From positions 54,886 through 118,885 of IMG/VR virus record IMGVR_UViG_2906626472_000001: a DNA stretch of 64,000 nucleotides, one strand, 5' to 3'. The translations under genes and the position numbers were made by a program. The notes beneath the pieces were generated by a model. The model did no database searches, was not told where the DNA came from, and was given only the letters and a program-made list of their open reading frames with translations. The stretch comes from a virus. Taxonomy: Duplodnaviria; Caudoviricetes. This document shows, one piece after another, positions 1 to 64,000 of the stretch (positions within the stretch are counted from its first letter, which is position 1; every line of letters begins with the position of its first letter).

Positions 1-192
1 AGGGGCCATCGACACATTGATGCTGTTCGCGCACTTCAAGCGATGGACGGATATCAGGGTGAACAACCGCATGGTGACGACCAGGGCTTCGTCACGTCAA
101 CTAACAGGTTCGTAGATCGACGGGAGGCCTATCGGCTACATTTTCCAGACAGAGAAGAACCAGACGAGCTTCGCAGCGACGACCTGTACTGA
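1..192 (+). CDS. C-terminal part of a conserved phage hypothetical protein (5' truncated by window edge)
   Basis: Frame 1 reads RGHRH...DQGFVTSTNRFVDRREAY...ELRSDDLY*, matching a recurrent small phage protein pattern (GxRH, QGF, RFVDRxEA, LxSxDL). Not in the ORF track. Confidence 0.6.
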   Translation, partial: RGHRHIDAVRALQAMDGYQGEQPHGDDQGFVTSTNRFVDRREAYRLHFPDREEPDELRSDDLY

Positions 193-211
193 CTGGGGAA
201 AGAACGCAAAG

Positions 212-670
212 ATGAAAACTCCAAGACTAAACCTTGTCGTTATTGCTGGCTTGCTCGCAAGCATTTCAGGGGTGAATGCCGGTGATGTGGCTGATAAGCC
301 CGCTGTTTTGTCTGTCACTTGGTTTGTGGAGGGGCAGCCTCCAGCGACAACCAACACTCCCATGAGCAGCTTAAAGGCGTGCTTGCTGGCGAAGGCTCAT
401 GCCGAAGCTGCCGGTGAGCAGGCTCACAACGAGCGTATTCGTTTGAACGAACAAGATAAGGCTGATGTTTTAGAAGGCCGAGTTTCTAAAGCAGATGAAA
501 AAGGATATTGGCAAGAAGCCCCCGGCGTTTATGCAGTTGACAAAGAAGGTCAACCGCTCAAACCGAGACCTCCTAAGAAATGGGTAGTCACTGAACTTTC
601 GTCAGAAGCAAAGCGAAAACTCAAGGGTGTTGCCCCACCTCAACTGAGTGCGTTTTGTATAGAGCAGTGA
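212..670 (+). CDS. hypothetical exported protein (moron-like, AT-richer codons)
   Basis: 152-aa ORF with N-terminal signal-peptide-like stretch (LNLVVIAGLLASISGVNA). Confidence 0.55.
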   Translation: MKTPRLNLVVIAGLLASISGVNAGDVADKPAVLSVTWFVEGQPPATTNTPMSSLKACLLAKAHAEAAGEQAHNERIRLNEQDKADVLEGRVSKADEKGYWQEAPGVYAVDKEGQPLKPRPPKKWVVTELSSEAKRKLKGVAPPQLSAFCIEQ

Positions 671-707
671 TCTGGGATCGCAAAGGACTGGCAAGTCAGG
701 CGCCGCT

Positions 708-1301
708 TCAGAACTGGTCGGCCACGCGGCTGTAAGCCGGATGCTTTCGGTTCTTCACCTTGATCCAGTCGCAGGTGCGTGATCGGTAGCGCCGCTCGCG
801 GTGCTTCGAGACGATCCCCTCCAGCTCCATGCGGCAGGCAGCCTCGAACAGCTGCGGGCCGATCTCGCCCTGTTCGAACGGTGCCACAAAGATACCCTCG
901 GGCCGGCGGTGCAGGACTTTGGCAAGCTTTCCCTTGCGCTCGAACAGCGGCAGTTCCCGCAGGTCATCGCCTTCGAGCGCCACGATGTCGAAGGTGTAGA
1001 ACTGCGCCTCGTCATTGTGACGGTTGGAGTGCAGCGCGTTGAAGTCCGAGACCCCCCGCACGTCGAGCACGCAGATCTCGCCGTCGATCACGAAGCTCTT
1101 CTGCTTGATCTTCAGCGCGGCCTCGACGATGAACGGGTAGCGCCAGGTCCAGTCGAGGCCCGACCTGGAGAACACCTTCACGTCCTTGCCATCGCGGACC
1201 ACGCGCCCGCGGTAGCCGTCGTACTTGATCTCGTGGATCCAGTCCGGCCCGCTCGGCACCACCTTGCGCATTACAGGTTTGCAATACTCAAATCTAAACA
1301 T
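708..1301 (-). CDS. ATP-dependent DNA ligase, LigD-like adenylation domain only
   Basis: Motif I HEIKYDGYR, IDGEI, FDI, EGIVSK, WIKVK; start placed at ATG 1301 (MFRFEYCKP). Confidence 0.9.
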   Translation of the reverse strand: MFRFEYCKPVMRKVVPSGPDWIHEIKYDGYRGRVVRDGKDVKVFSRSGLDWTWRYPFIVEAALKIKQKSFVIDGEICVLDVRGVSDFNALHSNRHNDEAQFYTFDIVALEGDDLRELPLFERKGKLAKVLHRRPEGIFVAPFEQGEIGPQLFEAACRMELEGIVSKHRERRYRSRTCDWIKVKNRKHPAYSRVADQF

Positions 1302-1369
1302 GCGCGGCAGATATGCATGATCGCCGGAGAGTCGAGTCTGTCCGAAAAACGTACCCAATTTTCTGACAG

Positions 1370-1729
1370 TCACAGCTGCAGCGGCAGCGGCAGCTGCACG
1401 CCGATTCTCCGGCCGACCTGGCTCTCGATGAAGTCCTGCAGCGCGTCGGATATCTCCCGGCCCTCGGTGCCTATCCGGCGCTCCAGCTCGCGGGCGACGT
1501 CCTCGCTGGCATCCCTCGACCAGCCCTCAGCCGGATTGAAGGCGACGACCCGAAGCACCTGGTCGTACTCGCCCCGGAGGAGGTCTTCGATCAGCGTGGA
1601 ATAGTCGATCCCTTCGTCGGTCTCGCGGAAGGCCGCGCCGCTCCTGAAGTCCTCCAGCACAAGGTAGAAATCCTTGTCGAGGCGATCGTTCGGCACGATT
1701 GACGGCGAGGCCATACGCATGAACTCCAC
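1370..1729 (-). CDS. conserved hypothetical protein (Bradyrhizobium-like)
   Basis: YLVLEDF...RETDE...VVAFNPAEGWSRDASED pattern; start uncertain. Confidence 0.7.
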   Translation of the reverse strand: MEFMRMASPSIVPNDRLDKDFYLVLEDFRSGAAFRETDEGIDYSTLIEDLLRGEYDQVLRVVAFNPAEGWSRDASEDVARELERRIGTEGREISDALQDFIESQVGRRIGVQLPLPLQL

Positions 1730-1755
1730 TGACCGGAGTCCAAGGTATGGGACCG

Positions 1756-2019
1756 TTAACCCGAACGCGAGTCGTTGCTGTCGAGAATCCGCACGTAGGT
1801 TCCGCTCTCGTGCATCTCCAGGAACTTGCGCCCGATCAGGAAGTCGAGGCCGGCCTTGTACTCAGCCGGGCTGGCGCCGTCGCGGAACAGGAAGGGGTAG
1901 TTGATCTTCTCGATGTGCAGCCGGCCGTCCTGCACGGGCTCGACCTCGCGACAGATATGCATCAGCCGTTTCGCCGCGGCCTCTGGCTTGGCGTAGGGCC
2001 GGTCCTCTGCGAGCTTCAT
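1756..2019 (-). CDS. conserved hypothetical protein (Bradyrhizobium-like)
   Basis: MKLAEDRPYAKPEAAAKRL...EKINYPFL...HESGTYVR; ATG overlaps the stop of the upstream gene. Confidence 0.7.
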   Translation of the reverse strand: MKLAEDRPYAKPEAAAKRLMHICREVEPVQDGRLHIEKINYPFLFRDGASPAEYKAGLDFLIGRKFLEMHESGTYVRILDSNDSRSG

Positions 2020-2459
2020 GCGCCAATCCCCCGGTGGGCACAGTGAATGTGCTCGTCCTGAGACGCGATGGTGATGAACTCGCCGCAGAAGCACCTGGCC
2101 GGCGCTCCTCGTGTCTGCGTCGGCAAGAACAGCTTCTCCTCGTGCATCTTGTCCTTCCAGGCGTGAAAATCTCGAGACCGTCGCCACTCCTCGAAGTGTT
2201 CTTCGGTGCGGGTGGCGAGCAGCTTCTCCCAGTCCCTCTCGAACCCGGCTCTGGCTTCCTCGAAGCTCTCAGCTGTCCCGGTCGTCGACTGGCCCGGCTC
2301 GCATCCGGGGTAGAAGCCGCAGCTCCAGCCCCACTGCGGAGTGTGGTTAGGGATGCCGGCTCGCTTTGCGATGTGACCGACCCGCACGTCACCCCAGTAG
2401 ACGAACCAGCCGCCGGCTCGGTGTGGGTCCTTGTCGGGCTTGCGATGCAGATGGCTCAT
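2016..2459 (-). CDS. hypothetical protein
   Basis: 147-aa ORF, Trp-rich (QWGWSCGFYPG, FEEARAGFERDW), C-terminal CxC...H..H; coupled to the downstream gene. Confidence 0.7.
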   Translation of the reverse strand: MSHLHRKPDKDPHRAGGWFVYWGDVRVGHIAKRAGIPNHTPQWGWSCGFYPGCEPGQSTTGTAESFEEARAGFERDWEKLLATRTEEHFEEWRRSRDFHAWKDKMHEEKLFLPTQTRGAPARCFCGEFITIASQDEHIHCAHRGIGA

Positions 2460-2470
2460 GATTTCTCAGG

Positions 2471-2552
2471 TGTGATCGGCATTCACAGGTGTGATCCTCG
2501 TTCACAGGGGGGGTGTGATCCTTGTTCACACCCGATGTGAACCTGGTTCACA
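2471..2552. repeat. four tandem 17-bp imperfect palindromes TGTGA-N7-TCACA
   Basis: Copies at 2471-2487, 2490-2506, 2514-2530 and 2536-2552 (the last is a perfect palindrome TGTGAACCTGGTTCACA). Confidence 0.9.
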
Positions 2553-2627
2553 CCTTTAACCTCCCTATAGAACCTTCCACCATAAGAACCATATCCCCTA
2601 CCCCTTACGGGGCAGGGCGCTGGCTGG

Positions 2628-2810
2628 TCATTCCGGTTCCTTGATGTAGAGCTGGCCGCCGGCCTCGTAGACCATCGCTTGGTCGTTCTTCACCAGCTCG
2701 GCCGCGGCGACGAAGCTCTCGATCGTGACCCGAACGCCATGCCGGTTCCTGCCAATGGCAGCCAGCAGGGTGGTCTTCAGCTTCTCGAATGCGATCTCGT
2801 CCTCGGTCAT
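2628..2810 (-). CDS. small hypothetical protein
   Basis: 60-aa ORF, AGGA upstream, normal composition. Confidence 0.5.
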   Translation of the reverse strand: MTEDEIAFEKLKTTLLAAIGRNRHGVRVTIESFVAAAELVKNDQAMVYEAGGQLYIKEPE

Positions 2811-2887
2811 GACCAGTTCCTATTCCTGCCGGCCGGCGGTTTCAACAGATCGGCCGGAAATACCTCCGAGGTGTTGAAACCGGTCCC

Positions 2888-2968
2888 CATTTGCATTTTC
2901 ATTTGCCGGACTTGACAAACAGGGGGAGGGTGCTGTACCAGATCAGCTACCGTTAGCATTCGTGCAAA
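2888..2968 (+). promoter_or_regulatory. sigma70-like promoter followed by a 16-bp operator copy
   Basis: TTGACA at 2912-2917 preceded by CATTTGCATTTTCA; TTAGCATTCGTGCAAA at 2953-2968; lies at the strand switch. Confidence 0.6.
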
Positions 2969-3097
2969 CGGGAAACAAGCCCCAGGACATGGCCCGGAAC
3001 ATACGCCGGGACGTTGGGCGGCGTCCGGACCCACAAACCCCATGCTGCCGCCGCGATGGCGCCCGGCGAGGCGACACGAGTTCGGCATGTCCAGGCG

Positions 3098-3113
3098 CTT
3101 GCATGAATGCAAA
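3098..3113. promoter_or_regulatory. 16-bp palindromic operator-like motif
   Basis: CTTGCATGAATGCAAA immediately upstream of RBS GGAGGAGG. Confidence 0.7.
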
Positions 3114-3127
3114 CGGAGGAGGACATC

Positions 3128-3262
3128 GTGACGGCAGACATCGAGTTCCTGATGGTTCTCAGCAGAACCATCCTGCAGCTGATGCTGCTCTCGGGCAGTG
3201 CCATCGTCACGGTCCTGGTCGTCACCCTCGTCGTCTGGCTGTTCGGAGGTCTGCGTGGCTGA
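3128..3262 (+). CDS. 44-aa membrane protein
   Basis: Strong RBS GGAGGAGG then GTG; MTADIEFLMVLSRTILQLMLLSGSAIVTVLVVTLVVWLFGGLRG; below the ORF-track cutoff. Confidence 0.6.
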   Translation: MTADIEFLMVLSRTILQLMLLSGSAIVTVLVVTLVVWLFGGLRG

Positions 3263-3503
3263 CCTCCTGCGCGGCGTGTCGCCCGAGCGCAAGGAGAAGA
3301 TCCTGGCGCGGGCCGAGGAACTCATCCGCGAAGAGCGGATGCGGCGAGGGCGCTTCGCGCCCCCAGACGAAATCCAAAACGCCGCCGACCCGTTCGAGCT
3401 GCGCCCCGCCAACTGGGTGCTGGCCTCGATGCTCGCCATGGGCGCCGCCACCATCATTGCGCTGATCGCTACCGCCCTGCGTGCGGCAGGCTCCAAAGTT
3501 TAA
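3255..3503 (+). CDS. hypothetical protein with C-terminal TM helix
   Basis: GGAGG then GTG; charged N-terminus, hydrophobic C-terminus. Confidence 0.55.
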   Translation: MADLLRGVSPERKEKILARAEELIREERMRRGRFAPPDEIQNAADPFELRPANWVLASMLAMGAATIIALIATALRAAGSKV

Positions 3504-3554
3504 CCAGAGCCCGCGGCCTGCCCCAGGCAGCCCGGGTCACCATTTGAGGCGTGC

Positions 3555-3833
3555 ATGTCTGTGCCTGACGAACTCGTCGATCTCGCGCTCGAAGCGCTGG
3601 AGGCCGAAGTCGCGTGCTGGCGCAAGGTGCCATGGCGCCCAGACTACACCCGCCTGATGCGCTTCTCGGACACCTGCCGCGGTCCCGTTGGACCTGCGGA
3701 GGTTACCGAGGAGGAGGCGACCATCACCTGCCACGACGTGCCAACGCACATGGCTGACGACATGATCGTCCGCTTCGCGATGGAGAAGGTCGTAGAGGCC
3801 GTCATCGGCGCCATCTCGGTCGGAGGTGAGTGA
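3555..3833 (+). CDS. hypothetical protein
   Basis: 92-aa ORF, GAGG RBS, phage-like codon use. Confidence 0.6.
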   Translation: MSVPDELVDLALEALEAEVACWRKVPWRPDYTRLMRFSDTCRGPVGPAEVTEEEATITCHDVPTHMADDMIVRFAMEKVVEAVIGAISVGGE

Positions 3834-4015
3834 TGGCGCGATCGTCTTACGTCTACGTGGTCATGACCAACGGCTCGCCCGAGGCGGCCTTCACGGTCAA
3901 GCACGAGCTGGCCACCTACCTGAACAAGCGCGACCCCATGAAGCCGCCGTACACCATCTGGCGGCTGCGCGATGGCGGCAAAGAACCCGAACTCACGCAG
4001 ATCATCGAGCTATGA
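3833..4015 (+). CDS. hypothetical protein
   Basis: TGATG coupling; MARSSYVYVV...AAFTVKHEL. Confidence 0.6.
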   Translation: MARSSYVYVVMTNGSPEAAFTVKHELATYLNKRDPMKPPYTIWRLRDGGKEPELTQIIEL

Positions 4016-4446
4016 CCACAATCGCCTACAAGGACGGAGTGCTCGCTGGCGACACCCTGATGATCAAGGGCTCGACCATCACGGGGCACATCACCAAGAT
4101 CGTTCGCCGCGAGAGCGACGGCGCGCTGTGCGGCGGCTCCGGCAATCTCAACTGGCTCCAGGCCTTCCATCGCTGGTTCCTGGACGGCGAGAAGGACGAC
4201 GAGATGCCCGAGCCGAGCGAGTATGACAATGCCATCATCGCTCGCAAAGACGATCCCGAAGTCGAGATATTCGAGTTCGGCGGCTCCTTCGTCTTCGAGC
4301 CCAACTTCACTGCGATCGGCTCCGGCAAGGAATACGCATTCGGCGCCATGAGCGCTGGCGCGGACGCCGAGGAAGCCATCCGGATCGCATGCCTCTACGA
4401 CCCGGGCACGGGCGGCGAGGTCCAGGTGGTCCGCCATGACGGCTGA
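4012..4446 (+). CDS. proteasome-beta/HslV-like Ntn peptidase
   Basis: N-terminal MTTIAYKDGVLAGDT, AIGSGKEYAFGAM, D..TGG motifs. Confidence 0.8.
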   Translation: MTTIAYKDGVLAGDTLMIKGSTITGHITKIVRRESDGALCGGSGNLNWLQAFHRWFLDGEKDDEMPEPSEYDNAIIARKDDPEVEIFEFGGSFVFEPNFTAIGSGKEYAFGAMSAGADAEEAIRIACLYDPGTGGEVQVVRHDG

Positions 4447-4654
4447 CAGCTGCGGATACTGCGAGACCAAGCCGGCCAAGGACACCTGTTCGAAGTGCGG
4501 CAAGACACAGGGCGGCATCGACTGGTTCGGCGCCGCCTTCCGCAAGCTGCGGCTCCGGAAGGGTCATCCCGACCCGGGCATCCTGTGCGGATCATGTGCC
4601 GGCGCAATCACCGGCAAGGAAATTGGGGAGAAGGTCCTTGGCGGAAAAGATTGA
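4436..4654 (+). CDS. small Zn-finger-like protein
   Basis: Three CxxC pairs. Confidence 0.55.
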   Translation: MTADSCGYCETKPAKDTCSKCGKTQGGIDWFGAAFRKLRLRKGHPDPGILCGSCAGAITGKEIGEKVLGGKD

Positions 4655-4898
4655 TCCGATCTCGACCAGCCCCAAGGCGATGCAAGCCTACCAGCTCATG
4701 AAGATCCTCGACCCGCTGGTCGGGGTGGCTGAGGCCGCGTTCTTCATGCAGCGTGCAAACGACCTATGCGGCGGCGTCACGCCCGTCACGGCAATCAAAG
4801 AAGGCCGGATCGACGAGGTTACGCGAGCCGTGCAGGCGGTCGCCTGCGAGAAGGGCGTCTTCGCCGACCCGTGGCTGCCGCCGAAGACGCGACGCTGA
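4638..4898 (+). CDS. hypothetical protein resembling the Xre/MbcA/ParS antitoxin C-terminal domain
   Basis: AFFMQRANDLCGGVTPVTAIKEGRIDEV pattern; start uncertain (TTG 4638 or ATG 4680). Confidence 0.45.
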   Translation: MAEKIDPISTSPKAMQAYQLMKILDPLVGVAEAAFFMQRANDLCGGVTPVTAIKEGRIDEVTRAVQAVACEKGVFADPWLPPKTRR

Positions 4899-4901
4899 AT
4901 T

Positions 4902-4976
4902 GCTGGGGTAGCTCAACGGTAGAGCGCCTGGCTTCCAACCAGGTGGTTGTGGGTTCGAGCCCCACCCCTCGCTCCA
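4902..4976 (+). tRNA. tRNA-Gly (TCC)
   Basis: Cloverleaf: anticodon arm CCTGG-CTTCCAA-CCAGG, T arm GTGGG-TTCGAGC-CCCAC, encoded CCA. Confidence 0.93.
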
Positions 4977-4988
4977 AAGGATCAGAAA

Positions 4989-5252
4989 ATGAGGAACGTC
5001 AAACCGTGGTGCGCGATCATCGCCGCCTCGGAGGATATCGCTGCGCAGTACCGCGCCGCCTTCGGTCTCTCGGACGAGATCTGGGCTGTGATCCGCCACG
5101 ACGCGGACACCCGCGGTCAGCAGTTCGACCGCGTCGTCGTCATCCGGCCGCACTGGCAGATCGACGCCGAAGAGGCTGCTCGCTTCGAAGAACAGATCAC
5201 GACGCAGTGGCGGACGATTGTACGCCCCGGCGGCTGGCTCACCATCATCTGA
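4989..5252 (+). CDS. hypothetical protein
   Basis: AAAGGA RBS, ATG at 4989. Confidence 0.6.
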   Translation: MRNVKPWCAIIAASEDIAAQYRAAFGLSDEIWAVIRHDADTRGQQFDRVVVIRPHWQIDAEEAARFEEQITTQWRTIVRPGGWLTII

Positions 5253-5259
5253 GGACACC

Positions 5260-5418
5260 ATGGGCTTCTGGGAAGCAATCATCATCGGCATCGCGCTCTA
5301 CGCGGGCCTCAACTCCATCGCCGAAGCGTTCGACAACATCGCTGTCGGCATTGAACAGGCGGGTCTCCACCTCGCCGCGGCTCTCGAAGAGCCGGTCGCA
5401 GAAGAGGACGAGGACTGA
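5260..5418 (+). CDS. small membrane protein
   Basis: GAGGA RBS; MGFWEAIIIGIALYAGL, acidic tail. Confidence 0.55.
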   Translation: MGFWEAIIIGIALYAGLNSIAEAFDNIAVGIEQAGLHLAAALEEPVAEEDED

Positions 5419-5632
5419 TGCCATTTCCGTTCTCGATCCTGATGTTCAGCTACGCCATATGGCAGGCGTCCATCGAGCGGGCTTTCCACCCGTTCGAGGT
5501 GCGCCATGTGGAGCCGAAGCACATTTGACGATCTAATCATCCTGGCGCCTCTGCTGTTCGTCTTCTTCCTCGTCGCGATGGCGCACCTCTTCAGCTGACG
5601 AATAGCCGGCTCCCAAAAACCCGAGCACAACA

Positions 5633-6112
5633 ATGAAGGCTCTAGCACTGGCCCTTGCGGGCCTGGTGATGACTGCTGCCGTGTCGCCATCCCACGCGCT
5701 GCTCATCGAGAAAGACCCCGGTGGGGTGATCGTGGACTTCGTCAAGAAGTATTCGAAAATTCGGGACAGCGGCGAGAAGATCGTGATCAACGGCGAGTGC
5801 GATTCGTCCTGCACCATCTTCCTCGGCATCGTCCCCAAGAAGAACGTTTGCATCACGTCGAATGCCAAGCTCGGATTTCATACGGCTTCGCTCCGTACCG
5901 TCGACCCTGATGGCTCCGTGACTTGGTCGCACGCCGAAGAGTTCTCGGCGCTCATGTGGAATCTCTATCCAGGCAAGTTCCGCGCTTACCTCAAGCGCGT
6001 CGGCTGGAATGGTGATGACCCCAAGATCGCACATCCCGACATCGTCTATGTCGGACCGCGCGCTCTGCATGCGCTCGGCATCCGCTACTGCGGCCTGGAG
6101 AGCTTGCTGTGA
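5633..6112 (+). CDS. exported ClpP/crotonase-like fold protein
   Basis: Signal peptide; DPGG, GECDSSCT..L, LGFH motifs. Confidence 0.7.
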   Translation: MKALALALAGLVMTAAVSPSHALLIEKDPGGVIVDFVKKYSKIRDSGEKIVINGECDSSCTIFLGIVPKKNVCITSNAKLGFHTASLRTVDPDGSVTWSHAEEFSALMWNLYPGKFRAYLKRVGWNGDDPKIAHPDIVYVGPRALHALGIRYCGLESLL

Positions 6113-6465
6113 GCCGGTCCCGAAAGCTTCCCGATCGCCGGAAGCTGCCGTCGATCATCAAGATCGGCATCTTCGTCTACACGCTGGTGCATTGGGATCC
6201 AGCCGAGGCTGAGGAGAAGGAATGCCTCGGTCTGTGCGACCGTCTCAACTTTATCATCTACGTGCGCGACGACCTGCCTGACAGCGGTTTCGCTGAGGTC
6301 CTTGAGCACGAGATCAACCACGCCTGCTGGCACGCAGCAGCGCTCAAGTCCCGGGCAAACGAAGAGACGGTCGTGAACCGTCTGACGCCGGTCATGATCA
6401 TGGCTCGCCGGGACAACCCGGAGATCTACGCCTGGATCGACCGCGCCGTCGCCCAGAAAGCCTGA
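6109..6465 (+). CDS. putative Zn-metallopeptidase
   Basis: HEINH (HExxH) plus downstream EE. Confidence 0.7.
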   Translation: MSRSRKLPDRRKLPSIIKIGIFVYTLVHWDPAEAEEKECLGLCDRLNFIIYVRDDLPDSGFAEVLEHEINHACWHAAALKSRANEETVVNRLTPVMIMARRDNPEIYAWIDRAVAQKA

Positions 6466-6468
6466 TCC

Positions 6469-6732
6469 ATGCTGAACGCAATGGTCGCCTCTACGAAGAG
6501 GCAGGCAGAAGCGATGATTGCTCTGCTGAAACTCAACCCCAACGAATGGGAGCCCGTCATCTACGGGCAGCCCATCAAGAAGCTCATCGGGCACGCCAAG
6601 CTCGTGCGGCCCAGCGAGGGCGTCGAACGGTCTCACTGCGACTGGGTGCTCGGAGTGCTCGTCCCGAACCTGTGCCTGTCGGTGACTACCGTGCCGCCGC
6701 ACTGGAAGATCCCTCAGGAGCACGTCGCCTAG
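6469..6732 (+). CDS. hypothetical protein
   Basis: 87-aa ORF in operon context. Confidence 0.6.
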   Translation: MLNAMVASTKRQAEAMIALLKLNPNEWEPVIYGQPIKKLIGHAKLVRPSEGVERSHCDWVLGVLVPNLCLSVTTVPPHWKIPQEHVA

Positions 6733-6745
6733 TTAAGAAAGAAAA

Positions 6746-6847
6746 ATGGCCAAGAAGCACGTCAAAAAGGTGTCTAAGAACACCAAGCTCACGGAGCTGC
6801 GCATCGAGCGTAAGCGCCGCCGTCGTCGCCAGAAAGCTGGCGGCTAA
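6746..6847 (+). CDS. 33-aa Lys/Arg-rich peptide
   Basis: MAKKHVKKVSKNTKLTELRIERKRRRRRQKAGG*, purine-rich leader, GC3-rich codons; not in the ORF track. Confidence 0.55.
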   Translation: MAKKHVKKVSKNTKLTELRIERKRRRRRQKAGG

Positions 6848-7026
6848 CCGAACCACCATCCCCGGAGTCGCAGACAGGGAGCAGGGATTATAGAAGCCCT
6901 GACCGTCTGCTCGTGGCCCGGCCTGCGGCGGGGGTTTCTCCTCCTTTACCCCGCCGCGCCCGAGGACAAATCAGCTTACTGCAAAACCTCGGGCACCCAA
7001 CCGTTTCAACCATCGAAGGATCTGTC

Positions 7027-7146
7027 ATGGACGCCGTGAAGTCCGTCTACAACTATGCGACCGCCTGGGTCGCAGCGCATCCGGTCGCGACCGTCAACGC
7101 CATCCTGGCGGTTGTCGTGCTCAAGACCGTTCTCGTCATTCTCTGA
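7027..7146 (+). CDS. 39-aa membrane peptide
   Basis: GAAGGA RBS; MDAVKSVYNYATAWVAAHPVATVNAILAVVVLKTVLVIL. Confidence 0.55.
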   Translation: MDAVKSVYNYATAWVAAHPVATVNAILAVVVLKTVLVIL

Positions 7147-7588
7147 TCTCGCTTCGTTCGATTTCGGAAATAAGTTGCCCGTTTCTGGAAAGACCTTTCC
7201 GGTCGCGAAACGTCTCAAGAACACAGGTGGTCTACCGCACCGGCAACGGTGTCGGCTCTAACGGGTAAGCCAGTAGCCCCGCAGCCCTCGTAATTCCTCA
7301 AAGCGGCCCCTGAGGGGGAACACTGATCCTGTTAAAACGCGATGCGGTCGAGGCAAGATCGATCGACTTCTGGATTGGATCGATCCCACCTGGAGAGGCC
7401 TCCGGCTCGCGCGCACGTCGGGTTAAATCCATCTGCCGTAAAACACGGTGGAGCCTCTCATACATTTCCCTCGGTGCCAGCCGATCGTCACCTGAAGACA
7501 TAGGGGTGGCTGGTTAAATGCAGGCCATGCGTCAAGCCGAGCGCTCGCGTTGTCGAGCACAGCCCGTCGCCCATCGGCGGCGGGCATC
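7147..7588 (+). ncRNA. candidate large structured non-coding RNA upstream of a tRNA pair
   Basis: No credible ORF over about 440 nt; at least 8 hand-found helices including a GCAA tetraloop; family unassigned. Confidence 0.45.
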
Positions 7589-7663
7589 GCCTGGGTAGCT
7601 CAGCGGTAGAGCAGCGGGGTCATAATCCGCTTGTCGTAGGTTCGATCCCTGCCCCCGGCACCA
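7589..7663 (+). tRNA. tRNA with CAT anticodon (Met or lysidine-modified Ile2)
   Basis: TAGCTCAGCGGTAGAGCA D arm, GCGGG-GTCATAA-TCCGC anticodon arm, GTAGG-TTCGATC-CCTGC T arm, ACCA end. Confidence 0.9.
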
Positions 7664-7771
7664 AATTCAAGCCGCAAGGCGCACGCTCCCCCGCGTACCG
7701 ACGACTGGTCACTCCGTCGCGTGAAGAAATCGGAGAGGGGGATCAACACACACGCCATTGAAAATTCATGC

Positions 7772-7845
7772 ATCGGGGTCCTCCGGCGTAGGCGGCCGGT
7801 CTCCAAAACTGCGCTGCGAGAGTTCGAGTCTCTCCCCCGGTGCCA
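7772..7845 (+). tRNA. tRNA-Trp (CCA), atypical D arm
   Basis: Anticodon loop CTCCAAA, T arm GAGAG-TTCGAGT-CTCTC, acceptor ATCGGGG/CCCCGGT, GCCA end; D arm lacks canonical residues. Confidence 0.75.
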
Positions 7846-7865
7846 ATAAAAAAACAAGAAGAGCC

Positions 7866-10376
7866 ATGGCCACGAACAACTCATCGGAAGTGCAGGATGC
7901 GACTGTCAGCGACACGTCGGCGTCCAATCCGGCGACTGCCGGAACGTCGCGCTACCGCGTCATCGCCCCGCACGGAATCCACCTCGGGCTCGATTTCTTC
8001 GGCGTAAATTCGATCATCAATCTGACGGCAGGCGGCGCCAAATATCTGCTCCTGAACAGCCAGATTGCGCTCGCATCCGAGCAGGCCCCTGTGGGCGTGC
8101 CGGATGGTCCAAGCGAAGACGACGTCAAGATCGATATCTACGTCAACAGTGCGGCGAAGACCGTTTCGCTCACGAAGCTCCGGGAGATGTTCCCGAACAT
8201 CCAGGGTCCTGCTGGCGATCCCGGTCTGCCGGGACCACGCGGCGCCCGTGGTGAGAAGGGCGACAAGGGCAGCGACGGTCACAGCATCTACCTGAAGGGC
8301 GTTGTCTGGAGCGTGGACCTTCTCCCGGCGGGCGCGAGCCAGGGCGACGTTTATCTTGTGCAAACCACGAGCCATTGGTGGGCGTGGCTGGACTCCAGCT
8401 GGGTCGACCTGGGCTCGTTCAGGGGAGAGCAAGGCCCGCAAGGTCTGCGCGGACCTGAGGGCGAGCGCGGAGAAAAGGGCGAGCGAGGTCCACTCGGCGC
8501 AGTCGATCCCGCCGACATGCTGACGATCGCAAACAATGTTCTGTCGGCGCAAGCCTACGCCGATTCTGCTCATACGTCTGAGACGAATGCGGCTTCGTTC
8601 AAGAATGGCGCGGCAAGCTCGGCGACGGCGGCGGCTACGTCCGCGACGAATGCCAGCGACAGCGCAGCAGCGTCTGCCGGATCGGCATCCGCCTCGGCCA
8701 TGAGTGCCTCGGCAGCTAGTTTGAGCGAGACCAATGCTGCCGTCAGCGCATCAAATGCGGCAACCAGCGAAGTCAATGCTGCGGCTTCTGCCGCCGCGGC
8801 TGCGTCGTCCAAAGGCGATGTAGAAACCGCACTGGCGGAAATGACCACCCTGGCTGCGGATGCGTCAACGAGCGCCTCCAACGCTCATACCTCGGAGACG
8901 AACGCGGCTGCGTCAAAGAGCGCTGCTGCTGCTTCGGCTTCGGCGGCGGCTACGTCCGAGACCAATGCGAGCGCGAGCGCGACGGCTGCCGCTGGATCGG
9001 CATCATCCGCATCCGACAGCGCCGCATCGGCTCTGGGAAGCAAGAACGCAGCCAGCACCAGCGCATCGAATGCGGCCACCAGCGAAAGCAACGCAGCTGC
9101 TTCCGCCGCGGCGGCGGCTGCATCAGCGGGCGCGATGACGCCTGCCTCGGCCTTGCCGCTCGTGGATGGCGCGGCCGACGTTGGTACGTCAGCGAAATAC
9201 GCGAGGGAGGATCACAGGCACGGCACGGATACCACTCGTGCTCCTGTTGCGTCGCCGTCCTTCACCGGAAATGTCAGTATTGAGGCGGGCAGCTATCTCA
9301 GCTTCGGTGCAACACCCGGCACCAGCGGCTACGGCATCCGCGACAATGCGGGTGTCATCGAGACCAAGAGTTCCGGCGCAGCCTGGTCGCCGGTCGCTAC
9401 CACCGCCTACGTCTCTTCGGCTGTGGCGAACATCGTCAACTCGGCTCCGAGCACGCTCGATACTCTGAACGAGCTGGCTTCGGCTCTCGGCAACGATGCG
9501 AACTTCTCGACCACGGTTTCGGCCGCCCTGGGCAACCGCCTCCGGGTCGACACCAACGCGCAGGGCCTGGATGCCACCCAGCAGAGCAATGGCCGGACCA
9601 ATCTCGGCCTCGGCAACGCCGCGACCCAGAACGTCGGCACGACCGCCGGCACCGTCGCTGCGGGTAACGACTCTCGTTTCACGGCTGGCGCCTTCACGAC
9701 GCTGACGGTCGGTGGCAACGCCGTCTGGCACACCGGCAACTTCGCTCCTGGCAACTACATGCCGCTCGGTGGCGGGACGATGACCGGTGTGATGTATGGC
9801 GCCACGCTCAATTTGGCCATGGTGGCGGGCGACGGCAGCTCACTTGGTAGCTTCGTTTGCCGAGCCGCCGGTACCGGCGATGGCGGTCTGGCCGGCTTGA
9901 CCTTCTACAACAACGCTTATGCCATCAAGCTTGGCATTCGTTCGGACGGCTACTTCGGCCTGGGAGGTTGGTCGCGAGCAGCTTGGTCCTGGTACTCGGC
10001 GTCAGACGGCTCGATGGTCGCAGCCGGCAACATCTCGGCGTACTCGGATCCAGATCTGAAGGACGATGTGAGCGTCATTTCTGATGCGCTCGACATCATC
10101 AGCAAGCTCGATGGTGTCCGGTTCACCTGGAACCACAAGACGAAGCTGATTGGCCGTCCTGGAGAGCGCGACGTTGGTGTCCTGGCCGACCAGGTCGAGG
10201 CGGTCCTGCCCGAACTCGTTGGTCTTTCGATTCCCGATGACGACAACGATGGCAAGCAGTGGCGCGTGGTCGCCTACGACAAGCTCGTGCCCGTCCTCAT
10301 CGAAGGCATCAAGGCGCAGCAGGCGAAGATCGACGGGCTCCTGAGCTGGGCGCGATCCAACGGCTTCGACGGATAA
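7866..10376 (+). CDS. tail/side fibre protein with collagen-like and Ala/Ser-rich repeats and a C-terminal peptidase S74 chaperone domain
   Basis: GxY triplets, Stf-like TSETNAAAS repeats, APSTLDTLNELASALGND motif, SDPDLK...GVRFTW...GVLADQVEAVLPELV...VAYDKL; start moved to ATG 7866 because the upstream part overlaps tRNA-Trp. Confidence 0.88.
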   Translation: MATNNSSEVQDATVSDTSASNPATAGTSRYRVIAPHGIHLGLDFFGVNSIINLTAGGAKYLLLNSQIALASEQAPVGVPDGPSEDDVKIDIYVNSAAKTVSLTKLREMFPNIQGPAGDPGLPGPRGARGEKGDKGSDGHSIYLKGVVWSVDLLPAGASQGDVYLVQTTSHWWAWLDSSWVDLGSFRGEQGPQGLRGPEGERGEKGERGPLGAVDPADMLTIANNVLSAQAYADSAHTSETNAASFKNGAASSATAAATSATNASDSAAASAGSASASAMSASAASLSETNAAVSASNAATSEVNAAASAAAAASSKGDVETALAEMTTLAADASTSASNAHTSETNAAASKSAAAASASAAATSETNASASATAAAGSASSASDSAASALGSKNAASTSASNAATSESNAAASAAAAAASAGAMTPASALPLVDGAADVGTSAKYAREDHRHGTDTTRAPVASPSFTGNVSIEAGSYLSFGATPGTSGYGIRDNAGVIETKSSGAAWSPVATTAYVSSAVANIVNSAPSTLDTLNELASALGNDANFSTTVSAALGNRLRVDTNAQGLDATQQSNGRTNLGLGNAATQNVGTTAGTVAAGNDSRFTAGAFTTLTVGGNAVWHTGNFAPGNYMPLGGGTMTGVMYGATLNLAMVAGDGSSLGSFVCRAAGTGDGGLAGLTFYNNAYAIKLGIRSDGYFGLGGWSRAAWSWYSASDGSMVAAGNISAYSDPDLKDDVSVISDALDIISKLDGVRFTWNHKTKLIGRPGERDVGVLADQVEAVLPELVGLSIPDDDNDGKQWRVVAYDKLVPVLIEGIKAQQAKIDGLLSWARSNGFDG
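8560..9130 (+). repeat. Ala/Ser-rich coding repeats (AxTSETNAAAS-like)
   Basis: Degenerate repeats at protein level within the fibre; approximate bounds. Confidence 0.75.
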
Positions 10377-10421
10377 CACACTCAACCCAACCGGAGCTGC
10401 CTCACCGCGGCTCCGGTCAAC

Positions 10422-10844
10422 ATGGCTAGAACGATGTTCGCCCTCCTATCCCTCATCCCGGGTCTCGTCTCAGGACTTCTGAACTGGCTCAACAAGAAGA
10501 CAGATGCCGACCTTGAGAAGTGGAAGGCTGCTGTCGGCGGAGACGTGACGCTGAATGTCGCCGAACTCCGATACAAGGTCGAGGTCGCCAGAATGGCGGC
10601 CGAGATGCGCAAGGACGACCGCGACCACTGGTTCACCGCCTGGATGGTGCCGACCGCCTTCGCAATCTTCATCATCCACGTCGCCGCTGTCGTTTTCGAC
10701 AGCATCCCGTTGCTCGGCCACGAGGTCGGAAGCTGGCAGGTCGCCAAGTTGCCGGGCCTGTATGCCGACATGCAATACAACATCGTCATGACGATCTGCG
10801 GCGTCGCCGGCGTCTCGGCGATCAAGAAGATTTTCTCCCGATGA
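10422..10844 (+). CDS. 3-TM holin-like membrane protein
   Basis: Hydrophobic segments, coiled-coil middle, basic C-terminus (KKIFSR). Confidence 0.55.
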   Translation: MARTMFALLSLIPGLVSGLLNWLNKKTDADLEKWKAAVGGDVTLNVAELRYKVEVARMAAEMRKDDRDHWFTAWMVPTAFAIFIIHVAAVVFDSIPLLGHEVGSWQVAKLPGLYADMQYNIVMTICGVAGVSAIKKIFSR

Positions 10845-11176
10845 AGCCCATCACCGACACCTCGATGGTCTCCGAACTCTCGGCGGCCAAGAAGCCCATC
10901 GTCATCAAATTCGAAGCCAAATGGTGCGCGCCATGCAAAGCGATGACCCCGATGCTCAACGCTATCGAGCAAGAATACGGGGACCGCGTTCAATTCTTCA
11001 CGGCCAACGTGGAACACTGTCAGCTGATGGCCCAGCGGTATCGGGTCTCTCAGATCCCCGCGCTTTTGGCTTTGGACGGAGGGATCGTGACAGGAACACG
11101 CACCGGCTCAGGATCAAAAGCGGAAGTCGTGGAGTGGATGAAGCAGTCCATCGCAGGCCTCCGAAATGAGCGATGA
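10841..11176 (+). CDS. thioredoxin
   Basis: WCAPCK active site, cis-Pro motif IPAL; ATGA overlap. Confidence 0.9.
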   Translation: MKPITDTSMVSELSAAKKPIVIKFEAKWCAPCKAMTPMLNAIEQEYGDRVQFFTANVEHCQLMAQRYRVSQIPALLALDGGIVTGTRTGSGSKAEVVEWMKQSIAGLRNER

Positions 11177-11393
11177 GGCGAAGCAAGGCTTCGTCATCGA
11201 CTTCAACTCCATGAACATCGTCTTCGAAGGCGGGTTTTCCGCGCCGATCGTTGCAATGATCGATCGGTTCGACATGGAGACGGACGATCCCCGCGAGGCT
11301 GAGGAAATTCTGATCGAGATGCCTCCGGAAGGCATCGTCGTGACCATGCTGATGAGCGACCTCGCACCCGTAATCGAGGCCACTCGCAACTAA
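11166..11393 (+). CDS. hypothetical acidic protein
   Basis: 75-aa ORF overlapping the thioredoxin stop. Confidence 0.6.
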   Translation: MSDEAKQGFVIDFNSMNIVFEGGFSAPIVAMIDRFDMETDDPREAEEILIEMPPEGIVVTMLMSDLAPVIEATRN

Positions 11394-11406
11394 CAAGAAG
11401 AAGAAA

Positions 11407-11955
11407 ATGAGTGATCTACCGCCACGTCGCCGGGGACGGCCGACGAAGGAGGAGGCGGCTGCCTATGCCGCTGCCGCCCAGGACAAGCAGAAGAAGGACA
11501 ACAAGGAGACCGAGTACCTCGACGAGGTGTTGGCCCAGCCGATCAAGCGACGCGCGGCGCAGGCAAAACTGCAGCCCGACGAGGCGACTTTGCGCACGAT
11601 CGGCGAGCTGGGCAAGCTTTTCTGTACCCAGGAAGAGGTCGCAGCCGTGCTCGGCGTCTCCCGCCGCACGTTTCAGACCTTCATCTCCGAATGTCAGGAA
11701 GCCCGGGACGTCTGGGACGACGGCCTGATGCACGCCAAGGTCTCGCTCCGACGCAAACAGCTGTCGCTCGCCGACAAGAATGCGCCGGCCGCCATCTTCC
11801 TCGGCAAGAACTACCTCGGCCAGAAGGACGAGAGCACCACCAACATGAACATCTCCAAGCCCGTCGCTGAAATGAGCGAGGCGGAGCTGATGGAGATTGC
11901 CCAGCGCAAGTCGGCCGAGCCGAAGCCCGAGGCGAAGAAGGAAAGCGTCCACTGA
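11407..11955 (+). CDS. terS: terminase small subunit
   Basis: RRGRP motif, HTH (TQEEVAAVLGVSRRTF), AIFLGKNYLGQKD motif; upstream of TerL. Confidence 0.75.
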   Translation: MSDLPPRRRGRPTKEEAAAYAAAAQDKQKKDNKETEYLDEVLAQPIKRRAAQAKLQPDEATLRTIGELGKLFCTQEEVAAVLGVSRRTFQTFISECQEARDVWDDGLMHAKVSLRRKQLSLADKNAPAAIFLGKNYLGQKDESTTNMNISKPVAEMSEAELMEIAQRKSAEPKPEAKKESVH

Positions 11956-12202
11956 CGATCGAGCACCGGTCGTAGGAGAGATCCCAATGACCAACGACCG
12001 GCGCCGAACTCGAGCCGTCACCGAGACCATTCGCCAGCAGCGTCGCGACGCTATGGAGAAAAGCCTTTGGCACTCGAAGAACCTCTCCGAGGCCAAGCGA
12101 GAAGTGGCGGCTCCCGCTGCACCTCGACACGAAGAGCCGTTGGAAGTCCCGCAGGAGCAGGACATCCCGGCCATTGAACCACCCACGAAAGGAGAACTGA
12201 TA

Positions 12203-12880
12203 ATGGGACTTCCCCACCTGGTCATCGTCGGCGCCGATAAGGGCGGCGTCGGCAAGACCGTCGTTGCGCGCACCGTGCTCGACTACTTCAAGAGCGTCGG
12301 CGTCGATGCCCGCGCCGTCGACACGCAGCAGCCCGCCGGCAACCTGATCCGCTTCCACAAGGACGTCACCGAGGTGATCGACCTGTCCAGCTCGGACGGC
12401 CAGATCAAGGTGTTCGACTCGCTGCCGAAGCATCCGGTCACCGTGATCGACATCCAGGCAGGCCTGCTCACCCCGACGCTGACCCTGCTGAGCGAGATTG
12501 GCCTGCTTGCCATGGTGCAGGACGGCAAGATGAACGTGACCACGATGCAGGTCATCGGCAGCACGGTCCAGTCGCTCAGCGAGATCGAGGTCGCTGCCAA
12601 GATCCTGACCGGATCGCGGCACTTCATCGTCAAGAACCACACCAACGACGCCGCGTTCTTCGCCGGCCTCAATGTGGCGACCGACGCGATGAAGGCCGGC
12701 ACCGCGCTGATCGACATCCCGAAGCTGGATGAGCGCGCAACCGAATACGTTGAGGCCGCGGCCACGTCGTTCTCGGAATACGCCAAGACCGGCGACTCCT
12801 TCGTCATGAGGGGGAAGGTCGGCCACTGGCTCAAGAGCGTCTTCGCCCAGTACGAGGCTACCAAGCTGAACATCGTCTAA
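12203..12880 (+). CDS. ParA/MinD-like P-loop NTPase (possible longer in-frame start at 11987)
   Basis: Deviant Walker A DKGGVGKT, AVDT, VIDI; strong RBS AAAGGAG before ATG 12203. Confidence 0.8.
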   Translation: MGLPHLVIVGADKGGVGKTVVARTVLDYFKSVGVDARAVDTQQPAGNLIRFHKDVTEVIDLSSSDGQIKVFDSLPKHPVTVIDIQAGLLTPTLTLLSEIGLLAMVQDGKMNVTTMQVIGSTVQSLSEIEVAAKILTGSRHFIVKNHTNDAAFFAGLNVATDAMKAGTALIDIPKLDERATEYVEAAATSFSEYAKTGDSFVMRGKVGHWLKSVFAQYEATKLNIV

Positions 12881-13410
12881 TGGCCCTCGTCATCAACCTC
12901 ATCGGAGGCCCGGGCTCGGGGAAGAGCACGACCGCAGCCGGTCTGTTCTTCCTTATGAAGCTCGCCGGGCTGAAGGCGGAGTTGGTGGTGGAGTACGCCA
13001 AAGAGCTGTCCTACGACGAGAACTGGAGCACGTTGAAAAACCAGCTCCACGTTCTCGCCGAGTAGGAGAGACGACAGCGATGCCTGGTCGACAAGGTCGA
13101 CTACATCATCACGGACTCGCCATTGCTGACCAGCATGGCCTACGTCTCGGACCCGCGGGATTGCATGCCAGTGGCCGAGGCGGCGACCGTCCTCTTCTCC
13201 ACCTACGACAATGTCAACTTCGTCATCAAGCGGGTCAAGCCGTACGCCACGTACGGGCGCAATCAGACAGAGGACGAAGCCAAAGAGCTTGATCAACGCC
13301 TGGTCGAAGGGATCTGGGCGAACGAAGTGATCGACCTCATCGTGTCAGGAGACGTGACCGCGCCACAGGTGATCTTCGATCATCTGAAGCGAACGCGGAT
13401 GATTTTCTGA
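12880..13410 (+). pseudogene. AAA_28/NadR-like P-loop kinase interrupted by an in-frame TAG at 13063-13065
   Basis: GGPGSGKST, VEYAKEL, then LAE*ERRQRCLVDKVDYIITDSPLL continues in the same frame to 13410. Confidence 0.8.
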
Positions 13411-13518
13411 CAGGCCGAGAACAAGACCCCTGACGGGATCGCGCAAGCGACCGCAACACTAAGTTCTGAGCTTACAGGACGATCCGCTTGGCCAGCGGGC
13501 GTGGGGTCCTCCTTTTTC

Positions 13519-13592
13519 GACGCGGTGGCCGAGCGGCCAGGCAGCAGATTGCAACCCTGCGGAGGCTGGTTCGACTCCAGCCCGCGTCTCCA
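13519..13592 (+). tRNA. tRNA-Cys (GCA)
   Basis: Acceptor GACGCGG/CCGCGTC, anticodon loop TTGCAAC, T arm GCTGG-TTCGACT-CCAGC, TCCA end. Confidence 0.92.
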
Positions 13593-13669
13593 TTCACTCT
13601 GGTCGAGTTGCCGCTTCGGGGGCATCAGCGCCTCGCGCCTCGACCGGAGTCTAAACTCCGGAAAGCACC

Positions 13670-15127
13670 GTGAACGAACTTATCGACGTCTCCCCCGAGG
13701 AGGCGGCGGCCGAGATCCTGCGTCGTAGGAGGGGCCGCGAGCACCTCATCGACTTCACCCAATACACGCTCCCCAAATACAAGGCCGATCCGTTTCATCG
13801 TCTCGTCGCAGAGAAGCTGGAAGCAGTCGAGCGCGGGGAGATCAAGCGACTGATGCTGTTCGCGCCGCCGCGGCACGGCAAGTCCGAGCTGTCGACCAGG
13901 CGCTTCCCGGCCTTCTTCATGGCCAGGAACCCCGAGAAGAACGTGATCTCGGCGTCGTACAACGGCGACTTCGCGACCACGTTCGGACGCAACGTCCGCG
14001 ACATCGTCAAGGGCAAAGAATTTCAGACCCTGTTTCCGAATGTCGGAATCAAGTCCGACAACCGAGCGGCCGACGAATGGGCGCTAGAGCAGGGCGGGCA
14101 ATACTTCGCGGTCGGCGTCGGCACAGGCACGACAGGTAAGGGCGCCCATCTCTTTCTGATCGACGACCCCATCAAGGACCGCAAGGAAGTCAAATCAGCC
14201 GGCTTCCGCGACGACCAGTGGGATTGGTATCGCGACGTCGTTTACACCCGTCTCGAGGAGGATGCCGCAATCGTCCTCACGCTGACGCGGTGGCACTACG
14301 ACGACATCGCCGGCCGGCTCATCGAACTGATGAACGACGGCAAGGGCTTGCCCTGGGAGATCCTGTATCTACCGGCGCTGCCCTACACGAAGAAGACCGA
14401 GTCGGGTGAGCTGATCCTCAACGACGACGGCACATGCCCGGGCGATCCGCTCCGGCGCAAGCCGAACGAGCCGCTGGCTCCGCAGCGCTTCTCCTACAAC
14501 GCGCTCCAGGATCGTCTCGACGTTCTCGGCGAGCGCTCGTTCGCAGCGCTCTATCAGCAGCAGCCGATGACCGACGACGGCGGCATGTTCAGGTCCGACT
14601 GGTTCGCGCCATGTCCGGTCGCTGAGCTTCCCGCTCGCCGCGTCAAGGTTCGTGCCTGGGATTTGGCGGCAACAGCTGACGGCGACTACACGGTCGGCGT
14701 CCTGATGTCGCGCGACGCTCAAGGCATCTTCTACATCGAGCACGTCATCCGCTTCCGCGGCTCGCCTCTCGAAGTCGAAAAGAAAATCTTCGAGACGGCC
14801 AAGAACGACGGTCGCTCGACGCAGATCTTCATCCCGCAAGACCCAGGCCAGGCCGGCAAGAGCCAGGTCCAGGGCTTCATCCGCCGGCTCGCCGGCTACA
14901 TCGTTAAGACTGCACGCCCCACCGGATCGAAAGAAGTCCGCGCTGCCGCATTCGCGGCGCAGGCTGAGAACGGCATGGTGAAGATGGTTCCGGGCTCCTG
15001 GAACAACGTCTTCACCGATGAGCTGGAGACGTTCCCACTCGGCACCTACGACGACCAAGTCGACGCAGCTGCTGACGCATTCAACGCTCTGCTCGGTCCC
15101 AAGAAGGCCGCGGTCCTTGACTGGTAA
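13670..15127 (+). CDS. terL: terminase large subunit
   Basis: PPRHGKS Walker A, LIDDP Walker B, TRWH, AWDLA nuclease motif, FPxGxYDDQVDA. Confidence 0.97.
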   Translation: MNELIDVSPEEAAAEILRRRRGREHLIDFTQYTLPKYKADPFHRLVAEKLEAVERGEIKRLMLFAPPRHGKSELSTRRFPAFFMARNPEKNVISASYNGDFATTFGRNVRDIVKGKEFQTLFPNVGIKSDNRAADEWALEQGGQYFAVGVGTGTTGKGAHLFLIDDPIKDRKEVKSAGFRDDQWDWYRDVVYTRLEEDAAIVLTLTRWHYDDIAGRLIELMNDGKGLPWEILYLPALPYTKKTESGELILNDDGTCPGDPLRRKPNEPLAPQRFSYNALQDRLDVLGERSFAALYQQQPMTDDGGMFRSDWFAPCPVAELPARRVKVRAWDLAATADGDYTVGVLMSRDAQGIFYIEHVIRFRGSPLEVEKKIFETAKNDGRSTQIFIPQDPGQAGKSQVQGFIRRLAGYIVKTARPTGSKEVRAAAFAAQAENGMVKMVPGSWNNVFTDELETFPLGTYDDQVDAAADAFNALLGPKKAAVLDW

Positions 15128-15147
15128 CGTCAGGACACCCCCGCCAA

Positions 15148-16788
15148 ATGGCTGATAACAGCAACCAATTCGTCTACGTCCCTTCACCCCAGAGTGGCAA
15201 CCCAGGTCAGACGTCTGCCGCTTTCACGACCATGCAGACCAGGACCTCATTGCTCCGCGCCGTTTACGGCGGCACGGAGACGATGCGCGCCAAGGCCCAA
15301 GAATTTCTTCCGCAGTATGAGAAGGAATCGGACGCTCGCTACCAAGCGCGACTGAAGTCCACGTTTGCGCTGAACAAGCTGCGTGAAGCGGTCGACGCCG
15401 CTTCGGCGAAGCCCTTCCGCACCATGCTCAAGGTTCTGGATCCGAGCAATGACCAGGACCTGCCGCTGTGGGTCCAGGACATCGACTTGCAGGGCAATCA
15501 CCTGCACGTCTTCGCTCACCAGCTCTTCAACAACGCCATGCTCGACGGCATGGCTCACGTTCTGATCGACCATCCGTCGACGTTCAACATGCCAAACCTG
15601 GCGGCGCAGAAGGCGTCGGGCGCTCGTCCGTTCTTCAAGCTGTACAAGGTTGATGACGTCGCTGCCGCCTACGACGCTTATGTCGGTGGTGACGTCAAGA
15701 CGTGGCATGTCCGCATCCGCGGCTTCCGCGCTGATCGCGACGGGTTCAAGGAGAAGAGCTACAACCAGCTGCGAGTAATCGAGATCGACCCCACGAAGGG
15801 GACCGGTATCGTGCAGCTCTGGGAGCAACTTGCAACGTCGGGCGGCGGCAGCTGGACCTTCATCAGCGAAGAGCCGTTGCAGAACATGCCAGAGGTCCCG
15901 TTCGTCACGCTCTATGCCGGCGAAAAGGAAGCCGACTACCAGGTCAAATCCGTCTTCCAGGACCTTGCCTATAAGCAGATCGAGCACTGGATCTCCAGCT
16001 CGGATCAGCGCTCCATCCTCTCGGCTGCCCGCTTCCCGATGCTGGCGTGTTCCGGCGTCCAGATCGACCCGGAAGACGAGGCTCAGTTCGCCATCGGTCC
16101 GTACAAGGTGCTCTACGCGCCCGAGGCCAATGGCCGCTGGTATTACGTCGAGCCCCGCGGCACGGCGATCGAGAGCGGCGCCAAGGATCTCGACCGACTC
16201 GAGATGCAGATGGACATGATGGCGCTCAACCCGGTCACGGGCACGCACCGTCAGTACGTTCCGCAGAACGAGCGCGACATCCAGGAGACTCGCGTTCACT
16301 CCGTCGTCCACGACATGGCAATCAACTGTCAGGACGCCATTGAGCGGTGCATCCAGTTCATGGGGCAGTGGACCAATAAGGACCTGACCCAGGCCAAGGC
16401 GATCCTCAACACCGAGTTCTCGAACACCAAGGACCGGCTGCTCGAAGTCGCCCAGCTCGTGAAGATGTGGGAAGAGCGCGGCCTGTCGCGCAAAGCCCTG
16501 TTGACCGAAGTGGTGAACAGGAACTTGCTCGGAGACGATTTCAGCTTGGATGACGAGCTGGCCTTCTGGGCCAAGATCGACGAGCTGAACATGCAGGCCG
16601 CTGACGGCATGCTGCCCGGCCGCTGGACCCAGGCCGATCCGACGAAGGAGCCGGCAGGCGGTGGCGGCAGCAGCAGCTCCGACCCGAATGCCTCTGCAAA
16701 CGGAAATGGAACCGGCACCGGAACCAACCCCGCGCCGAAGACATTCGATTTCCCGAAAGGTCAGACGCGCCCGACAAAGCAAATCTGA
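15148..16788 (+). CDS. portal protein (DUF4055-like)
   Basis: Follows TerL; GGTETMRA..EFLPQ..KES..RYQARL motif; 546 aa. Confidence 0.88.
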   Translation: MADNSNQFVYVPSPQSGNPGQTSAAFTTMQTRTSLLRAVYGGTETMRAKAQEFLPQYEKESDARYQARLKSTFALNKLREAVDAASAKPFRTMLKVLDPSNDQDLPLWVQDIDLQGNHLHVFAHQLFNNAMLDGMAHVLIDHPSTFNMPNLAAQKASGARPFFKLYKVDDVAAAYDAYVGGDVKTWHVRIRGFRADRDGFKEKSYNQLRVIEIDPTKGTGIVQLWEQLATSGGGSWTFISEEPLQNMPEVPFVTLYAGEKEADYQVKSVFQDLAYKQIEHWISSSDQRSILSAARFPMLACSGVQIDPEDEAQFAIGPYKVLYAPEANGRWYYVEPRGTAIESGAKDLDRLEMQMDMMALNPVTGTHRQYVPQNERDIQETRVHSVVHDMAINCQDAIERCIQFMGQWTNKDLTQAKAILNTEFSNTKDRLLEVAQLVKMWEERGLSRKALLTEVVNRNLLGDDFSLDDELAFWAKIDELNMQAADGMLPGRWTQADPTKEPAGGGGSSSSDPNASANGNGTGTGTNPAPKTFDFPKGQTRPTKQI

Positions 16789-16818
16789 TTGACTCGCTGC
16801 AAACGGCAATGCTAATTA
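16789..16818 (+). promoter_or_regulatory. sigma70-like promoter
   Basis: TTGACT at 16789-16794 and TGCTAATT about 16 nt downstream, ahead of ATG 16828. Confidence 0.4.
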
Positions 16819-16827
16819 CCGCGCCCC

Positions 16828-17082
16828 ATGGCTGACTTGACCCTGAAGCTCGAAGCATCCGAATATCGATGTGAACCCTGCACGTTGCGGCAGGGGACCG
16901 TCGTGCGCGAACTCGTGCGGATGATCCCCAAGTCGGTCGTGGTGTTCGGCAAGCTGGTGGGGCCGGAGTATTACTGCTGCCCGATCTGCTACGAACCCAA
17001 GTTCGATGCAAAGACACGGAAACCAGTGAAAAATGGCGTCAAATCAGCAGCAAAATCCAAACGGATCTCAGTGGTCAAATAG
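16828..17082 (+). CDS. small Zn-ribbon protein
   Basis: CEPC and CPIC pairs, basic tail. Confidence 0.6.
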   Translation: MADLTLKLEASEYRCEPCTLRQGTVVRELVRMIPKSVVVFGKLVGPEYYCCPICYEPKFDAKTRKPVKNGVKSAAKSKRISVVK

Positions 17083-17230
17083 TCCTCCTCCGATCCAGAC
17101 AGACCCGTGGGTGAAGCTGGCGGCCAGGATCTACGTTTTCAAATCGATGGCGCCGGCTTTTGCCATCCTGCTCCTCGTCGCCTTCACGTATTGGTTCTTC
17201 ACCCGCCCCTGATGGGGCGGGCTTGCCCTC

Positions 17231-17301
17231 CATTTGCATTTTCAGACCCCCCTCTTGACAAACATGGGGGGACTGTGCTTATACATTTGCTCAAATGCAA
17301 A
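17231..17301 (+). promoter_or_regulatory. sigma70-like promoter with a 16-bp operator copy
   Basis: CATTTGCATTTTCA, TTGACA at 17255-17260, GTGCTTATA, then TTTGCTCAAATGCAAA at 17286-17301. Confidence 0.65.
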
Positions 17302-17311
17302 TGGAGTGACC

Positions 17312-17596
17312 GTGCAGCTCTTCCACCGCAACAGCCTCGTTTCCGCCTTCAAAATTCCGCTGTGGGGGCAGGTTGCGGAGGAAACCCCGCCGAATTGGCT
17401 GGTTTCGCGGCTGCAAACGGGCGAACTTGAGATCAACCGCCTTGGCGGCCTGACCGTGAACACGCCGTTCGGCGTTCAGCAGAGCCTCCCTGGCGACGTC
17501 GTGATCCTCTTTGCAGACAATTCGATCGGCTTCGAGAAGCCTGAGAAGTTCGAGCGGGACTTCGCGCCCGTCAAGGAGCTGCCGCTGGCAGCCTGA
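17312..17596 (+). CDS. hypothetical phage protein
   Basis: GGAG then GTG; LTVNTPFG....PGDVVI....KPEKFERDF pattern. Confidence 0.65.
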   Translation: MQLFHRNSLVSAFKIPLWGQVAEETPPNWLVSRLQTGELEINRLGGLTVNTPFGVQQSLPGDVVILFADNSIGFEKPEKFERDFAPVKELPLAA

Positions 17597-17606
17597 TCCA
17601 GTTTCC

Positions 17607-17633
17607 ACCCGGTCCTCGTGACCGGGTTTTTTT
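17607..17633 (+). terminator. intrinsic terminator
   Basis: ACCCGGTC-CTCGT-GACCGGGT then T-run. Confidence 0.85.
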
Positions 17634-18065
17634 CTGTCTCACTCACTCCAACTTCCTCACCCGCCAGGGACCTCTCTGGCGGGATTTTTTCTCGCGCCAC
17701 GGGTTCGCGCTCCTGGGTTCTTCCAGTAGAGCGCGATTTCGGCGGTCTCAGCTCGCATCCCGCACAAGACGAGCAGGGATATCCAAGAGCGCGCCGCACG
17801 CCCGCGCCGCCGCCGAACTAGACATGGGTGCCGGTAAGCCGGCTTGGACCTCCTGAGAGGTCGGTACAGCAGTTCGCTGCCAAGGCCAGCCCACACTCAA
17901 AAGTTTCGCCAGCAACGCACCACCGAGCGCCGGGACGGCCTCGGAACGGCATCTGCTGGCTTCCAGAGATTCCCCGGTCCTCGGGGATATCACCGGCCCT
18001 CAGGCGGGATGCTTGACGGGCCTTTTATCACGAGGGGCGGGACGCCCCGCATTTCCGGGATGGAT

Positions 18066-18956
18066 ATGCTTAAAGCAGTCGTAACTGATCTCAACGAACT
18101 CGATGAGGGCCTCCGAGGCTACTACGTCGCGAAGGACGGGAAGTTCTTCCTGAACGTGACGCCGGTCGAAGGCTTCCAACTCGACAACACCCAGGGCCTG
18201 AAGACGGCGCTCGGTGCGGAACGCAACAACGTTTCCGTGCTCCAGGCGCAGCTGAAACCCTACGAAGGACTCGATGTCGCCGCGGCCAAGACCGCGATCG
18301 AGCGCATCGCTGCCTTCGGAGACATCACGCCGGAAGCCGCCAAGCAGGCGGTGGAAACGGCGGCTCGACTGACTGCACTCGATCCCGAGAAGCAGGCCGA
18401 GCAGATCGCGAACACCAAGCTCGACACCATCAAGGGCCAGCTCTCCGCTCAGTACAATCTGAAGGAGACCGAGTGGTCCACGAAGGTCAAGGGCCTGGAA
18501 GACACGAATGCCAGCCTGGTGGGGCAGCTGAAGAAGATCAAGGGCGAGAGCCTGATCCAATCGGAAGTCGCCAAAGCCAACCCCCTGGACGACGCGCGGG
18601 ATGCCGTCGAACTCCTGGTGGGCAAGTTCGTCCGCACGTCCTTGAAGGACGGCGAGGTCGTCACCGAAGTGATCGACACGAACGGCAACCCCCGCATCAA
18701 GGACGTGAACGGCACGCCGTTTACGGTCGCTGATCTCGTCAACGAGATCCGCGAAAAATCCGCGTCGCTCTTCAAGCCCGACGAGAAGCGCGGTCTGGGG
18801 ACCAACCCCGGCAATCAGGGCGGCGCTGCGCCGGCCGGTGGGGTTGTGAACCCCTGGGCCGCGGAGACGCGCAACATCACCCAGCAGATGGTGCTGGAAA
18901 ACACCAAACCCGAATTGGCCAAGCAGCTGAAAGCAGCGGCCGGCGTGACCGACTAA
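18066..18956 (+). CDS. capsid scaffolding protein
   Basis: Directly upstream of MCP; MLKAVV..L.ELDE.LR.YY..KDGKF.L, coiled coil, C-terminal NPW motif. Confidence 0.82.
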   Translation: MLKAVVTDLNELDEGLRGYYVAKDGKFFLNVTPVEGFQLDNTQGLKTALGAERNNVSVLQAQLKPYEGLDVAAAKTAIERIAAFGDITPEAAKQAVETAARLTALDPEKQAEQIANTKLDTIKGQLSAQYNLKETEWSTKVKGLEDTNASLVGQLKKIKGESLIQSEVAKANPLDDARDAVELLVGKFVRTSLKDGEVVTEVIDTNGNPRIKDVNGTPFTVADLVNEIREKSASLFKPDEKRGLGTNPGNQGGAAPAGGVVNPWAAETRNITQQMVLENTKPELAKQLKAAAGVTD

Positions 18957-19007
18957 GGTCCTCACGCCTTCCAACATGCATGCGCCCGGCACCCGTGTGT
19001 CCGGGCG

Positions 19008-19023
19008 TTTGCTTGAATGCAAA
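19008..19023. promoter_or_regulatory. 16-bp palindromic operator-like motif
   Basis: TTTGCTTGAATGCAAA between the scaffold and major capsid genes. Confidence 0.7.
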
Positions 19024-19059
19024 CCAGCGGCGGCCAGTCAACAACCTCAAGAGTGAGAA

Positions 19060-20040
19060 ATGACTGCAACTGCTCTCGCGGACATGATCGTCCCGACCAA
19101 GTTCAACAAGTACGTCCAGGTTCTTTCGACGCAGAAGTCCGAACTGTTCCAGTCGGGCATCATCACCGACCTGACCTCGGTGATCGACAGCGAGATCGAA
19201 GGCAAGACGGTCAACATGCCGTTCTTCAACGACCTCGATGCGTCCGACGCCGAGCAGGTGCTCGACGACTCGACCGACCTGACCGTCAGCAAGATGACGA
19301 CCGGCCAGGACGTGGCCGTGAAGCTCCTGCGCGGTAAGGCGTTCGGCGCGACCGATCTGGCGGCCGACCTGTCCGGCGCCGACCCGATCGACGCCATCGC
19401 GAACCGTTTCGCTGACTGGTGGAACAAGCGCATGCAGACCGCGCTGCTCGCCACCCTCGCGGGTGCGATGGGCTCGGCCGACATGGCTGCCAACGTCAAC
19501 GACATCTCCGCCCTGACCGGTGGCGCCGAGAACTTCGACGCCGACTCGTTCATCGACGCCGCGTTCTTGCTCGGCGACGAACAGGGCGGCCTGAACGCCG
19601 TCGCCGTCCACTCGCTGACGCTGAAGGCGATGGTCAAGGCGGACCTCATCGACTTCGTGCCCGACAGCCAGGGCAAGCTGACGATCCCGACCTATCTCGG
19701 CAAGACCGTGATCGTCGACGACAGCATGCCGGTGACCGGCGCGGGCGCGAACCGCGTGTTCACCACCTACATCTTTGGCCCCGGCGCGATCGGCTACGGC
19801 GAGAAGTCGCCGAAGACCCCGGTCGAGGTCGAGCGCCAGGCTCTGAAGGGCATGGGCCAGGAGTACATCGTGAACCGCCGCCAGTGGGTCATGCATCCCC
19901 GCGGCATCAAGTGGCTCGGCACCAACCAGGCCGGCGTCACCCCCGCGAACTCCGAGCTGGCCGACGTCGCCAACTGGAAGCGCGTGTACGATCCCAAGAT
20001 CGTCCGCATCGTCGCCTTCAAGCACAAGCTGGCGGCCTAA
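19060..20040 (+). CDS. major capsid protein
   Basis: T.LADMIVP..F..Y, GKTVNMPFFNDL, TYLGKTVIVDD, MHPRG, NWKRVYDPK; strongly biased codons. Confidence 0.93.
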   Translation: MTATALADMIVPTKFNKYVQVLSTQKSELFQSGIITDLTSVIDSEIEGKTVNMPFFNDLDASDAEQVLDDSTDLTVSKMTTGQDVAVKLLRGKAFGATDLAADLSGADPIDAIANRFADWWNKRMQTALLATLAGAMGSADMAANVNDISALTGGAENFDADSFIDAAFLLGDEQGGLNAVAVHSLTLKAMVKADLIDFVPDSQGKLTIPTYLGKTVIVDDSMPVTGAGANRVFTTYIFGPGAIGYGEKSPKTPVEVERQALKGMGQEYIVNRRQWVMHPRGIKWLGTNQAGVTPANSELADVANWKRVYDPKIVRIVAFKHKLAA

Positions 20041-20073
20041 TCGTCTCTGACGGTTAGATCTGAAACACGAGAT

Positions 20074-20103
20074 CCCTCCTCGGGCAACCGGGGAGGGTTC
20101 TTT
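20074..20103 (+). terminator. intrinsic terminator after MCP
   Basis: CCCTCCTCGG-GCAA-CCGGGGAGGG then TTCTTT. Confidence 0.75.
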
Positions 20104-20121
20104 GTGACTCTGGAGACAATC

Positions 20122-20481
20122 ATGATTGGAGCTAAGGGCTTTCGAGCCCGTGAGGCGGCTGCGAACTACAAGCGCCGCGATCGACGTCTGGTCTCGGACG
20201 AGGTCCGCGCCATTCGCTTCGCCAACCTGCACGGCAACGACGAAAAGCCGGAAGCGCCGGTCGAGCCGGAAGTGAATGTCGAGGCTGAAGCGCCCGACGA
20301 GCAGCCGGAGACGCAGGTCGAGCAGACCGAACAGTCTGAAGGCGATGCGACCGACGAAGCTGGCGACGAGGCCGGCGACGAAGGTGAAGGCGAGGGTGAG
20401 GCTGAAGGCGAGGCTGATGCCGGCGCCGACAAGACCGCCGCCCCGAAGAAGAAGGCCGGCAAGAAGTCGGCGAAGAAGTAA
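20122..20481 (+). CDS. acidic low-complexity virion-associated protein
   Basis: GGAG RBS; E/D/G/A-rich middle, Lys-rich tail. Confidence 0.6.
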   Translation: MIGAKGFRAREAAANYKRRDRRLVSDEVRAIRFANLHGNDEKPEAPVEPEVNVEAEAPDEQPETQVEQTEQSEGDATDEAGDEAGDEGEGEGEAEGEADAGADKTAAPKKKAGKKSAKK

Positions 20482-20490
20482 GGATTTGTG

Positions 20491-20919
20491 ATGGGCTACG
20501 CCAGCAAGGAAGATATCGACGAGCTTTACGGCACCGATCTCCTGGTCCGCGTAGCCGATTACAACAAGGACGGCACGCCGGACCCCGAGGTCATCGCCAA
20601 GGGGCTCCAGGCAGCCGACGAGATTTGCGACGCCTACCTGTCGGCGCAGTACACGATCCCAGTAGTCCCCACGCCCGGCGTGGTGAAGAACTGCGCGATC
20701 GACATCGCCGTCTACAAGATGGCGCTCGGCCGCACCGGCCGCACGGACGAAATGCGTGTGCGTTATGAGGACGCGCTAGCGCTGCTGGAGAAGATTTCCA
20801 CCGGCAAGGTCGGCCTCGGGCTTCCGCCTGAGACGGTCGACAACGGCGACGGCACGAGCACAACGACCAACCCGAACGTCCGGCGCTCAGGAGGCTCGTT
20901 CGACTGCGGGAGGGCCTAA
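20491..20919 (+). CDS. head-tail adaptor (Mu gp36/DUF1320-like)
   Basis: YAS..D...YG, DAYL..QY..P, DIAVY, RYEDA..LL..I..GKV.LG. Confidence 0.88.
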   Translation: MGYASKEDIDELYGTDLLVRVADYNKDGTPDPEVIAKGLQAADEICDAYLSAQYTIPVVPTPGVVKNCAIDIAVYKMALGRTGRTDEMRVRYEDALALLEKISTGKVGLGLPPETVDNGDGTSTTTNPNVRRSGGSFDCGRA

Positions 20920-21386
20920 TGGCCGGCCTTAAGCTCGACGTCGACGATCATGATTTCCGCCGCCTCACCCGGCGCATCGGCGACCTGCTGCACGACGTGC
21001 TCGAAATGCACACCGTGTACGCCCAGGCCGCGGAATACATGAAGCGGTCCACCGAGAACCGCCTGCTGCGCAGCAAGACCTCGCCAGACGGCGAGCGTTG
21101 GGAAGCGCTGCGCGACGTGACCGTCAACCTGAAGGGTCACGACACCATCCTGTTCGAGACCGGCGAGCTGGCCAACAGCATCCAGATCGGCGACGTCAGC
21201 AATGACGGCTTCGAGCTGATCTCCAACGCGCCGCACGCCTCCTTCATGCAGGAAGGCATCAAGCGGACGCGCGGAATGATCAAGAACAAGAAGGTCCCCG
21301 CCCGTCCGTTCATGGGCTTCTCGGAAGAAAACAAACGACGGATCGCCCTGATGATCCGTGACTATCTGGCGCATGGAGGCGACTGA
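20919..21386 (+). CDS. virion morphogenesis protein (Mu gpG/P2 gpS-like)
   Basis: SPDGERW..L, L..TG.L..SI, VPARPFMGFS. Confidence 0.88.
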   Translation: MAGLKLDVDDHDFRRLTRRIGDLLHDVLEMHTVYAQAAEYMKRSTENRLLRSKTSPDGERWEALRDVTVNLKGHDTILFETGELANSIQIGDVSNDGFELISNAPHASFMQEGIKRTRGMIKNKKVPARPFMGFSEENKRRIALMIRDYLAHGGD

Positions 21387-21967
21387 TGAGCAAGATCGTC
21401 GACTTCCGCCAGCGGATTATCGACACGGTCAAGGCGATGTACCCCGACATGGATGTCGAGTGGTACGACGGCCTTTTCGACGAGCATGACATCGCTGAGT
21501 GGACGCTGAAGACTCCGTGCGCCCGCGTCGCGGTCATGAACTCGACCGGCGACCATGAAGCGACCGGCGAGCTGAACGCGCGCCTCCGCTGCCTGATCGT
21601 CATCATCGACGAGAACCGGTACGCCGCCCTCGATGGCGACGCCCGTGCCTGGGAGTACGTCGAGAGCATCGCCATCATGGCGAACCTGAACCAATTCGGC
21701 GACCCGAACGCGGCGCCAGCAACCAACGTGAAGTTCCGGCGGATCAGTCAGCCGGTGCTCCGGCGCGAAGGCGTGTCGGTCGGCGTGGTGGAATGGGAAA
21801 GCGACCTGACGATCGGCCACAACCGCATCGCCGAGCGTGAATACTTCTACCGGCCGGATGGCTCCCGGATCACCCAGCTGCCTCTGACGGCCCACACCCG
21901 CGGTCATGTGCATACCGCGGCCGGCGTGGTGTCCGACGAGACGACGGACTTCGACGTCGAGAGGTAA
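21386..21967 (+). CDS. tail completion/terminator protein
   Basis: Position between neck and baseplate genes; size and TGATG coupling. Confidence 0.6.
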   Translation: MSKIVDFRQRIIDTVKAMYPDMDVEWYDGLFDEHDIAEWTLKTPCARVAVMNSTGDHEATGELNARLRCLIVIIDENRYAALDGDARAWEYVESIAIMANLNQFGDPNAAPATNVKFRRISQPVLRREGVSVGVVEWESDLTIGHNRIAEREYFYRPDGSRITQLPLTAHTRGHVHTAAGVVSDETTDFDVER

Positions 21968-21969
21968 CG

Positions 21970-23457
21970 ATGAAGGCCCTTCTCGCCATCGAGCGGCGCT
22001 TGCAGGACATCGAACGCAAGTTCGAGAACAAGGAGCGCCTCGGCAAGATCACGGCGGTCAAGTTCGAAAAAGACCGCTGGTACGTCAAGATGAACGACGG
22101 CGAGGACCAGACGCCCAGCGGATCGCAGTCAAGCGCCAATCCGATGGACGGCGAGGGCACCTTCAAGAGCGACTGGCAACCCTGGCTGGCTCACTCTCAC
22201 GGCACCATCAAGTTCTCGATCCCGCCGAAGGTTGGGCAACAGGCGCTGCTGCGATCGGCCGGCGGCATCCCCGAGCTTTCCACGATTGAGCCTCATCACT
22301 ACGGCCCGCAGGCGCCTTCGCCGCACGGCAAGCAGGATGAGACTGTCGGCCTGATCCACGAGAAAGAGGATCAGCAGCACTGGCAGCACGCGACCAAGGA
22401 CACGAACCACCTCATCATCAAGTCCAAGAAGAAGTCGGGCAGCATCGGCGGCCTCGGCGACATCGGCGGGCTCGGTGATCTCGCAGGCATCGGCCAGATG
22501 GCAGGCCTGAGCGGCATGGACTTCTCCGGCATGCTCGGCAGCCTCGGCAACCTCGATATGAGCAGCCTGGGCAACCTGGCGAACCTCGACATTTCGAGCA
22601 TCACCAACATGACGGGGCTTGGCGGCCTCGGTCTCGGCGACCTCTCGCAGCTCGCCAACGTCGGCGCCATGGCCAAGCTCGCGGGTCTCCCCGATCTGGC
22701 GCAGCTCGGCAACATCGCCAACATCGCGCAGCAGGTCAAAGCCGGCGGCCTTATGGGCGTCGTTGGCGGCATGATCGGCGGCGGAGCGGGCGGCGGAGCA
22801 GGTGTCCCGGCCAGTCAGGGCGGAGGCCAGAAGGCTGAAGCGCCCAAGCTTCCGGAAGTCCCGGAGGACGGTGACGACGGCGTCACCCAGGTCAAGTCGA
22901 CCAAGGAGTTCATCCTCAAGACGGTCGGCAAGAACAAGTCCTACTACCGGCAGGACGAAGAGAAGGTCCACATCCGCTACGGCGAGAAAGACGCCAAGGG
23001 CGACGTCCTGATGGACGAGAACCAGGTCAAGGTCCAGTTCAAGGACAAGAAGGCCATGGTGAAGTGGACCGAGGAAGATCTCACGGTCCAGATGGGCGAC
23101 GACGACAAGTCCCGCATCCACATGACCGAAGAGGCTGTCCATCTCTCGCAGGGCGACAACGCCCACATCGAGATGAAGGAAGACGGCATCCTCTACAAAG
23201 TCGGCGATGCGTCGATGTACCTGGAGGATGGCGGCCTGACCGTCACGATCGCCGGCACCTTCTGGAAGTTCTCCGGCAGCGGTCTGCATCAGACCGGCGG
23301 CGACATCGGCCACAACAAGAAATCCATCGGCTACATGCACATCCACGGTGCGACGCCGCCCCCGAGCTTGCCCTTCCAGGGCGACGAAGGCTCCGCTCAT
23401 ACGGGCGGGCCCACGGACGCTGGCGGCGGACCTGATCCGGGGACGGGCACGGCCTAA
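21970..23457 (+). CDS. baseplate central spike (gpV-like) with a large low-complexity insertion
   Basis: N-terminal RLGKI..V, SDWQPW, PPKVGQQ OB-fold motifs; beta-repeat C-half; apex HIH motif. Confidence 0.8.
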   Translation: MKALLAIERRLQDIERKFENKERLGKITAVKFEKDRWYVKMNDGEDQTPSGSQSSANPMDGEGTFKSDWQPWLAHSHGTIKFSIPPKVGQQALLRSAGGIPELSTIEPHHYGPQAPSPHGKQDETVGLIHEKEDQQHWQHATKDTNHLIIKSKKKSGSIGGLGDIGGLGDLAGIGQMAGLSGMDFSGMLGSLGNLDMSSLGNLANLDISSITNMTGLGGLGLGDLSQLANVGAMAKLAGLPDLAQLGNIANIAQQVKAGGLMGVVGGMIGGGAGGGAGVPASQGGGQKAEAPKLPEVPEDGDDGVTQVKSTKEFILKTVGKNKSYYRQDEEKVHIRYGEKDAKGDVLMDENQVKVQFKDKKAMVKWTEEDLTVQMGDDDKSRIHMTEEAVHLSQGDNAHIEMKEDGILYKVGDASMYLEDGGLTVTIAGTFWKFSGSGLHQTGGDIGHNKKSIGYMHIHGATPPPSLPFQGDEGSAHTGGPTDAGGGPDPGTGTA

Positions 23458-23471
23458 AAGGGAACACCCAC

Positions 23472-23705
23472 ATGAAAGACTACACCGTCGTGCGCGACTT
23501 CTGGCGCAACGGCATCCTGCAGCCTGCCGGAAAAGTTCTCCGGCTGGCGGCGTCGGAAGCCAAGTATCTGGCGCACGCTGTCGAAGAGGCAGCAATCGAG
23601 GTCGAGCAGAAGGTCGAGACCGCTGTGAAGCGCGTCCGCGGCCAGAAGCCGCTCGCGGTCGCCGTGGTGGAGGCGCCGGCCGATGGCGACGACGTCTCCA
23701 ACTGA
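23472..23705 (+). CDS. small baseplate-region protein
   Basis: AAAGGGA RBS; YTVVRDFW...GKVLRL...EAKYL. Confidence 0.65.
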   Translation: MKDYTVVRDFWRNGILQPAGKVLRLAASEAKYLAHAVEEAAIEVEQKVETAVKRVRGQKPLAVAVVEAPADGDDVSN

Positions 23706-24048
23706 GCATCTGATCGACATCGATCGGACGACCGGCGAGTACGTCCAGGGCTGGCCCCGGATTAAGCAGAGCATCTACACGATCCTCACCACACGGCTGC
23801 GCACGCGATTGATGCGCCTGTGGTGGGGCTCGAACTTCATCGACATGCAGGACAAGCCTGGCAACCAGGAAGTCCTCATGACCGGCATGATGGCTGCTAT
23901 CGCCGCGATCAACACCTACGAGCCCGAGTTCAAGGTGACCCGCGTCACCATCGACGACTTCGACGCGACCGGCGACATCACGATCACGATCGAGGGCATC
24001 GATCTGGTCGACGCCGCACTGAAGAGGGTTCGTCAAACCATCTCCTGA
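23683..24048 (+). CDS. baseplate wedge protein gpW/gp25-like
   Basis: DRTTG, IKQSI..ILTT...TRLMR...GS, YEP. Confidence 0.88.
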   Translation: MATTSPTEHLIDIDRTTGEYVQGWPRIKQSIYTILTTRLRTRLMRLWWGSNFIDMQDKPGNQEVLMTGMMAAIAAINTYEPEFKVTRVTIDDFDATGDITITIEGIDLVDAALKRVRQTIS

Positions 24049-24066
24049 TTTCACGGCGAGGGATAA

Positions 24067-24936
24067 ATGCCGAGTTTCGAGTCTCCCGCGCTGTACATCG
24101 ACTTTGCGAGGCTTCCGCCTCCGCAGGTGATCGAGGAAATCGACTACGAAAAGCTTCTCACGGGCTACCAGCAGCAGGTTCTCGCAAAGAACTCTGCACT
24201 CGAAGCCGCGCTGAAGCTTGAGCAGTCGCCCACGAACATCATCCTGGAGGCCGAGGCCTACGGAGAGATGATCGTCCGCGAGCGCATCAACGCCGCGGCT
24301 CGCGCCTCCATGCTGCCGTTCGCCACGGGGTCTGACCTCGACGTGATCGGCGCCCGGTTCAATGTGCAGCGAATGGACGGCGAGTTGGATCCTCGCCTCC
24401 GCAGGCGCATCCAGCTCTCGATGGAGAGCTACACGACGGCCGGCAGCCCCGGCTCCTACATCTTTCACGCGCTGAGCACCTCGACGAGCGTCAAGGACGC
24501 CACCGCGGTCGCCGAGCGCGGCACCGGCCGGGTCACCGTCACCATCATGGCGGACGGCACCGATCCGGTACCTGGCCAGCCGCTAGTCGACGCCGTCTAC
24601 GACCGACTCATGTCGGACGGCATCAAGCCGCTGACCGACGACATCTCCGTCCTGCCGGTCACCAAGATCTCGGCCGACATCACCGCCAACCTGACGCTTT
24701 ACCCTGGCCCTGACGCCTCGCTCGTCGTTGCCGACATCAACAAGGCGCTGACTGCGCTGCGCGCCCGCGTCTCTCAGATCGGCCGCGACCTGAAGCGGTC
24801 CGCCGTCCTCGCCGCCCTCACGCGAGAGGGCGTGCAGAACGTCGAAACGGACTTTCAGGACATCAACGTCGGCACGGGCGCAGTCGTCTGGATCACCTCC
24901 GCCAGCGTGAACGTCTCAAGCTTCCGCGAGGAGTAA
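24067..24936 (+). CDS. baseplate J-like protein
   Basis: ID..RLPPP.VIEEIDYE, RERIN.AA, ATGSDLD, TAGS.GSY.FHA, KPLTD. Confidence 0.93.
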   Translation: MPSFESPALYIDFARLPPPQVIEEIDYEKLLTGYQQQVLAKNSALEAALKLEQSPTNIILEAEAYGEMIVRERINAAARASMLPFATGSDLDVIGARFNVQRMDGELDPRLRRRIQLSMESYTTAGSPGSYIFHALSTSTSVKDATAVAERGTGRVTVTIMADGTDPVPGQPLVDAVYDRLMSDGIKPLTDDISVLPVTKISADITANLTLYPGPDASLVVADINKALTALRARVSQIGRDLKRSAVLAALTREGVQNVETDFQDINVGTGAVVWITSASVNVSSFREE

Positions 24937-24939
24937 TCC

Positions 24940-26169
24940 ATGGCAGCTCGCCTGCTGGACCACATTCTTGCGCCGAATGCGACGCTCTACGAGCGCACCC
25001 TGGCTTCGCAGGTCGATCGGCTCCTCTCGCTGGACACCGATCGACTGCGCCGGCTCTGGGATCCCTACCGATGTCATATCGACGACCTGCCGTACCTGGC
25101 CTGGTCGTTCTCGGTTGACCTCTGGGACACGGGCTGGCCCGAGGCCAAGAAGCGCAAGGTCGTCGCCGACGCAATCTCTCATCACCGGATCAAGGGCACG
25201 AAGGCCGGCATGGCCACGTACCTTGACCTGGTCGACTGCGCGCTGAATGATCTGATCGTTCCCCCGGCGCGTGGTTACCGCATGCCGGCGATGACGAACG
25301 ACGAGTTCATGTCCTGGCTGGTGCATCTGCCCCAGATCAGGATGTATCCGTACGTTATTCGAGACCCCGCGGGCCCCCGCGAGTTCCGGATGAAGGACGT
25401 GTACTTCCGGAACGATAACTTCCGCGAGCCCAGCATCGGGCCTCAGATCTACGGTCGGAAGGCGTCCATCTACAAGGATGGTATCGAGACCTTCATCAAG
25501 CTGGAAGCCATGACCGAGCTTGGCGGCCAGCTCGTCGAGCGGGTCTCGTTCGCCAACAAGTCGACCCGCGACTATCACAGCGATGGCTTTCGCGGTCAGA
25601 AATTCTACGAGCCGACCGACGCGGCCGACAACATCGTCACGGTGCGGCTCAACCAGGCTGCATCCGATCTGATCTCGGTGACGCCGGGGCTTACGCCTCA
25701 GGATGTTCGCCCGACGCAGATCTCGGAAAAGCACACCGCCTATTCGGCGCAGCACTTCCACGACTACAATGCCTCGTTCCGCGGGAAAAACTTCCGCTGC
25801 GAGACGGACGCAGCCCACTGGATCTACGATCGAGTGTCTCTGCACAGCAAGGAAGACCTGCCCGCAGGCCTGGCCGTGAAGTCCTACCGCGGACACATCC
25901 GATACGGCATCCAGCCCTACACGGCTCAGGCAAGGGTCAGCGTTCCCACGGTTCGCTCAAATGCTCTGGGCTTCGGCGGCAGATTCCGAAACGGCTTCCG
26001 CGTCCCCAGCGACATGTCGAAGCTCGACGATGCCTGCGGAGCAATCGTCGCCGTCAAGCCTCTGCGAGACACGGTCCTCGTCGACACGGTCAACTACCGA
26101 GTCGTGCGCCTCAAGGATCGTCGCCGCCTGGGAACGTTCAGGCTCGGCGAAATCAAGAAGGTCGCGTGA
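24940..26169 (+). CDS. tail protein I (P2 gpI-like) with C-terminal extension
   Basis: LWDP..C....LPYLAW.FSVD.WD..WPE..KR, H..KGT. Confidence 0.9.
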   Translation: MAARLLDHILAPNATLYERTLASQVDRLLSLDTDRLRRLWDPYRCHIDDLPYLAWSFSVDLWDTGWPEAKKRKVVADAISHHRIKGTKAGMATYLDLVDCALNDLIVPPARGYRMPAMTNDEFMSWLVHLPQIRMYPYVIRDPAGPREFRMKDVYFRNDNFREPSIGPQIYGRKASIYKDGIETFIKLEAMTELGGQLVERVSFANKSTRDYHSDGFRGQKFYEPTDAADNIVTVRLNQAASDLISVTPGLTPQDVRPTQISEKHTAYSAQHFHDYNASFRGKNFRCETDAAHWIYDRVSLHSKEDLPAGLAVKSYRGHIRYGIQPYTAQARVSVPTVRSNALGFGGRFRNGFRVPSDMSKLDDACGAIVAVKPLRDTVLVDTVNYRVVRLKDRRRLGTFRLGEIKKVA

Positions 26170-26196
26170 GCGACTAGGACCATCAAGATCAACCCC

Positions 26197-26223
26197 AAGC
26201 CGCCCCTCACCCGGGCGGCTTTT
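26197..26223 (+). terminator. terminator-like hairpin
   Basis: AAGCCGCCC-CTCACCC-GGGCGGCTT then TT. Confidence 0.7.
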
Positions 26224-26240
26224 GAATTTTGGGAACACCA

Positions 26241-28496
26241 GTGGAAAACAAAATCATCTTCCATGCGAACATCGATGATGATCCGACCGACTTCACGCGG
26301 TTGCAGGATTTCGCCGAAGCTTCGCTCGACCACGTCGTCCTCGACGGCATCAGCAGCCTGACCAAGTACGTCGGCTTCGGCGTCACGAAGTCGGCTGTGA
26401 CGCAGATCTCTGTCGCGACTGGCCGTCTCTATTCGGCCGGCAAGGTCTACTCCTCGGCGGACAACGCCTGGAGCAAGGACTTCATCACGCAGCTGCCGGT
26501 CGCCGGCAAGCGCATCGCTTCGGTCGTGACCTGGGGGCAGGAGTCGGACACCGACATCCGTCCGCGCCAGTTCCTGATCAACGCTGAGACGCGCCAGGCT
26601 GAGCCGCAGGCCGTTCCGCTGGTTCACTCCCGCGTCGCGAGCCTCAACGTCGTGCTCGGTGCCGAGGCTCCGGACCCGACCGCGCCGCTGGTGGACGCCG
26701 GCTACACGGTCATCGCCAACGTCGTCCTGACGCCGACCGGCGTCGACACGATCACGATGGTCACCGACAACCAGCTGCCGAGCGTGCAGGCGCACGAGCA
26801 GCGAATCGACGACCTCGAAGTCTTCGAGGAGACCGCCGGTCTCCAGATCAAGACGCTCGCTTCCGACATCGCGGCCCTCAAGGCTGCCGGCTCGAAAGGC
26901 GACGTCGATCAGGCCACCATGGGCCGCACGCTGGTTCGTCTGGCCGTGCTCGAGTCCAAGAACGGCGTGGTCTACAACGCGATCGACTCGGACGCGAACT
27001 TCTTCCTCGACACCACGAAGTCGCAGCTGGATGACCCGCTATCGCATGTGAAGGTGGAAGAGGGCATCCGTATGCCGCACGCCGCCGAAGGCGCCGCGGC
27101 CCTCCAGATCTTCAACCCGCTTGATCCGAGCGCGACGATCAAGAACGGCATCATGTTCCCCGCCTACACGCGGGAAGCCTGGCTCCAGTCCGGCAACATC
27201 AGCGGTGAGCTGCAAGTCGCGGCTTACTCGGTCCAGTCGTTCGACATGGTCCAGAAGATGATGTCGAAGACCCGCATCCGATACGGCGACGAGTTCTACG
27301 TCTGCACGAACAGCTTGTTCTGGCAGACCGGACAGTACAACGGCGCCGGCCTGTTCTTCCGCGACGGGGCGACCTACGAGGTCGAGAACCCGCAGGACAC
27401 GCCGTACCACGCCTTCATCCGCCTGCGTCAGATCTGGATCGACCGCTGGGATGAGCCGTACTGGGAAAAGGTGACGACCACCACCACGGTGACCGGCACC
27501 CAGATCGCCGAGACCTGGCTCCAGGGCCAGAACATGTGGCTCGATGCCGTTGGCGTCTGGTTCACCCGTCTCGCGGCCTCCGGCTCGGCTCACTTCGCCA
27601 TCGTCGAGGTCTCCGACTACGGTCTGCCGAACCTCAAGGCGTGTATCGCTCAGACCACGGTGCTCCGCGAGAACCTCGTTCTCCAAGGAGAGACCAAGGT
27701 CTCGTTCCAGCCGACCTTCCTCCAGGCCGGTAAGCGCTACGCGGTCGTCGTGACCACGGCAGCCGACCACTGGGTCGCCACGGTCCCGGGTCAGCAGTTC
27801 ACGTCCGGCACGTTCTTCTACGTGCTCGATGGCGCCTACGCCCAGGGCGATGCGTTCAAGGATCTGTGGATGCGGCTCTACCGCTGCAAGTTCAACCAGG
27901 CCCGTGCGGTCATCACGTTGAACCCCCTGCAGCTGGCCGGCGGCATTCTCGCGATCGACCTGCTCACCGGCACGGTCGTCCCGGACGGCACCTCGCTCAC
28001 GTACGAGATCCAGGTCGGTTCGACTTGGTACAACTTCCTCGACGTGGACAAGTACATGCTCGGCCAGGGCGGCACGATCCCGCCGCTGCTCCCGCTGCGA
28101 GCCGTCTTCATGGGCTCCGTCGACTGCATGCCGTGCATCAACCTGGCTGACAGCTCGGTCTACGTGTCCCGCCCGGATGTCTATGCGCAGCACGTCTCCA
28201 AGACGCGCACGCTGCCGGCGGCCTCGACCTCGATCCGAGTCATCGAGCGCTACGAATACTTCGATCCGGCCTACCACACGGCAAGCTGCAAGCTTCTGAC
28301 CGGTGCGGGCTTCACGACGCAAGTATCTCCGTCCTCGGTCTCCACCTGGATCGATCCGGACGATGGCGCTTACGAGAAGACCTACGTCTTCAACCTCGGC
28401 GCAGCGATCACGCAGTTCAGGAAGCTGACCCGTCTCGACACCTCGACCAACCAGCGTGTGTTCCACGTCGGTTGGCAAAAGGACTACGCCGTCTAA
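26241..28496 (+). CDS. large baseplate/tail-fibre attachment protein
   Basis: 751-aa beta-rich ORF between gpI and the tail fibre; GTG start. Confidence 0.7.
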   Translation: MENKIIFHANIDDDPTDFTRLQDFAEASLDHVVLDGISSLTKYVGFGVTKSAVTQISVATGRLYSAGKVYSSADNAWSKDFITQLPVAGKRIASVVTWGQESDTDIRPRQFLINAETRQAEPQAVPLVHSRVASLNVVLGAEAPDPTAPLVDAGYTVIANVVLTPTGVDTITMVTDNQLPSVQAHEQRIDDLEVFEETAGLQIKTLASDIAALKAAGSKGDVDQATMGRTLVRLAVLESKNGVVYNAIDSDANFFLDTTKSQLDDPLSHVKVEEGIRMPHAAEGAAALQIFNPLDPSATIKNGIMFPAYTREAWLQSGNISGELQVAAYSVQSFDMVQKMMSKTRIRYGDEFYVCTNSLFWQTGQYNGAGLFFRDGATYEVENPQDTPYHAFIRLRQIWIDRWDEPYWEKVTTTTTVTGTQIAETWLQGQNMWLDAVGVWFTRLAASGSAHFAIVEVSDYGLPNLKACIAQTTVLRENLVLQGETKVSFQPTFLQAGKRYAVVVTTAADHWVATVPGQQFTSGTFFYVLDGAYAQGDAFKDLWMRLYRCKFNQARAVITLNPLQLAGGILAIDLLTGTVVPDGTSLTYEIQVGSTWYNFLDVDKYMLGQGGTIPPLLPLRAVFMGSVDCMPCINLADSSVYVSRPDVYAQHVSKTRTLPAASTSIRVIERYEYFDPAYHTASCKLLTGAGFTTQVSPSSVSTWIDPDDGAYEKTYVFNLGAAITQFRKLTRLDTSTNQRVFHVGWQKDYAV

Positions 28497-28517
28497 GGCG
28501 GAAAGGACAACTCCAAC

Positions 28518-28724
28518 ATGACCGACAACACGAACGCGGCCACCCCCGAGGTGGTCGCGAGCGAACCCGCGCCGGCTCCCGTCTACTACGACGTGAAGCT
28601 GAACGCCCGGTTCACGCTGCAAGACTTCAATTACCTGCCGAGGGACCATCACATCGTGGACAAGACGGTCTACGACGCGATGGAAGCCGCGGGGGTGGTT
28701 GCCGATGTCAAGCAACTTTCCTGA
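28518..28724 (+). CDS. small tail-region protein
   Basis: AAAGGA RBS; 68 aa. Confidence 0.65.
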   Translation: MTDNTNAATPEVVASEPAPAPVYYDVKLNARFTLQDFNYLPRDHHIVDKTVYDAMEAAGVVADVKQLS

Positions 28725-30387
28725 GCTTGTATTCAGCGAGGATGAAGACTTCACGGCTGATCGTTTGAACTCGGCGATGGAGGTGCTCGATAAGCGCCTC
28801 CGCGCCCTGGAGCCCTTCACGCCTTCTTGGCAGCAGGCAGTCAACGATCTGCGTGACGTCGGTCTCTCTCGTTTGAACGACGCCATACTGCCGGCGTATC
28901 AGCGCATCCAGCTGCTGTCCACGCTCGGCTTCCTCTTCGCTGGTTCGTCCAGCGAAGTCACTCTCACCAACGACATGACTGCGACGTTCATCATCGACGG
29001 TGAAACGCAGAAGTCTCTATTCACGCCTACGCCATTCCTGGCGCTGACGCGCTCCTCGACGGTCGATGACTGGGCTATCGCCCAGCTGATCTCCTACGAG
29101 GCTGCGACCGGCACCTTGATGGTGAAGGTCAAGGCGATCACCGGCAACGCCGGCCCGCACACTGATTGGCAGATCGGCGCATGCGCGGGTAATACCGCCG
29201 CTGCGATGGCGTATTTCGCCCAGATCGATGCGGCCCGCAACCAGTCGAACGTTGCCAAGGCGGCGACCGCAGCTGATCGCGTGCAGACCGGACTTGACCG
29301 GGTCCAGACTGGGCTCGACGTTACGGCTGCAAACATTGCCAAGGAACAGGCGCAGGCGGCTGCCTCGGGTGCAGGCACCTGGGATCCGACGAACTACGCG
29401 CTGAAGACCTACGTCGACAACGCCATCGCCAACCTGATCGGGGCAGCTCCGTCCACATTGGACACGCTGCAGGAGATTGCGCAGCGGTTCGTCACGGACG
29501 AGAACGCGCTCAACTCTCTGACCACCACGGTTTCTGGAAAGCTCCAGAAGTCGATGAACCTCAGCGACTTGACGGATACGGTTGCTGCAAAGGCAAACCT
29601 TGGCATCTCGTTCGCCAATCCGACATCGAAGTCGGGCCTTGCTGCCGTGGCCGGATCGGCCGTCACCTACATGCGCTCGGATGCTGCTCCGGCAATCGAT
29701 GTCTCGATTTCGCCGACCTGGACGGGAAAGCACATCTACCAGTATTCGTCTGGACTGAGCTACGTCCATCAGACGAGCACCTGGGGTGGGCTCTCGGTCT
29801 ACGCTCCCGACCAAGGAACCGCCTTCATCAGCTATCATCGCGGCGTTTATGCGGTGAACGCTGGTCTCGACGGCGACAACTGGTGGCGCATCGGCGGTTG
29901 GTCTGATGGCGCTGCCTGGCGCTTCGGCGTCAGCCCGGCTGGTCTGATGCAGTCCGCAGGCTACGGCGCAAACACCACGCCAGTGGCAAGCCAGGTTCGA
30001 GCCGCAGGCGACATCATCTACGGCGTCTCCGATGTGCGTCTGAAGAAGGACATCGAGACGATCGAGAACGCTCTGGAGAAGATCCGGCAGCTGCGAGGCG
30101 TCACCTGGGATCAGAGCGATCTGGCCAAGGAGCTGAAGGCGCCTGATCAGCCCCGCCGCAAGGCAGGTCTGCTGGCTCAGGATCTGCAGAAGGTTCTGCC
30201 TGAAGCGGTCGGCCTCGCGCCGTTTGACACCGACAAGTTCGGTAGGAGCAAGTCGGGGCTCGACCTCCTGAACATCTACTACGAGCAGCTCTCCGGCCTC
30301 TTGGTCGAGGCTGTCAAGGAGTTGGCGGACAGGAATGATGCGCTCGAAGCGCGCCTGGCCAAGCTCGAAGCAAAACTGGGGGTCTAA
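28705..30387 (+). CDS. tail fibre with C-terminal peptidase S74 intramolecular chaperone
   Basis: APSTLDTLQEIA, NLSDL, YHRGVYAVNAGLDGDN..RIGGWS tip motif, SDVRLKKDI...GLLAQDLQKVLPEAV...LVEAVKEL. Confidence 0.92.
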   Translation: MSSNFPELVFSEDEDFTADRLNSAMEVLDKRLRALEPFTPSWQQAVNDLRDVGLSRLNDAILPAYQRIQLLSTLGFLFAGSSSEVTLTNDMTATFIIDGETQKSLFTPTPFLALTRSSTVDDWAIAQLISYEAATGTLMVKVKAITGNAGPHTDWQIGACAGNTAAAMAYFAQIDAARNQSNVAKAATAADRVQTGLDRVQTGLDVTAANIAKEQAQAAASGAGTWDPTNYALKTYVDNAIANLIGAAPSTLDTLQEIAQRFVTDENALNSLTTTVSGKLQKSMNLSDLTDTVAAKANLGISFANPTSKSGLAAVAGSAVTYMRSDAAPAIDVSISPTWTGKHIYQYSSGLSYVHQTSTWGGLSVYAPDQGTAFISYHRGVYAVNAGLDGDNWWRIGGWSDGAAWRFGVSPAGLMQSAGYGANTTPVASQVRAAGDIIYGVSDVRLKKDIETIENALEKIRQLRGVTWDQSDLAKELKAPDQPRRKAGLLAQDLQKVLPEAVGLAPFDTDKFGRSKSGLDLLNIYYEQLSGLLVEAVKELADRNDALEARLAKLEAKLGV

Positions 30388-30390
30388 GAA

Positions 30391-30624
30391 ATGGCCGTTC
30401 CATCATCAGGAGCGGTCGCTTTCTCGACCGTCAACTCTGTCTTCGGCTACGGCGGCGCGATGAGCAGCTACGTCGGCAAGTATTACTACTGGTACGATCC
30501 AAACTGGGGTGTGCGCTCCGCCCAATTCCCCGGCTCGAACTTCCCGATGACGATGTTCTACGGCACGTCGGGCCACGACGAATGGAATTGTGCCTGCGAC
30601 TGCAACTGCGCCTGCGGCAAATAA
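30391..30624 (+). CDS. Cys-rich-tailed small protein A (putative fibre-tip protein / RiPP-like precursor)
   Basis: 77 aa, starts 3 nt after the fibre stop; ends FYGTSGHDEWNCACDCNCACGK; paralog adjacent. Confidence 0.85.
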   Translation: MAVPSSGAVAFSTVNSVFGYGGAMSSYVGKYYYWYDPNWGVRSAQFPGSNFPMTMFYGTSGHDEWNCACDCNCACGK

Positions 30625-30636
30625 CGGAGGTCACTG

Positions 30637-30855
30637 ATGGCTATTGCTACCTCAGGCAGCATCGCAATGTCGACGGTCCAATCAGTTTTCGCCCGAGGCT
30701 ACTCCATTAGCGGATATCGCGGGACGCAATACTACACGTCGGCGGGATTGGGAACTTTCCCGACTGGAGGCTTCCCATTCTCGGCGTTCTACGGGACGTC
30801 ACCCAATAATGAGTGGGCTTGCGCCTGCGACTGTAACTGCAACTGCGGCAAATGA
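30637..30855 (+). CDS. Cys-rich-tailed small protein B (paralog of A)
   Basis: 72 aa, GGAGG RBS; ends FYGTSPNNEWACACDCNCNCGK. Confidence 0.85.
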   Translation: MAIATSGSIAMSTVQSVFARGYSISGYRGTQYYTSAGLGTFPTGGFPFSAFYGTSPNNEWACACDCNCNCGK

Positions 30856-30861
30856 GGACAC

Positions 30862-31173
30862 ATGGAAAAGAAATTCAGCTTCAAAGTGAAGGACTGGAGC
30901 GCTGACGGCTCAGCGCGAGTGGAATACATCCACGGCACGCTCGGCACCATCACCAAGTCCGTCTTCATTCCGCTGAACTTCTCCGAGGAGGAGCAGCGCA
31001 GCGCGATCGCGATGCAGTTCCCGTCGACCATGTTCCACTCACGGTGGCTTGGTTATCTGCAACGCGAGGCACCTCTTCCGGCACCCGCCGCCATGGAAGG
31101 GGAGTTCACGTTCAGCCTCGATCGGCCGGATGACAATCTGGTCGAGCAGGCGCACGAGATCGAAAAGGTCTGA
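30862..31173 (+). CDS. hypothetical protein in the modification cluster
   Basis: GAGGA RBS, 103 aa, coupled to the next gene. Confidence 0.7.
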   Translation: MEKKFSFKVKDWSADGSARVEYIHGTLGTITKSVFIPLNFSEEEQRSAIAMQFPSTMFHSRWLGYLQREAPLPAPAAMEGEFTFSLDRPDDNLVEQAHEIEKV

Positions 31174-31715
31174 TGCGCCGCAAGCGTATGCGGTTCGGAA
31201 GTTTTATGGTCACGCTCTTCACCTGCTACGCGGGTGAGGAGCGGATCATTCCTCCTGGCGAACTGAACCGGGGCATCACTGAAGCCCCGATCGATGATCT
31301 CATCGAGATCAACAAGAATGCCAAGCCGCTAAACCCCATCACGGTCTTCACCAAGGGATCGTTCGAGATGGATCTCGGCTGGGACAAACCATTCCCTATC
31401 AAGGCGGGTGAGGGTGGATACAGAGGCGCTTTTGCGGAGCGTCTGGACAACATTCGGCTACGTGCAGTCGAAGACGGCAGCGAATATCACTGCATTCTTC
31501 CGCTCGATCGAACGGCTCGATACTGGGACAGGCGCCCAGTGAGCTGTGACGAGGGTCAAGCGATCGAGCTTTCCGCCGGCCAGTTTCTATACATCGCGAC
31601 GGGCGCGATCGAGATTGGCGGCAAGACCTTCACCGGTCCTGCCATGGTGGAGTCATCCAAGGACCAGACTGCAATGGCCACAGAGCGTGTGATCGGTGCA
31701 AAGATATGGATCTGA
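31173..31715 (+). CDS. hypothetical beta-rich (cupin-like) protein
   Basis: TGATG coupling; FLYIATGAIEIGGKTF and VFTKGSFEM strands suggest a double-stranded beta-helix. Confidence 0.6.
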   Translation: MRRKRMRFGSFMVTLFTCYAGEERIIPPGELNRGITEAPIDDLIEINKNAKPLNPITVFTKGSFEMDLGWDKPFPIKAGEGGYRGAFAERLDNIRLRAVEDGSEYHCILPLDRTARYWDRRPVSCDEGQAIELSAGQFLYIATGAIEIGGKTFTGPAMVESSKDQTAMATERVIGAKIWI

Positions 31716-32437
31716 GTTTCAAACCCAAACACTACCTCCCGGTCCTGTACACGGGATTGGCCGCCGTTGTGCTCGGCGCAATTCTCGTGCTGATCGGCGT
31801 GGTTTGGTGGCCGTGGCTGCTCCTGACCTGGAGCGTCTACTGCTTCCTGGCTATCACCAATTCGGCCGGTCACCACCGGCTATTCTGTCATGGCTCATAC
31901 GAGACATCGACATTCTGGGAAGTGTTCCTGATCCTGACGGGGACGCTGTCCTGCTATAGCTCGTCGCTGCAATACTGCGTGACCCACAGCTGGCACCACA
32001 AATACGCGGACACCGATGGTGATCCCCATCACTTCGAGTCGTTCTGGGACGTTTTCCGTGAGAGCTATCGCATGGAGAACGCCCCGCTCAGCAGCCGGAA
32101 GGCAATGGCCAGACTCCTGAAGCGTCCGGGCCATGCCTTCTTCCATCGCTACTTCTGGGCTTTCCCGGCCCTGATGGTGGTGATCCTGGCCCTCATCGGC
32201 TGGAAGGTGCTCCTGTTTGGATATGTGGCTCCGGTGGGCATCATCCTGTTCTCGGCAGCGATGTTCAACTTCCTGTCCCACGACGACGACGGTCCGAACA
32301 ACAAAACAATCGCGCTGTTCGTCTCTGGCGAGGGTAGGCACAAGCTCCATCACGAGAACCCGCACCTTTGGGATTTGCGGCAGAGGTGGTGGCACATCGA
32401 TCCGAGCGCCTGGCTCATCTCGCTCATCAAGAGGTAA
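31706..32437 (+). CDS. membrane fatty-acid desaturase family protein
   Basis: Three His boxes GHHRLFCH, HSWHH..D...DPH, GEGRHKLHH, plus TM helices and a C-terminal IDP motif. Confidence 0.9.
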   Translation: MDLSFKPKHYLPVLYTGLAAVVLGAILVLIGVVWWPWLLLTWSVYCFLAITNSAGHHRLFCHGSYETSTFWEVFLILTGTLSCYSSSLQYCVTHSWHHKYADTDGDPHHFESFWDVFRESYRMENAPLSSRKAMARLLKRPGHAFFHRYFWAFPALMVVILALIGWKVLLFGYVAPVGIILFSAAMFNFLSHDDDGPNNKTIALFVSGEGRHKLHHENPHLWDLRQRWWHIDPSAWLISLIKR

Positions 32438-32439
32438 CA

Positions 32440-33069
32440 ATGCCGACGATCCGCTTTCTGACGCCTGCGGACTATCCAGACATGTGCGATATCCTGGACA
32501 AGCACACCAGCGGTCCAGGCGCCTATGCCAATGACCGCACCGCCGCTCCGTCAGCGGATTTTAACTGGCATGCGAAGTGGTACATCGACACGCTCTTCGA
32601 GGCGGCGATGACCAACTTCTTCGGCTACTTCGATGACGAGGGGCGACTCGCGGCGTTCGTTTGCTTCATCCGGTGGGTTAACGACACCGATATCTCCATC
32701 AACATCAAGGTGGAAGACCCGACCATCGATCTCCCTCGTGCGGAGGGGGCTCGCTGGTCGGATGTCACCATCGACCTGATCAACTGGGGTGTCGGCTACT
32801 TCTACTCAGAAGGCGTGACGACGTTCTGGACGCTGATGATGAGTGGGCAAGAGGCCGCAAGCTTCGCCGCCCATGAGAACTGCATCCTCAACCAGTACGG
32901 CAAGGAAAAAGTCCTGTCGCTTCCGGCCGGCGAGTTGCCGCCGGAGCAATATCGGCGTGTGCAGTGGATGCCGATTTTTCAGGACTCGGAGATCTACAAA
33001 TACACCGATCCGCTGCCGCTGTCTGAATACCTGAAAGTAGAGAATGATCCGACTGGACTTGCTGGATAG
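32440..33069 (+). CDS. putative GNAT-fold acyltransferase
   Basis: IRFLTPADY..., FGYFDDEGRLAAFV, LINWGVGYFYSEGVTTFW resemble GNAT topology; GAGG RBS. Confidence 0.5.
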   Translation: MPTIRFLTPADYPDMCDILDKHTSGPGAYANDRTAAPSADFNWHAKWYIDTLFEAAMTNFFGYFDDEGRLAAFVCFIRWVNDTDISINIKVEDPTIDLPRAEGARWSDVTIDLINWGVGYFYSEGVTTFWTLMMSGQEAASFAAHENCILNQYGKEKVLSLPAGELPPEQYRRVQWMPIFQDSEIYKYTDPLPLSEYLKVENDPTGLAG

Positions 33070-34342
33070 GGACGGGGAGGTCGTGCCCCTGTTCTATGAT
33101 CAGCACACGTCACGACTGATGGACCAAAACGGCTGGCGAGCCATCGACTTCACGGGGCACCAGCTACTCGAGTCCGCGCCGACAGAGCGCCGCAAGTTCA
33201 TTGCGGTCGACTACGACCAGCCGGGCAAGAAGGTCCGCGAGGTCACCAAGCTGAAGATCCAGCTCGGCCTCGGCTGCAACTATTCCTGCGCCTACTGCCT
33301 TCAGGCGGCGCAGATCCACAAGGCCGCAGCGTCATCGACGCGCGATGCCAGCGAGTTCCTCTCGAACATCGACAACTGGATCGGCGCTCCCGAGGGCATG
33401 GAGAAGGTCGAGCTGTGGGGCGGCGAGCCGCTGCTCTACTGGAAGAAGATCGAGGTTCTCGCGCCCGCGCTGAAGGAGAAGTTCCCGAACGCCCGCTTCT
33501 CGATCATCACCAACGGATCGCTCCTGACCCGTGAGATCGTCGATCAGCTGAAGGCGTGGGACTTCTCGGTCTCGATCAGCCACGACGGTCCGGGCCAGCA
33601 CATCCGCGGCGATGACCCGTTCGAGGATCCACACAAGTTCGCCTTCATCCAGTATGCATTCAAGCAGCTGCATCCACGCTTCTCGTTCAACTCGGTCCTG
33701 ACGCCGGCAAGCCACGACGTCAGCGCCATCATCGACTGGTTCCAGGACTACTTCCCGGGATGCAATGTCGCGTTCGAGGGCGTGGTTCACAGTTACGCCG
33801 CGGACGCTTCGTCGATCTTCACGATCGAGCAGCTGGAGCAGTTCAGCGACATGCTGTCGCGCCAGCTCGTCGACGGAAGCGCGTTGCGTTCGCCGGCAAT
33901 GGCAGACAAGCTCCGCAGGGCGATGACCTCGCTCGTGAACGAGCGCTCGTCTGATACCTTGTTCCAGAAGTGCGGGATGGACACGCCGGAATACCTGGCC
34001 GTCGATCTCAAGGGCAACGTCATGACCTGCCAGAACGTGGGTGCCAACGGCAACCACAAGATCGGGCATGTGGACGACTTCGAGAGCATCGCGCTCAACA
34101 CCTCGCGCCACTGGAGCAAACGCGCCGAATGTCAGAGCTGCCCCGTGCTGCAGCTTTGCCAGGGTGCCTGCATGTACCAGGGCGGTGACAACTGGACGCA
34201 CAGCTGCAACGCCGAGTTCTATTACAACCTAGCCTTTCTCCGCGTGGCCCTCTACGGGCTGACCGGTCGATGGCTGACTGGGTTCTCTGGCGACATCGTC
34301 AGGCCGACCCTGAAAAAGGATCGACATGTCCAAGTTCGTTAA
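33044..34342 (+). CDS. radical SAM enzyme with SPASM domain (putative peptide maturase)
   Basis: CNYSCAYC, WGGEPLL, ITNG, SISHDG; SPASM C..G...C...CQSCPVLQLCQGAC...C. Confidence 0.95.
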   Translation: MIRLDLLDRDGEVVPLFYDQHTSRLMDQNGWRAIDFTGHQLLESAPTERRKFIAVDYDQPGKKVREVTKLKIQLGLGCNYSCAYCLQAAQIHKAAASSTRDASEFLSNIDNWIGAPEGMEKVELWGGEPLLYWKKIEVLAPALKEKFPNARFSIITNGSLLTREIVDQLKAWDFSVSISHDGPGQHIRGDDPFEDPHKFAFIQYAFKQLHPRFSFNSVLTPASHDVSAIIDWFQDYFPGCNVAFEGVVHSYAADASSIFTIEQLEQFSDMLSRQLVDGSALRSPAMADKLRRAMTSLVNERSSDTLFQKCGMDTPEYLAVDLKGNVMTCQNVGANGNHKIGHVDDFESIALNTSRHWSKRAECQSCPVLQLCQGACMYQGGDNWTHSCNAEFYYNLAFLRVALYGLTGRWLTGFSGDIVRPTLKKDRHVQVR

Positions 34343-35063
34343 GCTGGCAGCCCAGCTGGACAAGATCCCGCACCTGAAGCTGGGGCCAGAGTTCTTCGTG
34401 CCCCTGCTCCAGGCCGAGCTGGCTGCGATCGACGCGGCGCTCTTCGTGCCGTATCGATCCAAGAGTCACAACACGGCGCACATCGCCAAGTCCTGGCACG
34501 GCCTGTCCCTAATCTCTCCGGGCGGAACGGTTCACGGCGACCTCACCGAGGAGCCTTATGCCGGCCGCACGGACTGCGCATGGACGCCGATCGCAGAGGC
34601 CAGCCCCTACATCAAGCACGTCATCAGTGAGCTTGGCGGCGAGGGCCAGCGGGCTCGGTTCATGTGCATGCGGGCAGGCGGGAGCCTCACCTGGCACCGG
34701 CACGGCACCGAGATTTCGATCGAGCAGGGCAACATCATGGGCCAGCTCAGGCCCAACTGGTACGAGGTCATCGTCCACGTCCCGGTGCGATCGAACCCGG
34801 AATACAGCTACGAGGTCATCGCCGCTCACGAGTACGAGCTGGGCGACTTCTTCGCTGCCGGCATGAAGATCCACTCGCAGAACTATCCGGAGGGAGAGGC
34901 GTGGGCCTTCAACGGCACCCACTACCACAACGTCTTCAACCGCTCGGCCACACAGGATCGCTACTCGATCATGCTGACAGCGGACATCCGGATGAAGAAG
35001 ACCTTCGACATCGTGTCGAAAGCCATTGAGGCCTATGACGGGCCGCTGATCGAGAGGTCCTGA
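34326..35063 (+). CDS. AspH-like Fe(II) oxygenase, copy 1
   Basis: W.GLSL, WT.IAE..PYI, RARFM.M.AG..L.WHRH, HVPV.SNP, GEAWAFN..HYHNVFN....RY. Confidence 0.8.
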   Translation: MSKFVKLAAQLDKIPHLKLGPEFFVPLLQAELAAIDAALFVPYRSKSHNTAHIAKSWHGLSLISPGGTVHGDLTEEPYAGRTDCAWTPIAEASPYIKHVISELGGEGQRARFMCMRAGGSLTWHRHGTEISIEQGNIMGQLRPNWYEVIVHVPVRSNPEYSYEVIAAHEYELGDFFAAGMKIHSQNYPEGEAWAFNGTHYHNVFNRSATQDRYSIMLTADIRMKKTFDIVSKAIEAYDGPLIERS

Positions 35064-35812
35064 TGTCAAAGTTCGTAGAGCTGGCCAGGAAACTGGACAG
35101 CATCCCGCATCTCGACCTCGGCCGAAGCTTTGAGGTGGAGAGGCTTCAAGCGGAGCTGGACTCAATCGACTCAGCATTGTTCGTGCCGTACCGCACGGTG
35201 AGCAGATACAAGCAGCTCATCGCGAACAACTGGCAAGGCCTGTCGATGGTGGCGCCACACGGCTCCATCCATGACGATCTGACGGAGGAGTTCAACGGGC
35301 CTCCGCTCGACGCTACCTGGACGTCGGTTGCCGAGCAGTGCCCTTACATGAAGCAGGTGATCACCGAGCTTGGCGGCGAGGGCCAGCGCGTGCGCTTGAT
35401 GCGAGTGATGCCCGAAGGTCGCCTGACATGGCACCGTCACGGCAACGAGACTTCGGTCGAGAACGGCAAGATCCTCGGCGGCCTTCGTCCCAACTGGCAC
35501 GAGCTGATCGTCCACGTCCCTGTCAGGACGAACCCGGAGTTCAGTTACGAAGTCATCGAAGTTCCTTCATATCAATTGATCGACTTCATGACCGAGCCGC
35601 TGGCGATCCACCGCAAGAACTACCCGGCCGGCGAGGCCTGGGGTTTCAACTCGGTCCACGTCCACAACGTGTTCAACCGCTCCAAGACCGAACCGCGATA
35701 CGCTCTGATGCTGAGCCTCGACATCAGGATGAAGAAGACCTTCGACATCGTCTCCAAGGCGGTCGAGCGCTACATCGCGAACGGCGAGGGGCCTTTAATG
35801 CCAGGGCTCTGA
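35063..35812 (+). CDS. AspH-like Fe(II) oxygenase, copy 2 (tandem paralog)
   Basis: Colinear with copy 1 over the full length (MSKFV.LA..LD.IPHL, WHRHG.E, LRPNW.E.IVHVPVR.NPE, DIRMKKTFDIVSKA). Confidence 0.8.
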   Translation: MSKFVELARKLDSIPHLDLGRSFEVERLQAELDSIDSALFVPYRTVSRYKQLIANNWQGLSMVAPHGSIHDDLTEEFNGPPLDATWTSVAEQCPYMKQVITELGGEGQRVRLMRVMPEGRLTWHRHGNETSVENGKILGGLRPNWHELIVHVPVRTNPEFSYEVIEVPSYQLIDFMTEPLAIHRKNYPAGEAWGFNSVHVHNVFNRSKTEPRYALMLSLDIRMKKTFDIVSKAVERYIANGEGPLMPGL

Positions 35813-35813
35813 A

Positions 35814-36236
35814 ATGCAAACCATTCTGTCTTCGAAGCCCCCTGTCGTTCTCGAAGACGACTTCAATGTTGCCACCAACGAAGACTGGGTTCGTGAGTGG
35901 CAGCTCAAGAATGATGACGAAATCGTCCCGCTCGACACGTCCTGGAAACTGTACTCGCAGCTCCAGAGACAGAACACGGGCGACATCGCCGTCATGCTCT
36001 CAACCGACAACGGTCGACTCGTCGTCACCGATCGGCAAGCCGGCAAATTCGGCCTCAGGCTGAAGCAGGCTGACGCCAATCAGTGTCCGCCCGGGACGTA
36101 CCTGTATGACATCGTCCTCGTTGCTGGCGATGGCATCTACCGCTTGGTCACAGGGACGATCATCGTCCAGCAGGGGATCACCAACGTCCCCGGCCAGGAG
36201 ACGTGGAAGCATGTTCCGCTGATCCTCAGACCATAA
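35814..36236 (+). CDS. BppU-N-like tail/baseplate protein
   Basis: GTYLYDIVL....RLVTGTIIV..GIT motif. Confidence 0.65.
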   Translation: MQTILSSKPPVVLEDDFNVATNEDWVREWQLKNDDEIVPLDTSWKLYSQLQRQNTGDIAVMLSTDNGRLVVTDRQAGKFGLRLKQADANQCPPGTYLYDIVLVAGDGIYRLVTGTIIVQQGITNVPGQETWKHVPLILRP

Positions 36237-36262
36237 CCATCGACAACAAATCCAACCCTCCA

Positions 36263-36291
36263 GCCGCCCCTCCCGGGCGGCGTTTTTGTTT
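36263..36291 (+). terminator. terminator-like hairpin
   Basis: GCCGCCC-CTCCC-GGGCGGC then GTTTTTGTTT. Confidence 0.7.
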
Positions 36292-36302
36292 GGGAGAACC
36301 AA

Positions 36303-37739
36303 GTGACTGTTCAATACCTCCACGGCATCGAGACGATCGAACTCGATAGCCCCTCCGGCCCGGTCGAGACCGTCAAGTCGAACGTGATCGGCTTGGTCGG
36401 CACGGCGCCGAACGCCGACCCGGATCTCTTCCCGCTCAACACTCCGGTCGCTGTGTTCGCCGACGCCCTCAAGGCCGGCTCGCTGAAGACGGACGGCACG
36501 CTGCTCGACGCCGTGGACGCCATCTACAGCCAGAAGTCGGCTGTGGTGGTCGTGGTCCGCGTCGCAGAGGGCACGTCCACGGAAGAGACCTGGTCCAACG
36601 CTGTCGGTTCGCCGACCGGCAAGACCGGCGTCTGGTCGCTGCTCAAGGCGCGTCCGATGCTTCAGGTCATTCCGAAGCTGCTCGTCGCTCCCGGCCTCAC
36701 CTCCGGTCGCCCGACCAACGGTCTGCGCAACCTGGTGATCGGTGACACGGGCGCGAACTACGTCCAGGGCACGACCGGCATCACCATCGCGCCGCCCCCG
36801 GCCGGCGGACGCCAGGCCACGGCCCGCGCGCAGGTGGTCGGCGGCAAGCTGACCGGCGCGATCATCACCGACCCCGGCTACGGCTACGACAGCATTCCCG
36901 CCGTCACCGTCACGGGCGCCGGCACGGGCGCCACGGTCACCGCAACCCTCGGCCACGTCGCCAACCCGGTTGGCGTGTCCTTCGCCTCGATCGTCGACCG
37001 CCTCCGCGCGGTGGCGTTCCTCGACGGCCCCGGCACCTCGTACGAAGACGCGGTCGAGTACCGCGGCGACTACGGCAGCCAGCGCATCTCGATCGTCGAT
37101 CCGGGTGTCCTGAGCTGGGATACCGAGAACTCCATCTACGTGCAGAAGCCGGCGTCCGCCTACGCGGCCGGCATCCAGGCGCGGATCGATGAGGAGAAGG
37201 GCTTCTGGTACTCGTTCTCGAACGAGGTGATCCAGAATATCGGCGGCCCCGCCCGTCCGGTCGACTTCATGCCGAACGACCGCGACTGCGAAGCCAACAT
37301 GCTCAACAGCCAGCAGATCACGACCATCATCCACGATGATGGCTTCCGGTTCTGGGGTGTTCGTGGCACCGGCACCGACCCGCTCTGGGCGCATCTGTCG
37401 GTCCGCCGCACCGCGGACATGATCTACGAGTCGCTGGAGCGTGCCGAGCGCTCCCGCATGGACAAGCCGTTCAGCCTTCAGCTGCTCTCCGGCATCCAGG
37501 GCGATGTCAACAAGTACCTCCGCCTGCTGAAGGCGCGCGGTGCTCTGATCGGCGGCCGGTCGTGGATCGATCCCCACGTCAACACCCCGGCGACCTTCGC
37601 CGCTGGTGAGCTGACGGTGGACTTCGACCTCGAACCCCCGGCGCTCCTGGAGCACCTGCAGTTCCGCGCGCAGCGTCGCCCGGACTACTACAGCGACTTC
37701 ATCGAAGAGTTCACCCGCACCATCGCCAACAACGGCTAA
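36303..37739 (+). CDS. tail sheath protein (P2 FI-like)
   Basis: YLHGIE, VIGLVGTAP.AD...FPLNTPV, GFW.S.SN, GFRFWG.R, VRRTAD. Confidence 0.96.
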   Translation: MTVQYLHGIETIELDSPSGPVETVKSNVIGLVGTAPNADPDLFPLNTPVAVFADALKAGSLKTDGTLLDAVDAIYSQKSAVVVVVRVAEGTSTEETWSNAVGSPTGKTGVWSLLKARPMLQVIPKLLVAPGLTSGRPTNGLRNLVIGDTGANYVQGTTGITIAPPPAGGRQATARAQVVGGKLTGAIITDPGYGYDSIPAVTVTGAGTGATVTATLGHVANPVGVSFASIVDRLRAVAFLDGPGTSYEDAVEYRGDYGSQRISIVDPGVLSWDTENSIYVQKPASAYAAGIQARIDEEKGFWYSFSNEVIQNIGGPARPVDFMPNDRDCEANMLNSQQITTIIHDDGFRFWGVRGTGTDPLWAHLSVRRTADMIYESLERAERSRMDKPFSLQLLSGIQGDVNKYLRLLKARGALIGGRSWIDPHVNTPATFAAGELTVDFDLEPPALLEHLQFRAQRRPDYYSDFIEEFTRTIANNG

Positions 37740-37838
37740 GGCGCGGCTCTTCGAGCCAACCACACCCACCAACATCGCTAGTCGCGAGCCGCTCGGTCCT
37801 ACGGGGCCGGGCGCGCTTTCGTCTGGCTGGAGACATCA

Positions 37839-38363
37839 ATGGCAAATCTTCGCGACTCCAACATTTTCCAGGACTTCACGGTCTGGATCAACGACAACGG
37901 CAAGATCGGCGAAGCGCCGAACTTCCAGCCGCCCGAGATCAACATCCAAACGGAAGAGTTCCGCGGCGGCGGTATGGACGGCACCGTCGAAATCCCGATG
38001 GGCATCGAGAAGATCGAGTTCGACTTCGAGCTGCACACCTGGGACGAGGAGGTCTGGGCCAACCTCGGCTACGGCGTCGGCTCGCTCGACGTTCCGATCA
38101 CCTTCCGCGGCTATCTGCTCACGGCGGGCGGCGCTGAGAAGGGCGTGATCATCGAGACGCACTCGCTGATCAAGTCGATCAAGCCCGGCAAGGTCGAACC
38201 TGGCAAGAAGGCCAGCATGACCATCAACCTCTGCGCCAACTACTACCGGCACGAGATCAACGGCGTCACCGTCACCGAAATCGATGTGTTCAACAAGATC
38301 AACATCATCGGCGGCACCGACAAGACGTCGAACGCGCGACGGATTCTCGGCTTCACCTACTAA
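37839..38363 (+). CDS. tail tube protein (P2 FII-like)
   Basis: EEFRGGGMDG.V.I.MG.EK, YY...ING....EID..N. Confidence 0.95.
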   Translation: MANLRDSNIFQDFTVWINDNGKIGEAPNFQPPEINIQTEEFRGGGMDGTVEIPMGIEKIEFDFELHTWDEEVWANLGYGVGSLDVPITFRGYLLTAGGAEKGVIIETHSLIKSIKPGKVEPGKKASMTINLCANYYRHEINGVTVTEIDVFNKINIIGGTDKTSNARRILGFTY

Positions 38364-38388
38364 GCCGTAGCGACCGTCCGACCAACTG

Positions 38389-38422
38389 GGCCCTGCCAAT
38401 CCTGGCGGGGCCTTTTTCTTTT
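38389..38422 (+). terminator. intrinsic terminator
   Basis: GGCCCTGCCA-ATCC-TGGCGGGGCC then TTTTTCTTTT. Confidence 0.85.
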
Positions 38423-38448
38423 CTACCCAAGCAAGGTGTGCAAACCAA

Positions 38449-38724
38449 ATGACCGAGAAAGTTTTCGAACTGAAATACCCCTTTGAGTATCGCGGTGCGC
38501 GGTACGAGAAGATGACCGCCCGCCGCCCGAAGGTGCGTGACCTCCGCAACTTCATCAAGAACGTCGAGAAGGACTCCGTCAACGCGATGGAGAAGGTGCT
38601 GGCTGATCTCATGGAGGTCGACACCCTGATCATCTCCGAGATCGACGTCGAGGACTTCGGCCCCATGAAGGCGTGGTTCGAAGGTTTTTTGAAGAGCATG
38701 CTGGGCGAGTCGGAAGATTCCTAA
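38449..38724 (+). CDS. tail assembly chaperone (gpE-like)
   Basis: L.YP, RRPKVRDL, I.EID.EDF; between tube and tape measure. Confidence 0.88.
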   Translation: MTEKVFELKYPFEYRGARYEKMTARRPKVRDLRNFIKNVEKDSVNAMEKVLADLMEVDTLIISEIDVEDFGPMKAWFEGFLKSMLGESEDS

Positions 38725-38885
38725 TCGACTCCTTCCCGATCTTCGAGCGTTTCAAATGGACGCTCGAAGACGTGGAGTCGCTGGACTTCTATGACTTCTG
38801 TCTGATCGCAGACGGCGTCCAGGAACTCAATCGGCGAGATGCCGAAGAAATCGTGAAGATACGTCAGGCCCAGGGCAGCAAGTAG
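38685..38885 (+). CDS. -1 frameshift extension of the tail chaperone (gpE+E'-like)
   Basis: Slippery T TTT TTG at 38685-38691; the -1 frame is open to 38885 and has the F.WT..DV..L pattern. Confidence 0.8.
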   Translation, partial: FFEEHAGRVGRFLIDSFPIFERFKWTLEDVESLDFYDFCLIADGVQELNRRDAEEIVKIRQAQGSK

Positions 38886-38918
38886 CCCTGGGTTTTCCTT
38901 TTTGTTTCGAGGAAGCGA

Positions 38919-41900
38919 ATGTCCAACAACAATCTCGACATCAGGGCAAGGCTTACCGCCGAGGACCACGCGTCCGCGACGGTCGTCAAGCTCCTGGCGA
39001 AGATCAAGAGCCTCGAAGCTCAGATGGCGAAGCTCGGCAAGGCCGGCAACGCCATCACCGACATCCCTATGGAGGGCTACGTCAAGAAGATCAACGCCGC
39101 GGGCAAGGCGCTGAACGGACTGACGCAGAAGCACCTCAACTGGGCAAAGGCAAACGGTGCATCGGGCGACAAGGCCCAGTGGCACTGGACCAAGCTCACC
39201 AACGATATTCAGAAGGCGAAGGACGACCACGAGAAGTACGTCAACTCGCGCGTCCGCGGCCACAAGAAGCTCGCGAAGGCGGCTCAGGAGGAGCTGTACC
39301 AGCACTACAAGAACGCCCAGGCGTTCAAGTACATCTACAACAAGACCAACGATGAGCGCCTCGACCTTCAGCGCCGGTTCCACAAGGAGCTTGGCGAGCT
39401 TGAAGGATCCCATCTGCGGAACATCGAAAACTCCCACCGCGCTCACTTCCGCAACCTCGCTGCGATGCGACGGAGCGCGATGAACAGCATGCGGTCGATG
39501 TCCAACATCGGCAGCAGAGCGATCCCATACGCTGCGGCAGGCGCTGCGGCTTCCGGCTATGCCGGCGTGTCGGCTCTCCGCACCCGCATGCGGATCAACG
39601 ACGCCGAAACCAACATGCAGATCTTCGGTGGCCTCGACCCTGAGGCCGTCAAGAAGATGCGCAAGGAATGGGGCAACGCGGACGCCATCAAGTTCGGCCT
39701 GTCGCCGGACGCGATGATGAACTCGTACACCGAGGTCATCAAGGCCGGTATTCCTGAGGCAATCGCGAAGGCGGTCACCGAGTCGATCGTCAAGTCGTCG
39801 ATCGGCCTGGAAATGGACTCGCTCCAGACGACCAAGCTGGCCGGTTCGGCCGCGACGCTGCTCGGCGACATGAAGAACCTCGATCCGAAGAAGATCGACT
39901 CGATCATGGGCGCCATCGCAATCGCAGCCCGCGACTCGAGGGCTGACGCCAACGAAATCGTCGCCGCCAACAAGCGCGGCAGCTCGGTTATGGCCATGGG
40001 CATGTCCATGGAAGATCTGTCGGCGTTCACGGCCGGCGGCATCTCCGCTGGTATCCAGCAGGGCAAGGCCGGTACCATGATGGACCACATCGTGTCCGAG
40101 TTGCTCGGCGCCAGGTTCAAGAATGGGAAGCGCGGCCAGGATCTCGGCAAGGCCGCGAACCTGTTGGGCATGGGTGGAAAGCAGGGCTTCTCTGCCCGTA
40201 TGGCTTCAAACCCGACCGAAACCTTGATGAAAATCTTGGATAAGGTCGGCACCATGAAGCCGATGCAGCAGGAGCAGATTGCTCAGCTGATCGGCCAGGA
40301 CCAGTGGAGCGGCGAGTTCCTGCAGATGGTGCAGGCTCGCGAGAAGATCCGCGAGATCCTCGACAACATCAAGAACCCGAAGAACGCAAACTTCAACGAC
40401 GATGCTGCCGCGAAGAAGATCAACAGTCTGACCGGGCGCTGGAAGTCGATGGTGACCGCTTTCACCCTGCTGTGGGAAGCGGTTGGCGCCGGTTTGGAGA
40501 AGATGTTCGGCCAGTTCGCCAGCTTCTTCATCGACTACGCCGGCAAGGCCGACACCTCGAAGATCACAGAGACGGTCGAAGCGTTCACTGACGGTATCAT
40601 CCAGGGGCTCGGATACGAGAGCTGGACGGCAATGCTCAGGGACGTCTTCGGCGATCCGGCCAATATCCGCAGCTACGGCAAGGAGTTCGGCGGATTCGCC
40701 AAGGGCTTCATGGCCGGCATGAAGGAGATCTACGACGGCGTCAAGTTCGTCATCACCGGTCTGATCAATGCCTTCGGGCTTGACTCGAAGGACCCGGAAG
40801 CGATGGGCAAGTTCACCGCTCGCATCATCGAGTTCGCGGCTGCCATCAAGACGATCGGCTCGGTCGCTGATGTCCTCGCCAGCATCGTGACTTTCCTGGA
40901 AGGGCTCGCTGCGGTCGTCGCATTGATTGTCGCGCCCGAGGTTGCCGTGCCCATCCTGGGCGTGGGTATCGGCGCGTATCTGGGCAAGAAGCTGCACGAC
41001 TATTGGTACGGACCAGACAGCAAGGCTCCGCCGCCTGTGGGAGAGCCGAAGCGCAAGCCGGGAACGAGCCAGCAGGAGTGGCAAAAGCAGATCGACGACT
41101 ACACGCGCGATCGGCTGAAGCACAACAGCAGCTACACCGGGCCGACCGACTTCTCGAGTCGCGGTCGCAATCGTGACCTCGCGCAGAGCCTCGACAAGTT
41201 CACCGGAAGGGTTGAGCTTGCGGCGTTTCGCGGTGGAACGGGCGGCATCCAGAACGCCTTCTACGGCGGCAGCAGCGGCGGCGGCGGCCTGTCAAGGGCA
41301 TCGGCCGGTGGCGGCCTCGGCGGTGGCGGCATTGGTGGCGTTCCGGCCTTGCTCAAGAGCACGCCTGGCGGCGCTCTGCCGAGCATGGGTGGCGGCATTA
41401 TCCGGCGAGACAACATCCCGAACTTCAGTGGATCGGGTGGCAGTGTCGCATCGGCTGGAGAGCTGAACCGCTCTGGCTTCGACCGGGTGTTCGGCGGCAC
41501 GCCGCTTGCCGGCAAGTACGACCAGATCGTTGCCGCGGCGAAGGCCAACGGCATCTCTCCGGCGCTGCTTGCAGGCGTGATGGCGCAGGAATCCGGCAGG
41601 GGCAAGTTCCTGTCCGGCAATAACCCTGGCGGCGTCATGGATCCGGCTACCGGCTGGTCCAGGAAGATGCAGTTCGCCGATCTGGATGCTGGCATCAGCA
41701 AGACCGCTCAGACGGTCGCCAAGAACTACGCCCGCGCAGGCGGGGACATGAGCAAGCTCGCGGGCATCTACGCACCGCTGGGCGCGGCAAATGACCCCAA
41801 TGGCCTGAACAAGAACTGGCTCCCAGGGGTGAATAGCTTCATGGGCCAGATGGGCGGTGGAAATGGTGCGGCAGCCGCGGCCGGTGTAACGCCCGGCCTG

Positions 41901-42551
41901 GCCGAGCAGCTTGGTCTGAAGGGTAAGGCCAACTTCATGCATGGCCAGTACGGCGGAGTTGGTCAGAACCTACAGACCATCACGCTGGCTTCGGGCAAGA
42001 AGCTGACGGTCAACGCAGCGGCGGCAGAGTCCTTCAAGGGCTTCGTCGATGAGCTTGAGGCTTCTGGCTACAAGATCGGTGACATCGGCGGCTTCTCCAT
42101 GCGTGGCAAGAGGAAGGGCGGAGGCTGGTCGCAGCATGCCTACGGCAATGCGATCGACATCAACCCCGGCAAGAACGCGCAGGACGGAACTGGCCGAACT
42201 GACATGCCGTCTAACGTCCGCGACATGGCGGCGAAGTACGGCCTGTCGTGGGGCGGTGACTGGTCGAGGGCCTACAACGACCCGATGCACTTCGAATGGA
42301 ACGGCTCGCAACCTTGGAAGCAGAAGGGCATCACCGATCAGGTGCCGTCCAGCCTGATCCAGAACGTTCCGACGCCTCCGCCCCAGAATGCGCCTGGCCA
42401 AGGAGCATCTGGTTACGGTGGTGGTGGTCCGGTCCAGATCCACATCAACGGCAACAGCCACGATCCGGAAGCTCTGGCAACGTTGGTGCAGCGTCGCGTC
42501 GACGAGTCGATGAACTGGCGCACGCACGATACCGCGTCCGAGTACACCTAA
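38919..42551 (+). CDS. tape measure protein with C-terminal lysozyme-like and M15 peptidase domains
   Basis: 1210 aa helical Ala/Gly-rich body; ISPALLAGVMAQESG...NNPGG; SQHAYGNAIDIN...WGGDW...DPMHFE. Confidence 0.9.
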   Translation: MSNNNLDIRARLTAEDHASATVVKLLAKIKSLEAQMAKLGKAGNAITDIPMEGYVKKINAAGKALNGLTQKHLNWAKANGASGDKAQWHWTKLTNDIQKAKDDHEKYVNSRVRGHKKLAKAAQEELYQHYKNAQAFKYIYNKTNDERLDLQRRFHKELGELEGSHLRNIENSHRAHFRNLAAMRRSAMNSMRSMSNIGSRAIPYAAAGAAASGYAGVSALRTRMRINDAETNMQIFGGLDPEAVKKMRKEWGNADAIKFGLSPDAMMNSYTEVIKAGIPEAIAKAVTESIVKSSIGLEMDSLQTTKLAGSAATLLGDMKNLDPKKIDSIMGAIAIAARDSRADANEIVAANKRGSSVMAMGMSMEDLSAFTAGGISAGIQQGKAGTMMDHIVSELLGARFKNGKRGQDLGKAANLLGMGGKQGFSARMASNPTETLMKILDKVGTMKPMQQEQIAQLIGQDQWSGEFLQMVQAREKIREILDNIKNPKNANFNDDAAAKKINSLTGRWKSMVTAFTLLWEAVGAGLEKMFGQFASFFIDYAGKADTSKITETVEAFTDGIIQGLGYESWTAMLRDVFGDPANIRSYGKEFGGFAKGFMAGMKEIYDGVKFVITGLINAFGLDSKDPEAMGKFTARIIEFAAAIKTIGSVADVLASIVTFLEGLAAVVALIVAPEVAVPILGVGIGAYLGKKLHDYWYGPDSKAPPPVGEPKRKPGTSQQEWQKQIDDYTRDRLKHNSSYTGPTDFSSRGRNRDLAQSLDKFTGRVELAAFRGGTGGIQNAFYGGSSGGGGLSRASAGGGLGGGGIGGVPALLKSTPGGALPSMGGGIIRRDNIPNFSGSGGSVASAGELNRSGFDRVFGGTPLAGKYDQIVAAAKANGISPALLAGVMAQESGRGKFLSGNNPGGVMDPATGWSRKMQFADLDAGISKTAQTVAKNYARAGGDMSKLAGIYAPLGAANDPNGLNKNWLPGVNSFMGQMGGGNGAAAAAGVTPGLAEQLGLKGKANFMHGQYGGVGQNLQTITLASGKKLTVNAAAAESFKGFVDELEASGYKIGDIGGFSMRGKRKGGGWSQHAYGNAIDINPGKNAQDGTGRTDMPSNVRDMAAKYGLSWGGDWSRAYNDPMHFEWNGSQPWKQKGITDQVPSSLIQNVPTPPPQNAPGQGASGYGGGGPVQIHINGNSHDPEALATLVQRRVDESMNWRTHDTASEYT

Positions 42552-42560
42552 GCGAAACTG

Positions 42561-42593
42561 ACCCTGGCCCTACGGGGCCGGGGTTTCTCTTTT
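42561..42593 (+). terminator. intrinsic terminator
   Basis: ACCCTGGCCC-TACG-GGGCCGGGGT then TTCTCTTTT. Confidence 0.8.
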
Positions 42594-42610
42594 CATTCAC
42601 AGAGGAAGTA

Positions 42611-43135
42611 ATGGCTGACGTTCTGCTTGGTCTTGGCTCGCAAGACCCCAACGCTACCAATGAGACCGGACTGATCCTCTTCTACGTGCCGCAGAAGGGC
42701 ATGGACACCCCAAACTTCGAAACAATTGCGCGGGACACCCAATACACCTGGACCTCGGCCGATCGCCTCTCGCGCGATCCTGCGATGCAGTTCACCGGCC
42801 CCGGTGAGGACAATATCCAGATCGATGGTCGGATGTTCCCGTATCACTTCGGCGGTCTCTCCACGATCGAGCGACTGCGCAAGGCTGGCCGCGCCGGCAA
42901 GCCGATGATCATGGTTCGCTTCTACCCGCTCGCCGACCCGTCCGGATATGGCTCGGAGGTGATTGGCAATTACGTGATCCGCCGCGTGCGGACTCAGGAA
43001 CAGAAGATCGGCGTCTTTGGCATCGCCCACAAGATCGACTTCACCGTCGAGCTGCAGCGATACGGTGACGACCTGAACCAGGTGAGCAACGTCCTCAACG
43101 ACAACATCCGGCAGTCCGAAAGGCTCAACACCTGA
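42611..43135 (+). CDS. tail protein gpU-like
   Basis: W...DRL...PAMQFTGPG.D.I.I.G..FP, G.YVI, KIDFTVEL.RY. Confidence 0.9.
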   Translation: MADVLLGLGSQDPNATNETGLILFYVPQKGMDTPNFETIARDTQYTWTSADRLSRDPAMQFTGPGEDNIQIDGRMFPYHFGGLSTIERLRKAGRAGKPMIMVRFYPLADPSGYGSEVIGNYVIRRVRTQEQKIGVFGIAHKIDFTVELQRYGDDLNQVSNVLNDNIRQSERLNT

Positions 43136-43356
43136 TGTCCACCTACATCACCAAGATTTTCGATCGGCTCGATCGCATCTGCTACGACCGCTACGGCTCG
43201 ACCAGCAACCAGATCGTCGAGTGGGTGATCGAGCAGAACCCTGGCATCGAGGAGCAGCCAATCATCCTCGCCGCCGGGCTCGCCATCAATCTTCCGGAGC
43301 CGCCGCGTGAACTGACCGCGCCTCCGGTAATCCAGCAGATTTTCCTCTGGAGATAG
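43135..43356 (+). CDS. tail protein gpX-like (LysM-like)
   Basis: D.LD.ICY..YG, V.EQNPG, L.AG..I.LP, C-terminal LW. Confidence 0.9.
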   Translation: MSTYITKIFDRLDRICYDRYGSTSNQIVEWVIEQNPGIEEQPIILAAGLAINLPEPPRELTAPPVIQQIFLWR

Positions 43357-43383
43357 TTCCCCCTGGCTCCGCGTGAGTCAGAC

Positions 43384-43413
43384 AGGCCGTCCTTCGGGGC
43401 GGCCTTTTTCTTT
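43384..43413 (+). terminator. intrinsic terminator
   Basis: AGGCCGTCC-TTCG-GGGCGGCCT then TTTTCTTT. Confidence 0.85.
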
Positions 43414-43425
43414 CTGGAGGCGTGC

Positions 43426-44604
43426 GTGACCACGGGCTACACCCCGATCTACAGGATCATGAAGGACGGTGAGGATATCACCGGGAACTTCAACGACCGG
43501 ACCTTGCAGATCAAAGTCGATCTCCAGGCCGGCAACGGCAATGACGACCAATGCACCATCCTGATCGATGACCGTGACTGGCGCGTTGCGCGCCCGTACA
43601 CCGGAGACATCATCGCGGTCTGGCTTGGCTACGTCGAGGTCGGCATGGCCTACATGGGTTCGTTCGAGGTGAGCGACGTGTCTTTCATCGGACCGCCGCG
43701 CCAGATCAAGCTCCTCGCGAAATCGACCGGGGCCAACGACATCCACAAGGCGCCTGCCATCAAGGAGTTCGCCAACAAGTCGATCGGCGACATCCTCGGC
43801 GAAATGGCCGGGCAGACCGGACTGGGGCTCGCCATCTCCGGAGACCTCGCCGGCATCAAAATCCCCTTCAAGAATCAGGGCGTCAGCAACCTGCATATGA
43901 TCCACGAGCTGGAGCGCCTGGCTGGCGCCGTCGCCAAGGTCGTGGACGGCAAGCTGATGTTCATCAAGCGCGACGACGGCACGACCGCGAGCGGCGTGGA
44001 CTTGCCGACCCTCGTGCTGGTGCCGGAGCATTTCGGCACCTGGGACGTCCGTTACGCCAGCAAGCCCGGCTACGGCAAGGTCAAGGCAGCCTGGTTCGAC
44101 AAGGATGAGATGGTCCGTAAGTGGGTCGGAGCGGCGGTCGGCGGAGAATCCGGCGGCCCGGGACTCGCCAACAAATTCGGCGGAGCATTCAACATCGGCC
44201 AGCTCTTCAACTCGAAGGAGGAGGCGGAGAAAGCCGCTGCCTCGCAGGCTGAGAACCTGAAGCGTGCGGAGGTGCTGGCCACCTTCGATCTCGCGAAGGG
44301 AGACCCCTGGATCCGAGACCAGCAGACGCTTCTCGTTCGGGGAATGCGCGACGCCATCAACGGCTCGTACGTCATCGACAAAGCCTCCCACACCTACATC
44401 AAGAGCACCGGCATCAAGTCATCGCTTGAATGCAAGGCGCCGGGGAATGGCACCAACTTTGAGGAAGCATCGAAGGAGTTCATGCGTCCGGGTCCAGGCG
44501 AGTTGCTCGGCGAATATCTCCGATCCCACCCCGACATAAACCCCAACGACCTGTCGCAGTCGGACATCGACGCGATCAATCAGGGCGGGTTTACAACCGA
44601 CTAA
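43426..44604 (+). CDS. baseplate hub / late control gpD-like protein
   Basis: P.YRI..DG.DIT, D.C.I.IDD, WLGY, G.F.V, KVVDGKL.F. Confidence 0.9.
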   Translation: MTTGYTPIYRIMKDGEDITGNFNDRTLQIKVDLQAGNGNDDQCTILIDDRDWRVARPYTGDIIAVWLGYVEVGMAYMGSFEVSDVSFIGPPRQIKLLAKSTGANDIHKAPAIKEFANKSIGDILGEMAGQTGLGLAISGDLAGIKIPFKNQGVSNLHMIHELERLAGAVAKVVDGKLMFIKRDDGTTASGVDLPTLVLVPEHFGTWDVRYASKPGYGKVKAAWFDKDEMVRKWVGAAVGGESGGPGLANKFGGAFNIGQLFNSKEEAEKAAASQAENLKRAEVLATFDLAKGDPWIRDQQTLLVRGMRDAINGSYVIDKASHTYIKSTGIKSSLECKAPGNGTNFEEASKEFMRPGPGELLGEYLRSHPDINPNDLSQSDIDAINQGGFTTD

Positions 44605-44614
44605 CGAGTATCAA

Positions 44615-45787
44615 ATGTTCAGTGCAGAAATCATCGACGCCATCGTGCGGGCGGCGAAGGCGAACGGCTGGCCTGCGTCAGCCCTACTCGCCGTCGTCGA
44701 GTGCGAAACGTCGGGCAAGCCGTTCGAGCAGGACGGCCACACGCCCTCGCTGCTCTTCGAGCGGCACAAGTTCTATTCCGAACTCCAGAAGCATGAGCCG
44801 AGCAAGCTGAAGAAGGCTATCTCGCTCGGCCTCGCGATCCCCAAGTGGAGTCGGAACACCCAGTACAAGGACCAGGGCACCTCATCCGGCCGCCTCGCAG
44901 TGATCGCGAAAGCAAGGGCGGTAGACGAGGAAGTCGCCAACAGAGCGGCGTCCTGGGGCCTTGGCCAGACCATGGGGTTCAACGCCGAGTCCCTTCACTA
45001 TCCGAACGCCACGGAGATGGTCGAGGAGCTGTCGAAGGGTGTCGACGAGCAGATTGACGCGCTGGTTCGCGAGATCAAGGTGAACCACCTCGACAAGCAC
45101 CTCGTGTCGAAGAACTTCACGGCCTTCGCCAAGGGCTACAACGGGCCCGGCTACGCCCAGAACAACTACGACAGCCGGATGCGTACCGCCGATGCGCGCT
45201 GGGTCCGAAAACTCGAGCAAATCGAGAAGGGCGACTTCGAGCCGAAGCCGGGCAAGACCATCACGATGGTCTACCAGACCAAGCTCAAGTCCCTCGGTTT
45301 CAACGTCGGCAAGATCGACGGGGACTGGGGCGATCTGACCACGGGCGCCACGTCCGCTTTCCAGCGGCGCGAGGGCCTGAAGATCACCGGCCATCCGAAC
45401 GACGAGACCACCGCCTTGCTCGATAAGAGCGAGGACAAGCGCGAGATTGCGCCGGAGCGAACCCAGGCCACCGTTGACGATCTGCGCGCTGTCGGCTCGC
45501 AGACGGTCGCCGCGGCCGACAAGGGCTCGCTGATGTCGAAGATCCTGGTCGGTGCCGGCGCTCTCGGCGGCGCCTCGCAGACCGGTGTCCTCGATCAGGC
45601 GCAGGGCATGGTCGACAAGGTCAACCAGCTTAAGGGGATCATGGACTCCGTCCATGACCTGGCGCACGCGCTCGCCCCCTACTGGTGGGTCGGCGTGATC
45701 GCGGTCGGCTTCGTCACCTGGAAGCTCTACGGCGACGTCATCAAGCGCCGCCTCCAAGACCATCAGACTGGAGTCCACCTTGGATAA
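44615..45787 (+). CDS. endolysin: N-acetylmuramidase (DUF3380-like) plus PG-binding domain and C-terminal TM region
   Basis: AV.E.ET.G, LFERH.FY, SWGLGQTMGFN, FAKGYNGPGY, IDGDWG..T..A..AFQ. Confidence 0.92.
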   Translation: MFSAEIIDAIVRAAKANGWPASALLAVVECETSGKPFEQDGHTPSLLFERHKFYSELQKHEPSKLKKAISLGLAIPKWSRNTQYKDQGTSSGRLAVIAKARAVDEEVANRAASWGLGQTMGFNAESLHYPNATEMVEELSKGVDEQIDALVREIKVNHLDKHLVSKNFTAFAKGYNGPGYAQNNYDSRMRTADARWVRKLEQIEKGDFEPKPGKTITMVYQTKLKSLGFNVGKIDGDWGDLTTGATSAFQRREGLKITGHPNDETTALLDKSEDKREIAPERTQATVDDLRAVGSQTVAAADKGSLMSKILVGAGALGGASQTGVLDQAQGMVDKVNQLKGIMDSVHDLAHALAPYWWVGVIAVGFVTWKLYGDVIKRRLQDHQTGVHLG

Positions 45788-46256
45788 CCTCACCAACAAA
45801 GCCGCGGTCCTCTGGGCCGCGGTCCAGCTCCGCTGGGCGCAAGCCCGGGAGCTTGCTGCCACCAAGGGCAAGGCCATCCTGGCCGCGCTCGTGGTGCTCA
45901 CCGTGTTCGGATTTGCCTTCCACCTCGGTGGCAAGGGAAAGCCCGAGCTGAAGGCCGAGGTCGTTGAGCTGAAGCAGCAGCTCGCCGATGAGCGGTCGAA
46001 GCCGGCTCCTCAGCCGGAGATCCCCGTCTGGCAGTGCAATGGCCCGAAAGAGACGCGCCATCCGCAGTGTCCGGACGAAGGCGCGGCCGATCGCGCGGAC
46101 CAACTGGCGGGGCAACACGCCGAGTCCGAGGCGGCGAAGGCCAAACTCGAAAAGAAGGTCAAGGACTATGAAACGCAGCTGGCCCGCCGGCCTGCGAAGG
46201 CTGGGACTTTTACTCTGTCTCCCGCTGACGCTCGCAGCCTGCAAAACATTCGGTGA
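45780..46256 (+). CDS. i-spanin (Rz-like)
   Basis: N-terminal TM helix plus coiled coil after the endolysin; overlaps a lipoprotein gene. Confidence 0.7.
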   Translation: MDNLTNKAAVLWAAVQLRWAQARELAATKGKAILAALVVLTVFGFAFHLGGKGKPELKAEVVELKQQLADERSKPAPQPEIPVWQCNGPKETRHPQCPDEGAADRADQLAGQHAESEAAKAKLEKKVKDYETQLARRPAKAGTFTLSPADARSLQNIR

Positions 46257-46461
46257 TGCGTCGCCGCAGGAGCGGATGGACATCCAGTCCTGCATGCGCC
46301 TCGCCACCACCGTGGAGCTTCCGCCCATTAAGGCCGGCATGGATGCCCGGGCCGTGATCGCCCGCTACCGGGCCGCCCTGGCGAGCGCGAACGCCAACGT
46401 CAACGACACCAAGGCCTGTTTGGCCCTGCTCGATAGGGCAGAACAGGAGGGGACCTTTTAA
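46168..46461 (+). CDS. o-spanin (Rz1-like lipoprotein)
   Basis: AAGGA RBS, MKRSWPAGLRRLGLLLCLPLTLAAC lipobox; overlaps the i-spanin 3' end. Confidence 0.75.
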   Translation: MKRSWPAGLRRLGLLLCLPLTLAACKTFGDASPQERMDIQSCMRLATTVELPPIKAGMDARAVIARYRAALASANANVNDTKACLALLDRAEQEGTF

Positions 46462-46796
46462 TGGCCCTCGCAGACGTAACGCTAGAGACGGTGCTCAGCC
46501 TCGCGGGGCCGACCATCGCAGCCGCCGGCTTCGTGTCCGGCGTCTGGTATCGCATGGAGACGAAGGTGGAGACCGTCCGCAGGGACGCCACCACCGCGGT
46601 TCATGCCGTGGAGAAGGAGCTGGCCGAGTTCAAGCTCAAGGTCGCCGAGGAGTACGCCTCCTGGGAGACCGTGAAGGCGATCGAGGCACGGCTCACCGAG
46701 CGCATGGATATGCTCTCCGAGAACGTGATGAAGATGCCTGACGCCATCGTTGGGCGCATCGTCGACATGGTCAAGCTTGCTCAACTTAAGTCTTGA
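46461..46796 (+). CDS. single-TM coiled-coil protein (holin-like)
   Basis: One N-terminal TM helix and FKL.VAEEYA motif, at the end of the lysis cassette. Confidence 0.6.
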   Translation: MALADVTLETVLSLAGPTIAAAGFVSGVWYRMETKVETVRRDATTAVHAVEKELAEFKLKVAEEYASWETVKAIEARLTERMDMLSENVMKMPDAIVGRIVDMVKLAQLKS

Positions 46797-46835
46797 CGTT
46801 AGCTCGTTTGCATTCTAAATTTGCATGAATGCAAA
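46793..46835 (+). promoter_or_regulatory. sigma70-like promoter overlapped by a perfect 16-bp operator
   Basis: TTGACG (46793) N17 TAAATT (46816); TTTGCATGAATGCAAA at 46820-46835 and half-site TTTGCATTC at 46807. Confidence 0.7.
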
Positions 46836-46915
46836 TAATGTGCTACCCCCGGGACCATAGATCTCGGGGGTGGTCACACCCCTAGAGATGGGTTCCCCAC
46901 CATCAATAGGGTCAA

Positions 46916-48874
46916 ATGACGCTCTCAAACGAAGAACGTGCTCGCAGAAAGAAGGTCATCGAAGATCTCCTGCAGCTGGGTTACCATCCGCAAGGGCAGC
47001 GTGGAGGCCTCGCCTCCGCTACCAAGACTGCGGAGCGCCGCGAAGGCATCAATTTTCCGAACTGGGTTCGCGCCGAAGAGGCGCTGAAGCGCAAGCGCAA
47101 GCCGCATTACGCGGTCGATTGGTCGCTGTATGTGCCGCCCGTCAAAACCGCCACCGTGATCAGAGGGTCCGAAGAAGCTGGCGAAGAACTGTCCGCCGAA
47201 GACCACGCCCACATGCGGGCGCTGGCCCTCTCGACGGAGGTTACCGAACTCATCACCAAGTCGAAGTATCCGGTCGTCAACCCGGAGTCCATCATCGTTG
47301 ACAGCTACATGACCCGTCGCTGGGATCGTGAAGAGCAGGCCTACGTGCTGCGCGAGGGCAAGCCCCGCACCTGGATGAGCGACACCCTGCGTGTCGAGCC
47401 AATCAAGGACAGCCGCGGCAAGAGCTTCATCTTCACGGCAGCGCAGAACGACTCCATGCTCCATGAGGAGTTCTGGGCCAACCTCCAGGCCTATGCCGCC
47501 CACCTCAACGCCGAGATCGTTGTCGGGCCGTTCACCTACGAGACGCAGTGGTGGGCCGAGAACAATCCCCAGGCGCGTGAATACGCCCCCGAGCTGGCGG
47601 AGTTCATGTGCTTCGGCCAGATGAAGATCGGCTCGAACTTCGTGTTCTGCGGCGAGATGAACACGCTGCCGACAGCGGCGCAGCCGATCTCGGATCTCGT
47701 GACGTATAGCCGGGGCCGCTGGGCCGTGTTCCCGCACGCCAAGCGCCAGCTGAAGTCCGTCCCGTCAGACGATCCGGCCGTGCAGGCGCACCAGGTTATG
47801 ACGTCGGGCTGCGTCACGCGGCCGAAGGTCATCCCGCGCAAGGCGGGCGTGAAGTCCATCTTTCACCAGGTGATCGGCGCCACCATCGTCCAGTTCGATG
47901 ATGACGGCGACATCTTCTGCCGCCAGATCACCGCCAGCGACGACGGATCGTTCTACGATCTGGACGCCTGTGTGGCGAACGCTGAGGTGACGACCGGGCA
48001 CCGGGTGACGGCGATCACCATGCCGGACATCCACGTCCGGAAGATCGACCAGAACAACTGCATGGCCATCTTCGGATGGGACATGCGGGGTGGCCGCGCG
48101 CAGTATCGCAACAGCATGATCGACGTTCTCAATCCCGAGAACATCATCCTGCACGACATCTTCGACAACGAGGCACGGAACCACCACCACATTCACGACA
48201 ACGCCCACAGCTACGAGATGGCCATCCGTGGCCGCGACAGCGTGGAGGACGAGGTCGAGGGCGTCGGCGACTTCTTGGCGCTGCTGGCTCGCGAGGACCG
48301 CAAGACGATCATCGCCGAGGGCAACCACGACCTGGCGCTGGAGAAGTACGTCCGTGAGGGCCGGTACCGCATGGATGGCACGAACATCCGCTACGGCCTC
48401 CAGCTGGAGGATGCGTACCTCGGCTACGTCGAGGCGCGCTCGCATGCGCTCGACAACGAGCTGCCGGTGCCGAAGTTCTCGATGCTGGAGCACGCCGTCC
48501 GCCTCAAGCGCCCCGAGCTGGGCGCGTGGGTCGAGTGGTGTGTCGACGGCTACAGTTACCTGATCGACGGAATCCAGGTCGGCAACCACGGTTTCCGCGG
48601 CCCCAACGGCGCGCGTGGCACCGTGGCCGGCTTCGCGCGGGCAGGGCGCAAGATGTCGATCGGAGACAAGCATAGCCCCGAGATTATGGAGGGCGTCTAC
48701 GTCTCCGGCGTCATGAACCTGCGCCACGGCTACAACAAGGGCCTGTCGGGTTGGGCGGTCACCGTGACCATCCAGTATCCGGATGGGAAGCGCTCGCTCG
48801 CGACGTTGCAGAACGGAAAGTGGCGGCCGGGGAAGCGGGTTATCCGCATGCCGGCGCCGTCTTTGGCTGCCTGA
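46916..48874 (+). CDS. metallophosphoesterase-fold protein (T5 A1-like)
   Basis: FT.AQN, PDIH, HDIFD, GNHD, NHG..GPNGARG, GDKHSP motifs. Confidence 0.8.
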   Translation: MTLSNEERARRKKVIEDLLQLGYHPQGQRGGLASATKTAERREGINFPNWVRAEEALKRKRKPHYAVDWSLYVPPVKTATVIRGSEEAGEELSAEDHAHMRALALSTEVTELITKSKYPVVNPESIIVDSYMTRRWDREEQAYVLREGKPRTWMSDTLRVEPIKDSRGKSFIFTAAQNDSMLHEEFWANLQAYAAHLNAEIVVGPFTYETQWWAENNPQAREYAPELAEFMCFGQMKIGSNFVFCGEMNTLPTAAQPISDLVTYSRGRWAVFPHAKRQLKSVPSDDPAVQAHQVMTSGCVTRPKVIPRKAGVKSIFHQVIGATIVQFDDDGDIFCRQITASDDGSFYDLDACVANAEVTTGHRVTAITMPDIHVRKIDQNNCMAIFGWDMRGGRAQYRNSMIDVLNPENIILHDIFDNEARNHHHIHDNAHSYEMAIRGRDSVEDEVEGVGDFLALLAREDRKTIIAEGNHDLALEKYVREGRYRMDGTNIRYGLQLEDAYLGYVEARSHALDNELPVPKFSMLEHAVRLKRPELGAWVEWCVDGYSYLIDGIQVGNHGFRGPNGARGTVAGFARAGRKMSIGDKHSPEIMEGVYVSGVMNLRHGYNKGLSGWAVTVTIQYPDGKRSLATLQNGKWRPGKRVIRMPAPSLAA

Positions 48875-48877
48875 ACG

Positions 48878-48905
48878 TTTGTTTGAATGCAAAGGAGAAT
48901 GCAAA
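48878..48905. promoter_or_regulatory. 16-bp operator-like motif plus half-site over the RBS
   Basis: TTTGTTTGAATGCAAA at 48878-48893 and GAATGCAAA at 48897-48905. Confidence 0.65.
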
Positions 48906-48906
48906 T

Positions 48907-49590
48907 ATGACGGTTATCGGCCTCTCGGGCTTCGCACAGTCGGGTAAGACCACGGCGGCGTTGTACCTGGAGAAGAAGTACGGCGTGCGGCGCAAGCACA
49001 TTGCTGAGCCGCTGCGGGCCATGCTCGCGGTGCTGCTGAAGGCGAACGGCATGAAGTCCGACGAGATCACGCGCTACCTGGAGGGCGATCTCAAGGAGCA
49101 GATCATTCCGTGCCTGGGTGTCACGTCGCGCTACGCCCAGATCACGATCGGCACCGAGTGGGGCCGTGAGCTGATCAGCCAGGACCTGTGGGCCAACACC
49201 TGGGCGCGCGGCATCCATGATGGCGAGAGCGTCATGAACGACAGCGTGCGCTTCCCGAACGAGGCGGAGGCCATCCGACAGCTCGGCGGCGTGGTGATCA
49301 TGATCAAGCGCCCCGGCACCAAGCCGGCGAAGTTCAAGTGGGGCAAGATCGGCGGGTTCCTGTACGACAAGTTCGGCCTGATGTGGGGCGTCCACGACAG
49401 CGAACGCAGCGACCGGATCAAGGCCGACTTCGTCATCCACAACGACGCCAGCGTCGAGCAGCTCTATGCCGACCTAGACGACGCGATGGCGGCGCACTTC
49501 AAGAAGGTGCAGCAGACCTCGTTTGATGGATCCCCGAAGGCGGCCGGTGCCGCTGTTGGGCTGGCGCTGGCAAGCGTAGTGGGACTGTAA
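48907..49590 (+). CDS. deoxynucleoside monophosphate kinase
   Basis: IGLSG.AQSGKTT, AEPL, Q.T.GTEWGR, VRFPNEA, H.SE. Confidence 0.9.
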   Translation: MTVIGLSGFAQSGKTTAALYLEKKYGVRRKHIAEPLRAMLAVLLKANGMKSDEITRYLEGDLKEQIIPCLGVTSRYAQITIGTEWGRELISQDLWANTWARGIHDGESVMNDSVRFPNEAEAIRQLGGVVIMIKRPGTKPAKFKWGKIGGFLYDKFGLMWGVHDSERSDRIKADFVIHNDASVEQLYADLDDAMAAHFKKVQQTSFDGSPKAAGAAVGLALASVVGL

Positions 49591-49847
49591 TGCAGTCCCG
49601 CGTCATGTCGCTGGTAGAGGTCGCGACGTCGAGCCTGATCGGGTTCGTCGTCTCGATCTTCGCCAACTGGGCGGTGCTGCCGATGTTCGGCATGCACCCC
49701 AGCTTCCATCAGAGCTTCTGGATCACCCTGATCTTCATGGTGATCTCGATCATCCGCAGCTACCTGGTCCGCCGGTTCTTCCACGTCTACGTGACGCGCT
49801 TCATGAACGGAGGAAATCGTGATAATTGCAGAAGCTGCCCCCAGTGA
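49590..49847 (+). CDS. small 2-TM phage membrane protein
   Basis: MQSR.MSLVE....LIGF.VS, S.IRSY.VRR.F motif. Confidence 0.75.
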   Translation: MQSRVMSLVEVATSSLIGFVVSIFANWAVLPMFGMHPSFHQSFWITLIFMVISIIRSYLVRRFFHVYVTRFMNGGNRDNCRSCPQ

Positions 49848-49872
49848 CTCTGGGATGGCATCAGGGGGGCTG

Positions 49873-50880
49873 TCAGGACCAAGTGCGAGCAATTCGGGAG
49901 AACATCGGCGATGCGCGCCCATAACTGACCAGTTTGACATCAAGATCAAAATTTGACGCAAGCTGGATGGCGCGGACCAAGGCTTCTTCTATCCAGCTCT
50001 CGTCATTTCCGAAAGCACCGCCACCAAGACTCGTGAGCAGCACGATCTTTGAACCGCCACGCCGCGCGTTTAGTACGGCCGCCCAGAGCGTCGCTTCGTA
50101 AGCCGCTTCCAGAACGAGCGAGGCAAAAGCAGACCAATGCTGCGGAGAGATCTGACTATAGGCGACCGGAAGAGCCGAGCAAAAGGCTTGCGAGACCACC
50201 GGAAAGGGCTGGGCTGCGTCTGTGACCTCGACGTCGTGATGCAGCCCGATGCGCAGTCTGCCGCGGAGCCAATCAATTTCGTCGGACGTACTGCGCCCAA
50301 GAAGACCAGCAATGGCCTTGAGGCCGGATCCGCTACCGAGCGCATAGCCGTTTTTCATCGTCCAAAGTTCGCTGACCTGCATCGTAAGGCGCTCACTCAG
50401 CGCGATGCCGAGATCCGCCAAGGCGTCCAGCTGCCGCTCGCTCGTTTGTCCGGACTGCCCGCCGACGGCGGCGAAGTAATTGCGGTAGATGGTGGCGGCC
50501 CCGGCAGCCATTGCGCATGCCGGCCCCTGGGTTCGATCATGCTGATAGATGGTGACACCGTCTTCCGGCGTCCTGTCCGGCCCAACCATCTCCAAAAGAT
50601 TGAACTATGAAGCCACCTGAAACAGTGCACCCGCATATTCAGCACGTCTGTGCATCTCTCTCACGTCGCCACTCACCGGTGAGACTTTCAATCGCCCGGG
50701 CGGCTGGTGAGACCTCACCTGATCTCGAAGCGTCGATAGTGACACCAGTTCAAGGTGTCCGGTGCAATAACTCTTGCCATTGACCAGTGATTTCAGCCGA
50801 TAACCATCAACTTCGAGCCTGGCCCGCGTGGCGGTATAATTCGCCTCGCGAAATCCGGTCAGTCTTTCAAACCAATCCAC
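49873..50880 (-). pseudogene. macrodomain/PARG-like conserved protein interrupted by an in-frame TAG at 50605-50607
   Basis: MDWFERLTGFRE...ALFQVAS*FNLLEM..P.DG...DRTQGP...LGGGAFGN; the two ORF-track pieces are in the same frame. Confidence 0.75.
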
Positions 50881-50896
50881 GCGGCGCCTCCACAGA

Positions 50897-51451
50897 TCAA
50901 GCGATGGGTTTAGCTCCTCGAACTACATCTTCTTGAGCGCGTGTTTCGATCGCGCCTTCGCGCTTCGACCGTACTAGCCGCATTGCCTCGTCAGGCGCCA
51001 TGCCGAGTTCGGCCAACAGGCGCGCCGCTATCATGCCGGCGCGTCCTTGGCCGCCCTTGCAGTGGACAACGATGTGGGAGCCGTCGCGCAGCAGGTGACG
51101 GATGCGCTCGCCATGTGTCAACCAGCTCTTCTCGAACAATGCAGAGGGCACACTAGCGTCCCGTATTGGTAAATGGAGCCACTCCATGCCTCGGGCCTCG
51201 ACCCCGGCACCCAGGTCGGTTACATGCAGTTGTTCGAGCTCCTCCTTCTCCACCAGTGTGAGGATCAGGCTTGCGCCCCACTTTTTGATCTCATCGAGAT
51301 CAAGGCCGAGATCTCGCTGCCATGCGCCGGTAGCGGCATTCAAGTCGTGCTTCCCCGGACAGAACGTGATGCCTATCCGTCCGTGTTGCAGGCTTGCCTG
51401 CACTTCAGCAATCTTGAGCGGGTGGGTTTTGCTGGTGCGAACAAAATTCAA
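50897..51451 (-). CDS. dual-specificity protein phosphatase (CDKN3-like)
   Basis: Cx5R loop VHCKGGQGRAG, HLPI.D, GAIET..Q. Confidence 0.9.
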   Translation of the reverse strand: MNFVRTSKTHPLKIAEVQASLQHGRIGITFCPGKHDLNAATGAWQRDLGLDLDEIKKWGASLILTLVEKEELEQLHVTDLGAGVEARGMEWLHLPIRDASVPSALFEKSWLTHGERIRHLLRDGSHIVVHCKGGQGRAGMIAARLLAELGMAPDEAMRLVRSKREGAIETRAQEDVVRGAKPIA

Positions 51452-51991
51452 GGACTGCCCCGTCGGGAATGACAGCGATAATTTTCAAGTTTAGCAGAAT
51501 TGCGCGGCTATAGGTTACTCCGAAGCGATCTTGCTAACATCCACTCTGCAGCTTCTGGCTCCACGGCTGCTCACCTGAGGCCGCATCCGCAACTTCATTG
51601 GAATCGATCGGAGGTCGTGGAAAGATGCGGCCAAGAAGAGGCAGGGGCTTTTGATGAGTGGCTTCAGTCGGCCGGGTACGAAATCCCATCCATTTCTGGA
51701 TTTCCGTCCTGGTTTCGATCGGCCCGTAAGGCATCAATGTTAGATTGTGCAGCGCACCATGGGGGCAGCCCTGTGCTCCGCAGGACCATCTGAAGTGACA
51801 AGCTTGACGAACAACCGGCGCTTGTGCATGTTGATGACGCTTCTGGATGGAAGCTGAAACAAGAACCCGAGACGGTTCTGGTAGTGGTGTCGCTGGATAG
51901 CGATGGTTTGGTGGGACATTTTGCGTCCCGATCGAACCGTCATACGCGGAAACCGCATCTAGAATCGGTCTCTCCTTTTGGAGAACCGAAA

Positions 51992-53377
51992 ATGAATCCC
52001 GATAAAGTTGTTATTCGCTTTGAGCAGGTTTCCGAGCAAACCGAAGGCCCGGTCCGTCGAATTGTGGGCTTCGTCAGGGCCAAAAATATGCTGCAACTGT
52101 TTGATGCGGCGGATCTAGAAGCCAACCCTCGCGAAGCCAAAGCGGGCGCCGTCACAGCGGACATCATCGATAGTATCTGCGATACACCCGAGACTTTCCC
52201 TTTCAAGACCAAGGGGGTTCTTGTCGGCGCCTCAAACTATGTGGCGCTTGAGCGCAAACGCTACGAGATCCGCTTCGAGAATACCAAAATCGAAGGAATT
52301 TTGGACGGTGGGCACAATATGCTGGCTATCGGGACTTACGTTTTGGCTCGAGCGCTCGGCGATGATCGAATCTTCAAGAAGATCAAACGTTGGACGGAGC
52401 TCAAGGACGCTTGGGAAGCTAATCGTAAGGAAATTACAGAGCTAAAACGAGTCGCAGGCGAAGAGTCAGGAAGCGGGCCTCTCGATTTTCTTGTGCCGGT
52501 TGAGGTACTCGTTCCCGCTGACATCGAAAATGACGAGATCGTTGGCGAATTCAACAGCTCCCTTCTCGATATTTGCGCGGCGCGCAACAATAACGTCGAG
52601 CTTACCTTAGAAACCAAAGCAAATAAAAAGGGGTTCTACGAGTATCTGCGGAAATCCTTGCAGCCATTAATAGCGAACCGCGTTGAGTGGAAATCAAACG
52701 ACGGCGGAGAAATCAAGGTGCGGGACCTGATTGCGCTCGCCTGGATCCCACTCTCTATTATCGACCTACCGGTCGATATCAAAATACCTCCCCAGAATCT
52801 CTATCGAAACAAGGGTGACCTTGCGAAGCACTTCGACACGCTGATGAGCGATGAAAAGGTCTCCAGCGTTTCGGATGGCGACTACACCCATGAGCTTCAC
52901 AATACAGCCGTGCACAGCGCACTTGTCATTGCCGGCCAATTGCCCGAGCTCTACGACAAAATCTATCGGGATTTCCCGGCAGCCTATAACGGGGAGCGCG
53001 AGGGGCGATTTGGCGGGCTTGCTGTCGTCAAGATGGCCGACAGAATGCGCTCAAAGCCGCGAACGCACTTTACCGACGCGGAAGTGGATTACGCCTATCC
53101 AGATGGGCTCATTATGCCTTTGGTCTATGGCTTAAAGGCACTGATGGCAAAAGACGAAAACGGCCACGTTCGTTGGAAAGAGGATCCGTTTCGGTTCCTT
53201 GACGAGCATCTAGAATCTATTGTGAAGAAATATCGTGTCATTCTCGACGCCTTCCGCGCAGATCCGCAGAAGGTTGGCAAGAACGAGGGATCGTATGATC
53301 TCGTCCTCGACGCCTTCGAGACCGAGGTTTTGAAGCGTCAGGCCGTTGCTGCCTCTTCTCGGGGAGTGCGGTCATGA
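51992..53377 (+). CDS. AIPR-like protein
   Basis: ANPR, F..K.KG, GILDGGHN, ARNNN motifs; GGAG RBS; first gene of an RM-like operon. Confidence 0.7.
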   Translation: MNPDKVVIRFEQVSEQTEGPVRRIVGFVRAKNMLQLFDAADLEANPREAKAGAVTADIIDSICDTPETFPFKTKGVLVGASNYVALERKRYEIRFENTKIEGILDGGHNMLAIGTYVLARALGDDRIFKKIKRWTELKDAWEANRKEITELKRVAGEESGSGPLDFLVPVEVLVPADIENDEIVGEFNSSLLDICAARNNNVELTLETKANKKGFYEYLRKSLQPLIANRVEWKSNDGGEIKVRDLIALAWIPLSIIDLPVDIKIPPQNLYRNKGDLAKHFDTLMSDEKVSSVSDGDYTHELHNTAVHSALVIAGQLPELYDKIYRDFPAAYNGEREGRFGGLAVVKMADRMRSKPRTHFTDAEVDYAYPDGLIMPLVYGLKALMAKDENGHVRWKEDPFRFLDEHLESIVKKYRVILDAFRADPQKVGKNEGSYDLVLDAFETEVLKRQAVAASSRGVRS

Positions 53378-56300
53378 ACGAGGAACGAAAGGGCCGCGAT
53401 CTTTTCATTGTCGACAATAGTGTGTCGGGCTGGACTGCGCTTCGGTATCTCGAAGAGTGGACAGAAATAGCCAAAGGTTTTGATATCGCTACTGGCTATT
53501 TCGACATCGGCACCATCCTGGCGCTGGATGGAAAATGGCAGTCGCTTAGCAAAATCCGAATACTTATGGGGGCCGACAGCACGCATCGCACGCGAAAGGC
53601 GTTTTTGGACGCCGTGGTCAAAAAAGCTGTCGACGAACTCGACAAGAGCCTGGAAGCAACCAAAGATCCGAATCCGTTCCTTCGAGGTGTGCCGGCAATC
53701 ATTGCGGCACTTCAATCCCGGCAGATCGAATGCCGGGTCTACGACCGCGAGAAATTTCACGCGAAAACATATATCACGCACGCGAAGCTCGACGTCGTCG
53801 GTTCACAAGCCTTGATTGGCTCAAGCAATTTTACGATGCCGGGCTTGACCAAGAATATTGAGTTGAACGTTCAAATTCAGAGCGCGCGTGAAGTCACCCA
53901 GCTACAGGAATGGTTCGATGCTCATTGGAACGAAGCGGCTGATGTAACCGATCTCATTTTTGAGGCGATATCTCGTCACGTCCGGCTCTATTCACCCTTC
54001 GACGTTTACACGAAAGCGTTGCAGGAATTCTTCCGTGGCCATGAACTGACCGCCACCGAGTGGGATGAGACCCGCTCTAAAATGTTTCCGAAAATTGATC
54101 GCTACCAGAAAGAGGCCTATTGGGCCTTGATGAAGATCGCGCGGCAACATTCAGGCGCGTTTCTCTGCGACGGCGTCGGCCTGGGCAAGACATTTGTTGG
54201 CTTGATGCTGATCGAACGCCTCGTCCTTCACGAAGGAAAGCGAGTTGTGCTGTTTGCACCGAAAGCAGCAAAAGACGGTGTTTGGGAGCCTCACCTGCGC
54301 GAATATCTGCCTCACATTGGCGGGGTTGGGGGCAATGCTGACTTCAGCAATCTGGCGGTCTTCAGCCACACGGATCTGGGACGGAAGGGCGAATTTCCGG
54401 AGCGATTTCGCCGTATAGCCGAGTTGGCGGATGTCGTGATCATTGACGAAGCCCATCATTTTCGCAATCCCGGAAGCCGCGCGGGCGTCGATGGCGAGGG
54501 CGTTCCGTCCCGCTATTATCAGCTCTACGACCTTCTGGACTCGTCGGTGCGGTCCAAGAGCCTCTTCATGCTTACGGCCACTCCGATCAATAATCGGATC
54601 AGCGATTTTCGGCATATGTCAGAGCTGTTCACTCGCCGCGACGAGGCCTATTTCGCGCGAACGCTGGGTGTAAATAACCTACGATCGCACTTCAACAATA
54701 TAGAGAAACAGTTGCGCAAAACAGTCGGCCCTGAGGTCGCGGATGTCTCCGGGCACTTAGCGGAAGTCCAAGATTTTCTTGCTGCCGATGAGATCTTCAA
54801 AAATCTCGTTGTGCAGAGAAGCAGGGCGTATGCCCGTGAAAGCCAGATGCGAGAGTCGGGCAACGCAGCTGTTTTTCCAGATCGAAAGGCTCCTCAGGTT
54901 GCGGAGTATTCCATCCGGAAGACCTATGGTCACTTACTGGAGATGTTTGAAAAGGCATTTACCCGCACGAAACCGTTGTTCACATTACCGATGTACTACC
55001 CCCTTGCTTGGTACAAAGGCGCGGACAAAAGCATAGACCCCCTCGAAGAGGGACGTCAGGAGCAGGTTGTCGGACTCATCCGAACCAACTTTCTCAAGCG
55101 GTTCGAAAGTTCCGTGGCGGCGTTCGAACTCTCATGCGATCGGCTTCTGCGAAAGCTGCTGGCCTTTCTTGAAGTGCACAGTGAGACAGATGCAGAAAAG
55201 AAAAGGCTGGAGCGCTGGAAATCTCAGCACGCAGAGATTCTCGGTTACGCGGCGACGCGACAATTGGAATTTTGGGAGGATGACGACAACGATCCCGATG
55301 ACGATATCGTGCCGCAGGAAATGCTCGATGCGGTAGAACGCCTCGATCGCAAAGATTACGACGTTGCTGAGATGATAAACGAGACAGTTCTAGATCTCGA
55401 CCAGATCGTCCAGTTCATCGAGGAAGCCAGAAAATTCGAAACCAAACACGATGACAAGCTGCAGAAGCTCATTCGTCTACTAAAGTCCAAAGAACTGGCG
55501 GGCCAAAAGGTTCTAATTTTCACCGAGTTTGCCGACACCGCCCGGTATCTGAAACGTCAATTGGACAAGGCAGGCGTTGAGGGAGTAGCGCAGGTTGACA
55601 GCGCGACCAAAGCGAATCGGGCCGACGTCATCCAGCGGTTTTCGCCGTATTACAACGCTCACAGCACCAAGAGGCTGGCCGAAAATGGTCGCGAGGAAAT
55701 CCGGGTTTTGATCTCAACCGATGTGCTCTCTGAAGGCCTCAACCTTCAAGATGCCTCCCGGATGATCAACTACGATATCCATTGGAATCCGGTTAGGCTA
55801 ATGCAGCGCATTGGCCGTGTCGATCGCCGTATGAATCCGGAGATCGAGAAGCGGCTTATCAATGACCATCCAGAGGTCGCTTCTTCGCGCGGCAAAGTAA
55901 GCTTCTGGAATTTTTTGCCTCCCGCCGAATTGAACGCAATTTTGACGCTTTACACTAAGGTAACCCAGAAAACGCTTCTCATCTCCAAAACCTTCGGTAT
56001 CGAAGGAAAGAAGCTTCTGACGCCTGAAGATGACTACGATGCGCTTAAGGAATTCAATCACGAATACGAAGGCACTAAAACTGCCATCGAGGACATGCAC
56101 CTCGAGTATCAGGCCCTGCTTCTAGCGGACCCAGCCCTTCAGGATCGCCTCAGGGCATTGCCCGGCGGGATGTTTAGCGGCAGGCAAAGGCCGTCAAAGG
56201 GCACGACAGGGGTGTTCTTTTGCTATGGTCTACCCGCCCTCGACAAGGAGACCGGTGAGTTTACCCCAGAAGCGGGTACGACACGTTGGTATTTGTACGA

Positions 56301-56520
56301 CCTCGGCCGCAACGCAATCTTGGAAGAGCCTGGCGATATCGTCGCCAGTATTCGCTCCAGTGTGGAAATGCCGCGACGGTGCACCTTCGACGAAAAGACT
56401 CTGTTGGATCTCCGTGGCAGGATCGAGAAGCACATCAAAAACACGTATCTTAAGCGCGTGGACGCGCCCGTCGGGGTCAAGCCTTCGCTCAAGTGCTGGA
56501 TGGAACTTAACGAGGGTTGA
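53374..56520 (+). CDS. PLD-nuclease plus SNF2-type SF2 helicase
   Basis: IATGYF, FHAKTYI...IGSSNFT..GL..NIELN, DGVGLGKT, DEAH, TATP, SEGLNLQ, QRIGRVDR. Confidence 0.93.
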   Translation: MNEERKGRDLFIVDNSVSGWTALRYLEEWTEIAKGFDIATGYFDIGTILALDGKWQSLSKIRILMGADSTHRTRKAFLDAVVKKAVDELDKSLEATKDPNPFLRGVPAIIAALQSRQIECRVYDREKFHAKTYITHAKLDVVGSQALIGSSNFTMPGLTKNIELNVQIQSAREVTQLQEWFDAHWNEAADVTDLIFEAISRHVRLYSPFDVYTKALQEFFRGHELTATEWDETRSKMFPKIDRYQKEAYWALMKIARQHSGAFLCDGVGLGKTFVGLMLIERLVLHEGKRVVLFAPKAAKDGVWEPHLREYLPHIGGVGGNADFSNLAVFSHTDLGRKGEFPERFRRIAELADVVIIDEAHHFRNPGSRAGVDGEGVPSRYYQLYDLLDSSVRSKSLFMLTATPINNRISDFRHMSELFTRRDEAYFARTLGVNNLRSHFNNIEKQLRKTVGPEVADVSGHLAEVQDFLAADEIFKNLVVQRSRAYARESQMRESGNAAVFPDRKAPQVAEYSIRKTYGHLLEMFEKAFTRTKPLFTLPMYYPLAWYKGADKSIDPLEEGRQEQVVGLIRTNFLKRFESSVAAFELSCDRLLRKLLAFLEVHSETDAEKKRLERWKSQHAEILGYAATRQLEFWEDDDNDPDDDIVPQEMLDAVERLDRKDYDVAEMINETVLDLDQIVQFIEEARKFETKHDDKLQKLIRLLKSKELAGQKVLIFTEFADTARYLKRQLDKAGVEGVAQVDSATKANRADVIQRFSPYYNAHSTKRLAENGREEIRVLISTDVLSEGLNLQDASRMINYDIHWNPVRLMQRIGRVDRRMNPEIEKRLINDHPEVASSRGKVSFWNFLPPAELNAILTLYTKVTQKTLLISKTFGIEGKKLLTPEDDYDALKEFNHEYEGTKTAIEDMHLEYQALLLADPALQDRLRALPGGMFSGRQRPSKGTTGVFFCYGLPALDKETGEFTPEAGTTRWYLYDLGRNAILEEPGDIVASIRSSVEMPRRCTFDEKTLLDLRGRIEKHIKNTYLKRVDAPVGVKPSLKCWMELNEG

Positions 56521-56524
56521 GCCG

Positions 56525-59500
56525 ATGCCGACAGATCACCGCGCCGCTCTCGCCATGATCAAGAGCTTTCCCCAACTTATTGCGTATCTGCGTGATGAGA
56601 TGGGATGGCCTATCGCAAGAGACTCGTTCGAAGAGGTAGACGATCTCTTTTACGACTTCACAGCAGAAGAACTCGGTATTGATCCAAAGACGGCTGCCAA
56701 GATCGAGAGCATTAAGCGCCTGCGTCCGCTCTCACCCAAACAGCCATGGGGTATTTTCTTCGTCAAGTTCGAGCCGAAGAATCTTCCGGTTGTCGCCCTG
56801 CGCCGTATCCTGGGGCAGGTGGCGCTCAAAAAGCGTCCATCCGCAAATAGCGCCGAGCGAGCAGCATGGGCGGCAGATGATCTGCTCTTCATCTCAAACT
56901 ATGGCGAAGGCGATAAACGCCAGATTACGTTCGCACACTTCTCGAAGGCCGCGGATGGTCACGATCTGCCAACGCTCAAGGTGCTGGGCTGGGACAACCT
57001 GGATACTGCACTGCACCTCGATGCTGTCGCCAAAGAGCTGACGCAGCATCTCTCCTGGCCCCATGACGATACCAACGTGCAAGCTTGGCGACAAAGCTGG
57101 CGCGCCGCGTTCAACCTCCGTCATCATGAAGTGGTCGCCACTTCGCGCGACCTATCTATCCGGCTGGCCGAACTAGCGCGCGCTATACGCGATCGCATCA
57201 AGGCCGCGCTCGCCATCGAAACCGAAGCCGGCCCTCTTACCACGTTCATGAAAGCGTTTCAGGAGGCGCTTGTCCATGATCTCGATTCGGACGGCTTCGC
57301 CGACATGTACGCGCAGACCATCGCCTATGGTCTCCTGTCGGCGAGGATCGCCGATCCGGACAAGAAGACCGCAGACGACTTCGCTGCTCACATGCGAACC
57401 AATCCGTTTTTGCGCGAGCTGATGGAAACATTCCTCAAGGTCGGCGGGCGGCGCGGCAAGGCGGGCGGACCGGGAATCGATTTCGATGAACTGGGTGTAA
57501 GCGAAGTCGTGGAGCTGCTGGACGATGCCAACATGGAAGCTGTCGTCCGCGATTTCGGAGATCGAAACCCGCAGGAAGACCCTGTCATCCACTTTTACGA
57601 GCTTTTCCTCAAAGAATACGATGCCAAAAAGCGGATGCAGCGCGGTGTCTTCTATACGCCGCGTCCGGTGGTCTCCTATATCGTGCGCTCCGTTGATATG
57701 TTGTTGCGGACAGAGTTTGGCCTCGTAGACGGCCTCGCTGACACCGCGACGTGGGGTGAGATGGCAAAGCGCCATAAAGACCTCAAAATTCCTCAGGGCG
57801 TCTCACCAAATCAGGACTTTGTTCAAATCCTTGACCCTGCGACGGGGACCGGCACTTTTCTCGTCGAAGTTATCGACCTCATCCATAGGTCGCTAGTCGC
57901 GAAGTGGACCGACCAAGGCTGTACTCAGAAAGAGATAGAAGCGTTCTGGAATGAGTACGTGGCAAAACATCTCCTGCCACGCCTGCACGGATACGAACTG
58001 TTAATGGCGCCTTACGCCATTGCCCATCTCAAGATTGGTCTCAAGTTATATGAAACGGGATACCGTTTCGGCAGCGACGAGAGAGCGCGAATTTATCTAA
58101 CCAACGCCTTGGAGCCGGCGCACGATTTATCAAGTCGGTTCGAGTTCGCAATTCCTGCGCTTGCGCACGAGGCGAAAGCGGTCAATGAAATCAAGCGGAA
58201 CGGCCAATTCACGGTAGTTATTGGCAACCCGCCATACGCAGGGCACTCTGCCAACGTAAGTAAGGATGCCGCCGGTAGGATCACGTTCATTGGACAATTG
58301 ATAGAAGATTACAAGTCCGGGTGCCCTGAGCTTTTCAAGCCTGCTCAAGCAAAATGGCTCCATGATGATTACGTCAAGTTCATACGATTCGATCAATGGC
58401 TAATCGGCAAGGCCAAATCTGGCGTGCTTGGCCTTATCACGAACCATAGCTACATTGACAATCCGACGTTCCGGGGAATGCGAAGAGACTTGAAATCTCT
58501 TTTTGGGCAACTGCGTGTCCTAGATCTTCATGGAAGCAGCAAGAAAAAAGAGAGAGCCCCCTCGGGCGAGACGGAGGAAAACGTTTTCGACATTCAGCAG
58601 GGCGTGGCAATCTTGCTGGCGACTACCAGGACGGAAGATCCGGCCCGAAGCGGTGTATTCCACCTAGACGTTTGGGGAGCGCGGGATACCAAGTACAAAT
58701 GGCTACTGTCCAGTTCCATCGCAGCAACCGACGTCTACTGGTCTTCAGTCCCGTCGCAAGAACCTCAGCATCTCTTCGAACCACAGGATCAGGACATTAA
58801 AGAAGAATACGAGCAGGGATGGAGAGTGCCTGAGATTTTCAGCGTGAACGGAGATCCCGCGCCAGGAATGGTGACTACCCAAGACGAGTTTGCTATCGCG
58901 TTTTCGAAGCGTGAAATAATCGAGCATGTCGAGACTTTGATTGATACGCGGACGGAAGCCGACGCCAGAAAGCATTTTCGCCTTTGCTCGCAGGCGCAGT
59001 GGAACTACAAGAACGCTAAACGCGAACTTAGGGCGAGCAATTGGCGAGATCAGGTCACGCCAGTACTGTATCGACCATTCGACGTCAGATGGACTGTTTT
59101 CAGCAGATATGTTGCCGTCCATAGGAGAGAGCGAGTTATGCGGCACATGCTTTCGGGCGAAAACATCGGACTTGTTACCGCCAGAAGCAACCGATCGCCA
59201 GACATGGATCATTTCCTCTGTTCGCGTCTACCAACGGAAACGAAATGCGGAGAATCTACTATCCAGTCATATCTTTTGCCGCTGTACCTCATGCCGGAAG
59301 ATACTGTTAACGGGGGTACGCTCGACTTCGCGGAAGGCAAGCGGGTTAACCTAAGTGGTGGTTGGGTTAGTGAAATCAGCAAGTTAATCGAAGGGCCTCT
59401 ACCAGAATTATCCTTCAATTTCATCTATGCAATTCTATACTCGCCGACCTATCGCACGCGCTATGCCGAATTTCTTAAGAGCGATTTTCCGCGCGTGCCT

Positions 59501-60001
59501 CTGCCTGGCAAGGTGGATATCTTCTTAGAATTATCGCGTCTTGGCCAAGAACTCGTCGAGCTTCACCTGCTAGAGTCATCTAGTCTTGAAAATTTGATCA
59601 CCACGTTTACCGGGCCGAAGAATCCCGAGGTAGGCCGGGTCGGCTGGTCGAATGATACTGTCTGGCTTGACGCTCCTGCGACAAGAAAAGGTCAGCCCCC
59701 TATGCCCGGGACTATCGGCTTCCAAGGTGTGCCGGAAGCTGTATGGAACTTTCACGTAGGTGGTTATCAAGTCTGCGAGAAGTGGCTGAAGGACCGCAAG
59801 GGACGGACGCTCTCTAAGGCCGACATCGCGCACTACCAAAGGATTGTGGTTGCCCTCACCGAGACCATCCGCTTGATGAAAGACATTGACGAGGTAATCG
59901 AAACTCACGGGGGATGGCCCGGCGCGTTTCAGGCTGCAATAATGACCAATCCTCAGCATGCGGCGATGATGATCGAGAATGCGCCCTCAAAAGAGCCTTA
60001 G
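56525..60001 (+). CDS. N6-adenine DNA methyltransferase with C-terminal target-recognition domain (type IIG/ISP-like RM enzyme)
   Basis: GVFYTP, LDPATGTGTF, GNPPY, YRPFD, VW.F.VGGYQV.EKWLKDRKGR; start ATG 56525. Confidence 0.92.
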   Translation: MPTDHRAALAMIKSFPQLIAYLRDEMGWPIARDSFEEVDDLFYDFTAEELGIDPKTAAKIESIKRLRPLSPKQPWGIFFVKFEPKNLPVVALRRILGQVALKKRPSANSAERAAWAADDLLFISNYGEGDKRQITFAHFSKAADGHDLPTLKVLGWDNLDTALHLDAVAKELTQHLSWPHDDTNVQAWRQSWRAAFNLRHHEVVATSRDLSIRLAELARAIRDRIKAALAIETEAGPLTTFMKAFQEALVHDLDSDGFADMYAQTIAYGLLSARIADPDKKTADDFAAHMRTNPFLRELMETFLKVGGRRGKAGGPGIDFDELGVSEVVELLDDANMEAVVRDFGDRNPQEDPVIHFYELFLKEYDAKKRMQRGVFYTPRPVVSYIVRSVDMLLRTEFGLVDGLADTATWGEMAKRHKDLKIPQGVSPNQDFVQILDPATGTGTFLVEVIDLIHRSLVAKWTDQGCTQKEIEAFWNEYVAKHLLPRLHGYELLMAPYAIAHLKIGLKLYETGYRFGSDERARIYLTNALEPAHDLSSRFEFAIPALAHEAKAVNEIKRNGQFTVVIGNPPYAGHSANVSKDAAGRITFIGQLIEDYKSGCPELFKPAQAKWLHDDYVKFIRFDQWLIGKAKSGVLGLITNHSYIDNPTFRGMRRDLKSLFGQLRVLDLHGSSKKKERAPSGETEENVFDIQQGVAILLATTRTEDPARSGVFHLDVWGARDTKYKWLLSSSIAATDVYWSSVPSQEPQHLFEPQDQDIKEEYEQGWRVPEIFSVNGDPAPGMVTTQDEFAIAFSKREIIEHVETLIDTRTEADARKHFRLCSQAQWNYKNAKRELRASNWRDQVTPVLYRPFDVRWTVFSRYVAVHRRERVMRHMLSGENIGLVTARSNRSPDMDHFLCSRLPTETKCGESTIQSYLLPLYLMPEDTVNGGTLDFAEGKRVNLSGGWVSEISKLIEGPLPELSFNFIYAILYSPTYRTRYAEFLKSDFPRVPLPGKVDIFLELSRLGQELVELHLLESSSLENLITTFTGPKNPEVGRVGWSNDTVWLDAPATRKGQPPMPGTIGFQGVPEAVWNFHVGGYQVCEKWLKDRKGRTLSKADIAHYQRIVVALTETIRLMKDIDEVIETHGGWPGAFQAAIMTNPQHAAMMIENAPSKEP

Positions 60002-60275
60002 ACATCAGGCCGAGCCGCCAAACGACCCGATTGAAATCGCTACAAGGCTACGATGGCGCTCGGATCGCAAAGGCTGCCTCACGGCGAATGTCAGGCCTTG
60101 ACCGAGGTCTACTGCAAACCTACATTTGCTTATGCATCTAGAGAGGGGCTGACGCCCTCGCCAACCTGCCAACCCTGGGCAAGGTGGCTTCCCGCTAGGG
60201 AGATGCGGCCACTTCGGCAACGAAACAGGTCGCGGTAGTGTCAGCCTCCTCGGAGAATACCGATGGAGAGTTTTT

Positions 60276-60650
60276 TTGGTGCTGAAGAAATCCAGCGATG
60301 TAACGTCCGCCGGCATACCTTGGTCGGAAGTGCCGGAGTTCGTGCTCCCATACATGGAATGGATCGACAACCGACGGGGTGCGGCCACGCAAGCACTGCC
60401 GCCCGTCGATCAGGTGCGTACACCGGTCATCTTCGAGTCTCTTCCAAGACTTCATGGGGAGCGTCCCCGCGGTTCGAAGGCGATGCTTGACGTCAGCGGA
60501 GCCAAGTCTCGTCTCAAGGATTGTCGCCCTGGCGCGTGGCTGATCAGTCCCTTTACTGGATGGAAATGGGCGAAATGGCCTGACGGTGATGTGGGCTGGC
60601 TGCCGTCGAACGTCTACTTGCCGGAGTCGCTTCGTGTCGACGCACTCTGA
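60276..60650 (+). CDS. hypothetical protein
   Basis: 124-aa Trp/Pro-rich ORF; start uncertain. Confidence 0.4.
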   Translation: MVLKKSSDVTSAGIPWSEVPEFVLPYMEWIDNRRGAATQALPPVDQVRTPVIFESLPRLHGERPRGSKAMLDVSGAKSRLKDCRPGAWLISPFTGWKWAKWPDGDVGWLPSNVYLPESLRVDAL

Positions 60651-60806
60651 GGAAATGCAGTCGTTCTCTGATCGGCCGGGTGCGGGCTTCTGTGAGCGCT
60701 TGCGGACTTATTTTTTGGAGCGTGCCTTGGAACGAGGGTGGGACCATGCGCGCGACGCTCGGGCGCTGAATTGCGCCTCCGAAAGTCAAGCAAAAGCGTC
60801 CGTTAT

Positions 60807-61034
60807 CTACGCGAGAAGGAATGGGTGGCTTCCAGAGTCAGGCGGACTGTGATCGGGAATAATGCTCGCCTTCCAGCCCTTTGATTTAATGTACTGCCGC
60901 GCCTGGTCGTCTGTCTTGCCGACCAGGTATCTGATGATCGGCGCAGCTCGCCGCACCACGCCGTCAGTCTCGAAACCGGCAACGAAGTGCGGTGCCACCA
61001 CACGCACGAGTCTCAGCTCGGCCGTGTGCTTCAT
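60807..61034 (-). CDS. hypothetical protein
   Basis: VRVVAPHFVAG....VRRAAPIIRYLVG......YI..KGW pattern; ATGA overlap with the upstream gene. Confidence 0.65.
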   Translation of the reverse strand: MKHTAELRLVRVVAPHFVAGFETDGVVRRAAPIIRYLVGKTDDQARQYIKSKGWKASIIPDHSPPDSGSHPFLLA

Positions 61035-61567
61035 GTGGGCGAGACCCACGCGCGGATGCGGTGGCGCGAATAGACCGCCTCACGCACGCGACCGCCGTTA
61101 TTACCGCTGATGACGATCGGGTCGCCCTTGGCCGTAAAGCCCGAGACGATGCCGACGTGCCCGCCACCGCGGCGGCCCATGGTCACGACGGCGCCGACCT
61201 GCGGAGCAACGCGCTGGTGCCGTTCCCAGGACAGGGCGCGGTCATCGACGTCCTGAGCGCCCGTGACCTTGCGAAGGAATGCCGAGCACCAAAGGGTACC
61301 GCGGACGCCGACCTGGTGTGCCGTCTCACCGACGAACTGGCGGGCGCGCTCCACGACGCCGCTGCCGGTGCTGAAGCCGCTCTGGAAACCCGACTGGAAA
61401 CCGCCGAAGAACGACTGCTCCTGCACAGGTTGGCGCGCGTCCACGCGCTCCACCCGATGGTGGGCGTGGTGGTGCCGGTGCTGGTGATGCCTCGGTCGGG
61501 CCTCAGCGGCCGAAAAAGACACAGCGAGGAGTGCGGCGCCAACGAGCGCCGTGGTCAGTTTTCTCAA
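61031..61567 (-). CDS. exported CHAP/NlpC-like cysteine hydrolase
   Basis: Signal peptide, His-rich linker, WCSAF, GGGHVGIV, ISGN. Confidence 0.8.
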   Translation of the reverse strand: MRKLTTALVGAALLAVSFSAAEARPRHHQHRHHHAHHRVERVDARQPVQEQSFFGGFQSGFQSGFSTGSGVVERARQFVGETAHQVGVRGTLWCSAFLRKVTGAQDVDDRALSWERHQRVAPQVGAVVTMGRRGGGHVGIVSGFTAKGDPIVISGNNGGRVREAVYSRHRIRAWVSPT

Positions 61568-61579
61568 TTTACTCTCCTG

Positions 61580-61924
61580 TTATGCGAAGCGGTGCTGCTC
61601 GGTCGAAACCGCGGGTGCTTCTTCCGCTTCGTGGGATTGGCGCTGCTCAGCGGCAGCGCGGAATGCGGCGATGGAGGCCGCGTAGGTCGGCGAGCGTCGG
61701 ATCCACTCGTCGTCGTATTCGCGGACGAACACCTGCGACGCCTGCTCGATGAAGAAGCGTGCTGCTGCTTCACCCATTCTCGCGACGATCTCGTCGCCTA
61801 CGAGCATGTTGAATTGCATCGGGTGCTTCCGGCCGTTGTCTTCCTCCAGGCGCACGGCTTGGAAGGTGATGAGGCCAGCCTCCACCTTCGCGACTTCGAC
61901 GTGTTTCATTCGGCTGATGGTCAT
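61580..61924 (-). CDS. hypothetical protein
   Basis: 114-aa ORF with ATGA coupling. Confidence 0.6.
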   Translation of the reverse strand: MTISRMKHVEVAKVEAGLITFQAVRLEEDNGRKHPMQFNMLVGDEIVARMGEAAARFFIEQASQVFVREYDDEWIRRSPTYAASIAAFRAAAEQRQSHEAEEAPAVSTEQHRFA

Positions 61925-62541
61925 GCGGCCTCTGCTTCTGCTTGGGGATTGAACTTCGTGGTTTCCTTGCCCCAGGCGTCCCAGCCGATCCGCTGCTCGC
62001 GGGCGAAGATGTCGGCCTTCGGATATGGCCCAGCCATCTTTGCGGCCTCGACGTAGCCCTGCTCGGGCTTGCGCGAGTGCTCGCGGCGCGGCTCCAGGAT
62101 CGCGGAGCGAATGTTGCGGGAGTGGATGCGTGGCTTGCCGATCTTCCCGATCAGGAAGGGCTCATGGCAGTTGCGCAGCACGTATCCGGTGCCGAAGGTC
62201 GGCCTGCTGCCGTCCTTGACCATCTTCACCCAGACGCCCTGGGTGACGTATTTGACGTTCCACTTGTCGAAGCAGGCGCGGGCAGCGTCGTACATCGGCG
62301 CGGTGGCGTAGAGCCAAACCCACATGCCATCGCGGTGAGCGAGGCGATCGATGTCGAGCGCGAAGATGTCGTCGAGCGACATGCAGCTGTAGTGCTGCTC
62401 CGCCGACTTCTCCTTGCCGTTCTCGGAATAGGTTTCGAACGTCCACGGCGGATCGATCTTGGCGAGGCCGTAGTGGTTCTCCTGGAGCGGCGCGAGGTTG
62501 AAGGCCGGCGCCGGCAGGATGGGGAAGGGTCTCAGGTTCAT
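61921..62541 (-). CDS. MT-A70 family adenine methyltransferase
   Basis: DPPW, HY.CM, W.K, GTGY.LR...E, REHSRKP, IFAR....GWD.WG.E; start ATG 62541. Confidence 0.92.
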   Translation of the reverse strand: MNLRPFPILPAPAFNLAPLQENHYGLAKIDPPWTFETYSENGKEKSAEQHYSCMSLDDIFALDIDRLAHRDGMWVWLYATAPMYDAARACFDKWNVKYVTQGVWVKMVKDGSRPTFGTGYVLRNCHEPFLIGKIGKPRIHSRNIRSAILEPRREHSRKPEQGYVEAAKMAGPYPKADIFAREQRIGWDAWGKETTKFNPQAEAEAA

Positions 62542-62548
62542 TTGCTCG

Positions 62549-62564
62549 TTTGCATTCAAGCAAG
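62549..62564. promoter_or_regulatory. 16-bp operator-like motif upstream of MT-A70
   Basis: Minus strand reads CTTGCTTGAATGCAAA, ending 8 nt before the ATG. Confidence 0.65.
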
Positions 62565-62600
62565 CGTCCGGGCGCACGTATCCCGTCGATGCTGGTTTCG

Positions 62601-62783
62601 TTACTTCACCAGTTCGGCGAAGCGTTTGTTGATCCGATCGATCCGCTCGACGTTGCAGTCGAAGCACCAGTTCCCCCAATGGGCCTTGTGGCACTCCGTT
62701 TTGCAGCCGTAGCAGCGGACGCGCTTCCCGGATTTGTAGTTCTCCGGATCGCGCCAGGGCTCCAGCGCTTCGCTCGCCATCAC
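62601..62783 (-). CDS. small Zn-finger protein
   Basis: CYGC and WCFDC. Confidence 0.6.
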   Translation of the reverse strand: MMASEALEPWRDPENYKSGKRVRCYGCKTECHKAHWGNWCFDCNVERIDRINKRFAELVK

Positions 62784-62974
62784 TTCGCCTCGGCGGCTGC
62801 GAGAGCGGCACGACCCGCATCGGTGATGCGGAACTGATTGCCGTACGCCGGGTGTTTCTCCTTCACGAAGTAGCCCAGCTCGGGCAGCTTCGCTGTCGTC
62901 TTCTGCTTGAAGAGTCCCCAGCCACCCGGGCGGGTCGCAGCATCCTTCAAGGCTTCAATCTCACGCGACTTCAT
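62780..62974 (-). CDS. small winged-helix-like protein
   Basis: L..LGY......FRITDAGRAAL motif. Confidence 0.6.
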   Translation of the reverse strand: MKSREIEALKDAATRPGGWGLFKQKTTAKLPELGYFVKEKHPAYGNQFRITDAGRAALAAAEAK

Positions 62975-63264
62975 CGCTTCTCCTTCCACTCCCTGGCCTC
63001 ATCGAGGAGGCGCGGGTCGAGAACCTTGCTTTCGTCCGGCTCCATAATCGCCTGCACCAGCAGCGCATCCGGGAGCACCGACTGGCACGGGAGCTTTTTG
63101 TTCTCCCGCTTGCAGCCCGGCTCCGTCAGCTTCTCCCGAACCACGAACATCTCGCGGTCCGGTCCGAAGCGTTCGATCAGGCCGGCAATCTTCATCCGGC
63201 CTTCTCGATCGCACTGCTTGCAGGCGACGCGGACGTAGGGCAGGGGCCAATCACCCAGTTTCAT
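62971..63264 (-). CDS. hypothetical Cys-containing protein
   Basis: VRVAC..C.REGR....LIERFGPD pattern. Confidence 0.65.
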   Translation of the reverse strand: MKLGDWPLPYVRVACKQCDREGRMKIAGLIERFGPDREMFVVREKLTEPGCKRENKKLPCQSVLPDALLVQAIMEPDESKVLDPRLLDEAREWKEKR

Positions 63265-63737
63265 CCGACGCCTTTCACGGGCTCGATGTCGATCAGATCG
63301 CAGCTGACGCCGGCCTCGTCGTAGAAGGCCTGCGCAGCCTCAAGCGAGGCCTTCCAGCGGACCTTGCGTTCTTCGTCCAAGGTCGGAGCGACGACGCGCT
63401 TGATGCCGGCCTGGATCACATGGAGCGCGCACCGCTCGCAGGTGAGAAAGGGCCAGGTGTACAGCGTGTAGCCATGCAGAGGCTCGCGCGCCGTCAGGAT
63501 CGCGTTGATCTCGCCATGGACGACGAGCCCGTACTTCACGTCGCGGTCGTTCAGGCGATCGGCCGTGTCAGCGATCCCGCGGGGAAAGCCGTTGTAGCCG
63601 GTGGCCGCGACCGTGCGATCGGGGCGGGTGATGACAGCGCCAACCTTGGTGCTGGGGTCCTTCGACCCGTTGGCAATCTCGCGGGCGACGCCGAGGTGAT
63701 ACAGGTCCCACCAGAGCTGACTGCGCTTCTCCGTCAT
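63261..63737 (-). CDS. dCMP deaminase
   Basis: SKDPSTKVGAVI, GYNGFPRG, HGEINA, TCERC...IQAGI. Confidence 0.93.
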   Translation of the reverse strand: MTEKRSQLWWDLYHLGVAREIANGSKDPSTKVGAVITRPDRTVAATGYNGFPRGIADTADRLNDRDVKYGLVVHGEINAILTAREPLHGYTLYTWPFLTCERCALHVIQAGIKRVVAPTLDEERKVRWKASLEAAQAFYDEAGVSCDLIDIEPVKGVG

Positions 63738-64000
63738 GCCAGCACCTTCAGGCTCAGGATGCAGTAGCCGGGCGAGAGCACGGCGCTGGAGAAGGCACAC
63801 GGCACGGTGCGGTTCGCGATGTAGGACACCTCGACTTCCTGTTCCTCGCCCGTGTAGCGACCGTTGATGTTGTCGTACTCCTGGAGCACGATCACATCGC
63901 CGATCTGGTAGCCCTCGTCCTCACGCACGTCGTGAAGCTTCTGGCCGGCCTTGATGGCCTGGAAGAAGTGGGTCCAGGACTTCTTGTAGAACCGCGCCAT
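63734..64000 (-). CDS. ASCH/DUF3850 domain protein (may extend beyond the window)
   Basis: K.W..FF.AI..G.K...VR....YQIGD...LQEY......YTG. Confidence 0.85.
   Translation of the reverse strand: MARFYKKSWTHFFQAIKAGQKLHDVREDEGYQIGDVIVLQEYDNINGRYTGEEQEVEVSYIANRTVPCAFSSAVLSPGYCILSLKVLA

What the first reader, a model, noticed from the sequence alone, without database searches (positions are those of the whole stretch)
30391..35812. RiPP-like post-translational modification cluster built into the virion tail-fibre operon
SEEN: between the S74 tail fibre (ends 30387) and the BppU-like/sheath genes, nine same-strand, tightly spaced or overlapping ORFs with no evident internal terminator: two 72-77 aa paralogs ending in W-x-CACDCNC-x-CGK, two hypotheticals (one cupin-like), a His-box desaturase, a GNAT-like protein, a radical SAM/SPASM enzyme and two AspH-like oxygenases. 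KNOWN: short Cys-rich peptides beside SPASM radical SAM enzymes are the signature of sactipeptide/ranthipeptide-type RiPP clusters, which form Cys-S to carbon thioether crosslinks. INFERENCE: the substrate here is a structural fibre-tip protein, so the phage may chemically tailor its receptor-binding tip (crosslinks, oxidation, possibly an unsaturated acyl group) during late expression. An alternative is a released modified peptide made at lysis. I do not know of a characterised system with this layout.
Basis: partly seen in the sequence, partly recalled or inferred. Interest (0 to 1): 0.95.

Follow-up and report, generated by a model that had tools for sequence, protein, structure and literature searches.

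The report
Radical-SAM cassette for cysteine-tailed fibre proteins
A Bradyrhizobium prophage encodes, right behind its tail-fibre gene, two tiny fibre-accessory proteins ending in alternating cysteines plus a radical-SAM enzyme and helper enzymes, a pairing that recurs in many unrelated phages and suggests that phages chemically finish the tips of their host-binding fibres.

Summary
In detail: nine tightly packed same-strand genes (30391-35812) lie between an S74 tail fibre and the tail-sheath gene of a Bradyrhizobium hipponense prophage. They include two 72-77 aa paralogs ending in W-x-CACDCNC-x-CGK, a radical SAM/SPASM enzyme, two AspH-like oxygenases, a protein with a GNAT fold and a His-box desaturase.

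The enzyme and the cysteine tail travel together well beyond this genome.
- Of 80 viral contigs chosen only for an rSAM homolog (35-52% identity), 62 carry a same-strand ORF with at least 3 alternating Cys within 5 kb.
- Of 34 proteins ending in (Asn-Cys)>=4 with enough flank, 33 have the rSAM nearby.
- Of 80 control loci holding the same N-terminal domain as A/B but no Cys tail, none has the rSAM.

The tail sits at the extreme C-end of real tail fibres, or just before a self-cleaving S74 or Hint domain. A/B belong to a family that usually follows S74 fibres.

Best reading (0.6): a protein-modifying maturase, probably thioether-forming, for a portable (Asn-Cys)n fibre-tip module, not a secreted RiPP. 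The chemistry and virion incorporation are untested. I found no paper describing it. This scan has reported the same cassette before on other DNA.

The parts
26197..26221 (+). terminator-like hairpin upstream of the fibre transcription unit
   Evidence: 9-bp stem, 7 GC pairs, T-rich tail
26229..28496 (+). 755-aa tail/fibre-region protein, first gene of the unit
   Evidence: phrog_17470, E 7.5e-172, function unknown; conserved upstream of the fibre in relatives
28699..30387 (+). tail fibre with C-terminal S74 intramolecular chaperone domain (SDVRLK at residue 444)
   Evidence: PF13884 E 1.7e-16; many tail-fibre PHROGs; motif position
30391..30624 (+). protein A: 56-aa fibre-accessory N-domain plus DEWNCACDCNCACGK tail; predicted rSAM substrate
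30637..30855 (+). protein B: paralog of A (51% identity), tail NEWACACDCNCNCGK
   Evidence: the duplication is specific to this prophage; GGAGG ribosome-binding site
30862..31173 (+). C: 103-aa protein of unknown function, conserved in the Bradyrhizobium cassette
   Evidence: no family; conserved in 9 relatives
31173..31715 (+). D: 180-aa all-beta protein, possibly cupin-like
   Evidence: low-confidence model, weak bicupin matches; conserved in relatives
31706..32437 (+). E: membrane His-box desaturase/hydroxylase-like protein, accessory
   Evidence: three His boxes; DesA E 3e-3; only in the window and L003 among close relatives; homologs beside the rSAM or carrier in L031, L048, L055, L079
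32440..33069 (+). F: protein with a GNAT acetyltransferase fold, specific to the Bradyrhizobium lineage
   Evidence: AF2 pLDDT 88; Foldseek RimI/GNAT E about 2e-8; 15 homologs, all named ones from Bradyrhizobium
33044..34342 (+). G: radical SAM/SPASM maturase, the conserved core enzyme
34326..35063 (+). H: AspH-like (Asp/Asn beta-hydroxylase family) oxygenase
   Evidence: PF05118, 21.3 bits; ESM Atlas 29 of 30 hits
35063..35812 (+). I: paralog of H (60% identity)
   Evidence: single copy in 9 of 10 relatives that cover this position
35814..36236 (+). J: tail-fibre assembly-type protein, last gene of the unit
   Evidence: phrog_1084 E 1.3e-11, phrog_3304 E 2e-7
36263..36281 (+). terminator-like hairpin ahead of the sheath gene
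   Evidence: 7 GC pairs plus T tract

Best explanation
G is a radical SAM/SPASM maturase that modifies a protein. Its substrate is the short C-terminal run of alternating cysteines, consensus (Asn-Cys)n with Asn replaceable by Ala, Asp or Gln, on virion tail-fibre proteins. In this prophage the carriers are A and B. They are minimal members of a family of small proteins that share a 56-residue N-terminal domain, are encoded right after S74-type fibres, and normally carry a variable C-terminal domain. In A and B that domain is replaced by a 13-residue Cys tail.

During late expression G most likely installs thioether crosslinks (Cys-S to carbon, ranthionine- or sactionine-type) in the tail, and the AspH-like H and I hydroxylate its Asn/Asp residues. 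The result would be a rigid, covalently stapled tip at the distal end of a fibre component. C, D, F (GNAT fold) and E (desaturase-like) are lineage-specific accessories of unknown role.

Shown: gene content, co-occurrence and specificity. Inferred: the substrate relation, virion location and the chemistry.
For: (1) Enzyme identity. CX3CX2C and the full 7-Cys SPASM motif are invariant across 26 diverse homologs. The best curated models are thioether maturases (PapB 4e-23, QhpD 4e-20, CcpM 1e-17, SCIFF maturase 5e-12).

(2) Forward co-occurrence. Of 80 viral loci chosen only by an rSAM homolog, 62 have a same-strand ORF with at least 3 alternating Cys within 5 kb, and 48 have at least 4. Of the 18 misses, 11 have the rSAM less than 3.2 kb from a contig end. 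Four more have a carrier the filter missed: L026 at 6.8 kb, and L076, L080 and L084 with NCNC only.

(3) Reverse co-occurrence. Of 34 ORFs of at least 80 aa that end within 12 aa after (NC)>=4 and have at least 4 kb of downstream sequence, 33 have a same-strand rSAM homolog.

(4) Natural control. In 80 viral loci (897 kb) with the A-type N-domain but other C-termini, there are 0 rSAM homologs and 0 of 82 N-domain ORFs carry CxCxC. Inside rSAM loci, all 16 N-domain ORFs carry CxCxC.

(5) Structural nature of the carriers. Carriers hit tail-fibre PHROGs (phrog_7389 8, phrog_8443 8, phrog_19602 6, phrog_5073 5 of 38), Collagen (4) and S74 (3). In 51 of 83 distinct contexts the run ends within 3 aa of the stop. 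In others it directly precedes S74 (L026, L095) or Hint; in JWF gp028 the last Cys, residue 308, is residue 1 of the Hint match. The immediate upstream neighbour of A-type proteins carries S74 in 24 of 45 cases sampled. Long family members hit phrog_2056, 'tail fiber protein; host specificity' (3 of 10).

(6) Isolated phages RSP15 and JWF have the rSAM directly after tail-fibre genes that carry the motif.

(7) 2OG-Fe(II) oxygenases (PF13759) recur in 48 of 82 loci, which parallels H and I here.

(8) The cluster has no protease or exporter gene and appears co-transcribed with the fibre.

(9) Precedent for thioethers in proteins: QhpD/QhpC and CrpC/CrpA (PMC13692751, abstract and passages read).
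Against: - No data show that A or B are modified or are present in virions.
- G scores far below every curated family cut-off (82 against 340 for PapB; 72 against 453 for QhpD; 47 against 525 for TIGR04463). Its closest solved relative by sequence is a cyclopropyl synthase (8vpo, E 3e-13). The reaction type is therefore not fixed by homology.
- Relatives with a CACACACAC tail (L004, L005) have only one Asn as a side-chain acceptor. An obligatory Cys-to-Asn/Asp link is therefore unlikely.
- Three loci with full flanks lack any carrier (L050, L054, L094).
- Under a stricter motif definition only 93 of 139 loci, and 21 of 31 rSAM clusters at 60% identity, have a carrier. That pool is also partly pre-selected for NC repeats.
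- C, D, F and H have no detectable relatives in the distant cassettes.
- The counts include near-identical contigs.
Confidence: 0.6

Rival explanations
1. This is a classical RiPP. A and B are precursor peptides whose N-terminal 60 residues act as a leader. G, H and I modify the Cys core, and the product is released at lysis as a bacteriocin, signal or metallophore.
For: A and B are short with a conserved N-terminal part and a Cys-rich C-terminal core. The best HMM matches of G are RiPP maturases. Tailoring enzymes are clustered with them.
Against: The cluster has no protease, exporter or immunity gene. The 'leader' is a widespread N-terminal domain of proteins up to 467 aa that follow S74 fibres and occur without any rSAM (0 of 80 loci). 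The same tail and enzyme occur on fibres of 300-690 aa, and just before S74 or Hint domains. The cluster lies inside the fibre transcription unit.
Confidence: 0.1
2. The alternating cysteines are a metal- or Fe-S-binding, or disulfide-forming, trimerisation motif, comparable to the HxH iron sites of the T4 gp37 tip (recalled). The rSAM would do something other than thioether crosslinking, for example Cys to formylglycine as in anSME, epimerisation of alternate residues, or C-C bond formation.
For: A CxCxC spacing puts all thiols on one face of a beta-strand. The x residue is variable (N 173, A 49, D 35, K 19, Q 10), so Cys itself is the only constant. G is below all family cut-offs, and its nearest solved relative is not a thioether synthase. 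CrpA is also suspected of binding metal (PMC13692751, passage).
Against: Metal binding alone would not need a dedicated, near-obligate rSAM (33 of 34). The top-ranked HMMs are thioether synthases. The anSME recognition motif (C/S-x-P/A-x-R, recalled) is absent from the tails.
Confidence: 0.15
3. Part of the cluster (E desaturase, F GNAT, H/I LpxO-like hydroxylases) is a lysogenic-conversion 'moron' set. It would modify host envelope lipids or LPS to block superinfection, independently of the peptides.
For: Moron genes often lie next to tail-fibre genes, and LpxO, a lipid A hydroxylase, belongs to PF05118 (both recalled). E is a membrane lipid-desaturase-type protein. E and F vary between lineages.
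Against: There is no promoter-like site or strong terminator inside the cluster, and the genes overlap as if translationally coupled. An oxygenase gene accompanies the rSAM and carrier in 48 of 82 loci, including contigs with no sign of lysogeny. E-like genes sit directly beside the rSAM or carrier in four distant phage loci.
Confidence: 0.1

Closest known systems
QhpD / QhpC (quinohemoprotein amine dehydrogenase maturation; TIGR03906)
   Same: An RS-SPASM enzyme installs Cys-to-Asp/Glu thioethers in a small Cys-rich subunit of a functional protein complex, not in a secreted peptide (PMC13692751, introduction passage). It is the third-best NCBIfam match of G (E 4e-20).
   Different: G scores 72 bits against a cut-off of 453. 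The substrate motif differs, being alternating (N/D/A)-C at the extreme C-terminus. The setting is a phage tail-fibre module. There are no dehydrogenase genes.
CrpC / CrpA of Methanococcus voltae (TIGR04463; Dieter et al. 2026, PMC13692751)
   Same: An RS-SPASM enzyme shown to put ranthionine crosslinks on a large Cys-rich protein encoded next to it. The cysteines are located C-terminally behind a conserved N-terminal part (abstract and passages read).
   Different: G scores 47 bits against a cut-off of 525 for TIGR04463. CrpA is archaeal with a different Cys motif (CPLVL-type). The paper does not contain the words 'phage' or 'viral' (0 occurrences).
PapB / PapA (freyrasin ranthipeptide; NF047865) and NxxcB/NxxcA (Cys-to-Asn beta-thioether, recalled)
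   Same: PapB is the best curated HMM match of G (E 4.3e-23). Repeated short Cys/acidic motifs are crosslinked. N-C-N-C contains the NxxC spacing.
   Different: G scores 82 bits against a cut-off of 340. Those substrates are short leader-plus-core peptides that are exported. Here the carriers are fibre proteins and there is no protease or exporter. NxxcB is recalled from memory and was not tested.
HxH iron-binding repeats at the tip of T4 gp37 and self-cleaving S74 chaperone domains of phage fibres (recalled)
   Same: An alternate-residue repeat at the distal C-terminal tip of a trimeric fibre. The S74 domain is present on the neighbouring fibre and directly after the Cys run in L026 and L095.
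   Different: The residues are cysteines rather than histidines, and there is a dedicated rSAM enzyme. No structure is available.

Membership tests
Radical SAM superfamily (PF04055) | CX3CX2C cluster motif and a Pfam score above the gathering cut-off | tested here: met
   C78, C82 and C85 (CNYSCAYC) are invariant in 26 homologs; 49.4 bits against 29.5
SPASM subfamily (TIGR04085) | C-terminal 7-Cys motif CX9-15GX4C...CX2CX5CX3C...C for two auxiliary 4Fe-4S clusters | tested here: met
   C310, G324, C329, C363, C366, C372, C376 and C388 are conserved; 39.9 bits against 27
PapB ranthipeptide maturase (NF047865) | equivalog score of at least 340 bits | tested here: not met
   82.1 bits
QhpD (TIGR03906) | equivalog score of at least 453 bits; qhp operon context | tested here: not met
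   71.9 bits; no dehydrogenase genes in the window region
TIGR04463 (CrpC-type Cys-rich protein maturase) | equivalog score of at least 525 bits | tested here: not met
   47.2 bits
Sacti-/ranthipeptide RiPP | Cys-S to carbon thioether in the product | not testable with these tools
   needs mass spectrometry
Classical RiPP cluster | leader peptide removed by a protease and product exported (protease/transporter genes) | tested here: not met
   none of the nine ORFs matches a protease or transporter family; the 'leader' is a domain of fibre-associated proteins
RiPP maturase with an RRE | PqqD-like recognition element in the enzyme or as a separate protein | not tested
Asp/Asn beta-hydroxylase (PF05118) | Pfam gathering score of 22.6 bits | tested here: inconclusive
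   H 21.3 and I 21.9 bits; 29 of 30 ESM Atlas hits for H are PF05118 clusters; HRH at 124-126 and HxH at 199-201
GNAT acetyltransferase | GNAT fold with an acyl-CoA-binding R/Q-x-x-G-x-G/A loop | tested here: inconclusive
   The fold is met. There is no Pfam hit. The conserved LPRAEGARW matches only R-x-x-G-x of the loop (the motif is recalled)
Membrane fatty-acid desaturase/hydroxylase | three His boxes HX4H, HX2HH, HX2HH | tested here: met
   HRLFCH at 57, HSWHH at 94, HKLHH at 212. The DesA equivalog is not met (16.7 bits against 400)
Peptidase_S74 fibre (PF13884) | C-terminal intramolecular chaperone domain | tested here: met
   60.7 bits against 22, residues 444-504 of the 562-aa fibre

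The most novel reading that the evidence does not exclude
Phages own a portable two-part device: a genetically short (Asn-Cys)n tag that can be attached to the C-terminus of any fibre scaffold, and a dedicated radical-SAM/SPASM enzyme, often with 2OG or AspH-type hydroxylases. The enzyme would convert the tag into a polycyclic, thioether-stapled 'needle'. This would be RiPP chemistry used to build the receptor-contacting tip of the virion itself. In A and B the whole receptor-binding domain has shrunk to this 13-residue modified tag.
Probability: 0.4. Interest if true: 0.9.

Novelty: new variant of a known kind. Interest (0 to 1): 0.8.

Why it matters
No enzymatic crosslinking of a phage tail fibre by a radical-SAM enzyme turned up in any paper I could search. 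If it is real, it adds a post-translational layer to host recognition and virion stability, one that sequence-based host-range prediction and fibre engineering currently ignore. It would also extend RiPP-type thioether chemistry from peptides to structural virus proteins.

It may help explain the many rSAM, 2OG-oxygenase and AspH genes that sit in the 'host recognition clusters' of environmental phages. The question is testable now, because three cultured phages (Achromobacter JWF and 2-1, Ralstonia RSP15) carry the pair.

Tried and rejected
- HMMs of C, D, F and H built from the Bradyrhizobium relatives found nothing in the distant cassettes. Profile-profile comparison with the recurrent distant families (PF13759-like oxygenase, the roughly 300-aa 'ALGLxPGD...KVKxGF' protein, the RSP15 ORF046 group) gave probabilities of 1.3% or less. 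I therefore do not claim orthology, only an analogous oxygenase function for H and I.
- The fold of D was low-confidence. Its top Foldseek hits were cyclic-nucleotide-binding domains at TM about 0.28, which I reject as meaningless.
- A alone in the ESM Atlas gave only unnamed viral clusters.
- A profile of A and B used for locus finding recovered only the close relatives.
- Jackhmmer from the L030 N-terminus did not reach A or B. hhalign did, over 22 residues only (96.6%). The later HMMER profile search settled the matter.

Literature: searches found no description of this system. The two hits for PDB code 8VPO were seen only as a search listing. From the following papers I read passages only.
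- PMC12801897: a cyanophage rSAM read by its authors as an antibiotic gene.
- PMC7159879: unrelated.
- PMC2938197: beta-hydroxylases next to tail-collar and collagen-like proteins.
- PMC7029224: rSAM cassettes inside the host-recognition cluster of pelagimyophages.
- PMC12226641: an antiSMASH 'ranthipeptide' call, uninformative.

Supplementary files were not opened and may hold relevant gene lists.

Full report
**What is there.** The window is a prophage region of Bradyrhizobium hipponense strain aSej3 (100% match, L012). On the + strand it reads:
- baseplate and tail genes (phrog_6, phrog_34934);
- a terminator-like hairpin at 26197-26221;
- a 755-aa protein (phrog_17470) and a 68-aa ORF;
- a 562-aa tail fibre with a Peptidase_S74 chaperone domain (E 1.7e-16; SDVRLK at residue 444);
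- the nine ORFs of the finding, then ORF J (fibre-assembly PHROGs);
- a second terminator-like hairpin at 36263-36281;
- sheath (phrog_23), tube-like protein and tape measure.

No promoter-like site and only weak 5-bp stems lie on the + strand inside 30391-35812. The genes overlap or are 2-12 nt apart, and B and C have GGAGG/GAGGA ribosome-binding sites. The cassette therefore reads as part of the fibre transcription unit.

**The genes.**
- A (77 aa) and B (72 aa) are 51% identical and end in WNCACDCNCACGK and WACACDCNCNCGK. They hit no Pfam, NCBIfam or PHROG family.
- G is a radical SAM/SPASM enzyme: PF04055 at 49.4 bits, TIGR04085 at 39.9 bits, CX3CX2C at 78-85, and the seven SPASM cysteines 310/329/363/366/372/376/388, all invariant in 26 diverse homologs. 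Its best curated models are peptide or protein thioether maturases (PapB, nif11-type, QhpD, CcpM, SCIFF). All score far below their cut-offs. The nearest solved structure by sequence is 8vpo (E 3e-13), followed by CteB 5wgg. The papers citing 8vpo were seen only as a listing.
- H and I (60% identical) are AspH-like (PF05118 just under threshold; ESM Atlas 29 of 30 hits).
- E has three desaturase His boxes.
- F folds as a GNAT, with RimI-type acetyltransferases as top matches.
- D is unresolved. C is unknown.

**Close relatives.** Eleven other loci from Bradyrhizobium prophages or contigs (G 78-87% identical) keep the order fibre - one A-type gene - C - D - F - G - one AspH-like gene - J wherever the contig reaches. 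E occurs only in the window and L003. The A/B duplication is special to this prophage. A second AspH-like gene is otherwise seen only in L003, which does not reach the A position. The tails differ between relatives: CACACACACGK, CACACDCACACSK, CATVCDCVCGK and CACDCNCVCTK. They are encoded by imperfect hexanucleotide repeats.

**The enzyme and the tail travel together.**
- G has 2786 homologs at E<=1e-20.
- Among cultured phages, Ralstonia phage RSP15 and Achromobacter phages JWF and 2-1 have homologs at 37-41% identity. In RSP15 and JWF the gene lies directly behind tail-fibre genes.
- RSP15 ORF048, annotated 'side tail fiber', ends in NTNCQCGN. JWF gp028 contains NCNCDCNCNCSC, whose last Cys (residue 308) is the first residue of a Hint self-splicing domain.
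- Forward test: a profile of 26 homologs fetched 80 viral loci (35-52% identity, plus one close relative). Of these, 62 have a same-strand ORF of at least 60 aa with at least 3 alternating Cys within 5 kb, and 48 have at least 4. That is 73 hits in 612 kb near the enzyme, against 1 in 274 kb farther away.
- Of the 18 misses, 11 have the rSAM within 3.2 kb of a contig end. L026 has its carrier 6.8 kb away. L076, L080 and L084 have a degenerate NCNC version. L050, L054 and L094 are true misses.
- Reverse test: a scan for DNA encoding (Asn-Cys)4 gave 117 new loci, of which 89 have the repeat in frame. Of 34 ORFs of at least 80 aa that end within 12 aa after the run and have at least 4 kb downstream, 33 have a same-strand rSAM homolog.

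These counts include near-identical contigs. After clustering 139 full-length rSAMs at 60% identity, 21 of 31 clusters have a carrier under a strict definition (93 of 139 loci). Under a slightly looser definition 118 of 139 loci do. That pool is partly pre-selected for NC repeats, so one search gives the unbiased figure.

**What the tail looks like.**
- In 79 distinct contexts the x residues are N 173, A 49, D 35, K 19 and Q 10.
- Runs usually have 4-6 Cys.
- The residue before the first Cys is Asn in 69 of 83 contexts, and an aromatic residue stands at -2 in 35 of 83.
- The run ends within 3 aa of the stop in 51 of 83 contexts.
- Otherwise it is followed by an S74 start (L026, L095), by Hint (L023, L042, JWF), or by an uncharacterised domain of about 170 aa beginning SKIIC (8 contexts).

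In many cases, therefore, the tail either is the C-terminus of the mature protein or would become it after self-cleavage. That is the distal end of a fibre.

**The carriers are fibre proteins.** Thirty-eight carriers hit tail-fibre PHROGs (phrog_7389 8, phrog_8443 8, phrog_19602 6, phrog_32829 6, phrog_5073 5 members and others), Collagen (4), S74 (3) and Hint (2-3). I did not count how many carriers hit at least one of these families.

**What A and B are.** A HMMER profile of the A family against 1.84 billion representatives found 162 proteins at E<=1e-3. Nearly all match only positions 1-60 of the profile with their own residues 1-56, and they are 67-467 aa long with unrelated C-termini, many glycine-rich. 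Only 16 of the best 150, mostly short ones of 75-111 aa (one of 237 aa), end in ...EWNCxCxCxC. Three of 10 tested members hit phrog_2056, 'tail fiber protein; host specificity'.

Eighty viral loci holding this N-domain were fetched, which gave three results.
- None has an rSAM homolog, and none of 82 N-domain ORFs has CxCxC.
- Inside rSAM loci, all 16 N-domain ORFs have it.
- Of 76 immediate upstream neighbours I passed 45 to Pfam, leaving out contig-edge fragments, apparent duplicates and short ORFs. Of those 45, 24 carry Peptidase_S74, 7 Collagen and 4 Phage-tail_3.

A and B are thus minimal members of a family of S74-fibre companions, with a constant N-terminal (docking-type) domain and an exchangeable C-terminal part. 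Here that C-terminal part is the Cys tail.

**Other recurrent partners.**
- A PF13759-type 2OG-Fe(II) oxygenase occurs in 48 of 82 loci.
- A protein of about 300 aa follows the carrier in 37 loci.
- E-like desaturases stand beside the rSAM or carrier in L031, L048, L055 and L079.
- C, D, F and H have no detectable distant counterparts. F is confined to Bradyrhizobium (15 proteins).

**Mechanism.** Shown: a near-obligate and specific genetic link between this rSAM clade and the C-terminal (Asn-Cys)n tail of fibre proteins. Inferred: G modifies the tail. The most likely reaction is thioether formation, for three reasons.
- Cys is the only invariant substrate residue.
- The nearest curated models are thioether synthases.
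- Protein-level precedents exist: QhpD puts Cys-Asp/Glu thioethers in QhpC, and CrpC puts ranthionines on CrpA (PMC13692751, abstract and passages; the paper never mentions phages).

N-C-N-C contains the NxxC spacing of the streptococcal Cys-Asn thioether (recalled). However, the CACACACAC variants argue that side-chain acceptors are not obligatory. H and I, and the PF13759 enzymes elsewhere, probably hydroxylate Asn/Asp.

A role for F in acetylating the N-terminal Ala of A and B (RimI-like, recalled) is speculation. The roles of C, D and E are open.

**Rivals:** a released RiPP (0.1), a metal-binding motif with a different rSAM reaction (0.15), and a lipid-directed moron set for E, F, H and I (0.1).

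**Novelty.** Nine literature searches found no description. Two papers come near.
- Iyer et al. 2010 (PMC2938197, passages) linked beta-hydroxylases to tail-collar and collagen-like proteins.
- The pelagimyophage study (PMC7029224, passages) noted rSAM cassettes in the host-recognition cluster.

This scan has reported the same cassette before in other Bradyrhizobium prophages and in other phages. Those notes gave me the CrpC/CrpA paper, which I then read.

Noticed in passing
window 51800-60001: A stretch of lower G+C (0.52-0.56, against about 0.62 elsewhere) holds three large + strand ORFs (517, 1048 and 1258 aa). An earlier first-reader note calls it a defence operon.
   Followed up: no
L027, L030-L032, L055, L068, L077, L079 (e.g. 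L030:9380-10258): These carriers of about 300 aa have the A-type N-terminal motif, an Asn/Cys-rich middle ending in NCNCACNC, and then an uncharacterised domain of about 170 aa beginning SKIICxKL with a hydrophobic C-end. There is no Pfam hit. They lie downstream of the rSAM rather than upstream.
   Followed up: partly
L026:490-1227: This fibre-type protein has 25 alternating cysteines, mostly Cys-Lys, directly in front of an S74 chaperone start (WSDEKLKTDIEG).
   Followed up: no
37 viral loci, e.g. L018:6475-7278, L001:7281-8096 (RSP15 ORF047): A recurrent protein of about 300 aa ending in ALGLxPGDxxKVKxGF...V is encoded right after the Cys-tailed fibre. Its function is unknown, with only a weak PT-TG hit.
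   Followed up: partly
window 30594-30616 and 30825-30846: The Cys tails are encoded by imperfect 6-nt tandem repeats (3.7-3.8 copies). Tail length differs among close relatives (4-6 Cys), so repeat slippage may vary the tail.
   Followed up: no
L031, L048, L055, L079: Homologs of the His-box desaturase E lie directly beside the rSAM or the carrier in distant phage loci. This membrane enzyme is therefore a recurrent, unexplained accessory.
   Followed up: partly
window 38919-42551: The tape-measure-sized ORF (1210 aa) has a long Gly-rich region. I did not annotate its C-terminal part.
   Followed up: no

Follow-up and report, generated by a model that had tools for sequence, protein, structure and literature searches.

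What are two mini-proteins, A and B, that each end in a run of alternating cysteines doing between a phage tail fibre gene and the gene of a radical SAM/SPASM enzyme (rSAM)? The two lie in a Bradyrhizobium myovirus-like prophage, which we analysed as a 64,000-nt stretch of IMG/VR record IMGVR_UViG_2906626472_000001 (positions 54,886 to 118,885; hereafter the window). The two ORFs of the initial annotation are confirmed, position and plus strand included, with the S74 fibre on their 5′ side and the rSAM on their 3′ side (Table 1). A starts 4 nt past the fibre stop codon, a Shine–Dalgarno-like site precedes both genes (GGAGG, 7 nt ahead of the ATG of B), and the rSAM start lies 2,420 nt downstream of A and 2,189 nt downstream of B.

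The module is placed between the baseplate genes and the sheath, within the structural operon, and the order of fibre, mini-protein, three small genes, rSAM and hydroxylase is kept in all nine related loci (L003–L009, L011 and L012), in each of which the mini-protein gene directly follows the fibre. In the window, that fibre matches several tail-fibre PHROGs and is predicted to end, once mature, at ..GDIIYGVS (residue 444), just ahead of DVRLKKDIE. The related loci have a single mini-protein and a single hydroxylase; in the window, the duplication of A and B accompanies a duplicated hydroxylase, the copies of which share 60% identity and fall just under the PF05118 gathering cutoff of 22.6 bits. 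A profile search of the PDB with the hydroxylase-like protein was empty, its AF2 model is poor (pLDDT 45), and hhalign found no relation to the PF13759-like oxygenases of other clades.

Table 1. Genes of the module and its borders, in window coordinates
Feature	Position	Strand	Evidence or remark
Tail fibre, C-terminal S74 intramolecular chaperone	28699..30387	+	PF13884 at residues 444-504, E 1.7e-16
Mini-protein A, 77 aa	30391..30624	+	N-domain 1-60, hypervariable hairpin 34-45, tail DEWNCACDCNCACGK
Mini-protein B, 72 aa, paralogue of A	30637..30855	+	tail NEWACACDCNCNCGK
103-aa protein (o103)	30862..31173	+	present in related loci; Bradyrhizobium-phage clade only
180-aa clade-specific protein (o180)	31173..31715	+	cupin-like fold, lead only
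243-aa membrane protein with His boxes	31706..32437	+	weak DesA desaturase/hydroxylase likeness
209-aa protein (o233), GNAT-like (lead only)	32440..33069	+	ORF open from 32368; overlaps rSAM start
Radical SAM/SPASM maturase, phrog_1802	33044..34342	+	PF04055 E 7.7e-13; phrog_1802 E 6.8e-59
Asp/Asn beta-hydroxylase-like 1 (borderline)	34326..35063	+	PF05118 E 2.6e-4, 21.3 bits
Asp/Asn beta-hydroxylase-like 2 (borderline)	35063..35812	+	PF05118 E 1.7e-4, 21.9 bits
140-aa protein, last of module	35814..36236	+	conserved in related loci
Tail sheath gene	from 36303		follows the module; phrog_23 E 9.5e-99

The small genes in between give leads only. The structural neighbours of o180 in the Atlas are pirin, HutD and KduI cupins (TM 0.58–0.69), and those of the 209-aa protein by Atlas features are N-acetyltransferase-like (score 0.95); Pfam searches with the two were without match. 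The 209-aa protein is conserved in the related loci, with homology beginning at Met 32440. No match to o103 was returned by Pfam, NCBIfam or PHROG, and the 243-aa membrane protein reaches E 0.003 with NF049918, far under the cutoff of that model; its gene is present only in L010 (the contig of the window), L013 and L062, and is missing from the single-copy related loci. No counterparts of o103, o180, o233 or the hydroxylase were detectable outside the Bradyrhizobium-phage clade, o180 and o233 show no relation to the widespread A7 family, and a distant DNA search with the cluster returned two 70-nt matches only.

A and B share 51% identity (BLASTP, E 3e-15). The motifs MA..(S/T)SG....STV.SVF, FP...FP...FYGTS and EW.CACDCNC.CGK are present in both, as the initial annotation had read them, and so are five cysteines that alternate with Ala, Asp or Asn behind a conserved Trp. 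A has 24 homologues (57–85% identity) and B has four (70–86%), two of the latter on contigs equal in length to contigs with A-type proteins. A profile of the N-domain, run against 1.84 billion representative proteins, gives 111 matches with E ≤ 1e-3, and tblastn with A against a phage collection gave no match. Across seven orthologues, dN/dS is 0.19 for residues 1–33, 0.34 for residues 34–45 (a middle region in which dS is close to saturation), 0.17 for residues 46–62 and 0.06 for the tail, residues 63–77; A and B are thus under purifying selection, strongest on the Cys tail. Within the whole window, a Cys motif near the C-terminus is found in A and B only, and this confinement, the homologues, the profile matches and the dN/dS values together argue that the two are not chance ORFs. 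The window also has an antisense ORF of 59 residues with an internal CSCAC.

The bipartite layout proposed at the outset holds for a domain followed by a Cys tail, but not for the N-terminal motif and FP..FYG as separate modules across a linker. Profile positions 1–60 match as one unit, N-terminal in many longer proteins, so that both motifs belong to a single domain, and the diverging middle is a β-hairpin inside it (AF2 model). The true bipartition of A and B is a domain of about 60 residues plus a Cys tail of 13–15 residues.

What might the N-domain do? In the relatives examined it always starts at residues 1–3 of its protein, and its 111 matches lie mostly at the N-termini of proteins of 150–535 residues. 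Some of these longer proteins carry the Gly-rich domain PF21722, or match the gp38 family phrog_2056, as do 4 of the 19 long relatives tested; a Gly-rich domain of gp38 type is present in some long relatives. Among 34 assessable relatives elsewhere, which were drawn by a degenerate DNA pattern that takes in only those with G-x-I-S-x-S-x-I-N-x-E-F-G, 15 are encoded directly after an S74 fibre gene, and for the other 19 the preceding gene is not recognised by the S74 model used. Burkholderia phage JC1 gp60 is likewise placed after a tail fibre gene.

This setting recalls gp38 of the S16/T2-type T-even phages (PF05268, phrog_2056, PDB 6F45), a small monomeric protein whose gene, too, immediately follows that of the distal fibre. 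When the model of A was compared with 48,161 PDB chains (VIA wide), the sole chain at Z ≥ 2 was 6f45_D, through residues 2–46 of S16 gp38, which form its N-terminal helical attachment domain; the match is weak (Z 3.1, rmsd 2.2, 45 residues). The published account describes gp38 as docking via three helices with an aromatic apex on each (PMC6851490). The model of A has three short helices, ending at F18-G, Y27-x-G and F56-Y-G.

Other comparisons did not bring out this likeness. Foldseek found no match of the A model in the PDB at E ≤ 0.001, and in BFVD only weak ones (E 0.27–3); profile searches with A1 and P0055 against PDB sequences gave chance-level rows only. A and B match neither PF05268 (E ≤ 0.1) nor phrog_2056, with which S16 gp38, as a positive reference, scores 2.7e-91, and in a profile check of the kind suggested for the N-domain hhalign gave no signal, placing the family and S16 gp38 together with a probability under 1%. 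A gp38-like fibre dock is therefore moderately supported: the position after an S74 fibre and the weak structural match argue for it, and the empty Pfam, PHROG, Foldseek and hhalign comparisons against. Furthermore, A and B differ from gp38 in that they lack its polyglycine (PGII) receptor-binding domain and end instead in the Cys tail; to our knowledge, gp38 has neither such a tail nor a radical SAM partner. The initial suggestion of one cap per fibre finds no support in gene position, as A and B both follow the second fibre of the window and nothing similar follows the first.

The tail can be followed well beyond the window. We gathered 89 rSAM loci, which fall into 26 clades at 70% identity, 23 of them with enough flanking DNA. 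A same-strand neighbour with an alternating (Cys-x)n motif is found in 20 of these 23 assessable clades: 12 have a same-strand ORF ending in at least two Cys-x units and a further Cys within 8 residues of the stop codon, in 3 the motif abuts the first Cys of a Hint domain (as in JWF gp028, where Hom_end_hint begins at residue 308), and in 5 it is internal, in L065 directly before an S74 chaperone. The mature C-terminus of the fibre-like proteins, where the motif lies, is determined by a stop codon, an S74 chaperone or a Hint domain. In the remaining three clades no neighbour is clearly a motif protein: L051 and L063 lack one, and RSP15 offers no more than ..NCQCGN. As a shuffle control, the C-terminal motif occurs in 70 of 1,404 ORFs where 0.24 would be expected, and 200 within-ORF shuffles never gave more than 2.

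The association also holds in the opposite direction. Among 65 viral loci selected solely by a CNCNCNC-stop DNA pattern, the pattern closes a frame of at least 80 residues in 48; the rSAM is present in 41 of these, 7 have less than 2 kb of downstream sequence, and none with sufficient sequence is without it (41 of 41 assessable loci). Where the frame is short, the rSAM is found in none of 17. We considered whether the Cys run is a low-complexity artefact of the DNA, and rejected this on the low dN/dS of the tail and the 17 short-frame occurrences without an rSAM.

The carriers of the motif are fibres, recognised by collagen repeats (L049, L024), S74 domains or fibre PHROGs, and in other phages it terminates collagen-repeat fibres of 330–620 residues or comes to light when a Hint or S74 domain cleaves itself off. 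An N-domain plus Cys-rich tail recurs beside distant rSAMs (L056, L062, L065, L073, L096, L100, L105, L128 and L135). We define the module as at least three alternating cysteines no more than 8 residues from the mature C-terminus, with a same-strand phrog_1802 rSAM within about 6 kb. A and B belong to it, each ending two residues beyond the motif, and in their system the putative substrate motif is co-inherited with the enzyme. A search of the full-text literature, with subscription journals outside its scope, returned no description of such a module, and an earlier account elsewhere is possible. The proposal that the Cys tail is the modified core of the rSAM is strongly supported by this two-way association, which is one of comparative genomics; it is on the same association across 26 enzyme clades that we infer an enzyme–substrate pairing.

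Could the tail instead be a metal site only, binding Zn, Fe, Cu or an Fe–S cluster at the fibre tip without covalent modification, while the rSAM serves another purpose? Alternating residues of a β-strand would turn all cysteines to the same side, a geometry favourable to chelation, above all around a three-fold axis, and many motif carriers are trimeric fibres. There is precedent for alternating metal- or link-forming residues at the distal end of trimeric fibres, in the His-x-His iron sites of the T4 gp37 needle and the C-terminal cystine knots of collagen. These need no dedicated enzyme, however, whereas here a radical enzyme accompanies the motif. Metal binding needs no such enzyme either and leaves the pairing unexplained in both search directions, and we regard a metal-only tail as unlikely. 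Metal binding and modification of the tail by the rSAM are not mutually exclusive.

The enzyme itself gives a direction for the chemistry. It matches the SPASM model TIGR04085 (E 4.2e-10) and has an invariant CX3CX2C (C78, C82 and C85) and seven SPASM cysteines (C310, C329, C363, C366, C372, C376 and C388). The nearest curated NCBIfam families are PapB (NF047865; best match, 4e-23, 82.1 bits against a cutoff of 340) and QhpD (TIGR03906; 4e-20, 71.9 against 453, third best), both thioether formers, together with CcpM (TIGR04068; 1e-17, 64.3 against 500). As it lies far below every NCBIfam cutoff, we assign it no reaction type. The nearest solved structures include 5wgg, which we take to be CteB, and the anaerobic sulfatase maturase 4k37 (E 2.7e-10).

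In PapA/PapB (freyrasin), NxxcA/NxxcB and SCIFF/CteB, of the ranthipeptides and sactipeptides, a SPASM rSAM likewise lies beside a Cys-rich substrate, and β-thioethers from Cys to Asp or Asn are known products of such systems. The motif of A and B differs in being a strictly alternating C-x-C-x-C at the C-terminus of fibre-type proteins, unlike the CX3D or NxxC repeats that those secreted peptides carry, and the cluster in the window is without a protease or exporter. Moreover, the orthologous tails CACACACAC of L003 have no Asp or Asn amid the cysteines, so that a PapB-style Cys–Asp link cannot be the general rule. QhpD cross-links Cys to Asp or Glu in a small subunit that is kept in a larger complex and not exported; QhpC/QhpD share a SPASM rSAM with our system, but belong to a cellular redox enzyme, quinohemoprotein amine dehydrogenase, and have different motifs. 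In CLI_3235/CcpM (TIGR04065/TIGR04068), a Cys-rich C-terminal core accompanies a SPASM rSAM; this bacteriocin locus of clostridia and Paenibacillus also includes a protease and a transporter (PMC10731318).

Such parallels raise the prospect that A and B give rise to a free RiPP, such as a bacteriocin or metal chelator carried as a prophage moron, with the N-terminal part as a leader to be removed and the Cys tail as the exported core. The layout resembles leader plus core beside an rSAM nearest to RiPP maturases, many genes of the cluster encode candidate tailoring enzymes, and the tail from one related locus (L036) has a faint likeness to the Cys-rich CLI_3235 bacteriocin precursor TIGR04065 (E 0.035), which A and B themselves do not match. 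Yet the 10 proteins encoded from 28699 to 35812 gave no match to a protease, transporter or exporter in Pfam, NCBIfam or PHROGs, the cluster lies within the tail module, and the putative leader is a folded domain common to the longer adhesin-like proteins. A RiPP core is usually the variable part, whereas in A and B it is the most conserved, and elsewhere the same motif ends long collagen-repeat fibres or is exposed by self-cleavage. A free RiPP thus seems to us quite improbable.

A further alternative keeps the rSAM acting on the tail but changes the chemistry, to an anaerobic-sulfatase-maturase-like conversion of Cys to formylglycine or to Cys–Cys or inter-chain staples of trimeric fibres, and makes A and B assembly factors or chaperones rather than caps. 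The sulfatase maturase is among both the nearest structures and the NCBIfam matches (4.3e-13), tails of Cys and Ala alone exist, and genes behind fibre genes, where A and B stand, often encode assembly chaperones. However, the thioether-forming families outscore the sulfatase maturase, the fibre has an S74 chaperone of its own, and a hypervariable hairpin together with a strongly constrained tail is more in keeping with a part of the virion surface than with a helper that acts in passing. We give this alternative little credence.

On balance, we lean towards A and B as fibre-tip caps, small accessory proteins of the tail fibre, the Cys tails of which would be cross-linked by the rSAM. The first 60 or so residues may be a monomeric docking domain. 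The family to which it belongs is large and unnamed, stands at the head of many adhesin-like proteins of phages, and is typically encoded right behind a fibre whose S74 chaperone cleaves itself off; if S16/T2 gp38 is a guide, the dock would seat A and B on the tip bared by that cleavage. The last 13–15 residues, ..DEW(N/A)CACDCNC(A/N)CGK, would be the substrate motif of the SPASM enzyme encoded 2.2–2.4 kb downstream, the likeliest chemistry being radical thioether links from Cys sulfurs to carbons of neighbouring residues. The AspH-like oxygenases could hydroxylate Asp or Asn, perhaps N66 or D63. This would yield a compact distal knob with a covalent knot, which forms in the reducing cytoplasm and stays cross-linked without reliance on disulfides, and the hypervariable hairpin beside it could tune receptor contact.

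We extend this to other phages only tentatively, as a possibility that we hold with some doubt: a portable Cys-Asn/Ala tip cassette may occur in many of them, made into a thioether knot by the rSAM, often with a 2OG oxygenase, of which A and B would be the minimal, detachable, gp38-like form, consisting of dock and knot only.

What radical SAM/SPASM enzymes are known to make is secreted peptide natural products, along with a few enzyme cofactors. In our data, one rSAM family is tied, from both search directions and in very different phages, to the C-termini of fibres or caps that touch the host, and the module, as judged from its genomic associations, points to enzymatic modification of phage fibre tips. 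Were the association to reflect the modification we propose, it would account for the radical SAM, '2OG-Fe(II) oxygenase' and 'sulfatase maturase' annotations that have long stood beside fibre genes, Achromobacter phage JWF and Ralstonia phage RSP15 being two examples. A substrate of 72–77 residues and a single enzyme make a simple test system. If the tails are cross-linked, radical chemistry would build stable tips in the reducing cytoplasm, where disulfides are unreliable. If true, RiPP-type enzymes would gain a new class of substrate, and the tip would be the first receptor-binding structure of a virion to be cross-linked by an enzyme. Receptor-binding proteins would then also have a post-translational layer, one that is at present disregarded in structure prediction and in host-range models.

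Mini-proteins A and B, which are 51% identical (E = 3e-15, pairwise comparison) and share the C-terminus EW(N/A)CACDCNC(A/N)CGK, both follow the second tail fibre gene of the window, with A beginning four bases after the fibre stop. On the same strand, these are followed by a 103-aa and a 180-aa ORF, a 243-aa His-box membrane protein and a 209-aa protein, and then by a radical SAM/SPASM enzyme (rSAM), two paralogous Asp/Asn β-hydroxylase-like proteins, a 140-aa ORF and the tail sheath. As terminase, portal, baseplate, sheath and hub genes all lie within the window, whose sequence is the same as that of a Bradyrhizobium hipponense contig, it represents a myovirus-like prophage or phage. Just 5′ of the fibre, related loci keep a 755-aa phrog_17470 protein with no assigned function, at 82–97% identity in the close ones. 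The membrane protein has a weak likeness to DesA desaturases/hydroxylases, and its gene lies beside the rSAM in the window and in L013 and L062, one a close locus and one distant with an rSAM 39% identical, and is absent from single-copy Bradyrhizobium loci.

Positions of the features discussed, in window coordinates or, where an L handle is given, in those of loci retrieved by our searches
Feature	Position	Strand	Details
First tail fibre	7758..10376
phrog_17470 protein	26229..28496		755 aa; E 7.5e-172
Second tail fibre	28699..30387	+	562 aa; C-terminal Peptidase_S74 intramolecular chaperone, PF13884 at 444-504, E 1.7e-16
Mini-protein A	30391..30624	+	77 aa
Mini-protein B	30637..30855	+	72 aa
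DesA-like membrane protein	31706..32437	+	243 aa; three His boxes, HHRLFCH, HSWHH, HKLHH
Radical SAM/SPASM enzyme	33044..34342	+	PF04055 E 7.7e-13; phrog_1802 E 6.8e-59
Two paralogous Asp/Asn β-hydroxylase-like proteins	34326..35812	+	PF05118 21.3 and 21.9 bits vs cutoff 22.6
A7 family members	L002:5281-6096, L046:6530-7297, L049:6985-7947, L075:5109-5936, others
Tandem (C-N)n-tailed paralogues	L046:5663-6518, L052:3792-4727, L058:5649-6529, L067, L071, L085:1548-3725		three or four per array
Extreme Cys tail	L021:6830-7087		85 aa

The motifs that the initial annotation had picked out in A and B go beyond chance resemblance, as seen in their homologues (24 of A at 57–85% identity, four of B at 70–86%), in the 111 proteins that a family profile matched (E ≤ 1e-3) in a set of 1.84 billion representatives, and in the constraint on the tail. 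In seven orthologues, residues 1–33 have a dN/dS of 0.19, residues 34–45, where dS is near saturation, one of 0.34, residues 46–62 one of 0.17 and the tail one of 0.06, making the tail the most constrained part; in the alignment, the middle segment is variable in length as well as in sequence. Most of the 111 matches are longer proteins of 150–535 aa that align profile positions 1–60 at their own N-terminus, so that the N motif and the FP..FYG motif form one domain of about 60 aa (consensus M-x-L-P-x-S-G-x-x-S-x-S-x-I-N-x-E-F-G ... Y-R-G ... F-P ... F-Y-G). The proposed bipartite layout is thus upheld for the separate Cys tail and revised for these two motifs. An AlphaFold2 model (128 sequences) has a pLDDT of 80–84 over the N-domain, with three short helices (11–18, 24–27 and 53–56) and a hairpin (31–45) whose tip is the hypervariable part, and of only 50–66 over the tail, which is therefore a short extension attached to the folded N-domain.

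Cys tails accompany related rSAMs well beyond the window. Homologues 37–41% identical lie beside fibre genes in Achromobacter phages JWF and 2-1 and in Ralstonia phage RSP15, whose side tail fibre ends in NTNCQCGN; in the fibre-like gp028 of JWF, ..KPRQNCNCDCNCNCSC runs directly into a Hint domain (Hom_end_hint at 308–344), the last Cys of the motif being Hint position 1. A profile scan of viral contigs found 101 rSAM relatives and returned 78 distinct loci which, with earlier ones, gave 89 loci in 26 rSAM clades at 70% identity, three of them with hardly any DNA upstream. The counts for the remaining 23 come from redundant locus collections and depend on a simple regular expression and on ORFs that we called ourselves. 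In 12 of these clades, between one and four same-strand ORFs have at least three alternating Cys ending within eight residues of the stop (for example CNCNCRC, CNCNCNC, CNCNCACNC, CACNC and CACACNCGG), in three the motif directly adjoins a Hint domain (JWF, L024 twice and L053), five have it internally, directly before an S74 chaperone in L065, and three lack it (RSP15, with only a two-Cys form, and L051 and L063, with none). Among the proteins that bear the motif are fibres of 330–420 aa and others, of about 600 aa, with collagen repeats. Hint and S74 domains are known as families that self-cleave at such points, and the motif is thus predicted to reach the mature C-terminus by one of three routes: the stop codon, Hint self-cleavage or S74 self-cleavage.

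This association holds in both directions. The C-terminal motif occurs in 70 of 1,404 non-overlapping same-strand ORFs of the rSAM loci, compared with 0.24 expected (maximum 2) from 200 within-ORF shuffles. Conversely, searching with a DNA pattern that encodes CNCNCNC followed by a stop gave 65 viral loci, in 48 of which the pattern closes a frame of 80 aa or more; 41 of these carry a same-strand rSAM, downstream in 40 and 3.2 kb upstream in one (L128), and the remaining seven have less than 2 kb of downstream DNA, so that no assessable locus lacks the enzyme. None of the 17 loci in which the pattern sits in a short frame has an rSAM; such frames, of 36 aa (L101, L109 and L119) or 21 aa (L106, L124 and L138), served as negative controls and may be genuine small genes or a second frame of a repeat. 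The full combination of N-domain and Cys-rich tail also lies beside rSAMs 37–39% identical to that of the window (L056, L062, L065, L073, L096, L100, L105, L128 and L135). Six loci carry tandem paralogues of about 90–196 aa, each (C-N)n-tailed and upstream of one rSAM, with fibre-like N-termini such as ..LSQFTNDLGNY, which suggest sets of interchangeable fibre tips. An extreme tail, CACVCACCCCCACCCNC, in which 12 of the final 17 residues are Cys, belongs to a protein next to an rSAM 44% identical to that of the window.

The window rSAM has a CX3CX2C motif (C78, C82 and C85) and all seven SPASM cysteines, invariant in five sequences down to 37% identity. Its best curated matches, all far under their cutoffs, are PapB (4e-23), a nif11 maturase, QhpD (4e-20), geopeptide and CcpM, compared with 4e-13 for anSME. 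Among solved structures, the closest chains are 8vpo_A, anSME 4k37 and 5wgg. On these resemblances, thioether formation would be the best guess for the reaction, if a tentative one. Orthologous tails in L003 contain only Cys and Ala, which argues against an obligatory Cys–Asp/Asn link within the run; N66 and D63, nearly invariant in the alignment just before it, could be an acceptor or hydroxylation site. A PF13759/phrog_81-type 2OG-Fe(II) oxygenase flanks the rSAM in 10 of the 26 clades and is replaced in the window's clade by the PF05118-like proteins; as we detected no relation between the two types, it seems that oxygenase partners joined the module on more than one occasion. The hydroxylase and the 103-, 180- and 209-aa proteins are confined to the Bradyrhizobium-phage clade, and the cupin-like and GNAT-like character of the latter two is a lead only. 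In 13 of the 26 clades, the gene directly after the Cys-tail gene encodes a 240–340-aa family (A7), whose conserved C-terminal ~90 residues (..YLES..GYLPK.RV...G.G.F...ALGL..GD...VK.G..) look Ig-like by eye. This family matches nothing in Pfam or the PDB, is unrelated to the 180- and 209-aa proteins and may be a third core partner.

Nine related loci have a single mini-protein and a single hydroxylase, and the window has two of each, together with the DesA-like gene. The duplication that gave A and B coincides with that of the hydroxylases (60% identical), which hints that each substrate variant has an oxygenase of its own. B-type proteins occur beyond the window, two of them on contigs of 1,172,679 and 6,815 nt that match in length contigs with A-type proteins, so that the pair probably recurs elsewhere. 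Nothing resembling A or B follows the first fibre in the window. Of the two arrangements initially considered, that of alternative caps sharing one fibre, to which we would add a separate hydroxylase for each cap, would suit the gene positions better than that of one cap per fibre.

How the putative caps might attach is suggested by the N-domain, which for A and B matches no family in Pfam, NCBIfam or PHROG. Some long relatives continue it with the Gly-rich PF21722 (P0062 and P0092, with P0087 just below the cutoff), and 4 of 19 scanned match phrog_2056, confirmed as the S16 gp38 adhesin family by the score of S16 gp38 itself (2.7e-91). In Burkholderia phage JC1, the relative gp60 starts two bases after the tail fibre gene. 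With a degenerate DNA pattern that covers the N motif we recovered 41 viral loci, a sample biased to one motif variant and including near-duplicates, in which 40 ORFs match the N-domain HMM, always from residue 1–3; six lie at contig edges, and 15 of the other 34 directly follow a gene recognised by the S74 model (19 do not). A marine-looking group of 190–380 aa starting MTLTSSGQISISDINGEFGRSG.. (L158, L159, L165, L166, L176, L187 and others) has the first N-domain helix directly after S74 fibre genes, in some cases overlapping the fibre stop by 4 nt, and no Cys tail in any member.

A Foldseek search of the A model against the PDB gave no match at E ≤ 0.001. In an exhaustive VIA search, the sole chain with Z of at least 2 among 48,161 was 6f45_D, residues 2–46 of S16 gp38 (Z 3.1, r.m.s.d. 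2.2 Å over 45 residues, 20% identity; weak by VIA's own standards), a segment that is the attachment domain, as initially predicted. According to the authors of PMC6851490, the gp38 monomer docks on the gp37 trimer through three helices, each with a conserved aromatic residue. In the A family, F18-G, Y27-x-G29 and F56 are near-invariant at the ends of the three model helices, a possible parallel to this dock. The proposed gp38-type dock is thus favoured by gene position and the weak 6f45_D match, but a profile comparison with S16 gp38 alone (hhalign) gave no signal and A and B match neither model of the gp38 family (PF05268, phrog_2056). The structural link to gp38 is weak, and we consider it plausible, with a slight lean in favour, that the N-domain works like the gp38 dock.

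In gene position, and possibly in its dock, the window system resembles gp38; with this it combines an rSAM/SPASM enzyme of RiPP type and a putative substrate rich in Cys. Membership tests placed it in none of gp38, PapB, QhpD or CcpM. Our search of the full-text literature, with most subscription journals and supplements outside its scope, turned up no description of fibre tails with alternating Cys or of the rSAM that partners them. Judged on its sequences, we rate this module as a putative case of radical SAM maturation applied to the fibre tips of virions.
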